A stretch of 35,450 nucleotides of DNA. It comes from Planctomycetota bacterium. Its GTDB lineage: Bacteria > Planctomycetota > B15-G4. Of the stretch, positions 1 to 35,450 are shown piece by piece; positions within the stretch are counted from its first letter, which is position 1, and the number at the start of each line of letters is the position of its first letter. Made by a program: the position numbers and the translations under genes. The stretch covers positions 1 through 35,450 of the forward strand of contig JAZALG010000105.1 in NCBI GenBank assembly GCA_036229545.1, written 5' to 3'. The notes beneath the pieces were generated by a model. The model was not told the DNA's origin. It did no database searches and saw nothing but the letters and a program-made list of their open reading frames with translations.

Positions 1-86
1 ACCATTTCGTACCCCAGCGGCTTGAGGAGCAGATCCAACTCCGCAAGTTTTCCAGAGTTTGTTGTCGCAACCAAGAGCCGTGTCAC
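1..86 (-). CDS. rdgB: dITP/XTP pyrophosphatase RdgB/HAM1 family, N-terminal fragment (gene runs off the window start)
   Basis: The reverse complement of 1..86 reads (GTG)M-TRLLVATTNSGKLAELDLLLKPLGYEMV, the typical ATxNxGKxxE N-terminus of RdgB. The GTG start overlaps the rph stop (GTGA). rph-rdgB is a common gene pair. Confidence 0.7.
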   Translation of the reverse strand, partial: MTRLLVATTNSGKLAELDLLLKPLGYEM

Positions 87-805
87 GGCTGGAGAGCGGC
101 CTCCTGGGCCGCGGCGATTTGAACGAGTGCCGACTGCCCCACGTCCAAGAGGGCGTTGAGTTGTTCCAAAGAGAAGGAACTGCGCTCTGCTCCGCCATTG
201 ATTTCGATCAGACGGCCGCTTCCCGTCATGACAAGGTTCATGTCGACTTCAGCAGAACTGTCTTCGTAGTAGTTGAGATCCGCCATGGTTGTGTCTTCTA
301 CGATGCCGACGCTGACGGCCTGCAGGCTTTCCGTCAGGGGCCACTGCTTGATACTTCCATCCTCCTTCAGCGCTGTGAAGGCATCATGGAGGGCGACGTA
401 GGCTCCGTTGATTGCCGTGGTTCGAGTCCCGCCATCAGCGGCGAGGACGTCGCAGTCGACCCATACCGTGCGTCCGGGGATGGCTTTGCGATTCACGATG
501 CACCGGAGAGCTCGCCCGACGAGTCGCTGGATTTCCACAGCACGGCCGTCGGGGCGGGAGCCCCGCCGACGTTGGTGGCGTGTCCCCGTGGAGGCCGGAA
601 TCATGTCGTACTCCGCTGTGACCCAGCCTTCTCCGGTATTTTGCAGGAAGTGAGGGACAGTGTTTTCAACGATGGCGGTGCAGAGGACTCGTGTTCCTCC
701 AAATTCTGCAAGGACGGAGCCTGGGACTTCGGGCAGCCAGTGCCGCGTGAATTGGATGGGACGCAAGGCATCCGGTGTACGGCCGTCGAGACGTTTGCTA
801 CTCAT
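83..805 (-). CDS. rph: Ribonuclease PH
   Basis: MSSKRLDGRTPDALRPI...GSVLAEFGGTRVLCTA...WVTAEYDMIPASTGTR...DCDVLAADGGTRTTAINGA is full-length RNase PH-like. I prefer the ATG at 805 over the upstream track start at 856. Confidence 0.93.
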   Translation of the reverse strand: MSSKRLDGRTPDALRPIQFTRHWLPEVPGSVLAEFGGTRVLCTAIVENTVPHFLQNTGEGWVTAEYDMIPASTGTRHQRRRGSRPDGRAVEIQRLVGRALRCIVNRKAIPGRTVWVDCDVLAADGGTRTTAINGAYVALHDAFTALKEDGSIKQWPLTESLQAVSVGIVEDTTMADLNYYEDSSAEVDMNLVMTGSGRLIEINGGAERSSFSLEQLNALLDVGQSALVQIAAAQEAALQP

Positions 806-865
806 GATGGGGCTTCTCCAACAGGGAGTATAGGAGGGGCGAGCGGGCCCGGGCAATTGGCGATC

Positions 866-1633
866 TCAGGCCTCAACCTGTAGCAGCCTGACGGCTTCTC
901 CTCGGTGCATGGCCCCGTCAATGATCGGGTCACCATCTCCGGTGATGTCTGTGATGATTCCAGAGATGGATTTCCCATCAATTTCCATGGTGACTCGCCG
1001 TCCGGTGAGCCATGAGGCCTCGCGATACTCCTCTCCTCGTTCGCGATCCTCCTCTGTTCCGCTCTCGGACAGGGCCCTGTCCATTTCGGCTACAAAAGCC
1101 GCCAGGAGAGCGTCTCGGTGGGCCTTGCCGCCTGAAAGTTCGGCGCTTCCCGCGATTTCTTTGAGGTCTTCGGGTAGAGAGGCACCGTCGAGGGTGAGGT
1201 TGATCCCGAGACCCAGAACGTGGCGGCGCTCGCCATTGGGGCAGACAGCGGTCTCCACGAGGATTCCTCCGATCTTCCGGTCACCTCGCATCAGGTCGTT
1301 GGGCCACTTGAGGCGCACGTCTTGAACGTCCAGGGAGCAAAGGGCGCGCCGCGCGGACACGGCCGCAAGGATGGAGAGTCGAGAGAGACGCGGGAGAGAG
1401 GAGGCGTCCAGGACCAGGGACATCGCGAGGGATTGATGGGGGAGGGTGTACCACGCTCTCCCCCGCCGGCCTCTTCCCTTTGTTTGTTCCTCTGTGACGA
1501 CAACGGCACCGTGGTTGAGGGTGCCCTTTTCGATCTGCGAGCGAGCCCATCGATTTGTGGAATCGATGGTCGCGTGGTGGAAAACCGGATGGCCAGGGAT
1601 GAGAGGGGGGGTGAGACTGTTGTCGGGGTTCAC
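866..1633 (-). CDS. birA: Biotin--[acetyl-CoA-carboxylase] ligase, class I (no N-terminal HTH)
   Basis: Carries the biotin protein ligase signature TEEQTKGRGRRGRAW and LKWPNDL....KIGGIL. GTG start at 1633. Confidence 0.88.
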   Translation of the reverse strand: MNPDNSLTPPLIPGHPVFHHATIDSTNRWARSQIEKGTLNHGAVVVTEEQTKGRGRRGRAWYTLPHQSLAMSLVLDASSLPRLSRLSILAAVSARRALCSLDVQDVRLKWPNDLMRGDRKIGGILVETAVCPNGERRHVLGLGINLTLDGASLPEDLKEIAGSAELSGGKAHRDALLAAFVAEMDRALSESGTEEDRERGEEYREASWLTGRRVTMEIDGKSISGIITDITGDGDPIIDGAMHRGEAVRLLQVEA

Positions 1634-1645
1634 GTCGATATCCTA

Positions 1646-1701
1646 CGTCTCCTCAAGGGGAGACGCGAGACGGGCCGCAGGGTGGGTGTGCCCCGCGGCC
1701 C
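1646..1701. other. Two adjacent GC-rich stem-loops in the spacer between the sigma-factor stop and the birA start
   Basis: Stem 1: CGTCTCC (1646-1652) pairs with GGAGACG (1659-1665). Stem 2: GGGCCGC (1672-1678) pairs with GCGGCCC (1695-1701), plus inner GGG/CCC pairs. A second GAGACG copy at 1667-1672 allows alternative pairing. No U-tract follows, so this is not a canonical intrinsic terminator. Confidence 0.3.
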
Positions 1702-1732
1702 GTGAGGGGATATCGATGGAGATGGTGAGGGG

Positions 1733-2716
1733 TTACATCATCAAGGCGTTCTTGGAGTTCTCGAGATGCACCTTTAGTTTGCGAATGACATTGCTGTGGA
1801 TCTGGCAGACCCGGGATTCGGTCAAGGTGAGCAACTCGCCGATCTTTTTCATGGTGAAGCCATCGCGGTAGTACATCAGCATGATCTGCTTCTCCCTCTG
1901 GTTCAGCGAGCGGATGATGCTCCGCATGACATCCTCTTGATTCATGAGGTCTGCCGGGTCGGGAGAACTTTGGTCCTTGACGAAACTGATCTTTTCGGCG
2001 GCCGTATCCCCTGATCCGTCGTCCCATGTTTCTGAGAGGGACCGGACAGAGTGGGGAGACGCCTCTTCGGAGATAGAGGAGTAGTCATCAAGAGAAAGCT
2101 TCATCTGCTTGGCCATCTCAGCATGGGTCGGCTCCCTGCCGTGACGCGCTTCGAGGGCTACACGAGCTCGTGTGAGTTGATGGGCACGGAGCCGGACGAG
2201 GCGTGGCACCCAGTCTTGGCTGCGCAGATCATCGAGGATGGCTCCACGAATACGAGTGCTGCAATAGGTCTTGAACTTGATGCCACGAGACAGGTCAAAG
2301 CCGTTGATGGCGTCCATCAGCCCGAAGATGCCAGCGCTCTTGAGGTCATCGACCTCCACGCTGTTGGGCAGGGTGACCGCAAGTCGTTCCGCAATGAAGT
2401 GCACCACGGGGAGGTACATTTCCATGAACTGGTTGCGAATTTCCGGGTTTCCGGTTTTCTGGTAGTCCCGCCAGAGCTGCTCGTTGGGGCCGCCGAGTTC
2501 GCCTCGAACTTTCTTGCCTGGTTTTGCTGAGGATCTTGAGGAAGTTGAAGATTTCTCTGAACTTCCGGTCATCCTGCTTTTCCCGCGACTTTCGGCTTTT
2601 TCCGCTTGGCGGGGGTGAGCGGTTTTCTTTGTCTTTGTCACTGCCCTTCTCCTTTGTCGTGCAACTGGCTGCCCGTTCCGCGGTGCGGGGTTGGGCCCTC
2701 TAGTTTTGCGTCCCAC
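1733..2716 (-). CDS. fliA: RNA polymerase sigma factor, FliA/WhiG (sigma-28) family, with a basic/Ser-rich N-terminal extension
   Basis: YLPVVHFIAERL, DDLKSAGIFGLMDAINGFD, FKTYCSTRIRGAILDDLRSQDWVPRLVR and the region 4 HTH LTLTESRVCQIHSNVIRKL. The start is uncertain: GTG at 2716 (327 aa) or ATG at 2572 (279 aa). Confidence 0.85.
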   Translation of the reverse strand: MGRKTRGPNPAPRNGQPVARQRRRAVTKTKKTAHPRQAEKAESRGKSRMTGSSEKSSTSSRSSAKPGKKVRGELGGPNEQLWRDYQKTGNPEIRNQFMEMYLPVVHFIAERLAVTLPNSVEVDDLKSAGIFGLMDAINGFDLSRGIKFKTYCSTRIRGAILDDLRSQDWVPRLVRLRAHQLTRARVALEARHGREPTHAEMAKQMKLSLDDYSSISEEASPHSVRSLSETWDDGSGDTAAEKISFVKDQSSPDPADLMNQEDVMRSIIRSLNQREKQIMLMYYRDGFTMKKIGELLTLTESRVCQIHSNVIRKLKVHLENSKNALMM

Positions 2717-2742
2717 CCTTTCGGATGGTTTGCCTTCTCCCC

Positions 2743-2765
2743 CCAGTCACCGGGCGGGTGACTGG
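2743..2765. other. Perfect 9-bp stem / 5-nt loop hairpin immediately upstream of the longest sigma-factor start
   Basis: CCAGTCACC (2743-2751), GGGCG loop, GGTGACTGG (2757-2765). No T-run on either strand. Function unknown. Confidence 0.25.
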
Positions 2766-3121
2766 AAAGATCCGACCGTTATGTCATCGGTGTAATCTGT
2801 ACAAACTGTATAAGTTAAAGAAGTGTTTTTTCATGTGCGATGTTTCGTGTGACGTATCGTCCAACATTAATCTAGCGCGCTCCCGGGCCAATACACCTCG
2901 ATGTCACAAGTTCGTCACATTTTTAACCCTGGTGTACATGCCTTAAAATTTCTGTTTCTCACCTCTAAAAGTTAAGAAACGGCTTAAAGCGTCGAATTTC
3001 GCTTCTTTACCGGTGGTTTTTGTACAAACGGCCGGAACAGGAGGTACGGACCACGAACGTGGGACGTTTTTACTGGGCGAAACTCACCTTCTCGCTTGGA
3101 AACAGGGCTCGAGGCCGCTTA

Positions 3122-3649
3122 TCAGCCGACGGGTGTTTCGACGGGCTCAGAGAGCTCGGTTTGGGCGAAATAGTTCTCAGCAAACTCAATGAACTGGTTT
3201 TCGGCAAATTTACCAAGGGTGGCAATGCCTCCGTCGTTCATCGCTGTTTCTTCGCGCACCGTTTCGAAATCGACGTCGCGTACTGTTTTGCGGCATTCGA
3301 TGGAGAAGGTCTGGGCTTCCATCTGTGGGTTCAGAAGGAGCATGATCCGTGAGAAGTAGCTGCGTGAGGAGCCTTCACTGTCGATGAGGGTTTCCTCAGT
3401 TTTGGTCGTGAGGCTGTAATACCCGTCAAAGAAGCCTCTTGAGAGGGAAAACTGGGGGGCTTCTTTGCAGAAGTTCTGGATGAGATCGTCGATCAAACTC
3501 TCGACGCGCTCCCGGTAGTTAAAAGTGGCAACCGTCTGGTCAGAATGGGCCATGTCTTCTTCGGTCCGTTCTTGCAGGTGCGTAGCAGTTCTTCGCGCGT
3601 TTTCTGCGCGAATCTTGCGCAACTTTTCTTTGAATATGCGGTTTGCCAT
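3122..3649 (-). CDS. Hypothetical protein, 175 aa, no recognisable domain
   Basis: Clean ORF with an ATG start (MANRIFKEKLRKIRAENARR...). It lies downstream of apt and borders the AT-rich spacer. I recognise no motif. Confidence 0.55.
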   Translation of the reverse strand: MANRIFKEKLRKIRAENARRTATHLQERTEEDMAHSDQTVATFNYRERVESLIDDLIQNFCKEAPQFSLSRGFFDGYYSLTTKTEETLIDSEGSSRSYFSRIMLLLNPQMEAQTFSIECRKTVRDVDFETVREETAMNDGGIATLGKFAENQFIEFAENYFAQTELSEPVETPVG

Positions 3650-3827
3650 TGTGCTAACTCGTGATTAGGGAGAAGTGTCGTGTCCTGCGTGTTTCTCTAT
3701 CGGCTGTCTGCCTATCTTTTATGAAGAGAAGAATAGTTCGTAACTTAGCGGGGGCAAGCGAATCGTCAGGATTCCCTTGGAAAAGACCAAAAATGAGGGC
3801 AACACGAACAACGAGCTTCTTCTAGCG

Positions 3828-4346
3828 CTAATTGAAGCGCAGGAGCGCCCGTACGCTTCGATCCCCCAACTTTTCCTTCCAGGGGAGAAAATCGAGTGCG
3901 ACCACGAAGGCCATGGCCGAGATGCTGGCACCCGTAGACTCCACAAGACGGCAGGTGGCCTCTGCCGTTCCGCCCGTTGCAATGAGGTCATCCACGATGA
4001 CAACAGTGTCATTGTCGGACAGGGCGTCGACATGCATCTCCACGGTGTCCGTGCCGTACTCCAGCTCATATTCCTGGCTCACGGTGTCGGCCGGGAGTTT
4101 GCCCGGCTTGCGGACTGGGATGAAGCCAACGCCCATTGACATCGCGAGGGCTGCGCCGAAGAGAAATCCTCGCGATTCGATGCCGACGATCTTGTCGCAG
4201 GAGACGTCGCTGATCGAACCTTGGAGTTGCTCGATGGAGGCGGCAAAGGCCTCGGGCGAGGACAGGAGTGGCGTGATGTCCTTGAAGACGATGCCGGGCT
4301 TGGGGAAGTCTGGAATGTCACGAATGAAGTCGTTGAGATCGACCAT
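3828..4346 (-). CDS. apt: Adenine phosphoribosyltransferase
   Basis: PRPP-binding motif VVIVDDLIATGGTAEA, DITPLL and the IVGIESRGF N-terminal region. Confidence 0.93.
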   Translation of the reverse strand: MVDLNDFIRDIPDFPKPGIVFKDITPLLSSPEAFAASIEQLQGSISDVSCDKIVGIESRGFLFGAALAMSMGVGFIPVRKPGKLPADTVSQEYELEYGTDTVEMHVDALSDNDTVVIVDDLIATGGTAEATCRLVESTGASISAMAFVVALDFLPWKEKLGDRSVRALLRFN

Positions 4347-4373
4347 GAAGATGCTCCCTTGTGTGGGGGGGGG

Positions 4374-6092
4374 TTACATGCGGTCAGGAATGGGAATGCC
4401 GAGCCAGCCTAGCCCATTGCACAGGGCTTGACGGGTGGCTGCGGCCAGGGACAGGCGGGCCTTCGTGAGGGTTTCATCATCGGAGAGAACCTTCCAGTCC
4501 CGACGAGAGTAAAGAGTGCTGAAGTGTGATGCGATCTTGAGCAGCTGATCAGCAAGATAACTCGGCTCACTGGAATCGACGGCGCGAGCCAAACTGGCTG
4601 GCAGGCCGTCGATGGCGAGGAGAAGGAGGGTCTCGTCCTCTCCGGAAAGTAGGGACCACTCTATCTCTCCACAGTACTCCTTGCCGTAGCGGGCGAGGAT
4701 GGAAGCAATACGGGCCGCGGTGTACTGGAGGTAGGGGCCGGTCTCTCCCTCGAAACTTAAGACAGCATCCCAATCAAAGACCACGTCCCGGGCCCGTCGG
4801 TTTTTGAGGTCGTTGAAGACCACGGCGCCGATGCTGATTTGCCGAGAGACTTCGTCCAGGTTGTCTGGCGCCACACGTCCCTTCTCCTCAACGCCCTTGG
4901 CGATGGTTTCGCGAGCAAGGTCAGCCGCTTTGTTGAGGACATCTTCCAAGTAAATGATGTCTCCCTTGCGGGTGCTCATCTTGCGATCCGTGAATCGCAT
5001 CATGCCGAAGGGGACATGCTCTACAGCCCCGTGCCACGCTCGCCCCATGCGCTCAAGGATTTTCTTCATCTGCTGGAAATGATGGGTTTGTGAAACGCCG
5101 ACGACGTAGAGGCAGCGGGGAAAGGTATAGGTTTGGTATCGATAGTCCGCGGCGGCGAGATCGCGGGTCAGATAAAGCGTTGACCCATCCTTTTTCCGCA
5201 GGAGTGCCGTCCCCAGGTCATCATCTTCGAGATCCACGACCGTGGCATCCTCGCTCTCGGTGAGCAGGCCTTTTGACTCCAATTCCTCAAGGACGGCGGG
5301 CATGAGTTCTTCGTAATAACTTTCCCCCTGAACCTCGTCGAAGTGAATGCCCAGCATCGCGTAGACCCGGTCAAACTCTGCGAGTGAGACTTTCCGGAAC
5401 TCCTCCCAAAGACGCCGGCATTCCCCGTCCCCTCCTTCCAGAGACTGGAATTTCACTCGGGCTCGCTCCTGAATCTCAGGGTCCTCTTCCAACCGTCGAT
5501 TGAACTCGACGTAGAGGTCGAGAAGAAAACTAATGCCCTCTTGCTGGAGGCGCACCTCGTCACCCAACTCCTCCCAGATGGCCAACAGTTGCCCAAATTG
5601 GGTTCCCCAATCGCCGATGTGGTTGATCCCCACGGGCTGATATCCACGCGCCGCCAGCATGCGGCACAGGGCATGGCCGATCACCGTGGAGCGAAGGTGG
5701 TGAATCCCAAAGGGCTTGGCGATGTTCGGGGAACTGAAGTCGACGGGGACTTTTTCTCCCCCTCCCGCATCCGAGGTTCCAAAGCATGGGCCCGCTGACA
5801 AGACGTCTGAGACGATGTCTCGGGCCGCGGTTTCGCCATTCACGAAGAGGTTGACGTAAGGGCCGGCAACGGCAACACGACCGAAATCTTCGGGAAGGGA
5901 AAGGCTCTGCTCCAAATGCGTCGCGGCCTCAGGAGGTGTCGTCCCTCTTGTCTTGGCCAGGTCAAAGCAGGGGAAGGCCAGATGTCCCATGGCCTTTCGA
6001 GGTGGAACGGTAATTTGATCGAGAACGTCTCCCTCGTCTTCGCCGAGGATCTCGGCGATGGCTTTCGCGAAGATGGGTGCGTAGCGGCTCAT
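4374..6092 (-). CDS. argS: Arginine--tRNA ligase
   Basis: Class I HIGH region SPNIAKPFGIHHLRSTVIG, KMSKS-like MSTRKG and an anticodon-binding C-terminus. 572 aa. Confidence 0.93.
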   Translation of the reverse strand: MSRYAPIFAKAIAEILGEDEGDVLDQITVPPRKAMGHLAFPCFDLAKTRGTTPPEAATHLEQSLSLPEDFGRVAVAGPYVNLFVNGETAARDIVSDVLSAGPCFGTSDAGGGEKVPVDFSSPNIAKPFGIHHLRSTVIGHALCRMLAARGYQPVGINHIGDWGTQFGQLLAIWEELGDEVRLQQEGISFLLDLYVEFNRRLEEDPEIQERARVKFQSLEGGDGECRRLWEEFRKVSLAEFDRVYAMLGIHFDEVQGESYYEELMPAVLEELESKGLLTESEDATVVDLEDDDLGTALLRKKDGSTLYLTRDLAAADYRYQTYTFPRCLYVVGVSQTHHFQQMKKILERMGRAWHGAVEHVPFGMMRFTDRKMSTRKGDIIYLEDVLNKAADLARETIAKGVEEKGRVAPDNLDEVSRQISIGAVVFNDLKNRRARDVVFDWDAVLSFEGETGPYLQYTAARIASILARYGKEYCGEIEWSLLSGEDETLLLLAIDGLPASLARAVDSSEPSYLADQLLKIASHFSTLYSRRDWKVLSDDETLTKARLSLAAATRQALCNGLGWLGIPIPDRM

Positions 6093-6204
6093 GGGTGGTG
6101 GCCGAACCGATTCTTGGAGGGTTCGAGGGAATGGTAGCGATTCCCGGACCCCGATGAATCATCCTGAGGTGTGAAGAAAAGACGACAGCCGCAGACGGGG
6201 GACC

Positions 6205-7251
6205 TCACGTTGTGTTCTTGATCTGGGGGCTTCTTGCAACGACCGCCTGGACGGCGGCGCTCTGCGCGTGTTCGACGACAGAGAAAATGCGATCGATCTG
6301 CGTCCCATCCAACTCCATCTTCCACGTCTCGGTGGCCGAGGTGGGGGGGCGCATGATGCTGTAATAAGAAGCATGGCTGGAACTTTTGCCCTTCAGCGTC
6401 TCAATGAAGTCGTCCGTCTGGGAATCCCAGGAAAGGTCGGCGTGGTCGAACAACCTTGGCAGTTCGGTACCGAGGTCCTCACACAATTGCTCATAGATGA
6501 CCTGGCAGTAGGCGTCATTCCCGTCCATGTCGAGGGCGACCTTGTCGTTGCAGAGCATCCAGGAGTAGGCGAGTTGCTCTTCAAGTGTGCGAGCCGCCAT
6601 GTCTTTGTAGTCGTATGGGTAGCGCGTTGCTTCGGGGAGTTGAAAGAGGCTCTCAAGATAGGTGTCGGGGGGCATCAGTTTCATGTCGGCTCCGCGGATT
6701 CGCGAAGCGACCACGCCGCAGGGATGGCGCATCAAGTGCATGAAGCGCAGCGACGGGACCGCGGCTGCGAACAGTGCGGTGCGGCAGAGTGAATTGACCG
6801 ACTTGATGACGTAGTAGCAGGAAGACCGATTCGTCCCTGACATGTCCGGCACTGTCAGGCCGAGGGGGGGGATGGACGACCTTTCCCAGGCCTTAGCGGC
6901 CAGTACGGCAAGCCTGTGGACCCACTCGGTGGCAGACGTGCGATAGTTTTTTGAGAAGGGGGGTTGGTGCCCAACGCTTTTTACTGCCCTCACCCGTTTC
7001 AACTCCTCGATGTATGTGGCCGCCTCGTCGAGATGATCTGAGATTTTCGAAACGTCAGGGAGATAGGGGATGTCGTTGTTCACATGGATGGAATCAGGTT
7101 CGTGGCGATAGACCACGTCGGGGTGACTGTCGAAGAGCTTCGCGAGCCACGTGGTGCCCGATCGGCCGCTCCCAAGGATCATCAGCATGGCGAGTGACGA
7201 TGGGCGTAGTACGGAGCAGGTGTTTCCTCGGTTTTGGCAAGCACGTTGCAC
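6205..7251 (-). CDS. PAPS-dependent sulfotransferase family protein
   Basis: 5'-phosphosulfate-binding loop ILGSGRSGTTWL and a 3'-phosphate-binding-like LMRHPCGVVAS. The track start is GTG 7251. ATG 7188 (MLMILGSGRSGTT) fits the family architecture better. Confidence 0.8.
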   Translation of the reverse strand: MQRACQNRGNTCSVLRPSSLAMLMILGSGRSGTTWLAKLFDSHPDVVYRHEPDSIHVNNDIPYLPDVSKISDHLDEAATYIEELKRVRAVKSVGHQPPFSKNYRTSATEWVHRLAVLAAKAWERSSIPPLGLTVPDMSGTNRSSCYYVIKSVNSLCRTALFAAAVPSLRFMHLMRHPCGVVASRIRGADMKLMPPDTYLESLFQLPEATRYPYDYKDMAARTLEEQLAYSWMLCNDKVALDMDGNDAYCQVIYEQLCEDLGTELPRLFDHADLSWDSQTDDFIETLKGKSSSHASYYSIMRPPTSATETWKMELDGTQIDRIFSVVEHAQSAAVQAVVARSPQIKNTT

Positions 7252-7305
7252 CTCCCGGGGTTCATCGGCGACGGGTTGGCCGTTTCTCAGACGGCTAGGG
7301 GGATG

Positions 7306-8742
7306 TTAGCGATTCCCCGGTCCCTGAGGGATGACGGGGGGGAGGCGGTCAAGGAATGGCTGGTTCTCCAGGCCCAGGGTGTGCCCGACATCTCGCCATC
7401 CGTCCAAGAGGATGCCTTCGATCTGGAAGTCTGCGTCGGCTCGATCCAGGCACGATTGAACGAATCGTCCCTGGGCGCTCTTTCCAAAGGCCATGTGGGA
7501 TGCCCCCCCGGCAAGGATCCACAGGGAGGGAGGTGAGGGGAGGTCTTCTCGCCAGAGATTCCATGTGAACAAGACGGAGTCCACCCAAGCGGCTCCCCCC
7601 TGGAGGGACGAAAACCCCTCGAGGGTGCCTGCGGGTTGAAGCCTTGGGCCGAGGATGTCGACGGCCTGGGGATCCTGCGCGAGTTGGCGATGGAGGGCTG
7701 TTGCGAAGGAGCCGATGGTGGCTAGACGTGCTCCGATACGGGTCTGGGGGCTTACGGCTCGGACTTCCTTCCGAACACGTCGATACAGGGCGTGCCATGC
7801 GTCGGGGCTGAGCCGGAGTCCGGCCTGATTCACGGCTTCTTCATCCGGCTCAGGGAAGGGAAGCAACACCGCAGGTTGGAATGTCGCAGCGAGGCGAACA
7901 GCGCCCTGAATGAAAACCTCCGTCGCCAGATCCGATTCTGGCTGTTGCCATGCCCAATGGTCTGGGGCCCGCAGCGACAGGACGAGGGGGCGATTGGGGT
8001 GGGGCAATCCCTCGCCGTCGTGGCTTGCTGGACGGATCCAGGCCGTGACGTTGCCCGGGGGAGAAGCATGCGGGTCGCGGGTGAAGACGCCGACCGACAG
8101 ATCAGAGCGAAGGGGGGAAGAAAGGGATCCGTTGTCCCTGAAAAAGGAGGCGATGATCTGGTCAGAGGGCCCCTTGAAGGTAGCCAGGGTGAGAACGACA
8201 AAGGCGCAGACCGCCGGGACGGTAAGGGCGATGGCCATGCGGGTGAGAGACGTGGGGGATTGCCGGGGACAGAAGGCGGGTAAATGCCAGGAGAGGGTCG
8301 AGAGGTACGTCAGTCGTGATCCCCCGAGGAGAACTTGAAGGATGCTGTAGTCGTACAGGAGGCTGGCTTCGGACGGGGTGACAGGATTTCCAGTCAAAGC
8401 CCAGGCTCCGACTCCGGTGCAGAGCCCCAGACCCACATTGTGAAGCAGGATGGGGATGTCGGTCAGGCGGATTCCTCTGGAGGAGATCGCAGAGATGTTC
8501 TGGGCGATGCCTCCGGCGAAAAGGAGGGGAAAAGCCCAGGCGAGGAGTGGAGAAAAGAGCCAAGAGGCCTCAAAGGGAAAGAGGCGGTCGCGAAGAAGGA
8601 CGATGAAGAGAAGCACAGCGAGGGGGAGGAGCCATCTTCTTTCCCAGGGTGTAGCCCCCTGTTCTTTTCGCGAGGCGTTGAAGTTCCACGCGAGGAGGAG
8701 GGCTGTCCAGGCGAGAAACACGCCGTGGATGGAGAGGATCAC
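7306..8742 (-). CDS. Polytopic membrane protein (about 6 N-terminal TM helices) with a roughly 280-aa C-terminal domain of unknown function
   Basis: Hydrophobic segments span aa 1-195, followed by a soluble domain with no motif I recognise. The GTG start overlaps the NUDIX stop (GTGA). Confidence 0.65.
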   Translation of the reverse strand: MILSIHGVFLAWTALLLAWNFNASRKEQGATPWERRWLLPLAVLLFIVLLRDRLFPFEASWLFSPLLAWAFPLLFAGGIAQNISAISSRGIRLTDIPILLHNVGLGLCTGVGAWALTGNPVTPSEASLLYDYSILQVLLGGSRLTYLSTLSWHLPAFCPRQSPTSLTRMAIALTVPAVCAFVVLTLATFKGPSDQIIASFFRDNGSLSSPLRSDLSVGVFTRDPHASPPGNVTAWIRPASHDGEGLPHPNRPLVLSLRAPDHWAWQQPESDLATEVFIQGAVRLAATFQPAVLLPFPEPDEEAVNQAGLRLSPDAWHALYRRVRKEVRAVSPQTRIGARLATIGSFATALHRQLAQDPQAVDILGPRLQPAGTLEGFSSLQGGAAWVDSVLFTWNLWREDLPSPPSLWILAGGASHMAFGKSAQGRFVQSCLDRADADFQIEGILLDGWRDVGHTLGLENQPFLDRLPPVIPQGPGNR

Positions 8743-9167
8743 GAGGTCTCTCCCACGATCTGGAGGAAGGCGGCCTTCGCCAGGGCCTGCAGGTTTTCAG
8801 GGCCGAGAAGTTTTTCGGCTTCTTCCTCTGTGGCCCAGCAGAAGGCGTCGTGCTCCTCGGAGAGAGCGGGGTCCCTCTCAGGCGCCGGGCCGAGGAAATA
8901 GGCGACCCGTTTTGGAATGGAATCTCCGATCTCGTCTCGGACGGAGTAGTGAAGCAGAGAGCGAAACATCGGGTTGAGTTTCACGTCTGTGTACCCTGTC
9001 TCCTCTTCAACCTCTCGGCGTGCTGTGGCGATCTCGTGGGCGTCAGCCGGATCACGTCGCCCCTTGGCAAAGCCCCAGTGTTTCCCTTGGGAATGACGGA
9101 GGAGAAGGAGGTGGGGAACTCCCTCAAGAAGACGAAAAAGGATGATGCCACTGGCGAGTAGGGTCAT
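8739..9167 (-). CDS. NUDIX hydrolase (Ap4A-hydrolase-like)
   Basis: Nudix box GFAKGRRDPADAHEIATARREVEEETG. I prefer ATG 9167 (MTLLASGIILFRL...) over GTG 9245, which would overlap the divergent pyrK-like gene. Confidence 0.85.
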   Translation of the reverse strand: MTLLASGIILFRLLEGVPHLLLLRHSQGKHWGFAKGRRDPADAHEIATARREVEEETGYTDVKLNPMFRSLLHYSVRDEIGDSIPKRVAYFLGPAPERDPALSEEHDAFCWATEEEAEKLLGPENLQALAKAAFLQIVGETS

Positions 9168-9224
9168 GAGGATGCCTGTACCGAGAGGATGGTCTGGGTC
9201 GGGGATGATAGGATCCCCAGCAAG

Positions 9225-10085
9225 ATGAGCGCTACCGTCCCGCACCCTGTTCCCCCATCCATGGCCTCCCGCTCAGGGAGGGTGGTCGCTAACGAAGTCG
9301 TCTCTGGGGGGGCACATCGGATTGAATTCGAAGTGGCAGGGGGGTGGCCGGCAACCAGAGCAGGGCAGTTCGTGATGTTGAGCCTTGATGACCCTGAGTT
9401 TCCCCTTCTCCCACGCCCTTTCAGCCTGTTGGGCTGCCAATCCGGGGATGAAGGGGAGGCCGACCATGTCGAGTTTCTCGTCATGCCTGTCGGCAAGGGG
9501 AGTGGCCTGATCTGTTCGGTGAAGGTGGGGGCCGAAGCCAATCTTGTGGGTCCTATGGGACATGCGGTGGAGGCGGATGTCCCCGAAGGGCCTCTGGTCT
9601 GTGTCGCGGGAGGATATGGGGTGGCACCCTTCATCTTTCTCTTGGAACAGTGGACCAGAGAGGGAAGAAAACAGGGAGAAGACGTCACTGTGGTTTTCGG
9701 AGCCCGGACAAAAGAGCGCCTGTCCCTGGCCGATCGATTGGAGGCTTCGGCGTCACGGGTGCTTCTGTGCACCGACGATGGATCGAAAGGGCTCGAGGGG
9801 AGGGTTGATGAGGCACTCACCAATCTCCTGCAGGAAGAATCCCCCACCATGATTCTAACCTGTGGTCCGGAGGCGATGATGGAGGCGGTTGGCAAGGTCG
9901 CGGTCAAAGCACAGGTGCCGGCCAGAGCCTCCCTGGAGACCGTGATGGGCTGCGGCTATGCCGTGTGCAATGGATGCGCGGTGGCCGTACACAGCGACCA
10001 GCACCCCGAGGGGTATACCTACGAGCTCGCTTGCAGGGAAGGCACGGTATTCGACGAAAGTCGACTTCTTTGGCATCCCCTCTAA
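9225..10085 (+). CDS. PyrK-like FAD/NAD(P)-binding oxidoreductase with a C-terminal 2Fe-2S cysteine cluster
   Basis: LLPRPFS (FAD site), CGPEAMM, and C-x-x-G-x-C-x-x-C...C in MGCGYAVCNGCAV...ACREG. Alternative starts are ATG 9189, 9225 and 9261. 9261 best matches typical PyrK length. Confidence 0.75.
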   Translation: MSATVPHPVPPSMASRSGRVVANEVVSGGAHRIEFEVAGGWPATRAGQFVMLSLDDPEFPLLPRPFSLLGCQSGDEGEADHVEFLVMPVGKGSGLICSVKVGAEANLVGPMGHAVEADVPEGPLVCVAGGYGVAPFIFLLEQWTREGRKQGEDVTVVFGARTKERLSLADRLEASASRVLLCTDDGSKGLEGRVDEALTNLLQEESPTMILTCGPEAMMEAVGKVAVKAQVPARASLETVMGCGYAVCNGCAVAVHSDQHPEGYTYELACREGTVFDESRLLWHPL

Positions 10086-10218
10086 AGGTCCCCCCTTTCG
10101 TCGCATAGGGCTCTTCCGATAGGCTACGCCCCCCCCCGTCTGAGGCGTGATGACAGGACGATGAGAGTCATCTAGACCCCGGACGACGACACGTTGACAC
10201 CCCGTGGAATTGCGTCCT

Positions 10219-11400
10219 ATGACCGACGTCGTGATTGCCGGTGCCTGCCGAACGGCCATCGGCCGTTTCCAAGGAAGTCTTGCAGGATTCACAGCTCCAG
10301 AACTGGGCTCCCATGTCTTGAAGGAGGCCCTTTCACGCTCCGGAGTGGCCGCTGAAAAGGTGGACGAGGTCATTCTGGGCAATGTGCTCCAGGCCGGTGT
10401 GGGTCAGGCTCCTGCTCGTCAGGCGCAGCGTGCCGCCGGAATCCCCGACGCCGTGCCGGCCCTGACCGTCAACAAGGTCTGCGGGTCTGGTCTCAAGGCC
10501 GTCATGTTGGCGGCCCAGGCCATTCGCTGCGGGGATGCCAAGGTAATTCTTGCGGGTGGCATGGAATCCATGACCAGAGCCCCCTACATGGTTCCCAAGG
10601 CGCGCGACGGCATGCGCCTGGGCCACGCTTCGATCGTGGATTCCATGATCGCGGACGGCCTGTGGGATCCCTACTACGACATGCACATGGGCATGACCGG
10701 CGAAGCGGTCTGCTCGGAATATTCTATTTCCCGGGATCAGCAGGATGACTGGTCTGCCCGGAGCCATGCACGGGCGTCCGCCGCCCACAAAGAAGGACGC
10801 TTTGCCGAGGAAATTGCCCCCATTGAGATCGCTCCGCGGAAGGGGGACCCCTGGAGTTTTGACAAGGATGAGGGAGTTCGGGATGACGTCACCGCTGAGG
10901 ACCTGAACAAACTCCGTCCGGCTTTCGATAAGGAAGGGTCGGTCACGGCGGGCAATGCCAGCCAGATCAGCGACGGAGCCGCGGCAGTGGTGGTGCTGGC
11001 TGAAGATGTGGCGAAGGATATGGGGATCGAGCCCCTCGCACGCATCACGGGCTACGCAGCGGGGGGGATGGACCCCAAGTGGGTCATGATGGCCCCGACA
11101 GAAGCGGCGAAAAACCTTCAGGAGAAGACCGGTGTCGCGCCTCGTGACTACGATCTTGTGGAACTCAACGAGGCTTTTTCGAGTCAATGCTGTGCGATTT
11201 CCAGCCTGTGGGAGATGGACGAGGAGAAAATGAACGTCAACGGTGGTGGCGTCGCCCTCGGGCATCCCATTGGAGCCTCGGGCACACGGGTACTCGTTAC
11301 TTTGATCCATGCGTTGAGACAAAGAGACCTTCGCCACGGGATGGCCACCCTTTGCTTGGGTGGCGGCAACGCCGTGGCCATGGCCGTGGAGGTGTGCTGA
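10219..11400 (+). CDS. Acetyl-CoA C-acetyltransferase (thiolase II)
   Basis: Active-site regions [12 protein letters not shown] and [17 protein letters not shown]...[11 protein letters not shown] prefer ATG 10219 over GTG 10204. Confidence 0.92.
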
Positions 11401-11402
11401 CC

Positions 11403-12254
11403 ATGGCTCTTTCTCGGGTGGCTGTCATCGGCGCGGGAACCATGGGGGCGGGAATCGCCCAGGTGATGGCCCAGCACGATCGAGAGGTCACCCTTGTGGA
11501 TGTTAGTGACGAGGCTCTGGTGAAGGGGATGGGTGGAATCGAGAAGAGCCTTTCTCGGTTTGCGTCGAAGGGAAAGATTGAAGAAGACGCTCTTCCACAA
11601 ATTCTGGGACGGATCGATACGGCGACAACGCTGGAAGGCTGTGTCGGGAGCGATCTCGTGATTGAGGCCGTGCCGGAGGATCTCGGTCTGAAAACAAAAA
11701 TTCTTGGGGAGGTGGGTGGCCTCGTTTCCGGTGAGACCATCCTGGCCTCGAATACGTCTTCGATTTCAATCACCACCCTGGGAGAGAAGTCAGGCTGCCC
11801 GGAACGTTTCATCGGGATGCACTTCATGAACCCCGTTCCTGTGAGCACTCTGGTGGAGGTGATTCGCAGTCCTGCCAGTTCCGACGAGGTGGCAGAAGCG
11901 GTGATCGATCTGGCCAAGGAATTGGGAAAAGTTCCCGTGTCCGCAAACGATTCTCCTGGATTCGTCTCCAATCGCGTGCTCATGCCCATGATCAATGAGG
12001 CGGCGATTTGTCTGATGGAAGGGGTGGCGGAAGCTGAAGCGATCGACGACATCATGAAACTCGGAATGGCTCACCCCATGGGGCCTTTGGCCCTGGCTGA
12101 TTTGATTGGTGTGGATGTCTGCCTCGACATCATGGAAGTACTCCATCATGACTTTGACAACGACAAGTACTGTCCCTGCCCTCTCCTTCGTCAGATGGTG
12201 GCGGATGGCCACCTTGGCCGGAAGACAGGCCAGGGTTTCCACCACTACGACTGA
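11403..12254 (+). CDS. hbd: 3-hydroxybutyryl-CoA dehydrogenase
   Basis: Rossmann motif [18 protein letters not shown] at 11403 lies 2 nt after the thiolase stop. The upstream part of the track ORF (11187-) overlaps the thiolase gene. Confidence 0.9.
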
Positions 12255-12258
12255 GCCC

Positions 12259-13386
12259 ATGAACTTCGAACTCAGTGAAGAACATCAACTCGTTCGGGAA
12301 AGCGCTCGGGAATTTGCCGAGCGAGAGGTTGCTCCCACAGCGGCGGAACGAGACCGAGCGGGGACCTTCCCCGAAGAGGAGTTTAAGAAAGCAGCCGAAC
12401 AGGGCTTTACGGCCATGCTGATTCCGGAAGCCTATGGCGGCGCGGAGATGGGAACGCTCGCGGCTGTCGTCATGGTGGAAGAGGTGAGCCGTATCTGTGC
12501 TTCGACCGGGGTGACGTTGAGCGTGCACAACTCTTTGGTTTGCAGCCCGATTGTTCGCCACGGCACCGAAGAACAGAAGACATGGGTTCTCCCGCAGTTG
12601 GCCTCGGGTGCATGGCTCGGCGCCTACGCTCTGAGCGAAGCAGGAGCTGGGAGTGACGCGGCCGCGCTCATTTGCCGGGCCGACCGGGAGGGCGATGATT
12701 TCCTCCTGAACGGGACCAAACTCTGGATTACTTCCGGCGATCACGCAGACCTCATGATTATCTTCGCCCGGGCGGACGAGGGTGTGACAGCGTTTCTCGT
12801 GGAGACAGCGTCGGAAGGTTTCAGTGTCGGGAAGAAGGAGGAGAAACTCGGGATTCGGTCCTCCAGTACCGTCGAAGTGATTCTCGAAAATGTTCGCGTT
12901 TCCGCTGACAGGGTCTTGGGCGAAGTCGGGAAGGGGCTGACCGTGGCCTTTGATACCTTGGACGGTGGCCGAATCGGTATTGCCGGGCAGGCTCTGGGCA
13001 TTTCGCAGGCTGCTTTCGAGGCCAGCGTCCGTTATGCCCGGGAGCGCGAGCAGTTCGGGAGGCCAATCGGCGACTTCCAGGCGATTTCCTGGAAATTGGC
13101 TGAAATGTCGGCAAACCTCGAGGCCGCGAGACTGGTCACCTACCGGGCTGCCTCCCTCCGGGATGAACGTCGTCCCCATACCCGGCAGGCGGCAGAAGCC
13201 AAACTCGTCGCCTCGACGCTCTCCAATAAAATCGTTGACGAGGCGGTCCAGATTCACGGTGGCGCGGGGTACACAACGGAATTTCCGGTCGAGCGTTACT
13301 TCCGAGACGCTCGGATCACTGAAATCTACGAGGGAACGACTGAGATTCAGCGCCTTGTGATTGCCCGCGACATTTTCAACTCATGA
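12259..13386 (+). CDS. Acyl-CoA dehydrogenase (short-chain/butyryl-CoA type)
   Basis: MNFELSEEHQLVRESAREFAE..., YALSEAGAGSDAA, and the C-terminal RDARITEIYEGTTEIQRLVIAR with the catalytic Glu. ATG at 12259. Confidence 0.9.
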   Translation: MNFELSEEHQLVRESAREFAEREVAPTAAERDRAGTFPEEEFKKAAEQGFTAMLIPEAYGGAEMGTLAAVVMVEEVSRICASTGVTLSVHNSLVCSPIVRHGTEEQKTWVLPQLASGAWLGAYALSEAGAGSDAAALICRADREGDDFLLNGTKLWITSGDHADLMIIFARADEGVTAFLVETASEGFSVGKKEEKLGIRSSSTVEVILENVRVSADRVLGEVGKGLTVAFDTLDGGRIGIAGQALGISQAAFEASVRYAREREQFGRPIGDFQAISWKLAEMSANLEAARLVTYRAASLRDERRPHTRQAAEAKLVASTLSNKIVDEAVQIHGGAGYTTEFPVERYFRDARITEIYEGTTEIQRLVIARDIFNS

Positions 13387-14357
13387 TGACAGTCGAACAT
13401 GGAGACATCCTCGATAGGGTCAAGGCCAGGGACAGCCTCGCCTGCGGAAGGCTCATGTCCTGGGCCGAAAAGGGTGATCCGAGATTCGCAGAAGTCCATC
13501 GAGATCTTGCCACCCTGCTCGGTCAAGGAAAGAGAGTCGGAGTGACCGGTCCAGCGGGGGTGGGGAAAAGTTCGTTGGTCGAAGGACTTCTTGTCCATTG
13601 GCGAAAGGCTGGCCTCAATTTGGGTGTGGTGGCTATCGATCCCACGAGCCCATTTTCAGGAGGAGCCCTCCTCGGCGATCGAGTGCGCATGCCGTCCGCA
13701 TCACTCGACTCGGGGGTCTTCATTCGATCGATGGGGACGCGCGGAGCCCTCGGGGGTTTGGCGCGGGCAACGGATGACGTGGTTGATGTCCTTGATGCCG
13801 CCGGATCGGACATGGTGTGCATTGAAACGGTTGGTGCAGGACAGAATGAGGTGGAGATCGCCCGCTCTGCCGACGTCACGGTGGTGGTTCTCCAGCCTGG
13901 AAGTGGCGATGGAGTGCAGGCGATGAAGGCAGGCCTGTTGGAGGCGGCGGACATCTTTGTTGTGAATAAGTCCGATCTTTCGGGAGCGGAACGCCTAGTT
14001 GGTGATTTGTCGGAGATGCTAGAGATGCGACCGACGTCCGATTCTCAGCCAGCGATTCTCTCAACGGTGGCATCGGAGGGGGAGGGGGTCGATGATTTGG
14101 CGAGTGCAATCGAGGGCTGGCTGGACGATGCAGAATCGACCGGGCGGTTGGCGGAACGACGACGTGTTGCTTTTAACCTTCGCGTCCAGCGTCTCGTAAA
14201 CAGTTGGTCCCCCCAAACGGACTGGGAGGCTTGTGGGCTGTCGGATCGGTTGAAGGAGAGACTGGCTCAGGAGGAGGAGTCCTGCTCCGCTTATGAGGTT
14301 GCGCAGGATCTGTTGGACTGGACTGCGAAAGCAGGAGACTCGGGAGAAAACTCGTGA
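13383..14357 (+). CDS. meaB: Methylmalonyl/isobutyryl-CoA mutase-associated G3E GTPase (MeaB/ArgK)
   Basis: P-loop GVTGPAGVGKSS, ETVGAGQNE and VVNKSDL. The start overlaps the upstream stop (ATGA). Confidence 0.9.
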   Translation: MMTVEHGDILDRVKARDSLACGRLMSWAEKGDPRFAEVHRDLATLLGQGKRVGVTGPAGVGKSSLVEGLLVHWRKAGLNLGVVAIDPTSPFSGGALLGDRVRMPSASLDSGVFIRSMGTRGALGGLARATDDVVDVLDAAGSDMVCIETVGAGQNEVEIARSADVTVVVLQPGSGDGVQAMKAGLLEAADIFVVNKSDLSGAERLVGDLSEMLEMRPTSDSQPAILSTVASEGEGVDDLASAIEGWLDDAESTGRLAERRRVAFNLRVQRLVNSWSPQTDWEACGLSDRLKERLAQEEESCSAYEVAQDLLDWTAKAGDSGENS

Positions 14358-14776
14358 CAGAAGACCCGATTCGCGTACTGGTTGCCAAGCCCGGCCTCGA
14401 TGGCCATGACCGTGGAGCGAAGGTCGTGGCGTCCGCCCTGCGCGATGCAGGGATGGAGGTGATCTATGGTGGACTGCACCAGACACCTGCCATGGTGGTT
14501 GAGACGGCAGTGCAGGAGGATGTTGAAGTGGTTGGACTGTCCGTCCTCAGTGGTGCCCACATGACTCTCATCCCTGAGATCAAGTCGGGGCTCGATGCGG
14601 TGGGAGCTGGCCATGTTCTGGTGACCGGAGGAGGGATTATCCCTGAAGAAGACATGGAGGCTCTGACTCAACTTGGTGTGGGGCGTCTTTTTGGACCGGG
14701 GAGCAGTTTGGAAGAATTGGCCACCTACATCCGTGAGGAAGTGGGCCAGCGAAGGAAGATCTCAAGGAGTGAATAA
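14354..14776 (+). CDS. Acyl-CoA mutase small subunit (cobalamin-binding domain only)
   Basis: B12-binding DxHxxG motif in KPGLDGHDRGAKVVA, followed by GLSVLSG. 140 aa. The GTG start overlaps the meaB stop (GTGA). Confidence 0.88.
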   Translation: MTEDPIRVLVAKPGLDGHDRGAKVVASALRDAGMEVIYGGLHQTPAMVVETAVQEDVEVVGLSVLSGAHMTLIPEIKSGLDAVGAGHVLVTGGGIIPEEDMEALTQLGVGRLFGPGSSLEELATYIREEVGQRRKISRSE

Positions 14777-14777
14777 C

Positions 14778-15113
14778 ATGGAAATGAACCCGCACCCACC
14801 CTCCCGGAAAGAGAAACCGCCTGCCCGGGAGATTCTCAACATTGATGAAGCGGCCAACCTCTTGGGTGTGAGCGTAAAAACGTTCAGCAAGGTTCTCCGG
14901 GAGGGGAGTGTGCCGGGGCGCAAGGTCGGACGAGAGTGGAAGTTCAGCCGTCAGGCTCTCATTGACTGGGTGGGGGAGGCTCTCTCTCGGGAGTCTCTGG
15001 ATGCTCCGGAAGGAAAATCGGGCCCGGCCGGTTCGGCCCAGGGGCCCCGGCGCTCTTCGCGAAGGAGTCCGACTGACGCGGTGACCGACGGTTTTTCCGT
15101 GGACGATCTTTGA
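14778..15113 (+). CDS. Excisionase-family helix-turn-helix DNA-binding protein, 111 aa
   Basis: LNIDEAANLLGVSVKTFSKVLREGSVPGRKVGREWKFSRQALIDWV matches the HTH_17/excisionase pattern. ATG lies 1 nt after the upstream TAA, and its TGA shares a base with the next ATG. Confidence 0.75.
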   Translation: MEMNPHPPSRKEKPPAREILNIDEAANLLGVSVKTFSKVLREGSVPGRKVGREWKFSRQALIDWVGEALSRESLDAPEGKSGPAGSAQGPRRSSRRSPTDAVTDGFSVDDL

Positions 15114-16276
15114 TGGCCTCTTATCCCCTTTCCCTAACCGAAGAACAGGAGATGCTGCGGGACACCGTTAGGGCGTTTTCCGAAGACGTTCTTCTGCCCC
15201 AGGCGATTGAGATTGACCGGGAGCAGCGGTTCCCAGTCGAAACCTTCGCACAGATGGGAGAACTCGGCTTGCTTGGCCTGCCTGTTCCCGAGGAGTACGG
15301 GGGAGGGGGAGTTGATGCGGTATCCATCACGTTGGTCATTCAGGAGTTGGCCCGATGCTGTGGCTCGACGGCGTTGGGGCTCGCGGCGCACACGTCGCTT
15401 TGCATGTGGCCGATCTACCAGTTCGGTACCGAGGAACAACGGCAACGCTATTTGCCGGACCTCACCTCTGGAAAAAAACTGGGCGCCTTTGGTCTCACCG
15501 AACCCAACGCGGGGAGTGACGCAGGGGGCACCCTTACATCGGCTGTCAAAGATGGCGACGGCTGGCTGCTGAATGGCTCGAAGATCTTCATTACGAACGC
15601 GAATTACGCGGACGTCTTTGTTGTGACAGCGGTGACCGACAAGGAAAAGAAAACCCGGGGGGGCATCTCCTCGTTCATTGTGGAGCGGGGGTGGGATGGT
15701 TTCGAAGTGAACAAGGGCAGTGAGAAGCTCGGCATGCGGGGAAGCGATTGGGGCGAGTTATATTTTGCTGACTGTCGCCTGCCTAAAGAGAGCCTCCTCG
15801 GTGAAGAAGGGTTGGGCTTTGTGAATTTTATGGAGACTCTTGATGGCGGACGTATTGGAATCGGTGCTTTGGCTCTCGGGCTTGCCCTCGGTGCCTACGA
15901 GAGATCGCTGTCCTACTCCCAGGAACGAAAAGCCTTCGGAAAAGCACTTTCCGATAAGCAGGGAATCGCCTTCATGCTTGCCGACATGGCGACCCAAATC
16001 GAAGCGGCGCGGCACCTTATTCAACATGCGGCAAGGCTCAGAGATGAGGGCCAGCCGTTCACGACGGCGGCGGCCATGGCCAAACTTTTTGCTTCTGAGA
16101 TGGCGATGAAGGTGACCTTTGACGCGATCCAGATTCATGGAGGTTATGGATTTACGAACGAGTATCACGTGGAGCGCATGTACCGTGATGCGAAGTTGTG
16201 CACGATTGGAGAAGGTACGAGTGAAATTCAGCGGATGGTCATTGCACGGGACCGTCTCGACCAATCTCTTCGTTGA
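15113..16276 (+). CDS. Acyl-CoA dehydrogenase (second copy)
   Basis: FGLTEPNAGSDAG and YRDAKLCTIGEGTSEIQRMVIAR. ATG 15113 (track start TTG 15110). Confidence 0.9.
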   Translation: MASYPLSLTEEQEMLRDTVRAFSEDVLLPQAIEIDREQRFPVETFAQMGELGLLGLPVPEEYGGGGVDAVSITLVIQELARCCGSTALGLAAHTSLCMWPIYQFGTEEQRQRYLPDLTSGKKLGAFGLTEPNAGSDAGGTLTSAVKDGDGWLLNGSKIFITNANYADVFVVTAVTDKEKKTRGGISSFIVERGWDGFEVNKGSEKLGMRGSDWGELYFADCRLPKESLLGEEGLGFVNFMETLDGGRIGIGALALGLALGAYERSLSYSQERKAFGKALSDKQGIAFMLADMATQIEAARHLIQHAARLRDEGQPFTTAAAMAKLFASEMAMKVTFDAIQIHGGYGFTNEYHVERMYRDAKLCTIGEGTSEIQRMVIARDRLDQSLR

Positions 16277-16284
16277 GGATTGCC

Positions 16285-18489
16285 ATGTCAGCACAAGAGG
16301 ATGAACCCAAAGATTCCCTTTCACGTCTGGCTAGAGAGTCAGATGTTGAGTCCTTCGAGGCAGCGTGGCTTGAGGCCATTGATGGCAAAGAGCCGACCCC
16401 GGATCTTCTCGAGGCGTACCACGAACTTTCCGGAGAGAAGCGACACGTCGTGGGGCACTCTCTTCTCGAAGTATTGTTCGAGGCCTGCACCGAGCGGAAG
16501 GACGCAGAGGGAATCCTGGCGGTGGGGGCGGAGTTGCTGTCCTCAGCGAGCAGGGGAGATCTTGATCTGGAGCCGGCCCTTCGCGATGCCCTGGGAGAGC
16601 AGTTCGGGCAGGAAAGTTGGTATGCGAGTTTTTTGCGTCTTTCCGGATTGGAAGAAGAGTCGGCGCTTCAGGCGTCGCAGGGTGGGGGAATGCGTTCTTT
16701 TATAGAAGCTCTTGAGCAATTTGACGCGTTGAGGCGGTTTCTTCCTGGAAGCGTGGTCTACCACTCGAGTGGATGGAAAGAGGGCTTGGTGGTGGACTAT
16801 GACCCGACGTCTGAGCAGATCTCGATCCAGTTTCGCCAGGATGGCACCGTGCGGCAGATGCCCATTACGAGTGCCCTCGATGTTCTGACCACTCTCGCCG
16901 AAGATGATCTTCGCGCGCGCCTTCTCGTTGACGAGGAGGGGCTGAAAGAGGAAGCAGCCTCTTCTCCTAGTCTTCTTGTTCGTGCCGTCGCACGATTGCA
17001 TCGAGATCGAGCGACGGTCAAAGAGATGAAGTTGTGGCTTTATGGCACGGTAATCGAAGAGCGGTCTTGGAATAGTTGGTGGAAGAAGGCAAAGCAAGCA
17101 GGCCTCCAAGATCCATTTTTGGCGGTGGATAATCCAAGCCGCCCGGTTTTCGTACTCCGAAAGAAAGCTCTGACGGCAGAAGAAGAGATGGGTCTTGCCA
17201 TGGAGGGGGCGGCGAGTCTTGTCGAACTGCTGAAAGTGGTTGCAGGGCCCCTGTCTTTGGATCCCGAAGCGGACCTCAAAGGCAGGATCCTTTCAGCGGT
17301 GAAATCGGGGGTTGCTGATGAAGGAGAAACCTCAACAGAGAGGCTGGCAGGTGCCCTTCTCCTGCGGCGTCACGGGGAGTCGCAGGATGAGTTCATCGCA
17401 ACTCTGTTGGACGGGATGCTGGCTGAGGAGTCCGTCACGTTCGCGACGATTGTTTCCGCTCTGGGGAATCGAACGGAACGGCGAGACCTCTTTGAGGTTT
17501 ATGCGGCCGCCAAACCGGATCTTTGGAGTGATGGCATCATTGGCGAACTTGATGGACTGCCGACGGACCTTCTCGGTCTAGTCGCCGACCGCCTCACCCT
17601 GGAGGGAAGGGGCGCTGCCTTGGCGAATCGTTTCCGCATTTTTCTTCTGACTCCAAGCAGGTATGCAGACGCGGTTCTTGCCCTGTCTCGGCGTTTTGTC
17701 GCCGGGGACTTTTCTGAAATCGAAGGAGCCCCGGACTCCGTCAATGTGTGCCACGGGCTGCTGTGCATGGCAGAGACCCAGGCGCCTCGTGCGGAGCGGG
17801 GTGATAAAGAGGCAAAGGACGTCATGAAGGAGTTGGAGCGTCTCATCATCGAAAAGGGGCTCGCTTCTCAATTCGTGGAACAGGGATCGCAATCGGACCT
17901 AGAGTCGTCGCTTTCTGTGATGGCTCGCTGCGCTACGTTGCCGAGCGTCTTGGTGAACGCGGTTCGCGTTCCCATCGAGAAGAGGTGTCCAGACCTCATT
18001 CCTCGCAAGGAGATTCCCTTCTGGGAATCCGGCCCTCTGTTTACGAGCAAGGACGGAATGCTCCGTCGGCAAGAGGAGTACCGGGTGCTTCTTGAGGAGA
18101 AAATCCCAGAGAACAGCGCAGACATCGGTCGGGCTGCCTCCTACGGCGACCTGTCCGAGAATTTTGAGTGGACGGCTGCCATTGAACAGCAGAGGCAACT
18201 CACGGAGAAGGCCGCAGCCATGGAAGCTGAATTGAGGGTCGCCCAGTTGATCGAGGATCAGGAGTTAGTGGATGGCGTCGTGTCGCCGGGGATGGTTGTG
18301 ACCTACTCCACGGGGGGAGAAACCCACCAGATACGAATTTTTGGACCATGGGAGCGGGGGGAAGATGTCGTGAGTTATCAGGCTCCTTTGGCTGCTGGCA
18401 TGCTTGGAGGAAAGGAGGGTGATACTCTGGTCGTGGACCTTCCTTCGGGGTCGGTGGAGGTTACGGTGACGGCAGTGGTGCCGGCGTAG
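16285..18489 (+). CDS. Large GreA/GreB-family protein: roughly 580-aa unknown N-terminal region plus a complete C-terminal Gre module
   Basis: The last roughly 150 aa align by eye to GreA: ...IGRAASYGDLSENFEWTAAIEQQRQL... (acidic coiled-coil tip D-x-x-E retained), ...SPGMVVTY....IRIFGPWE....VSYQAPLAAGMLGGKEGD. ATG 16285 lies 9 nt after the upstream stop. Confidence 0.75.
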   Translation: MSAQEDEPKDSLSRLARESDVESFEAAWLEAIDGKEPTPDLLEAYHELSGEKRHVVGHSLLEVLFEACTERKDAEGILAVGAELLSSASRGDLDLEPALRDALGEQFGQESWYASFLRLSGLEEESALQASQGGGMRSFIEALEQFDALRRFLPGSVVYHSSGWKEGLVVDYDPTSEQISIQFRQDGTVRQMPITSALDVLTTLAEDDLRARLLVDEEGLKEEAASSPSLLVRAVARLHRDRATVKEMKLWLYGTVIEERSWNSWWKKAKQAGLQDPFLAVDNPSRPVFVLRKKALTAEEEMGLAMEGAASLVELLKVVAGPLSLDPEADLKGRILSAVKSGVADEGETSTERLAGALLLRRHGESQDEFIATLLDGMLAEESVTFATIVSALGNRTERRDLFEVYAAAKPDLWSDGIIGELDGLPTDLLGLVADRLTLEGRGAALANRFRIFLLTPSRYADAVLALSRRFVAGDFSEIEGAPDSVNVCHGLLCMAETQAPRAERGDKEAKDVMKELERLIIEKGLASQFVEQGSQSDLESSLSVMARCATLPSVLVNAVRVPIEKRCPDLIPRKEIPFWESGPLFTSKDGMLRRQEEYRVLLEEKIPENSADIGRAASYGDLSENFEWTAAIEQQRQLTEKAAAMEAELRVAQLIEDQELVDGVVSPGMVVTYSTGGETHQIRIFGPWERGEDVVSYQAPLAAGMLGGKEGDTLVVDLPSGSVEVTVTAVVPA

Positions 18490-18518
18490 CAAATCTTTCC
18501 CCCTCATGAGAATGCTAG

Positions 18519-20090
18519 GTGACTGTTTCTTCCGATGACGGTGACCACCTTGGACAAATCCCCTTAGGGGGGGATGAAGAGACTTCGCCACCGCGCTCTT
18601 CCGGTCCGTCGGACGAGGAGATTCGTGCTGCCGCCGCGATTGCTGGCGACTATCGCGCCTCGGTTCCTGGGACAGAGCCTGACCGTTCCCCCGCAGGGAA
18701 GGACGAGGGACGGGTGGCCGACCGCCCCTCAATGGATTTCTGGGAGGTTCTCTACGAACGGCGGACCACTCGGCGGTTTGACAAGAGTCGATCTGTCCCC
18801 CGGGACGTGGTCCTCGAACTTCTCGATGCTGCCGTCTTCTCTCCCACGAGTTGCAATCTCCAGATGTGGGACTTTCTCGTGGTGGACGACCCGGATCTGC
18901 GCGAGCAACTGGGACGGCTCTCTCTTCAAGTTCTCTCTACTCCCCTGACGATCTTTGTGACCTACGGCAAGGAATACAGTGAAGAGGGCTATGCCAACGT
19001 GCAGTCTGCCGCAGCGGCGATGATGAACATGTCCAATGCGGCGCACGTGCTGGGGATGGGAACCTTCTGGATCAACCAACTCGGCCCTCGGGATGAGGTG
19101 GGCCGTATTCTTGGGATTCCTTCTGATCGAGAGGTGATCTGCGCCTTGGCGGTGGGATGGCCTGAGGTTTATCCCACCAAAGCTCCGCGTCGCCGTCCCT
19201 TCGACCATGTCGTTCACTGGAATCGTTATGGAGGCGTGGCGATCCCAACCTCACCGTCTCCTCAGGATTGGTCCTTGGACCAAATCCGGGAATACCAGCA
19301 GGCCCGCGTCCTCAACGGAAACCGATACAACAAGACGCGCCCATGGGAAATGGCCGGCAACCTCACGGCCGGGGAGCGATTGAGTGCATTGGACGAGAAC
19401 GGATCTCCCGACGAGGGGAGTCCTCGGTGGCTCGATGTCCTCCCTGTGACGGGGTTGTTCACAGGGCCCTTGGCAAGGCAGCACCGAGGTCATCGGTGGA
19501 CCGTGCTTGAGTTGAGCGAAGACGTGGCGGCATTCGCCGCGAAGCGATGTCCGACCCAGGTGATGTGTGACACCCTTGTGTTTGACCCACAATCAGTCGA
19601 CGCGCTCCCCGAGGAGGTCTTCGACCGGATGACCCTCTTTCATCGCCTGGAGAGCCTGCCCGAGCAGACACGATCCCATCTCCTGGGCGCCCTCCATCGG
19701 ATGCTTGCTCCGGAGGGAAGATTTCTCCTGAAATATACGAGCCGTCGCAGTTTTCACGCGGTTGCCGCCTGGCTTCATCACCGACGAGGCGGCCCGGGGG
19801 GGGTTGAGTATGTGCTTTCGCCCGACCCCAATCTTGGCCCCTTCGAAGCCCTGTCCCCTTCCGAGGTCAAGGCGCTGGTGGAAGAGGCTGGATTCACCGT
19901 GGAGAGGTCCTTCGGAGACGCGAGGGGTCCGAGTCGCGAGGAGATGGAGTTCCGGACTCGGAATATGAGCCGATGGAAGAGTGGAATCGTGCGGATCGGA
20001 TTGGCCCTTTGGGGCGTCCTCCTGTGTTGCATCCCCGGAGCCTCACGATACTGGGCTCGAGACCGGGCTCTTTTGCTCCGGCGTGGCTGA
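18519..20090 (+). CDS. Nitroreductase-domain protein fused to a class I methyltransferase-like domain, with a C-terminal TM helix
   Basis: Nitroreductase N-terminus: FWEVLYERRTTRRFDKSRSVPRDVVLELLDAAVFSPTSCNLQMWDF. Methyltransferase-like part: WLDVLPVTGLFTG (degenerate glycine loop), VLELSEDV, LHRMLAPEGRFLLKY. TM segment: IVRIGLALWGVLLCCIPGA. The start is uncertain: GTG 18519 or ATG 18732. Confidence 0.7.
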   Translation: MTVSSDDGDHLGQIPLGGDEETSPPRSSGPSDEEIRAAAAIAGDYRASVPGTEPDRSPAGKDEGRVADRPSMDFWEVLYERRTTRRFDKSRSVPRDVVLELLDAAVFSPTSCNLQMWDFLVVDDPDLREQLGRLSLQVLSTPLTIFVTYGKEYSEEGYANVQSAAAAMMNMSNAAHVLGMGTFWINQLGPRDEVGRILGIPSDREVICALAVGWPEVYPTKAPRRRPFDHVVHWNRYGGVAIPTSPSPQDWSLDQIREYQQARVLNGNRYNKTRPWEMAGNLTAGERLSALDENGSPDEGSPRWLDVLPVTGLFTGPLARQHRGHRWTVLELSEDVAAFAAKRCPTQVMCDTLVFDPQSVDALPEEVFDRMTLFHRLESLPEQTRSHLLGALHRMLAPEGRFLLKYTSRRSFHAVAAWLHHRRGGPGGVEYVLSPDPNLGPFEALSPSEVKALVEEAGFTVERSFGDARGPSREEMEFRTRNMSRWKSGIVRIGLALWGVLLCCIPGASRYWARDRALLLRRG

Positions 20091-20111
20091 TCCTCGTCCG
20101 TCTCGTCGTTT

Positions 20112-20963
20112 TTAGAAAGAGACGTCGAATTTCTTCATAAGGATGAACCCCACGGCCATCGAGACCACGAGAAACACGAGGATAATTCCCAGTTCACCGT
20201 CCGGCATCCATCCAAGGTCCCGTTCGGGATAGCCTCGAGAAAGAGATGCCGTAGAGAGTGCGGCACTAAAGATCGGTCCGCTGCTGGCGAGGGGGGCCTC
20301 GCCCGGGTAGAGGATGGCCTCCCAACTCTTGGTTCGGACCACAGGTACTTTTCGAGGCCCTCCACCGACGGCCCATCCCTTTTCGACGAGACTGCCGTTT
20401 ACGTTGATTTTCAAAAGATAGTCGCCGGGCTGGTCTGCCCGCAGTCTCCATGCCACCTCCCCGTCTGGAGTGGGGACTGGCCCGGCTTCGATCGTGACGC
20501 CTTCTGGCGTCTCGAGGGTGACTTCGGTTGCCGGTCGGTCGGTCATGGCACGGTCAAGTTGGACGGTCAGAATTGTAGAAACACCGGGGGGGCTGGGATC
20601 AAAGGCATAACGGGCCTCGAGTTGAGCCAGGAGGGCGATCATGGGCAGGATCATGACGGCCATGGGGAGGAGGTTGTTGGCGAGGTAGAGGGTGTTCTTC
20701 CAGAAGATCATCATCGTGGCGCCCATGACAGTCCGAATGTCGTCGCTGAAGAGTCGGATTTCATAGAGATGCACCTTGATCTGATTTTTTGTTCGGGCGA
20801 TCGCGGCCTGATTGCTGCAGTACTTGAAGCAGACCATGGCCACTAGGCCGAAGAGAGCCGACCAGAACAGGAGGGAAATCCAGACATGCCAGTTCAGTCC
20901 GCCCCCGAAGGGAGCAAGGAGCAGGTCGAAGATTGCCGTCGAGAGGTTGTTAAATGTCGCCAT
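20112..20963 (-). CDS. Membrane protein of unknown function (N-terminal TM helices, roughly 135-aa beta-rich loop, C-terminal TM helix)
   Basis: Hydrophobic segments WISLLFWSALFGLVAMVCF, LLPMAVMILPMIALLAQL and LGIILVFLVVSMAVGFILM. It is the last gene of the sat/cysC/NPP operon. Confidence 0.65.
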   Translation of the reverse strand: MATFNNLSTAIFDLLLAPFGGGLNWHVWISLLFWSALFGLVAMVCFKYCSNQAAIARTKNQIKVHLYEIRLFSDDIRTVMGATMMIFWKNTLYLANNLLPMAVMILPMIALLAQLEARYAFDPSPPGVSTILTVQLDRAMTDRPATEVTLETPEGVTIEAGPVPTPDGEVAWRLRADQPGDYLLKINVNGSLVEKGWAVGGGPRKVPVVRTKSWEAILYPGEAPLASSGPIFSAALSTASLSRGYPERDLGWMPDGELGIILVFLVVSMAVGFILMKKFDVSF

Positions 20964-21004
20964 GATTTACAGCCGCCCAAAAGGGTGCCGATCAAGGGAA
21001 GGGG

Positions 21005-21199
21005 TCAGCTGATGTAGCCGAGTCCTCGGAGTTTGTTCTTAATGTCCTCGTCGCTTTCGCTGCCTTCAAAATGCGCGAGTTCCTTCTCAAGAATGTGTGT
21101 GATGAACTCTTCGACGGTGGCATAGCCAGCGGTGTCGGAAACTTTCTTCAAACGAGTGACGAGGTCCTGGTCAAGCCTGACCTTGGTAGCGCCGAACAT
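21005..21199 (-). CDS. Ribbon-helix-helix (CopG/Arc/MetJ-like) protein, 64 aa, with a C-terminal ...IKNKLRGLGYIS tail
   Basis: Beta strand TKVRLDQD, helix LVTRLKKVSDTAG, G-Y-x-T turn, helix VEEFITHILEKEL. An AGGAGA Shine-Dalgarno (SD) sequence lies 7 nt upstream of the ATG. Paralogue of 28380..28622. Confidence 0.75.
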   Translation of the reverse strand: MFGATKVRLDQDLVTRLKKVSDTAGYATVEEFITHILEKELAHFEGSESDEDIKNKLRGLGYIS

Positions 21200-21264
21200 G
21201 TTGATTCTCCTAAAGGGTGTTGGGGATATGAAACGGTGTCATGAGGTTATCGGATGGGAGCGGC

Positions 21265-23277
21265 TCATTTCGAAAGGGGGATGGCTTTGCCGACCATTCC
21301 CTCCCCCTGGCCGAGCCCGTAAAGGTCCAGCAGCGTTGCTGTGAGGTCTGTGAGGTCAAAATCCGACCCGGTGATCTTACGATTGACGAGAAGGATCCCC
21401 GGCACGACGTCAGGGGCCATGAGGTGATTCCCTGACCACCTTGAGGTGTTGTCTTCGATGACCACTCCAGGGACGCCTCCGAGAGTCGAGAGGTCTGAAC
21501 AGCCGTATCCCGCGTCATAGCCGATGACAAGATCAGGAGATTCGCTTAGGCGCAGTCCGGAGTAGACCTCGTCTCGGGTCCAGGCCTGTTGAATGGCAGG
21601 AGCGTTGTGCTTCGGGTCTTGGTAGGACGTCAGTTTGCTGGCGATTTCTGCGAGGAGCGATGGAGATTGTTCGGGGGAGACAATCCCTTCGGATTCCCGG
21701 CCTCTTTGGTTCAGGTAAAGGCCGTTAAATCCCAGGGCATAGGCTCTGGTCTTCGACCAGTCGGTGTCGGTCAGGATGCTCCCCTCCGTTTTCCCGTCCC
21801 GGAGGACTAGATACCCCTCTTCGACCAGCCATGCGTTGAGATGAAAAGCCCTGCGATAGGGCTGGAATCCGTGATCGCTCATCACAATAAGGAGAGTATC
21901 GCTGGGGAGTTGATTCCTCACTGCACCGAGGACGGCATCAACCTCTTCATAGAAGTGCTGGATGTCGTCCCGATGGTGAAGTGCTGTTGCGGGTTCGTGG
22001 GCGGGATGTGGCGGTGCGGAGGAGTCCTTGGGATCACCATGTCTCCAGAGCATGTGGCACTGGAGGTCGATCTCGGAGAGGTAGAAGAAGGTGGCGTCGC
22101 CTCTTTCAAATCGATCAAGGGCGAGGTCGAGCATCTCTCGCCCGTCTTCGTGGACGAGGGCGACCTGGGCCAGATAGTCGTTGTCATCGAAGAGCCCGTC
22201 TTTAAGGGCGTTGGTTTCTTCCGGCATGCCCTGGGTATAGAAGTGCCCGATCTCTCCATGAAGGTCCTCGGCCCAGGTCTCAGGAGTTGTGATCAATTGG
22301 GCGGGGGCGGATGGGGCGATATTGACTGGTGAGGCGTAGAGGCGGAAGGTCGGCCTGACCTCTTTCATGTAAAAGCGGACCGTTCCGCTCAGAGGCATGA
22401 GGCCTCCCGGGGCCGCGTCAAAAACCACCTCAAGCCAGTCGCTCCATTCCCCCTCCTTGAGGATGGCTTGAGCGTCTCCACACCGGAGCCAGACTTCCTC
22501 CTTTTCTGGAGCGAGGTGAACTGTCAGGGGGACGGTGAGGTGGGGGGTCTTGCTCGGGAGGTTCTCGGGGTCGATCGCCAGAATATCCGGTGGGCCCTTG
22601 AGAACGTCGGTCACTGTGTCAGGGACCCCGTCTAAATCGGTGTCGTCGACGGTGATGAGAGCGAGGTCGGCTTTGATCTCGCGGGTATCGAGGATCGGTT
22701 CATTGGTCCACCAGGAGTAGGTGCCGAAGTCGCCCCGCATGTCCACCGTCCCCATGCCTGAGAGGGTGTAGGCGTCGGAGGGGGTGGGAGGGTAGTTCCC
22801 GGGCATGCGGTAGACTTCCGTCTCCACCCCGGCTTCGGTGAGGTAATCCCACCAGGGCGTTCCCGAACGGTTGTTTTCGGGCTCCTCTCCTCCGAGAGGG
22901 ATGTGATAGCCGAAGAAATTCAGAGCCCCTGGTGGCTCCTCTTTCATCGCCCGGGTTGCGGAAGAGATGGGTTGATAGCTGTGGGGGTCTCGATGGATAA
23001 AGTCGAAGACACCGTGTCCTCCGGGATTCATCCCGGTGACAAAGTTCGACCAGGCGACGGGGCTTTGTGGGGGGTTGGAGGTTCCTAAGGGTTGGAAACT
23101 TCCCTCGGTGACGAGGCGAGAGAAATGGGGCATACGTTCCTCGTCCATGAGGCGTTGCAGGATGACGGGGTCCATCCCGTCAATGCCGAGGACAAAGACC
23201 CCAGAGGGGCCGGCGTCTTCTTCGGCGGCGACAAAAGTGGTGAGGGCCCAAGCCAAGAGGAGGGGAATCAGTTTCAT
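21265..23277 (-). CDS. Secreted type I phosphodiesterase/nucleotide pyrophosphatase (NPP, alkaline-phosphatase superfamily) protein, 670 aa
   Basis: Signal peptide MKLIPLLLAWALTTFVAAEE, metal site LGIDGMDP, nucleophile region SPVAWSNFVTGMNPGGHG, VMSDHGF, WSGNH. Confidence 0.82.
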   Translation of the reverse strand: MKLIPLLLAWALTTFVAAEEDAGPSGVFVLGIDGMDPVILQRLMDEERMPHFSRLVTEGSFQPLGTSNPPQSPVAWSNFVTGMNPGGHGVFDFIHRDPHSYQPISSATRAMKEEPPGALNFFGYHIPLGGEEPENNRSGTPWWDYLTEAGVETEVYRMPGNYPPTPSDAYTLSGMGTVDMRGDFGTYSWWTNEPILDTREIKADLALITVDDTDLDGVPDTVTDVLKGPPDILAIDPENLPSKTPHLTVPLTVHLAPEKEEVWLRCGDAQAILKEGEWSDWLEVVFDAAPGGLMPLSGTVRFYMKEVRPTFRLYASPVNIAPSAPAQLITTPETWAEDLHGEIGHFYTQGMPEETNALKDGLFDDNDYLAQVALVHEDGREMLDLALDRFERGDATFFYLSEIDLQCHMLWRHGDPKDSSAPPHPAHEPATALHHRDDIQHFYEEVDAVLGAVRNQLPSDTLLIVMSDHGFQPYRRAFHLNAWLVEEGYLVLRDGKTEGSILTDTDWSKTRAYALGFNGLYLNQRGRESEGIVSPEQSPSLLAEIASKLTSYQDPKHNAPAIQQAWTRDEVYSGLRLSESPDLVIGYDAGYGCSDLSTLGGVPGVVIEDNTSRWSGNHLMAPDVVPGILLVNRKITGSDFDLTDLTATLLDLYGLGQGEGMVGKAIPLSK

Positions 23278-25490
23278 GATTTTTTCCCCTTGTTGGCGGA
23301 GGACACCAGGGCTTCGGGCGCGGCGCCAGATTGACTCAGAATCGCAGGGTCAAAATTGCCACGGACGAGATCCTCTCCACCATTTTCGGAGAAGAAGGAG
23401 GCGCCCTGCATGTATTTGGGGATGTCCTGTCCGAAGGTGTGCAGGACGGAGGGAGCCATGTCGACCAGGCTGGGAGTTTCTCGGGCGATTGGACGGTTGC
23501 AGAGGAGGACTCCGGGAACGATGCGCGGATCCACGCAGTGATCTCCGCTCCAACTTCGAGTGTTGTCTGTGAAGGTGTCCTCTGTCACCGATCCGGTGGC
23601 ACATTCCCAACTGTTGCGATACCCACCGTCGTATCCGATGAGGAGGTCTGGCGCGTCGTACTTATAGGGACCGGTGAAGAAGTCTTCGGCGGCGAAGACA
23701 TCCAAGACGGCCTCCTGCCCTGTGGCCGGGTCTTTCATCTTTTTCAGTCCAACGATGAGTTCCTCCTTGAGGGCGTTGTACTCGTCGCCTTCGGTCACGA
23801 TCCCTGAGACTTCTCGACCCTTGCGGTTGATGAAAATGCCCGTGAGTCCGAGGCTGAAAGCCCTGGTCTTGGACCAGTCCACGTCTTCGAACCAATCGCC
23901 GGACGTGGTCTTTCCATCCTTCAAGACGAGGTAGCCCTCGTCCCTCAGCCACGCATTGAGATTTACGCCACGTCGAAAGTTGGTGAAGCCATGGTCGGAG
24001 ATGATCATGAAGAGGGTATGAGGGTCTTCGACCACGTCATCCCAGATCTCGCCCAGCAGTCCATCCATCCGCTCGTAAACCTGTGGGATCGCGTCCTTCC
24101 ACTCTTCGGTGTCCTTGCCTTCGTTCGCGGGGTGGGTGGGATCGAGATACCGGTAGAACATGTGCTGGACACGGTCCGTGGTGTCGAAGACACAGGTCAC
24201 CAGGCCCTTGCGTGTTTTGGAGAGGGCGTCTTTGAACATGGCGACCCGCTCGTCAGCGATGAGCATGGCTTGCTCAAAGAAGGCTTTTTCATCAATCACA
24301 CGCTCATTGAGAGCCCAGGTGTCTTCTGCCAGTCCTAGGGTGGCGAATTTCCCCAACTTCTTTGCCAGATAGACCGAATAGGCCGTGGGATGGCTGATGG
24401 GCATCGCGGGGTTTTCGGGATCGATGTGAATCGGCGTCATGTAGACGGAAACTTCGGGCTCAAGGGAGGTGATATAGAAGCGAGCGATGCCCCGCACCTT
24501 GATGCCGAGTCCGGCTTTGAAGGTGAGATCAATCCAATCGGAGTATTCGCCCACTTCCAGGGTGAAGGGGTCGGCACCCTCAATCGCGAAATGGGCCGAA
24601 GAACTGGTCTCGTTCACAGTGAGGGTGAAAGGAATCGTGAGGGAGGTTCCGTCGCTCACCAGGGAGTTTTGAGGGCCCATGATCCGGGAGCGGATGACGT
24701 TTCCCTGTCGGCGGAGGACGGTCTGTTCTCCCCCTGTGAAGGCCGCTTCGCCTCCCTCTCCTTGTCGGGTGCTGAAGAAGCCAAAGGTGCCCTGACTTCC
24801 CCTCAGGTCAGGGACGCACATTCCCGAGAGGAGGAGGCCTTTGAACTTGACGGGGGGGAAGGTGATCGGCACACGCTGAATGGTGGAGAAGATGTTCTTT
24901 GCCCCGAGAAGTTTCCAGAAGGCCTGACTCTTCTGGAGGAGCTTGATGGTGGGCTTTTCTAGAGGGATGACGTATTTGCCGATATTCAGAACTTTCTTTG
25001 CATTGCCAATGTCGGTCGACGAGAGCATGGGCATGTAGGTGCAGGGGTCTCGCGTTAGAAAGTCGTAGATGCTGTGACGGGAGGGATCCACTCCGGTACT
25101 GAAGGAGGACCACGCCACAGGCGACATCGAGGGGTAACTCGTCGCAAGAGGTCGGAAGACACCCCGCTCGGCCAAGCGTTGAAAATTCGGGAGCCGGCCT
25201 TCTTGCATGAACTTTTGAACGAGGCCGGGGTCGAGGCCGTCCAGGCCTAGGATGACGACCTTTTTGGCGCGGGCGTTTTTGTAGGGGTTCCCTGTGATGA
25301 TCAGTCGCCAGAGGAGTCGGAGAGGCCACAGGAGAATGGTCCCGAAGGCCAGGAAGACTGTGCTGACGAGGACGAGAGCTGATCCGGCGAAGGCGAAGCC
25401 TGCGCCTGGCCCGATGTAGGCGTGTGCGTCTGGTCCTGAGAAGAGGACCCAGGTCAAGAGCAGCGCGGTGATTCGGATCGAGCGAGTCAT
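23274..25490 (-). CDS. Membrane-anchored NPP/alkaline-phosphatase-superfamily protein, 738 aa (paralogue of the downstream gene)
   Basis: Two N-terminal hydrophobic segments including AYIGPGAGFAFAGSALVLVSTVFLAF, then LGLDGLDP, SPVAWSSFSTGVDPSRHS, IISDHGF, WSGDH. Its stop overlaps the next gene's start by 4 nt. Confidence 0.82.
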   Translation of the reverse strand: MTRSIRITALLLTWVLFSGPDAHAYIGPGAGFAFAGSALVLVSTVFLAFGTILLWPLRLLWRLIITGNPYKNARAKKVVILGLDGLDPGLVQKFMQEGRLPNFQRLAERGVFRPLATSYPSMSPVAWSSFSTGVDPSRHSIYDFLTRDPCTYMPMLSSTDIGNAKKVLNIGKYVIPLEKPTIKLLQKSQAFWKLLGAKNIFSTIQRVPITFPPVKFKGLLLSGMCVPDLRGSQGTFGFFSTRQGEGGEAAFTGGEQTVLRRQGNVIRSRIMGPQNSLVSDGTSLTIPFTLTVNETSSSAHFAIEGADPFTLEVGEYSDWIDLTFKAGLGIKVRGIARFYITSLEPEVSVYMTPIHIDPENPAMPISHPTAYSVYLAKKLGKFATLGLAEDTWALNERVIDEKAFFEQAMLIADERVAMFKDALSKTRKGLVTCVFDTTDRVQHMFYRYLDPTHPANEGKDTEEWKDAIPQVYERMDGLLGEIWDDVVEDPHTLFMIISDHGFTNFRRGVNLNAWLRDEGYLVLKDGKTTSGDWFEDVDWSKTRAFSLGLTGIFINRKGREVSGIVTEGDEYNALKEELIVGLKKMKDPATGQEAVLDVFAAEDFFTGPYKYDAPDLLIGYDGGYRNSWECATGSVTEDTFTDNTRSWSGDHCVDPRIVPGVLLCNRPIARETPSLVDMAPSVLHTFGQDIPKYMQGASFFSENGGEDLVRGNFDPAILSQSGAAPEALVSSANKGKKS

Positions 25491-25516
25491 GGCAGGGACG
25501 CTGTGAGAGAAGGTGT

Positions 25517-26128
25517 TTAGACGAAATTCCGAGCCTTAAGCCTCTCTAGGATCATCACTTCTTGCTCCGGTTCAATATCTGGTCCTCCCGCAGGTGGGAT
25601 CCAGCCTTTGATTTCCAAGAAACGGATGATCGTGTCGACACTCTCTTCGATTGATTCTGTCTCAGAGTTGACGTGGACTTCGGGGTTTTCAGGCGCCTCA
25701 TAGGGATCATCAACCCCCGTGAACCCTTTGATTTCTCCCGCGAGCGCTTTTTTGTACAGGCCTTTGACGTCTCGTTCGGTGAGGACATCGAGGGAGCACT
25801 CGGTGTAAACCTCCACGAAGTTGTCGTTGTGAAGGTGGCGGATTTCGTCGCGAATGTCCTGGTAGGGAGAAATGGCGGCCGCGATGCACACGGTGTTGTT
25901 GCGCGCGAGAAGGTTGGCCACGAAACCGATGCGTCGGATATTGATGTCTCGATCTTCTTTGCTGAAACCCAGGCCCTTGCTGAGGTTGGTGCGGACGACA
26001 TCTCCGTCAAGCATTTCAACGCCGAGTCCACGCCGAAGCAATACGCGTTCAATCTTCTTGGCGAGGGTGGTTTTGCCCGAGCCAGAGAGGCCGGTGAACC
26101 AAAGGGTGAATCCTTTTTGAGAGGTCAT
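25517..26128 (-). CDS. cysC: Adenylyl-sulfate (APS) kinase with a roughly 25-aa C-terminal extension
   Basis: [19 protein letters not shown]-loop, [29 protein letters not shown] prefer ATG 26128 (MTSQKGF...) over the track start at 26245. The tail is [26 protein letters not shown]. Confidence 0.92.
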
Positions 26129-26183
26129 GATGGACGTCCTTATTTTATGGGGAGGGGAAGGAAGAGGGAGGGAGCAGAGATCT

Positions 26184-27149
26184 CTAGCGGATCTTGCCTT
26201 CCATGAAGGGCACCTCCATGACCTTGTCATGGAGGATGGGGCCATGTCCGAAGTAGCCTTTCTCGCCGAAGAGTTCGCCGTGATCGGCTGTCACGGTGAT
26301 GTAGGTGTTCTCCGGAACGAGGTCATACAACTTGGGAAACACTTCTTCGTCTAGGTAGCGCACGGTGTGAATCTGCATTTCACGAAGCCGGTCGAGTTTT
26401 TCCTGGTCGAAGAACTTGGGAGCGTCTTTGTCCTTGATGAGTTTTCCCCCTTTGAGGCTTTTATCGAGGTGCTTGAAGACGCCGTGGACGCCACTAATCC
26501 GGGGCCATTCACTGGGGTCCTGGTCGGGCGTGACAAAGGGGTAATGGGTTTCGCCGACATTCAGCATGTAGAAGGAAGGACGGTCGTCGTCGAATGTCAG
26601 CGTGTCCAGGATGGCCGCCATGTCGTTGTGCTTGTCCATGAGTTGGAAGGAGTCAAATCCTCGGTTGACCCCTGTCGTGCTGTTGAGGACGGGGAGGGAC
26701 ACCCTCGCATGGGTTTTGTACCCGAGTTCTTCTCGCAGGAAGTCCGGGAGCCACATGGCAGGGACGAGTTTTGCGAAATCCATCCCTTCCATGCCGAAAC
26801 GTTCGTTGTAGTTCAGGAAATCTTCTTTGTAGTACTCCGAGGCGAAGACGTTGTCAGGGCTTTCGTGGGGGAGGAGTCCCGTCAGGAGGTTGTAATGGCT
26901 CGGCGCGGTCCAGGTGGCGTAGCTGTAACGCTTCTGGACCTTTCCGCCGCTGAGTTTGGGGATGTTCTTGGGCTTTGCGGCCATGAACGAGTCGTATCGA
27001 CATGAATCGAGGGTGATGACGATGTAGTTGTTCTTTGCCTTCGGTTCGGGGCGGGAGACTTCGACTGCTGCTGTGCTCGGCGCTGTCGGCGCGGCGACGT
27101 TGCGAGGTGGTGGCCGGAAGTTCTTCAGGATGCTGTCTAAAAGGGCCAT
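26184..27149 (-). CDS. Short cytosolic NPP/sulfatase-like alkaline-phosphatase-superfamily protein, 321 aa
   Basis: [13 protein letters not shown] (metal Asp), [17 protein letters not shown] (resembles the NPP Thr-nucleophile motif TFPNHYxxxTG), [18 protein letters not shown]. It has no signal peptide and no sulfatase C/S-x-P-x-R motif. Confidence 0.75.
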
Positions 27150-27185
27150 GTCAGTCGTCCTTCCAGTGGAGAGAGAGAACCGTGT

Positions 27186-28340
27186 CTAAACCGCTGTTTT
27201 GTCCGCCATCGCGTCGATGAGAATGTCTGCCACCTCGGGGCGAGTGAACTCCTCTGGCGGGCGTTCTCCTTTTTGGAGCATGTCCCGCAGGGCTGTGCCG
27301 GACAGGAAGATCTTGTCGCTGCCTTCTGTCGCGGCCGCTGTCTTGTCGCTCGCCATGGCACCTGCCTTGAGATCCCAGAAGGCGTGTTCAAAGTTCATGA
27401 TCGAGATCCCGATTTCCTCTGGAGAGAAGTCATTGAAGATCTCTTGTGCGTCGTAGGTTCCGTAGTAGTCGCCCACGCCCGCGTGATCGCGACCGACGAT
27501 GATGTGGGTGCAGCCGTAGTTCTTTCGGATCAGGGCGTGAAAAATTGCTTCGCGGGGCCCTGCGTACCGCATGGCTTGAGGGTAGACGGCGAGGACGACC
27601 CGATCCTTGGGGTAGTACTTGTCGAGAAGGGCGGTGTAACAATCCATGCGGACTGACGCGGGGATGTCGTCGCTCTTGGTTTCACCCACGAGAGGGTGGA
27701 TGAGAAGGCCGTCCACGAGTTCGAGGGCGCACTTGGTCAGATACTCGTGGGCCCGGTGGATGGGATTGCGAGTTTGGAAGGCCACGACGGTCTCCCATCC
27801 CTTGGCCTTGAACAGAACGCGCGTTTCTTGTGGCGTGAGACGTTGGTCATTGGCGAAGTCATATTCGGGCATGTTGAGAATCCAAATCGGCCCGGCGAGG
27901 TACTCGTCGCCAATGGAGTTGAGGTACTGAACCCCAGGATGCGCTTCGTCGGTTGTCCCGAGGCAGCGGCGGGCTTCCTCCTGTTTGTCAAAACTGTATT
28001 TTTCTTGGAGGTGGAGGAGCCCGATGAGGTTGTCCTTCTCATCGGTCAGGGCGATGTCTGTTCCGACGGAACAGTCGAGCCCCTTGTTGCTCAGGGTGAC
28101 GGGGAGAGGCCAGACGACTCCGCTGGCAAGACGAGTGCTTTTGATCACCGATCCGAGGTCGTAACTTCCCATGAAGCCGTCGAGGGGGCTCATGGCGCCT
28201 GTGCCGATCATTTCAAGATCACTGAGTTCTCGAGCATTGAGAGGGAGTCTGGGGGCTGACTCTACTTTTGCGATGAGTGCATCGCGCTCGTCGCCGGTCG
28301 CGATGCGGTTTACCAGTCGTCCACCATGTGCAGGAATCAT
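27186..28340 (-). CDS. sat: Sulfate adenylyltransferase (ATP sulfurylase, homo-oligomeric type)
   Basis: FQTRNPIHRAHEYL and IVGRDHAGVGDYYG signatures. 384 aa. Confidence 0.93.
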   Translation of the reverse strand: MIPAHGGRLVNRIATGDERDALIAKVESAPRLPLNARELSDLEMIGTGAMSPLDGFMGSYDLGSVIKSTRLASGVVWPLPVTLSNKGLDCSVGTDIALTDEKDNLIGLLHLQEKYSFDKQEEARRCLGTTDEAHPGVQYLNSIGDEYLAGPIWILNMPEYDFANDQRLTPQETRVLFKAKGWETVVAFQTRNPIHRAHEYLTKCALELVDGLLIHPLVGETKSDDIPASVRMDCYTALLDKYYPKDRVVLAVYPQAMRYAGPREAIFHALIRKNYGCTHIIVGRDHAGVGDYYGTYDAQEIFNDFSPEEIGISIMNFEHAFWDLKAGAMASDKTAAATEGSDKIFLSGTALRDMLQKGERPPEEFTRPEVADILIDAMADKTAV

Positions 28341-28379
28341 GACTTCTCCGAATGATTGAATAGAGAGGGGTGTGGAGGG

Positions 28380-28622
28380 TTACTTCAGGTATCCCAGGCC
28401 GTCGAGCTTCCGCTTGATCTCGGACAACTCTTCTTTTGTGACAGCGGAGGTTGCTCCCTGGTCTGGGTCTTCCTTCCCAAGGGGGCGATCTCCGACGAGG
28501 TCTCTGAGGACAAAGACGATGAAGTCGGTAGGAGAGGTGAACCCTGAGTCATCGATAACCTGCTGAATCCTCTCGTAGAGGGGGCGAGGAATCTTCAAGG
28601 TGACCTTCTTATGCCGTGTCAT
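28380..28622 (-). CDS. Ribbon-helix-helix protein, 80 aa, with a C-terminal ...IKRKLDGLGYLK tail. First gene of the sat operon.
   Basis: Beta strand KKVTLKIP, helix LYERIQQVIDDSG, G-F-x-S turn, helix PTDFIVFVLRDL. An AAGGA SD lies 8 nt upstream of the ATG. Confidence 0.75.
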   Translation of the reverse strand: MTRHKKVTLKIPRPLYERIQQVIDDSGFTSPTDFIVFVLRDLVGDRPLGKEDPDQGATSAVTKEELSEIKRKLDGLGYLK

Positions 28623-28704
28623 GTGTTGTTCCTTTGAGCGCCCAACAGAGGGGAAGAATGTCCCGTTTCTTGGTGGGCTGTTAGTAGCATGTATACCTAA
28701 AGTT

Positions 28705-28729
28705 ACTCCTATAGCACTCCAATAGGAGT
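28705..28729. promoter_or_regulatory. Candidate operator in the divergent RHH-sat / lipoprotein control region
   Basis: Inverted repeat ACTCCTAT (28705-28712), 9-nt spacer, ATAGGAGT (28722-28729). It also reads as a tandem 11-mer, ACTCCTATAGC / ACTCCAATAGG. RHH proteins typically bind such repeats. By rough odds, about 0.1 such 8-bp inverted repeats are expected by chance in this spacer. Confidence 0.3.
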
Positions 28730-28876
28730 GTGTTTAGAGCGCAGTAGCATACAGCCGTGTTTTCTTACCGCAAGCCAGGATTGAGAAGAAGAGATGGAAT
28801 TCGGCGTTTTTTTCTCTAAATCGGGTAAAAAGGGGCACCGGAATTGGATCAAACCCAGAAAAAAGAGGACAGAAGC

Positions 28877-29377
28877 ATGACATCACGATCGTTGATGACC
28901 CTTTTCTTTTCGTGCGTCGCCCTCTTTTCCTGCGGCGAACCAGGCTTGAATGAGATCAAAGAGGGGGTCAAAACGTCGCTGAGTACGAGTTCTTTCGCCC
29001 AAGCTCGTGCTGATTGTGAGTCTGTCTTGACTCACAATAAAGCTGCGATGAGCAGGGCGGACCGGTGGGCGTTTGAAGACCTTCGGCTGCAGGCCGTTGC
29101 TCGATCAGGCGATGGAGCGGAGTCTGTTGCAACGCTTGGTCGGTTAGCGGGGGAATACGCGAGCCAAATCACGCCGGCCTACTACGTGAAGATCACGAGC
29201 TATGTTCGGGATGGAGGAGACCTTTTGGGCGCAGTCGACCTCCTCGCCGCGGGCGCAGAGCGATTTCCTGCGGACAAAAGCAAGTTCGATGCGCTCGCCG
29301 AGGCCCTCAAAGAAGCCGCCTCAAGTGCTGGCGACAGTGAAGCTCTCGAGAAACTCAAATCTCTGGGCTACGTTTGA
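28877..29377 (+). CDS. Helical (TPR-like) lipoprotein, 166 aa, ending ...ALEKLKSLGYV
   Basis: Signal/lipobox MTSRSLMTLFFSCVALFSC|GEP. A GAGGA SD lies 7 nt upstream of ATG 28877 (track start TTG 28844). It is transcribed divergently from the RHH-sat operon. Confidence 0.7.
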   Translation: MTSRSLMTLFFSCVALFSCGEPGLNEIKEGVKTSLSTSSFAQARADCESVLTHNKAAMSRADRWAFEDLRLQAVARSGDGAESVATLGRLAGEYASQITPAYYVKITSYVRDGGDLLGAVDLLAAGAERFPADKSKFDALAEALKEAASSAGDSEALEKLKSLGYV

Positions 29378-29436
29378 TCGGAAACCGTCCTTGTCTTAAG
29401 TGACGGACCGGGACCTGCCTACGGACACTCATCCTC

Positions 29437-29802
29437 ATGCCTACCCAACCCAGCAAAGACCTTGAGACCTTTCCGAATCCCGCTCCAGGGCGAGACTACG
29501 AGATCGATTTCGAGTGCCCGGAGTTCACCTGTGTGTGTCCGAAAACAGGACAACCAGACTTCGCGACGATACGGGTGAACTATGTGCCCCATGAACTTTG
29601 CGTCGAACTCAAGTCCTTCAAACTCTATCTCTGGTCTTTCCGGGACGAGGGCCATTTCCACGAAGCGGTCACCAATCTCATCCTGGATGACCTCGTTGCT
29701 GCCATTGCGCCCCGCCAGATGATCGTGGAGAGCACTTTCAACGTGCGCGGGGGAATCCAAACTGTCGTTACGGCGGAACATGACCACTCGGTCGGGGACT
29801 AG
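29437..29802 (+). CDS. queF: NADPH-dependent 7-cyano-7-deazaguanine (preQ0) reductase, type I
   Basis: [21 protein letters not shown] and the E(S/L)KSFKLYL motif ([15 protein letters not shown]). 121 aa. Confidence 0.93.
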
Positions 29803-29814
29803 ACCGGGCCGGCC

Positions 29815-30237
29815 TTAAGGCGACTCGAAACTGAGTGCTGGAATCAGGAGGCCGGCACTGCTGTCGAGCAAAACGTTCACTACCTGACGAGGGACCTTGG
29901 CGATCTGGCTGGTTCGTTCGATTCGATAGGTGATCTCCATTCCGTCAGAGAGCGTGGCCGTTCCTGCGAAACCCTTGAGGGGGGCTTCCTGCTGGCTGAA
30001 GTCTGAAAGGGTGTCGATGTCTTCCAGGGCGCTCTGAAACTCCTTTGCAAAGGAAGCCAGCGAGGGCTCTGGGATCGCTAGGTGGAGGTCGATGGCGGCA
30101 TAGGGGGGCCAGTTGATCGTGTCGCGATCTCCTTCCAGCCACATCCCCTCGACCCGACTGTCGCCCACGAACTTCGCAGTGAGTTTGCGGATCACCTGCG
30201 TTCCGAGATGGTCGTCCTTTGGTTTCTGATAGGACAT
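29815..30237 (-). CDS. Hypothetical protein
   Basis: ORF with ATG at 30237 (track start TTG 30273). I recognise no motif. Confidence 0.5.
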   Translation of the reverse strand: MSYQKPKDDHLGTQVIRKLTAKFVGDSRVEGMWLEGDRDTINWPPYAAIDLHLAIPEPSLASFAKEFQSALEDIDTLSDFSQQEAPLKGFAGTATLSDGMEITYRIERTSQIAKVPRQVVNVLLDSSAGLLIPALSFESP

Positions 30238-30329
30238 CGGGGCATGGTACGGCCGGGATGGAATGGCGTGCAAGAGAGGGGGGAGGCGTTCTATCGCGGA
30301 AGGGGAGGGGTCTGTGATAGAACCAGTTC

Positions 30330-31505
30330 ATGGACATTCTGGTGGTGGGAGCCGGCGTACAGGGTCTGACGATTTCCCTGGAGTTGGCGCAGAGGGGCCA
30401 TTCGGTCCAGTTGTTGGAGAGAGAAACCCCCGGAAGCCGAGCCAGTTGGGTGGCGGCGGGTCTGCTGACCCCGTCCAGTCCGTGGAAATACCCTCTTCCT
30501 TTGATTGAGTTGGCCTTCGCTTCTGAGGCTCTCTATCCGAAGTTTGTTCGCGACCTTTACGAGCAAACCGGGATCGACCCTGAATTTGAAACTGAAGGGA
30601 TGATCTATCCCATCGGACTTGAAGCAGGCGAAGATTCGCTTGTTTTCGAGGCCGAACGCCGCCGTCAACGCGGTTATGAGATTGAACAACTTGATCGGGA
30701 AACTCTCGACCGAATCGTCCCGGGAATGGGAGAGAGGATTGAAGGTGCCCTTTGGCAGCCCAGGTCATCTCGAGTCCGCCCTCCTCGCCTTCTCCGAGCA
30801 CTCATCCGTGCCTGTGCGCTTGCGGGGGTTCACCTCGTGCCCTTTGCTTCCGTTGAACGGCTGTCCTTACGCCGTGGAAGAGTCACGGGGGTGGTCGTGG
30901 GAGAACAGGCCCTGGCGGCTGACCGGGTGATTCTGGCAGCTGGGGCCTGGTCGGCTCAACTCGCTGCATCGGCGGGACTCCCGTTGGCCGTCGCCCCCAT
31001 TCGTGGCCAGATGCTTCTTCTCCAGGGGAGGAGGGGGGCCTTGGGGCCAACGATCAACGATGGAGAAGAATATCTGGTGCCTCGCCAGGACGGCCGGATC
31101 CTTGTCGGAAGCACGATGGAAGATGCTGGCTTTGAAGCGGTGAACACCCCCTCAGCGCTCGACAGGCTGAGGCGCCGAGCCCTGGATCTTTTTCCCGAGA
31201 CCGAGTCTATGAAAGAAGAGACCCACTGGGCCGGTTTGCGGCCGGCGACACCGGATCGTCTTCCTTATCTGGGCGAGTCAAAAAACGTGGAGGGCCTGAT
31301 CTTGGCCTGCGGCCACTTCCGCAACGGCATCCTCCTGGCGCCTGGAACGGCCCGGCTCGTCGGTCAGCTTGTGGATGGTGAGAACCCCCTGGTGGAACTT
31401 TCACCCTTTTCGCCTGATCGCACGGTGGGTAATCAGAGATCATGGGTTTCGAGTCTTGTGTCGGAGAAGAGTTCAAAGGGGCAGGAGGTCTCGTGCTTGC
31501 CATGA
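30330..31505 (+). CDS. thiO: FAD-dependent glycine oxidase-like oxidoreductase (ThiO/DAO family)
   Basis: N-terminal dinucleotide fold MDILVVGAGVQGLTISLELAQRG and the C-terminal GHFRNGILLAPGTARLV typical of ThiO. Confidence 0.72.
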   Translation: MDILVVGAGVQGLTISLELAQRGHSVQLLERETPGSRASWVAAGLLTPSSPWKYPLPLIELAFASEALYPKFVRDLYEQTGIDPEFETEGMIYPIGLEAGEDSLVFEAERRRQRGYEIEQLDRETLDRIVPGMGERIEGALWQPRSSRVRPPRLLRALIRACALAGVHLVPFASVERLSLRRGRVTGVVVGEQALAADRVILAAGAWSAQLAASAGLPLAVAPIRGQMLLLQGRRGALGPTINDGEEYLVPRQDGRILVGSTMEDAGFEAVNTPSALDRLRRRALDLFPETESMKEETHWAGLRPATPDRLPYLGESKNVEGLILACGHFRNGILLAPGTARLVGQLVDGENPLVELSPFSPDRTVGNQRSWVSSLVSEKSSKGQEVSCLP

Positions 31506-32089
31506 CGTCAGGCGTGAAATGGAATGGGGCCCGCTCAGGATTTGGAGCGCTTCTCTTCGGGTTCTTGGTGTCCTGTGCGACGGCTCCCGTGACGGAGGAG
31601 TCCCGCCCATTCATTCCTTTCGGGAAAGAGGAACTGCTCGATGGTCCCCCGCCTCAAGCTGAGACGCGACAAAGCGAGACGGGTCTTCTCGTGAATCTGG
31701 CGACGGCGTCCTGGCGTCGGAACGGCTATCCGAGCGAGATTCCACAGGCCGTCGATCGTGACGGTGAAGTGATGGTCGTCCTTCCTCTCACGGCCCAAGG
31801 GGAGCGGTGGACCACCGAGTTTGTGGTGGAGGAAGCCTTCATGGCTCGGGCTCGATTGCGCTGGTTGCCCGACCAAGGAGGCTGTCTCATGGAGATTCTT
31901 CTCGACGGAGAGCGTCTCGGTCCTCCAAGGGACGGCTGGCGTCCGTCGTCTCGGGTACTTCGATCCGACTTAGGCCCTCGATGGATTGCGCCGGGGAGAC
32001 ATCTCCTCGAGTTTGTTTGCCGAGAACGACTGACAGACAGGCAGGTGACCCTCAACAGCCTCCACCTGGACAGGGTCGGGCCAGAGTAG
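31502..32089 (+). CDS. Hypothetical lipoprotein
   Basis: ATG 31502 overlaps the thiO stop (ATGA). Lipobox GALLFGFLVSC|ATAP. Confidence 0.6.
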   Translation: MTSGVKWNGARSGFGALLFGFLVSCATAPVTEESRPFIPFGKEELLDGPPPQAETRQSETGLLVNLATASWRRNGYPSEIPQAVDRDGEVMVVLPLTAQGERWTTEFVVEEAFMARARLRWLPDQGGCLMEILLDGERLGPPRDGWRPSSRVLRSDLGPRWIAPGRHLLEFVCRERLTDRQVTLNSLHLDRVGPE

Positions 32090-32114
32090 GGAGAGGCTCG
32101 CAGGCCTCCTTGGG

Positions 32115-32882
32115 TTACATCACCGTGATGTTGAATCCGCTGTCGACGTGGAGTGTCGTTCCCGTAATGCCTTTCGACATGTCTGAAAGGAGGAAGATGA
32201 CGGCATCGGCGACTTCTGAGGGCTCGGTGTTGCGTCGTAGAGGGGAGCGTTCCTTGACGAATTCTAAAATTTTGGAAAACCCAGCGATCCCGGAAGCGGC
32301 GAGGGTGCGAATCGGCCCTGGTGAAATGGCATTCACTCGGATGTCCCTGGGGCCCAGGTCATAGGCTAGATATCTCACGGAGGCTTCAAGGGATGCCTTG
32401 GCCGGACCCATCACGTTGTAGTGAGGAACGACCTTTTCGGCGCCCATGTATGACATGGTCACGATGCTCCCACCCTCCGTCATGAGAGGCGTCATCCTTC
32501 GTGCGAGTCCGGTGAGGGACCAGGAGGAGACGAGGTGGGCGACGCGATATCCTTCGCGACTTGTGTCAAGAAACTCGCCGTCCAACTCTTCCCGCAGGGC
32601 GTAGGCGATGGAGTGAACTCCAAAGTTCACCACGGGCATGTGGGCGGCAATTTGTTCGAATGCGGCGTTGATCCCGCCGTCATGCTCTACGTCCAAGGGC
32701 AGAGCAATCGCTTCTCCGGGGAGAGACTCAGCGAGTTCGCCGACCTTCTCGGCAAGTCGGTCGCCCTGGTAGGTCAGGATGAGTTTTGCTCCTTGCTCCG
32801 AGGCCGCCAAGGCGCAGGCATAGGCGATGCTGCGTTTGTTGGCGACACCGAAGATAATTCCGGCCTTGTCCTTGAGCAGCAT
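32115..32882 (-). CDS. fabI: Enoyl-[acyl-carrier-protein] reductase (NADH)
   Basis: GIIFGVANKRSIAYA, SYMGAEKVVPHYNVMGPAKASLE (Tyr/Lys catalytic pair), NAISPGPIRTLAASGI. Confidence 0.93.
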   Translation of the reverse strand: MLLKDKAGIIFGVANKRSIAYACALAASEQGAKLILTYQGDRLAEKVGELAESLPGEAIALPLDVEHDGGINAAFEQIAAHMPVVNFGVHSIAYALREELDGEFLDTSREGYRVAHLVSSWSLTGLARRMTPLMTEGGSIVTMSYMGAEKVVPHYNVMGPAKASLEASVRYLAYDLGPRDIRVNAISPGPIRTLAASGIAGFSKILEFVKERSPLRRNTEPSEVADAVIFLLSDMSKGITGTTLHVDSGFNITVM

Positions 32883-32978
32883 CGCTTCCCCCTGAAGTCC
32901 CGGCGGTTCTCCGCCCTTTCTCGATTCCTGCCATTCTTGGTCGCCACGCAGGCCGATGCAATCTCTCCTCGAAGGGAT

Positions 32979-33701
32979 TCACTCCCCTGTCCATGGAATG
33001 GGATGGCCTAAAGACACGCCGTGGCGGTCAATTCGTGCTTTCCAGGGATGAACTTCCACGCCTGCGGCAGTGACTTCGGCGAGGGCTTTAGTCCAGGAAG
33101 GGTCAATCTCGGCGGCTCCTGCGAAGTTGTCACAGTCAGCACGAGCGATAAAGGGGAGGAGAATCGCGCGATGGCCGGACTGCACCTCGCCTTGTAACTC
33201 TCGCAGATGCTTGAGGCCTCGTTCCGTGACGGCATCTGGAAAAAGGGCGGTGCGACCGACCCGAAGCGTGACATTTTTTACTTCGACATAGCAGGGGGGG
33301 AGGACCCCGGCACTGTCCGTTAAGAGGATGTCGATGCGACTTTTGAAGTCGGCGCCGTACGGGACTTCCCTTGCAACGGTGTCGTACCGCGAGAGCGGGG
33401 TGAGGCGTTGACGGCGAGCAGCCTGGGCGATGACTTGGTTGGGAACCTGGGTGTCCACATTGACCCAACAGCGGCCAGACTTCACCAGACGAAGTTTCCA
33501 ACGAAGTTTTTTTCCGGAGGGGAGGGGGGTGACCAGAACCGATGAACCGGGGGACGAGCATCCGGTCATGCGGCCTGTGTTCGAGCAATGGGCAGTCACC
33601 TGACGCCCATCCTCAAGTTGGACGTCTGCCAGAAAACGCTTGTAGCGTCGGAGGAGCACGGCGGGAATAGCAGGCGGGTCGAACCTCACGGGGCCCATCA
33701 T
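32979..33701 (-). CDS. sfsA: Sugar fermentation stimulation protein A homologue
   Basis: LLRRYKRFLADVQLEDGRQVTAHCSNTGRM and YVEVKNVTL are SfsA-like. 240 aa. Confidence 0.88.
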   Translation of the reverse strand: MMGPVRFDPPAIPAVLLRRYKRFLADVQLEDGRQVTAHCSNTGRMTGCSSPGSSVLVTPLPSGKKLRWKLRLVKSGRCWVNVDTQVPNQVIAQAARRQRLTPLSRYDTVAREVPYGADFKSRIDILLTDSAGVLPPCYVEVKNVTLRVGRTALFPDAVTERGLKHLRELQGEVQSGHRAILLPFIARADCDNFAGAAEIDPSWTKALAEVTAAGVEVHPWKARIDRHGVSLGHPIPWTGE

Positions 33702-33745
33702 GACCGGACCGAATAGGGACGCAATGGAATGGGTCGCCGATTTTG

Positions 33746-34732
33746 TTAGCCGGGGGTGGCCTCCCGAACCGTGAGGAGTGCATCTGCCGTGGCAAGGGAG
33801 GTGCCCGGATCCAAAAAAGATCGCCTGACATACCCCAATGCCCGGGTGATATCGGCTGTGGGGTCGTAGGCAAAGGAAGTGAGGACCCCGGCTGTCTTTC
33901 CTTCCTGTTCTCCCGTGCCGGTTAAATCTGCAGGGGAATTCAGGGGGGCCACCCCGGACGTTTCAAGACGAACCAACTTCCTGGATACCTGGCCGAGGTT
34001 TGCGATCCGAGCCACGACCTCCTGGCCTGGATAGCAGCCCTTTGTGACGGAGACCCAGGCATCGAGGCCTGCCTCAAGAGGGATGACGCCCCCGGAAAGA
34101 TCCGCTTCAAACCAGGGAATGCCCTGTTCGAGCCGGACGACATCGAGGGCATCTTGTTCGACGCGCACGCCTCCCGCTACAGTCAGTCGGTTGCTCAAAT
34201 CGTCCGAATCATCGACATCCACGATGATGTCGAAACCCTCAAGGCCGCAGAGACGAGAGGTGACCACCGCCCGTATCCCGGGAACGGAGGCCCCCTCATA
34301 GGCAGCAAGGCCATCTTCTTCGGTCGGCGTGGGAAGCTCCGCCATGTCCATGACTTCGCGGCTCCGAGGTCCGAGGACGGAGTGGATACGCGTTTGATTC
34401 GAGAGGTCCTCGACCTCGACGGCTTCATTGATGATGTACATCTCGAGGAGTTTCAGGATGGCCTCGCGACTCGCGGCCGGAATATCCAGAAAGACGCTCT
34501 CTTCGAGGGTGAGGATTCTCAGATCTGCTTGAAGGCGTCCCTTCCCGTCCATCAGTGTGGCCAGAATGCACTTTCCTTGAGGGGCATCCTGGATGGGATT
34601 GCTCCCGATGCGGTCCAGCCAGGTACGGTGATCTTCGCCGGTCACGAGAAGGGTGGTGCGAAGGCCCGCCTCCAACACACCACAGGCTTCCCGCAGGGCT
34701 TCGATGTCGAGTACAGAGGCCTGATCTGGCAT
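33746..34732 (-). CDS. ygfZ: Folate-binding Fe-S cluster repair/tRNA-modification protein YgfZ (GcvT-like)
   Basis: YgfZ signature KGCYPGQEVVARI. I prefer ATG 34732 (an AGGA SD 9 nt upstream) over TTG 34801. Confidence 0.85.
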   Translation of the reverse strand: MPDQASVLDIEALREACGVLEAGLRTTLLVTGEDHRTWLDRIGSNPIQDAPQGKCILATLMDGKGRLQADLRILTLEESVFLDIPAASREAILKLLEMYIINEAVEVEDLSNQTRIHSVLGPRSREVMDMAELPTPTEEDGLAAYEGASVPGIRAVVTSRLCGLEGFDIIVDVDDSDDLSNRLTVAGGVRVEQDALDVVRLEQGIPWFEADLSGGVIPLEAGLDAWVSVTKGCYPGQEVVARIANLGQVSRKLVRLETSGVAPLNSPADLTGTGEQEGKTAGVLTSFAYDPTADITRALGYVRRSFLDPGTSLATADALLTVREATPG

Positions 34733-34763
34733 GGCTTTTATCCTAACCGGTTCGCAGAGGTCG

Positions 34764-35450
34764 CTAACGCGGAGAGGGCACTTGTCCGCCGATTTTCTCA
34801 AGGATTCGTCGCGTTGCCGTGGTCATGGGCAGATCCGGCGATGCGGTGTTGATCCACTGCAGAGGACGCTTGACCCGACCGCTTTGAATGTTCACTCGCC
34901 AGGGGAGAAGGGTGATCTTTGATGTGGTGATCGTGTGGCGGTGGGGAGGCAGAGGATCTTTGCAAGTGACCTCAAGGCCCAGAGTCCTCATGTGCATCAC
35001 AAGGAGATGGGGAGAGTCGAGGTGATCGGACTCCGGCCCGGAGAGGTCAACTTCTCGGGAGGGGAGTTCGTGAAACCCCTCGTTTGGGGAGGAATGGCGC
35101 TGTGTCATGAGTACTCGACTTCCTCTCTGTGCGATCCCGGCGAGAAAAACGCGTCGGATGAGTGGCTGCCGGCGGGGCAGTTCTGGAAACCGTGTCGGGG
35201 TGCCCAGGGCATGGGCTTGGCAGTGATCGCTGAGAGGACAGAGGCGACAGTCGGGGTTCTTGGGGCGACACAGGGTGGCCCCGAGTTCCATCATGGCTTG
35301 ATTGAAATCACCTGGACGATTGGGATCGAGCAATTCGGAAGCGGTCCGTTGTACGAAATGGCGGGGCGCGCCCTGCCTTGGATTTCCCCTCAGTGCTGAG
35401 AGGCGGGTGATGACCCGTTCCACATTGCCATCGACCGCCGGAGCGGGTTC
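34764..35450 (-). CDS. mutY: A/G-specific adenine DNA glycosylase, C-terminal part (gene runs off the window end)
   Basis: The frame stays open to the window edge and reads ...VDGNVERVITRL. Then FNQAMMELGATLCRPKNPDCRLCPLSDHCQA (4Fe-4S loop) and a NUDIX-like C-terminal domain. Confidence 0.88.
   Translation of the reverse strand, partial: EPAPAVDGNVERVITRLSALRGNPRQGAPRHFVQRTASELLDPNRPGDFNQAMMELGATLCRPKNPDCRLCPLSDHCQAHALGTPTRFPELPRRQPLIRRVFLAGIAQRGSRVLMTQRHSSPNEGFHELPSREVDLSGPESDHLDSPHLLVMHMRTLGLEVTCKDPLPPHRHTITTSKITLLPWRVNIQSGRVKRPLQWINTASPDLPMTTATRRILEKIGGQVPSPR

Follow-up and report, generated by a model that had tools for sequence, protein, structure and literature searches.

An operon of sulfate-activation and AlkP-fold genes in Planctomycetota is one copy of a widespread bacterial cassette

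We analysed a 35,450-nucleotide stretch of Planctomycetota DNA (the window, meaning that whole stretch) and found that eight genes on its minus strand (28622–20112) form a genuine operon, which is one copy of a widespread bacterial cassette. The cassette is repeatedly linked to activated-sulfate genes, and its proteins are united by a common short tail. Most likely, the cassette uses PAPS to put an anionic ester on some envelope component, or to turn that ester over, and does not serve plain sulfate assimilation. Our main reading, to which we give a probability of about 0.4, is that the locus would be one copy of a conserved envelope-spanning enzyme system in which an anionic ester modification is fed by PAPS. 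We found no description of such a cassette in the profile libraries or literature searched, in line with the first-pass annotation, which had not recognised the arrangement as a described system.

The eight genes run in the same direction with intergenic spacing of −4 to 65 nt. In order, RHH80, sat, AP321, cysC, AP738, AP670, sm64 and mem283 are separated by 39, 36, 55, 26, −4, 65 and 41 nt, the start of AP670 overlapping the stop of AP738 by 4 nt. All eight minus-strand open reading frames (ORFs) were confirmed with their coordinates unchanged. The unit has two extra parts, a divergent lipoprotein gene, up177 (28844–29377, plus strand), and a conserved operator-like site (28704–28730). An operon of eight genes, as first proposed, thus stands as far as its ORFs and spacers go but is incomplete, because up177 belongs to the unit as its ninth gene.

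The core of the cassette, AP738-AP670-sm64-mem283, was intact in 58 of the 60 species-level genomes with enough flanking sequence. Carriers of this order belong to Planctomycetota, Myxococcota, Binatia, Dadabacteria and Thermodesulfobacteriota, and all are uncultured MAGs. An arrangement shared in this order by dozens of species lies well outside what chance would produce, and the idea of one conserved unit passed this test of gene order in related genomes. Accessory genes define lineage variants. Planctomycetota, including the window, carry RHH80-sat-AP321-cysC ahead of the core and behind an operator-like site; Myxococcota and Binatia instead carry a PAPS-type sulfotransferase (ST207) downstream of the core; and the accessory genes of Dadabacteria encode additional membrane-bound sulfatase-fold transferases. 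The nine-gene form is complete at L001, L007–L010, L062, L080, L086 and L087, and L070, L072 and L075 have the identical eight genes, with up177 undetected or the contig ending just upstream. At L087, a cardiolipin-synthase-like PLD gene is inserted within the operon. No acceptor-building genes (glycosyltransferases or lipid synthases) are conserved in the cluster across related loci.

The product of sat (27186–28340, minus strand) is a sulfate adenylyltransferase of the homo-oligomeric type, which converts ATP and sulfate to APS. It matches PF01747 (2.5e-95) and PUA_2 (5.5e-45), exceeds the NCBIfam/TIGRFAM cut-offs (NF003166, 507 bits versus 387; TIGR00339, 416 bits versus 323) and contains the catalytic motifs QTRNPIHRAHE and GRDHAGVG. 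The product of cysC is an adenylyl-sulfate kinase, which converts APS to PAPS (PF01583, 3.3e-64; NF002059, 265 bits versus a cut-off of 244), with the P-loop GLSGSGKTT and an LDGD motif. Its ORF spans 25517–26245; we took as its start the homologous Met at 26128, which places the gene at 25517–26128 (minus strand) and gives a protein of 203 aa, the length seen at L001 and in homologues. A scan of the larger ORFs of the 35-kb window found no cysH (APS/PAPS reductase), sulfite reductase or sulfate permease gene, and those related loci for which we listed or scanned the genes had none either; the first-pass annotation had reported their absence from the operon. Its view that this is not plain sulfate assimilation is supported by this result, by the conservation of the unit and by the joining of the core to a sulfotransferase elsewhere.

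In general, additional PAPS genes within a gene cluster point to a sulfated product (PMC11641403). Among 39 fully flanked loci, sat and cysC are present in 6 and ST207 in 20, the two sets never occur together, and 13 loci lack any sulfation gene. ST207 has the PAPS motifs PRSGTS and RRD and no signal peptide. Since this sulfotransferase is joined directly to the core in 20 of the 39 loci, in other phyla, the core is tied to sulfation independently of the window's own genes. We conclude that sat and cysC are a lineage-specific add-on; they had been placed at the heart of the module, a role at odds with the 13 loci that carry no sulfation gene. The window's operon contains no sulfotransferase, and the one at 6205–7251, 13 kb away, to which the first-pass annotation had drawn attention, is linked to the cassette in none of 84 related loci.

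AP738 (23274–25490) and AP670 (21265–23277), both on the minus strand, are paralogues (34% identity over the full length, E = 5e-125) and PF01663 two-metal enzymes, scoring 109.6 and 130.5 bits, respectively, against a cut-off of 23. Both have the metal-site pattern Asp; Asp-x3-His; Asp-His; His together with a hydroxyl nucleophile, which is Ser as against the Thr of NPP. D84, S123, D439/H443, D499/H500 and H651 of AP738 are invariant in 14 sequences, and the equivalent catalytic motifs of AP670 are conserved in 54. With intact two-metal sites and a Ser nucleophile, both enzymes appear catalytically competent. Foldseek searches with a weak AP738 model (pLDDT 61) matched PafA, NPP and ENPP. NPPs are typically secreted or extracytoplasmic. 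AP738, which is 67–78% identical across phyla, begins with a signal-peptide-like segment ending in AHA, followed by an invariant YIGPGAGFAFAGS, a transmembrane helix and a basic stretch. This architecture, found in 61 of 74 homologues, predicts a cytoplasmic, membrane-anchored catalytic domain. AP670 has an ordinary signal peptide, from which we predict a periplasmic location; a signal or lipoprotein peptide is present in 59 of 65 homologues, and many relatives have a lipoprotein signal. These predictions place one paralogue on each face of the inner membrane. The localisations originally assigned to the three AlkP-fold proteins (cytosolic, membrane-anchored and signal-peptide-bearing) agree with this N-terminal analysis of homologues.

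The remaining AlkP-superfamily protein, AP321 (321 aa; 26184–27149, minus strand), is only loosely 'NPP-like' and, judged by its motifs and profile scores, looks sulfatase/LtaS-like. It passes PF00884 (Sulfatase; 39.7 bits, cut-off 25), falls below threshold for PF01663 (17.4 bits, cut-off 23) and partially matches the STM4013 family, and the earlier count of three NPP-type phosphodiesterases was therefore overstated. Its motifs are YATWTAPSH, with a Thr nucleophile, and DHGE...GHG. We rejected a true sulfatase on account of the Thr nucleophile and the absence of a formylglycine motif (C/S-x-P-x-R) at the nucleophile position, which reads W-T-A-P-S-H-Y. A Thr nucleophile is a feature of LtaS and EptA-type transferases. 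The sequence of AP321 contains no hydrophobic segment or N-terminal polytopic membrane domain of the LtaS/EptA/OpgB type, and the protein is predicted to be cytoplasmic because it has no signal peptide. Its relatives in other variants (AP685, AP631 and the L081 protein) have an N-terminal hydrophobic or polytopic domain. In every variant-A locus AP321 separates sat from cysC; at L005 and L006, where sat and cysC are missing, it immediately precedes AP738, and it never shares a locus with ST207. A paralogue of AP321 that is 69% identical sits with cobW and Zn-uptake genes instead.

mem283 (20112–20963, minus strand) encodes a three-transmembrane protein and is always the last core gene in related loci. 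Its family has no match in Pfam or NCBIfam and comprises 2,648 clusters at 50% identity (E ≤ 1e-3), nearly all of about 275 aa. The AF2 model (pLDDT 92.3) suggests three transmembrane segments, a conserved cytoplasmic helix and a periplasmic Ig-like β-sandwich; Foldseek matches to the model were confined to generic repeats of the Ig or filamin kind (E ≥ 0.008).

A C-terminal tail, L-x-x-L-G-Y-[ILV] (the LGY tail), recurs on at least four types of system protein that are otherwise unrelated. Across 8,706 ORFs, 146 of the 162 matches to this motif lie within 5 aa of the C-terminus, almost all in system proteins, and the Tyr and Gly are invariant in about 146 tails. The window holds three matches against 0.007 expected. 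Tails are found on 10 of 10 RHH80 homologues and 70 of 71 sm64 copies, and more generally on lipoproteins, on periplasmic sulfatase-fold domains and on RHH proteins without a signal peptide. The first-pass annotation had rightly noted tailed RHH genes but missed that the tail is a system-wide signature, carried by periplasmic proteins as well. One of these is up177, a helical lipoprotein with the lipobox LFSC that ends in ...EKLKSLGYV. In 55 loci a homologue occupies the equivalent divergent position; nearly all of these homologues have a lipobox, and 53 end in L-x-x-[LA]-G-Y-[LIV]. The window's up177 has no Pfam match; its TPR character is faint, relatives giving a faint match to TPR_14.

The two ribbon-helix-helix-like proteins, RHH80 (80 aa; 28380–28622, minus strand; tail ...RKLDGLGYLK) and sm64 (64 aa; 21005–21199, minus strand; invariant tail ...KLRGLGYIS), each have an acidic linker and are homologous to one another (25% identity, E = 3e-7). 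sm64 follows AP670 in 58 of 60 loci and is a universal core component; RHH80 is confined to loci with sat, AP321 and cysC. The top PDB match of their profile is the NikR RHH domain (weak, E = 0.036), NCBIfam NikR gives a similarly weak match (E = 0.0067), and PF01402 matches 8 of 26 members with a best E of 0.0016, below the gathering score. The operator-like element at 28704–28730 (minus strand; CACTCC-TATT-GGAGTG-CTATA-GGAGTA) lies 82 nt upstream of the RHH80 start codon and combines an inverted repeat with a direct repeat of the half-site at a spacing of 11 bp. Its conserved consensus, CACTCC-N4-GGAGTG-N5-GGAGT[GA], is found upstream of RHH80 in about 11–12 of 13 variant-A loci and is the sole alignable part of the intergenic regions in seven of them. 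The element is absent from variant-B intergenic regions, and no operator was found for sm64. That two RHH proteins bracket the operon, as had been claimed, is thus indirectly supported by the conserved operator but not by profile scores, which stay below threshold. In the Planctomycetota form of the operon, RHH80 is probably the regulator that binds this site.

In our main reading, Sat and CysC would provide a dedicated cytoplasmic PAPS pool, like NodPQ or RaxPQ. At the membrane's inner face, AP738 would act with AP321 here, or with ST207 elsewhere, to begin an anionic ester modification; this would most likely attach a sulfate ester or a phospho-sulfate-linked group to a lipid or to a lipid-linked precursor of the envelope. 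mem283 would couple the two membrane faces, and periplasmic AP670 would complete, transfer or trim the modification, with help from the tailed lipoprotein and, in other lineages, from tailed transferases of the LtaS/EptA-like type. Accessory proteins on either side of the membrane would dock to the core through the LGY tail, and docking of the two RHH proteins would couple operon transcription to the machine's state. We predict topology, tail docking and regulation by sequestration from sequence only. The 13 of 39 loci with no sulfation gene mean that the system may use other chemistries besides sulfate, or that its link to sulfation may be indirect. We counted against a sulfation machine the lack of conserved acceptor-building genes, the lack of a sulfotransferase in the operon and the AP321 paralogue found with cobW.

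A more elaborate version, which we regard as doubtful, is a trans-membrane relay for an activated ester in which AP738 would load a carrier, mem283 would pass it and AP670 would unload it. Fed by Sat, CysC and AP321 or a sulfotransferase, AP738 would charge a membrane carrier with activated sulfate or phospho-sulfate, mem283 would move it across the membrane and AP670 would deliver the group onto envelope targets, making sulfation possible outside the cytoplasm, where no PAPS exists. In this version L-x-x-L-G-Y-[ILV] would act as a new docking code, bringing the machine together on each membrane face and tethering the RHH regulators to it.

The AlkP-fold enzymes might instead be sulfonucleotide housekeepers, hydrolysing APS, PAPS or PAP in a CysQ- or NPP-like manner and so setting the activated-sulfate pool under RHH regulation. 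NPP-fold enzymes are known to cleave nucleotide pyrophosphate and phosphosulfate bonds, AP321 sits exactly between sat and cysC in all variant-A loci, and AP738 is predicted to be in the cytoplasm, where these nucleotides are. We nevertheless consider this unlikely: most lineages have the core without sat or cysC, AP670 and several tailed partners are predicted to be periplasmic, where there is no PAPS, and nucleotide turnover needs neither a membrane protein with an Ig-like domain nor a lipoprotein. It is improbable, too, that ordinary assimilation genes merely happen to share a transcript with AlkP enzymes that scavenge phosphate or remodel phospholipids, for example in a low-phosphate response. 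Secreted phosphatases and phosphodiesterases such as PafA and NPP are among the PF01663 and sulfatase-fold enzymes, the L087 operon includes the PLD gene described above, and Sat and CysC could feed a PAPS reductase elsewhere in the genome. However, AP738 is predicted to be cytoplasmic and its identity across phyla is out of keeping with the fast evolution of scavenging enzymes, the conserved neighbours of the cassette in related loci include no pst or pho genes, other phyla have a sulfotransferase in place of sat and cysC, and the putative RHH regulator has its own operator-like site rather than a Pho box. Least probable, and only slightly credible, is that the tail Tyr is itself the substrate, esterified either as a sulfate, from PAPS by ST207 or AP321, or in some other way, with the AlkP enzymes writing or erasing the mark: the Tyr and Gly are invariant, the protein-tyrosine sulfotransferases TPST2 and TPST1 are the only solved structures matched by the ST207 profile at E < 0.05 (E = 0.005–0.03) and AlkP-fold enzymes can cleave aryl sulfates and Tyr-nucleotide esters, but the TPST match is limited to a 26-aa PAPS loop, variant-C lineages have tails with no sulfation gene in the locus, the residues flanking the Tyr are basic or hydrophobic whereas known Tyr-sulfation sites are acidic, and several tails are periplasmic although ST207 has no signal peptide.

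If the sulfation link of our main reading is real, the cassette marks an unrecognised sulfated or otherwise esterified envelope component in abundant uncultured lineages (Planctomycetota, Myxococcota, Binatia and Dadabacteria). The cassette raises the questions of why paralogous AlkP-fold enzymes should lie on opposite membrane faces and of what reads the common LGY tail. It also newly defines, in mem283, a large membrane-protein family (about 2,600 clusters at 50% identity) without a Pfam or NCBIfam model, and provides a candidate operator and regulator pair, with RHH80, that is open to simple binding assays.

NodPQ-NodH in rhizobia, RaxPQ-RaxST in Xanthomonas and cysDNC in sulfated-capsule loci (PMC11641403) likewise place PAPS genes in a specialised cluster without reduction genes, and, as in the first two, the cassettes of sister lineages include a PAPS-type sulfotransferase. 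Unlike these clusters, the window's operon has no sulfotransferase or acceptor-building genes and uses Sat instead of CysDN, and the part of the cluster that stays constant consists of a pair of AlkP-fold enzymes, one RHH-like protein and a membrane protein of a novel family. Neither the window nor the sister loci unite PAPS-synthesis genes and a sulfotransferase in one cluster of the NodPQH or RaxPQ-ST type. LtaS, EptA/MCR-1 and OpgB resemble the system in having a Thr or Ser nucleophile and a metal site on a sulfatase/AlkP fold, and they act at the membrane surface, moving an anionic head group onto an envelope molecule. Their architecture, a polytopic transmembrane region with a sulfatase domain, recurs in variant-C and some planctomycete loci, AP685 showing seven transmembrane helices. 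In contrast, both core enzymes belong to the PF01663 type and contain a large inserted domain, AP738 is predicted to be cytoplasmic and AP321 has no transmembrane domain. We know of no LGY tail on LtaS, EptA or OpgB.

Xanthomonas NPP, ENPP1–7 and PafA-type phosphatases are the best sequence and fold matches to AP738 and AP670 and have the metal ligands in common. The similarity is marginal (E about 1e-4), however, and the pair differ in about 300 extra residues that include a β-rich insert, in the Ser rather than Thr nucleophile, in the predicted cytoplasmic, membrane-anchored AP738 and in an obligate operon with sm64 and mem283. NikR, PutA and RHH antitoxins (ParD, RelB), in which the added C-terminal part binds a partner or ligand, resemble the putative RHH proteins of the cassette in joining a small N-terminal β-α-α DNA-binding module to a C-terminal extension, and, like NikR-type regulators, the RHH80 operon has a putative upstream operator site with palindromic and direct repeats at 11-bp spacing. 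Here, though, the extension is not a regulator-specific domain but a short linear tail common to periplasmic lipoproteins and enzymes. Although the cassette has no shell protein, a different motif sequence and tailed proteins predicted on both membrane sides, it resembles encapsulin cargo loading in placing one short C-terminal motif on unrelated co-encoded proteins.

The run of eight minus-strand genes described in the first-pass annotation was recovered in full, with all eight ORFs found between 28622 and 20112. They encode, in order, a small RHH-like protein (RHH80), Sat, a 321-aa AlkP-superfamily protein (AP321), CysC, the large PF01663 enzymes AP738 (23274–25490) and AP670 (21265–23277), a second small RHH-like protein (sm64) and a 283-aa membrane protein (mem283); we refer to the last four genes as the core. 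Profile searches identified Sat by PF01747 and PUA_2 (NF003166, 507 bits against a cut-off of 387), CysC by PF01583 (NF002059, 265 bits against 244), and AP738 and AP670 by PF01663 (109.6 and 130.5 bits, respectively). AP321 exceeded the threshold only for Sulfatase PF00884 (39.7 bits), its 17.4 bits for PF01663 lying below cut-off; RHH80 and sm64 matched no family above threshold, and mem283 had no family match. With the cysC start set at Met 26128, as chosen by 203-aa homologues, the intergenic gaps are 39, 36, 55, 26, −4, 65 and 41 nt. The operon is flanked by housekeeping genes; convergent with its end lies a gene for a 523-aa fusion of a nitroreductase and a class-I SAM methyltransferase (18519–20090, plus strand). 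Scans for promoter and terminator consensus gave no excess over shuffled expectation, Rfam no match within or adjoining the operon, and PADLOC no hits and so no sign of a defence system.

The first-pass annotation had made conserved gene order the check on its claim, and the order holds. With one genome scanned for each species, at least 543 AP738-type loci were recovered, of which 80 were taken for analysis by searching the window proteins against six-frame ORFs. Where at least 4.2 kb was available downstream of AP738 (60 loci), AP670, sm64 and mem283 follow in the same order and on the same strand in 58; of the other two loci, one reflects an ORF-calling artefact. AP738 homologues with 67–78% identity occur in MAGs labelled Planctomycetota, Binatia, Myxococcota and Thermodesulfobacteriota, and the carriers of the cassette are all uncultured.

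What surrounds the core varies with lineage. In Planctomycetota (form A), a divergent lipoprotein gene (up177, 28844–29377, plus strand, in the window) is followed by RHH80-sat-AP321-cysC and the core, exactly the layout of the window; L001, L007–L010, L062, L080, L086 and L087 share it, and L070, L072 and L075 have the eight-gene run with no lipoprotein gene detected or a contig ending just upstream. In Myxococcota, Binatia and 'delta' loci (form B), the divergent lipoprotein gene and the core are followed by a 205-aa PAPS-type sulfotransferase, ST207, which matches PF00685 and PF13469 and carries PRSGTS and RRD motifs. In Dadabacteria and Thermodesulfobacteriota (form C), a cytoplasmic PF01663 protein comes first, next one or two proteins in which a membrane domain lies N-terminal to a sulfatase fold (seven transmembrane helices were read in one of them, AP685), and last the core. 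Form D has AP321 and the core, and a further form the core alone. Among the 39 loci with both flanks, 20 have ST207, 6 have RHH80, sat, AP321 and cysC, and 13 have neither; none of the ST207 loci also has sat, cysC or the short AP321. When all the flanking ORFs were clustered, no further broadly conserved accessory gene emerged beyond lineage-specific synteny. In eight loci among L059–L074 (for example, L068 4339–6285), the gene immediately before the cassette encodes a 648-aa subtilase (Peptidase_S8); this may be lineage synteny only in these Dadabacteria and Thermodesulfobacteriota. One planctomycete locus (L087 10958–13819) has two genes inserted between cysC and AP738, one for a cardiolipin-synthase-like PLD protein (PLDc_N and two PLDc_2 domains) and the other for an amidohydrolase; this isolated case hints at chemistry on phospholipid head groups. 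An AP321 paralogue with 69% identity (L085 9001–10965) lies outside the cassette beside cobW (COG0523), ZnuABC-like and ZIP genes, a setting suggestive of zinc limitation.

The cassette is recurrently linked to activated-sulfate genes by two independent routes, and a third of the loci have no sulfation gene. Our preferred reading, to which we give a probability of about 0.4, is a PAPS-fed system that makes an anionic ester modification of an envelope lipid or lipid-linked precursor. The first-pass annotation had proposed a module for a sulfonucleotide, or for a sulfated or phosphodiester-linked envelope product, distinct from plain assimilation. Conserved order and the lack of assimilation genes among the larger ORFs of the window give that interpretation partial support, but the sulfotransferase 13 kb away on which it also drew (6205–7251) is not kept near the cassette: none of 84 related loci has this gene within 10 kb. 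That 348-aa protein (PF13469/PF00685) belongs to a minus-strand region, 6205–9245, where it adjoins a 478-aa protein with no Pfam match and a NUDIX hydrolase. Turnover of a sulfonucleotide (APS, PAPS or PAP) by the cassette seems to us unlikely. Plain assimilation combined with phosphate scavenging is less likely still. Among the larger ORFs scanned across the whole 35-kb window, none encodes a PAPS/APS reductase, a sulfite reductase or a sulfate permease.

AP738 and AP670 are paralogues over their full length (34% identity, E = 5e-125). Alignment to the Xanthomonas NPP, together with family conservation, showed that both keep the AlkP/NPP metal ligands (D84, D439-x3-H443, D499-H500 and H651 in AP738) and the Ser nucleophile in an S-P-V-A-W motif, and we therefore take both to be active enzymes on the basis of these residues. 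Cysteines C150, C225, C630 and C652 are invariant among AP738 orthologues and absent from AP670; C652 directly follows ligand H651, and the four may make up an additional site for metal binding or redox chemistry. Of 65 AP670 homologues, 59 begin with a signal peptide, either a plain one or, in many lineages, one of the lipoprotein type. In 61 of 74 AP738 homologues, a signal-like segment ending in A-x-A runs directly into an invariant YIGPGAGFAF.GS, after which come some 30 hydrophobic residues and then a basic stretch; on this pattern the positive-inside rule would place a membrane-anchored catalytic domain in the cytoplasm. The AP738 structure model was poor (pLDDT 61, from a 14-sequence alignment), and Foldseek on it returned only generic PafA, NPP and ENPP matches that are uninformative on specificity. 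A 1,292-aa homologue (P0051) resembling an AP738–AP670 fusion was excluded from the topology evidence; its junction reads like frameshifted translation, so the fusion is probably artefactual, from assembly or a frameshift.

The AF2 model of mem283 is confident (pLDDT 92.3), with an N-terminal amphipathic helix, TM1, a conserved cytoplasmic helix, a long TM2, a periplasmic β-sandwich and a C-terminal TM3. Foldseek matched it only to generic Ig or filamin repeats (E ≥ 0.008) and returned nothing for the membrane part. The family is large, with 2,648, 1,847 and 777 clusters at 50% identity for E ≤ 1e-3, 1e-10 and 1e-30; neither Pfam nor NCBIfam has a model for it, and its named members at JGI and NCBI are all 'hypothetical protein'.

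The most distinctive new observation on the system is a common C-terminal tail. In the window, sm64 ends in KLRGLGYIS, RHH80 in KLDGLGYLK and the divergent lipoprotein in KLKSLGYV; the pattern L-x-x-[LIVMA]-G-Y-[LIVM] has three hits in 413 reading frames, all at these C termini, against a chance expectation of 0.007. Across 84 loci and 8,706 ORFs there are 162 hits, 146 of them no more than five residues from the C terminus. Carriers include 70 of 71 sm64 proteins, 53 of 55 lipoproteins and all 10 RHH80 proteins, together with the form C transmembrane sulfatase-fold proteins (and one of that kind in Planctomycetota), one AP670 and an extra PF01663 protein; the AP670 portion of P0051 ends in the tail LEALGYVAGSK. 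A lipobox is present in the lipoprotein of nearly every locus, and a periplasmic location is predicted for the tailed sulfatase domains; sm64 and RHH80 lack a signal peptide, so the tail is predicted to occur on either side of the membrane. AP738 and AP670 also contain an internal segment that resembles it, the invariant N-x-W-L-x-x-x-G-Y-L, at about residues 510–523 and 479–492, respectively (MLESLGYL in the L002 AP670), and the tail may mimic this structural element. The simplest reading is a putative docking peptide read by a universal core component, either the AP738/AP670 pair or mem283. That the tail tyrosine is itself the substrate is the least likely alternative: the ST207 profile matches below E = 0.05 among solved structures are protein-tyrosine sulfotransferases only, but the match spans just the 26-aa PAPS loop, and tails persist in loci without any sulfation gene.

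The two tailed RHH-like proteins are homologous (E = 3e-7). Their joint profile best matches, weakly, the NikR RHH domain (E = 0.036), and 8 of 26 members show a sub-threshold PF01402 match. Upstream of RHH80, the sole alignable block in otherwise unalignable regions is CACTCC-N4-GGAGTG-N5-GGAGT[GA] (28704–28730, 82 nt ahead of the RHH80 start), present in about 11–12 of 13 form A loci and absent from form B intergenic regions. Its 11-bp half-site spacing fits an RHH operator, and this conserved block supports RHH80 as a predicted DNA-binding regulator of the planctomycete operon. No operator for sm64 was found in the form B intergenic regions, where four close relatives share a promoter-like block only. 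Elsewhere in the window, a c-di-GMP-I riboswitch aptamer (RF01051, 2657–2744, minus strand; 56.6 bits, E = 1.2e-8) immediately precedes a sigma-70-family gene (1733–2716; regions 2, 3 and 4) and overlaps its called start; possible second-messenger control of a sigma factor is worth a look. A plus-strand gene (16273–18489) encodes an unusually long Gre-factor-like protein of 738 aa, in which about 590 residues with no Pfam match precede GreA/GreB N- and C-terminal domains at residues 592–735.

For envelope modification, Sat and CysC would supply PAPS locally, by analogy with NodPQ and RaxPQ, which fits the rule that additional PAPS genes within a cluster signal a sulfated product (PMC11641403). 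A cytoplasmic accessory enzyme and AP738 would start the anionic ester modification at the inner membrane face, on a lipid or lipid-linked precursor; the accessory enzyme would be AP321 here, the mutually exclusive ST207 in other phyla and the PF01663 protein in Dadabacteria. Mem283 would couple both membrane faces, and periplasmic AP670 with the tailed partners would finish, transfer or trim the modification.

The system as a whole has no match in Pfam, NCBIfam or PADLOC, and we found no description of it in the literature on COG3379, on PAPS genes with sulfatase-like genes or on bacterial tyrosine sulfation with RHH proteins. Rated conservatively, the cassette would be an enzyme cluster assembled from known superfamilies, linked to sulfation and acting to modify the envelope; the chance that it is a novel type of trans-membrane relay for esters, using a docking code of its own, is small but real. 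Haloferax Agl7 (dolichol-linked hexose sulfation) was set aside as a precedent, its family not being stated in the literature searched. The locus falls outside the definition of a sulfate-assimilation operon and, because PAPS genes and a sulfotransferase never co-occur in these cassettes, outside that of a NodPQH-type cluster. AP738 and AP670 are PF01663 members by profile and catalytic residues, distant from every solved NPP (E about 1e-4). AP321, although above the PF00884 threshold, lacks the formylglycine motif, which rules out a true sulfatase; it has a Thr nucleophile like LtaS and EptA but, unlike these, no membrane domain.

Follow-up and report, generated by a model that had tools for sequence, protein, structure and literature searches.

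The stretch analysed here (35,450 nucleotides of contig JAZALG010000105.1 of a Planctomycetota bacterium; hereafter the window) carries a gene cluster encoding (i) two enzymes of the NPP/alkaline-phosphatase superfamily, NPP-738 and NPP-670, (ii) two ribbon-helix-helix proteins, RHH-64 and RHH-80, (iii) a 283-aa membrane protein, (iv) the ATP sulfurylase Sat and the APS kinase CysC, which are predicted from their families to make PAPS, (v) a 321-aa sulfatase-like protein, and (vi) a TPR-like lipoprotein (Table 1). RHH-64, RHH-80, the lipoprotein and, in a variant form, CysC end in a common peptide, the LGY tail. Its consensus is a [DE]-rich linker followed by Phi-x-x-[KR]-L-x-x-L-G-Y-[ILV] and then by 0-4 residues.

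Table 1. Genes and tail peptides of the cluster (window coordinates; the C-terminal peptides are followed directly by the stop codon).
Feature	Position	Strand	Basis
283-aa three-TM membrane protein, beta-rich Ig-like loop	20112..20963	-	ORF; faint Filamin match
RHH-64, ribbon-helix-helix protein with acidic linker and LGY tail	21005..21199	-	ORF, weak NikR/DUF7557 matches
RHH-64 C-terminal peptide SESDEDIKNKLRGLGYIS	21008-21061	-	ORF translation
RHH-64 tail proper IKNKLRGLGYIS	21008-21043	-	ORF translation
NPP-670, exported NPP-738 paralogue, candidate periplasmic tail receptor	21265..23277	-	Pfam Phosphodiest, N-termini, synteny
NPP-738, membrane-anchored NPP/alkaline-phosphatase-superfamily enzyme, candidate tail receptor	23274..25490	-	Pfam Phosphodiest
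APS kinase CysC (start at M40 of the ORF), ~28-aa C-terminal extension of linker and variant tail	25517..26128	-	Pfam, AF2
CysC C-terminal peptide	25520-25567 (tail proper 25520-25555)	-	ORF translation
321-aa cytoplasmic sulfatase-like (alkaline-phosphatase-superfamily) protein, without tail	26184..27149	-	Pfam Sulfatase E = 4.8e-10
Sat (ATP sulfurylase), without tail	27186..28340	-	Pfam PUA_2 and ATP-sulfurylase; NCBIfam NF003166 above cut-off
RHH-80, RHH-64 paralogue with longer linker and LGY tail	28380..28622	-	ORF, BLASTP
RHH-80 C-terminal peptide EELSEIKRKLDGLGYLK	28383-28433	-	ORF translation
RHH-80 tail proper IKRKLDGLGYLK	28383-28418	-	ORF translation
All-helical TPR-like lipoprotein with LGY tail	28844..29377	+	ORF; P0122 homology
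Lipoprotein C-terminal peptide DSEALEKLKSLGYV	29333-29374	+	ORF translation
Lipoprotein tail LEKLKSLGYV	29345-29374	+	ORF translation

All four tails were found at the extreme C-terminus, as a sequence-only reading of this DNA had described. In a six-frame translation of the whole window, the strict pattern [KR]LxxLGY[ILV] was matched three times (RHH-64, RHH-80 and the lipoprotein), each time 0-1 residue before the stop codon, whereas 300 shuffles of the window gave a mean of 0.013 matches and none near a stop. The window together with 95 loci (3.14 million six-frame residues) contained 108 matches, of which 105 lay no more than three residues from a stop; this census covers the neighbourhoods of the RHH gene, not whole genomes. 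The match between the two RHH tails is indeed one at the protein level: five of the eight identical residues use different codons, and the DNA identity is 21/36. No Pfam or NCBIfam model covers the tail, and no paper describing it was found in a literature search. In structure predictions the tail forms an 11-12-residue amphipathic helix with a Gly (or Asn/His/Gln) cap, followed by an aromatic-aliphatic pair, and the linkers that join it to the folded domains are flexible and acidic or Pro-rich. The sequence comparisons support the view that selection maintains the tail as a module, at the protein level, on functionally linked, structurally unrelated proteins.

The two RHH proteins share the same RHH-linker-tail layout and align in the RHH domain as well as in the tail (BLASTP E = 3e-7). 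They are paralogues, and therefore the window holds three unrelated carrier families rather than the four that had been proposed. Both are placed in the ribbon-helix-helix (CopG/Arc/MetJ) superfamily, whose mark is an N-terminal strand followed by two helices. In the AF2 model of RHH-64 the helices span residues 11-24 and 29-44, and the tail helix residues 50-60. The best Foldseek matches of RHH-64 were the RHH domains of NikR, omega and Arc, with a probability of 0.96-0.97 to that of NikR, although E-values were weak, the fold being very small. HMM matches (NikR, CdrS, RHH_1/RHH_4) stayed below threshold, and no curated family in the Pfam and NCBIfam scans covers either protein. RHH-64 and RHH-80 have a strand-helix-helix core in common with CopG/Arc/MetJ regulators such as the NikR N-terminal domain and CdrS, but they carry the LGY tail in place of a ligand- or toxin-binding C-terminal part, and the RHH-64 gene has a constant place inside an enzyme operon.

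In this large, uncharacterised RHH family, which comprises 1060 clusters at 50% identity, no other part is as well conserved as the tail. The motif stands at the end of 124 of the best 150 of these 1060 representatives, and in an alignment of 73 diverse RHH sequences the L, L, G and Y of the tail were the sole invariant columns. When orthologues of all four carriers were checked, the tail proved to be retained: 118 of 120 RHH-64 homologues end in LGY[IL]S, and RHH-80 orthologues ending in R[KR]KL[EHKR]NLGYL occur at eight loci (L002, L011, L080, L092, L148, L164, L176 and L177). Two LGY tails in tandem were observed in P0236.

CysC is an APS kinase whose P-loop kinase domain scores higher than the curated thresholds (PF01583 E = 5.6e-64, residues 44-193 of the 242-aa ORF; NCBIfam NF002059, 264.6 bits against a cut-off of 244), and its tail lies outside this domain. 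In the AF2 model the native last helix (residues 160-173) is followed by a low-confidence linker (174-186, pLDDT ~63) and a tail helix (187-199, pLDDT ~84). Its peptide had been described as a weaker version of the tail on an extension past the kinase fold, and the relatives show it to be a true variant: ~116 of the 120 closest carry the extension with the pattern I..[KR]L[KR].L.[FY][ILV], ranging from RLKSLNFID to the canonical RLQALGYL, and ~16 of these are canonical LGY[IL]. Planctomycetota CysC tails have drifted to NF/HF/QF, with the RHH tails staying GY, and at some loci of complete synteny (L148 and L164) CysC has no tail. In ordinary APS kinases the native last helix itself has the same pattern (LHLEKLGYIGA before the stop).

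The true start of the lipoprotein is probably the ATG at 28877, which gives the signal peptide MTSRSLMTLFFSCVALFS/C. P0122, 37% identical overall, keeps both the lipobox and a tail (IERLKSLGYL), and tailed orthologues were found at L002, L011 (two copies), L148, L164 and L177. Near the operons, the same terminal peptide occurs on lipoproteins that match Pfam Sulfatase and measure about 470, 550 and 820 aa, on an arylsulfotransferase-like protein and on TPR-like lipoproteins. Exported lipoproteins make up half of the tail carriers. Among 28 sulfatase-like ORFs of the loci, 20 contain the peptide, 14 at the C-terminus and six in a linker before a TPR domain. The sequence-only reading had suggested that similar LxxLGY peptides may occur at the ends or in linkers of some sulfatase/NPP-family proteins in other phyla, and sulfatase-family proteins of this kind were indeed found in Acidobacteriota, Gemmatimonadota, a Gammaproteobacteria-labelled MAG and metagenome contigs.

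The NPP-738 orthologues share a signal-like segment, the sequence AYIGPGAG, a TM helix and a run of basic residues, and their catalytic domain is predicted to be cytoplasmic. The start of NPP-670 overlaps the NPP-738 stop by four bases; its N-terminus is a signal peptide in the window and that of a lipoprotein in Acidobacteriota, and the two paralogues are predicted, from their N-termini, to lie on opposite faces of the membrane. The L-x3-G-Y-[LIV] core noted earlier inside the NPP enzymes is present, but it does not represent a further tail: the segment LNxWLxxxGYLxL, which comes immediately after the DHG metal-ligand motif, is a conserved signature of the NPP family itself. The 321-aa protein, which shows a weak STM4013-family match and keeps its position in L002, L011, L148, L164 and L177, likewise contains a GY segment, which we take to be the usual sulfatase helix-GY-strand element.

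Of ~160 loci compared, which come from Planctomycetota, Acidobacteriota, Myxococcota and Gemmatimonadota, nearly all have the RHH gene in an operon of the form NPP-(NPP)-RHH-membrane protein, with Sat/CysC often close by; this operon is very widespread, present in at least four phyla, and unannotated. The RHH gene lies between the NPP gene(s) and that of the 283-aa membrane protein in 80/80 genome loci, and the same order holds for all but one of the metagenome loci with enough flanking sequence. The membrane protein gene directly follows RHH in essentially every locus reaching that far. A Myxococcales locus consists only of RHH-80 (with tail), Sat, a cytoplasmic 460-aa NPP and CysC (with tail), without the membrane protein, and therefore an NPP-family protein is the sole neighbour common to all contexts.

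The tail had been read as a docking or assembly peptide, with encapsulin and microcompartment peptides as precedents. The module, its linker and its conservation across phyla agree with a docking peptide, but membership of either precedent does not hold. Encapsulation and cargo-loading peptides resemble the LGY tail as short terminal peptides on unrelated, functionally linked proteins with a poorly conserved linker, and those of microcompartments are likewise amphipathic helices. Unlike them, however, the LGY peptide also occurs in internal linkers, and many of its carriers are lipoproteins. No BMC shell genes (PF00936 / PF03319) were present in any locus gene list examined, and no encapsulin (HK97-fold, Linocin_M18) shell gene in the Pfam lists of L002-L015, L176 and L177 or among the window ORFs. 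Encapsulin cargo-loading peptides are of the Gly-rich LxxGIGSL type, which [KR]LxxLGY[ILV] is not.

Other look-alikes were considered as well. CysD, the small subunit of another ATP sulfurylase and thus also a sulfate-activation enzyme, has an acidic stretch, a basic helix and a G-Y-aromatic end (PDB 1ZUN_A ends in SMEEKKRQGYF), and the CysD adjoining the operon at L114 (MMQKLRSLGYM) fits the LGY consensus; unlike the LGY tail, this end belongs natively to the whole CysD family. The window has no CysD/CysN and uses the unrelated, homo-oligomeric Sat. UBA-like domains (hHR23A UBA, RuvA domain III; MGF/LGY loop) share the succession acidic, I, x, x, L, x, x, L, G, aromatic, and the tail profile aligns to EKEAIERLKALGF, the start of the hHR23A UBA domain, at a non-significant E = 0.16. 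These domains have three helices and ~40 residues, whereas the LGY tail corresponds to helix 1 alone, with the protein ending 0-4 residues after the motif, and Pfam UBA does not match the tails; P0154, whose tail continues into a complete UBA domain, probably results from chimeric assembly. The SSB C-terminal tip and similar hub-docking tails also dock proteins through a short hydrophobic end peptide on a flexible acidic linker, but SSB is one tail carrier with many partners, whereas the LGY tail sits on many carriers, and the sequences are unrelated. Sorting signals (PEP-CTERM, LPXTG, T9SS CTD) differ in that their motif precedes a TM helix and basic cluster or they form a beta-sandwich domain of ~80 aa; the LGY proteins end directly after the motif, and NCBIfam sorting-signal models gave no match. 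A PDZ-type or degron C-terminal motif was rejected in view of the 0-4 residues that follow the motif and of the internal and N-terminal copies.

The explanation that we favour, while granting it slightly less than an even chance, is that the tail is a portable docking module recruiting sulfate-activation and sulfate-ester proteins to a common type of receptor, most likely NPP-like enzymes. These alkaline-phosphatase-superfamily enzymes, encoded beside every carrier, would be the putative common receptor, with an NPP-738-like enzyme or the soluble 460-aa form facing the cytoplasm, where RHH-64, RHH-80 and CysC would reside, and an NPP-670-like enzyme exported along with the TPR-like lipoprotein, the sulfatases and the arylsulfotransferase-like protein. 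The puzzle raised by the sequence-only reading, that one carrier is a lipoprotein and the others look cytoplasmic, is real; receptor paralogues on both membrane faces would explain it, an answer that we infer from the predicted topology. Docking of CysC would bring PAPS synthesis to the NPP-like enzyme, and docking of the RHH proteins may make transcription of the operon respond to how far the docking site is occupied. Several observations speak against docking. A helix, a Gly cap and an aromatic-aliphatic pair are a common structural element (the same helix-GY pattern is seen in the APS kinase last helix, the CysD C-terminus, the UBA start and inside sulfatase/NPP folds), and the similarity could be partly convergent. 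The tail could also pack back on its own domain, with which the tail-helix pLDDT of ~80 in the AF2 monomer models of RHH-64 and CysC is compatible. The drift of CysC to NF/HF/QF while RHH tails stay GY is unexpected for one shared site, and tail-less CysC proteins exist in the fully syntenic L148 and L164.

We consider it unlikely that the tail instead associates with other LGY tails or packs onto its own carrier, where its helix would serve for capping, oligomerisation or autoinhibition, would need no common receptor and could act in any compartment. RHH proteins, APS kinases and sulfatases are oligomers as a rule, and self-association would solve the two-compartment puzzle without any receptor; the helical rather than disordered monomer models, the resemblance of the CysC tail to the kinase's own last helix and the tandem tails of P0236 are also consistent with it. 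It gives no account of why one peptide recurs on unrelated folds solely in the surroundings of this operon, the linkers are long and variable and are modelled with low confidence, and the near-invariant L, G, L, G and Y across phyla in the RHH family point to one fixed binding surface, not to family-specific packing. A membrane-targeting amphipathic helix acting at either face of the membrane beside the NPP and 283-aa proteins, comparable to the C-terminal anchors of MinD, FtsA and PBP5, would fit the hydrophobic positions at i, i+4 and i+7 with Lys/Arg between them, would serve on both sides and would suit a membrane-bound core operon. We nevertheless hold it improbable: such helices keep composition, not sequence, while L-G-Y is nearly invariant here; the tail is short and preceded by a strongly acidic stretch; and copies lie in inter-domain linkers of sulfatase-TPR proteins and on carriers that are lipid-anchored already.

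A comparably low probability is assigned to recognition by machinery of general use, such as a protease, a chaperone, a modifying enzyme or a secretion system, rather than by the neighbouring enzymes. The C-terminal position and the conserved Tyr near acidic residues would agree with such a tag, and Tyr sulfation is conceivable in a cluster that makes PAPS; but most Planctomycetota CysC tails have Phe for Tyr, so a modified Tyr hydroxyl is dispensable. The variable distance to the free C-terminus and the internal or N-terminal copies argue against carboxylate recognition of the PDZ/degron kind, a TM-plus-basic sorting signal is absent, the carriers occupy two compartments, and no conserved protease, chaperone or secretion gene was seen in the loci examined. 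Chance or generic structural convergence without shared function is already very unlikely. Helix-G-Y-aliphatic elements are common, as in UBA, APS kinase, CysD and the sulfatase core, but against this stand the three matches in the window, the almost exclusively terminal position of strict matches, the retention of the tail at 37% overall lipoprotein identity and across phyla in the RHH family, and its restriction, within the loci, to sulfate-related proteins.

Pathway-wide short docking peptides are well known for encapsulins and microcompartments and are rare elsewhere in bacteria; to our knowledge, none is used on both sides of a membrane. A wider proposal, which we regard as doubtful, is that the LGY peptide serves as the address tag for an envelope-spanning sulfation or sulfate-ester machine hitherto unrecognised, built around paired NPPs, one per membrane face, and the three-TM protein. 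Through this tag the machine would gather in the PAPS-making kinase on the cytoplasmic side and sulfatases or an arylsulfotransferase on the periplasmic side, and its free docking sites would sequester the two putative RHH regulators, so that operon transcription would track the loading of the machine. The motif itself ties a very widespread unannotated operon to PAPS synthesis and to many lipoproteins, "sulfatase-like" or "sulfatase-TPR", that have no assigned role. In lineages that abound in soils and the sea (Acidobacteriota, Planctomycetota), and about whose sulfate-ester biology little is understood, it offers an immediate handle for annotation, as a new motif or family model, and for identifying members of the system across whole genomes.

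The cluster delimited by ORF analysis and by Pfam and NCBIfam scans comprises a row of minus-strand genes at 20.1-29.4 kb, with a lipoprotein gene placed divergently on the plus strand, and its nearest relatives are found in Planctomycetota MAGs. The 321-aa sulfatase-like protein lacks a signal peptide, is of low complexity at the N-terminus and matches the STM4013/SEN3800 family only weakly; in Planctomycetota-type clusters its gene is located between those of Sat (ATP sulfurylase) and CysC (APS kinase). The cluster is flanked by genes for a nitroreductase-methyltransferase fusion protein (18519-20090) and a 738-aa protein whose C-terminal part holds GreA/GreB domains (16273-18489), both of which recur beside it in the Planctomycetota loci L002, L009 and L011 (L numbers denote neighbourhoods from genomes or metagenomes). 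NPP-738 and NPP-670 share 4 bases (23274-23277), where the stop codon of the former overlaps the start codon of the latter, and the recurrence of this tight junction in L002, L004 and L006 suggests translational coupling of the two NPP paralogues.

Genes of the cluster and presence of the C-terminal LGY tail
Product	Position	Strand	Pfam	Tail
283-aa three-TM protein	20112-20963	-		absent
RHH-64	21005-21199	-		present
NPP-670	21265-23277	-	Phosphodiest	
NPP-738	23274-25490	-	Phosphodiest	
CysC	25517-26128	-		variant
321-aa cytoplasmic sulfatase-like protein	26184-27149	-		absent
Sat	27186-28340	-		absent
RHH-80	28380-28622	-		present
Helical lipoprotein	28844-29377	+		present

The positions assigned to the four tail peptides in the sequence-only reading were all exact. 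The strict pattern [KR]L..LGY[ILV] has three matches in the ~70,900 six-frame residues of the window, each 0-1 residue ahead of a stop codon and in a plausible gene, compared with a mean of 0.013 matches, and none near stops, in shuffled windows. As had been claimed, the tails of the ribbon-helix-helix proteins RHH-64 and RHH-80 differ at synonymous positions (of 8 residues that the two have in common, 5 are encoded by different codons) and therefore do not represent a recent DNA copy. The carriers are not four unrelated proteins, as had been supposed, since RHH-64 and RHH-80 are paralogues with a common RHH core, acidic linker and tail. Nor is the L-x3-G-Y core inside the NPP enzymes a copy of the tail, to which it had been linked: LNxWLxxxGYLxL is a distinct, family-wide motif of the NPP catalytic domain, located after the DHG motif in 163 NPP ORFs. 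The tail observation itself is real, and far broader than was visible from the window.

All four tails are kept in the syntenic clusters L002, L011/L012 and L177. The sequence KL[RK]GLGY[IL]S terminates 118 of 120 relatives of RHH-64 (identity 65-97%). The lipoprotein has a single distant relative in a set of 5.8 billion proteins (37% identity), which retains the lipobox, ends in IERLKSLGYL and has a 321-aa protein homologue encoded beside it. An exhaustive profile search (E <= 1e-3) assigned 1060 representative clusters (50% identity) to the RHH-plus-tail family, and the motif forms the C-terminal end in 124 of the best 150 of these. When 73 diverse members are aligned, the L, L, G and Y of the tail are the only invariant columns; the tail is therefore more conserved than the DNA-binding fold. 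Pfam and NCBIfam scans gave no model above threshold for the family, and the tails yielded only sub-threshold, generic helix matches in Pfam, NCBIfam and PDB.

Several database proteins from the profile searches (P numbers) have unusual architectures. P0236 (107 aa), of the RHH-80 type, carries two tandem LGY modules, ...RKRLRGLGYLPDED...KKRLKDLGYI. In P0246 (817 aa), P0147 (571 aa) and P0148 (323 aa) the RHH-plus-tail part is the C-terminus of a longer predicted protein; the NPP (Phosphodiest) domain of P0246 is read through in frame into the RHH, which may reflect a genuine fusion or the loss of a stop codon. An 817-aa NPP-RHH fusion ORF in L009 was dismissed as merely an open alternative frame. 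In P0154 (95 aa) the RHH tail runs on into a complete Rad23-like UBA domain (Pfam UBA, E = 3.7e-9) with a poly-Gly end, joined exactly at the LGY/LGF position; this protein is probably the product of a chimeric or low-quality assembly.

The loci were collected with alignments of narrower RHH sub-families, one for GTDB genomes and a divergent one for metagenomes. The genome scan gave 80 loci, from Acidobacteriota (Thermoanaerobaculia, Vicinamibacteria, Holophagae), Myxococcota, Gemmatimonadota and two Gammaproteobacteria-labelled MAGs, and the metagenome scan 80 further loci. The RHH gene lies between the NPP gene(s) and the gene for a homologue of the 283-aa membrane protein in 80/80 genome loci, and the same order is found in the metagenome loci that have sufficient flank, with the single exception of L144 (Ga0335397_10042640), the sole one in which the 3.4 kb preceding the RHH and membrane-protein genes contain no NPP homologue. 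In about one in four of the 80 genome loci, Sat and CysC are encoded no more than 10 kb away. A Myxococcales locus (L176:7129-10603; GCA_012517325.1) contains only tailed RHH-80, Sat, a 460-aa NPP protein without a signal peptide, and tailed CysC. This small cytoplasmic sub-module, lacking the 283-aa membrane protein and RHH-64, is also present in L080 and L092 (~2.2-5.8 kb).

Other carriers were sought by scanning all stop-to-stop ORFs of the RHH neighbourhoods for the motif. This survey was chosen over a database-wide, tail-only profile census because tail profiles score only 32-42 bits against themselves; at database size, the tail-only A1 profile (which includes three CysC tails and no sulfatase or arylsulfotransferase-like tails) gave E ~7-30 for canonical CysC tails and at least 2e4 for sulfatase and arylsulfotransferase-like tails. 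Among the ORFs of the loci, RHH-80 orthologues are motif carriers, and outside RHH genes the motif was found only in sulfate-related proteins and, in a looser form, in a few short, evidently non-coding ORFs. The carriers include TPR-like lipoproteins (L148, L164), an arylsulfotransferase-like protein (L061; Pfam Arylsulfotrans), CysD of L114 (1462-2304; native C-terminus MMQKLRSLGYM) and sulfatase-domain lipoproteins of ~470, 550 and 820 aa (L040, L065, L073, L078, L080, L087, L088, L103, L110, L154, L172; Pfam Sulfatase), which end in ...ELQRLRSLGYVR, ...LKSLGYIE and similar sequences and are often encoded in tandem pairs immediately downstream of the operon.

The 3.14 million six-frame residues of the window plus 95 loci contain 108 copies of the strict motif, of which 105 are terminal. 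The three internal ones are located in the linker of sulfatase-LGY-TPR lipoproteins (L077) and, in L053, at the N-terminal end of a mature beta-propeller lipoprotein, arylsulfotransferase-like by eye only; further linker copies are present in L102, L105, L110, L118 and L167. In the sulfatase-LGY-TPR lipoproteins (L077:10196-15528, L102:2147-4432, L105:1217-3268, L167:1583-3535) the TPR part opens with a conserved DPKD motif, 15-20 residues past LGY. The suggestion that LxxLGY peptides may occur in sulfatase-family proteins was borne out: 20 of the 28 sulfatase-like ORFs across the loci carry the motif, which marks the peptide as a mobile module, not tied to one fold.

The tail of the window CysC, ERLKARNFV, seems weak at first sight. 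However, an extension of the form I..[KR]L[KR].L.[FY][ILV] is present on ~116 of the 120 closest CysC relatives, and these extensions form a continuum from RLKSLNFID and RLKALHFID to the canonical RLKDLGYI and RLQALGYL of Myxococcales and Acidobacteria (canonical in L080, L092 and L176); CysC of L006, L014, L148 and L164 stops directly after the kinase fold. The 'G' position accepts G, N, H, D, S and Q, and Phe replaces Tyr in many CysC tails. Tyr sulfation, considered on account of the PAPS-making cluster, was for this last reason rejected as a general explanation, and Tyr modification of any kind is unlikely to be a general feature. Ordinary Acidobacteriota APS kinases (L019, L024, L051, L076 and others) have a native last helix ending in LHLEKLGYIGA, and the window CysC extension resembles a repeat of the native last helix (helix, linker, helix).

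In the AF2 model of RHH-64, for which Foldseek matched the RHH domains of NikR, omega and Arc, two RHH helices are followed by a third (50-60), the tail, and then by G-Y-I-S. The CysC model shows a confident kinase fold with its native last helix at 160-173, a low-confidence linker at 174-186 (pLDDT ~63) and a tail helix at 187-199 (pLDDT ~84). G, N, H, D, S and Q favour helix C-caps, and the module, as modelled, can therefore be described as a C-capped amphipathic helix bearing an aromatic-aliphatic anchor. UBA domains begin, and ordinary APS kinases end, with this supersecondary pattern, which cautions that some of the similarity is generic; that the likeness of the tails is convergence as a whole seems highly improbable.

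The best-supported reading, although unproven, is that of a docking peptide. Encapsulation and cargo-loading peptides follow a similar logic, but those systems are defined by shell genes; the LGY neighbourhoods examined lack them and half of the carriers are exported, so the tail does not belong to these systems. It also departs in register and architecture from sorting signals and from tags of the PDZ or degron type, and a tag for general machinery is improbable, as is membrane binding by the amphipathic helix. Self-association or intramolecular packing of the tail is somewhat less remote, if still unlikely. Within sulfate metabolism, the closest natural counterpart is the conserved C-terminal end of CysD, the ATP sulfurylase small subunit, whose solved Pseudomonas structure (PDB 1ZUN_A) has the LGY-like native end SMEEKKRQGYF; the module may have evolved from this end, or the two may be analogous in function. 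Searches of the available papers returned nothing relevant on the peptide strings or the gene combination, and no role for the CysD C-terminus.

As regards the docking partner, an NPP-family enzyme is the only neighbour common to every context, given the composition of the Myxococcales locus. NPP-738-like proteins have in common a signal-like segment, the conserved AYIGPGAG, a TM helix and a basic stretch; from this arrangement the positive-inside rule predicts a catalytic domain in the cytoplasm. All of them have a near-invariant A-x-A-Y-[IV]-G-P-G-A-G between the signal-like segment and the TM helix (residues 24-31 of NPP-738, 25398-25421; same position in L002-L095 orthologues). NPP-670-like proteins carry either a signal peptide or a lipobox. 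The two paralogues would then be oriented towards different compartments, in line with the two classes of carrier. The residue before LGY is mostly S or A in exported carriers, G in RHH-64 and N in RHH-80, which is compatible with two related receptors. Docking to NPP-like enzymes is a tentative proposal with nearly even prospects; it is guilt by association, and Sat, the 283-aa protein and tail-tail contacts are alternatives. The RHH-plus-tail proteins form a large family that lacks annotation and is linked to one operon, itself uncharacterised and widespread.
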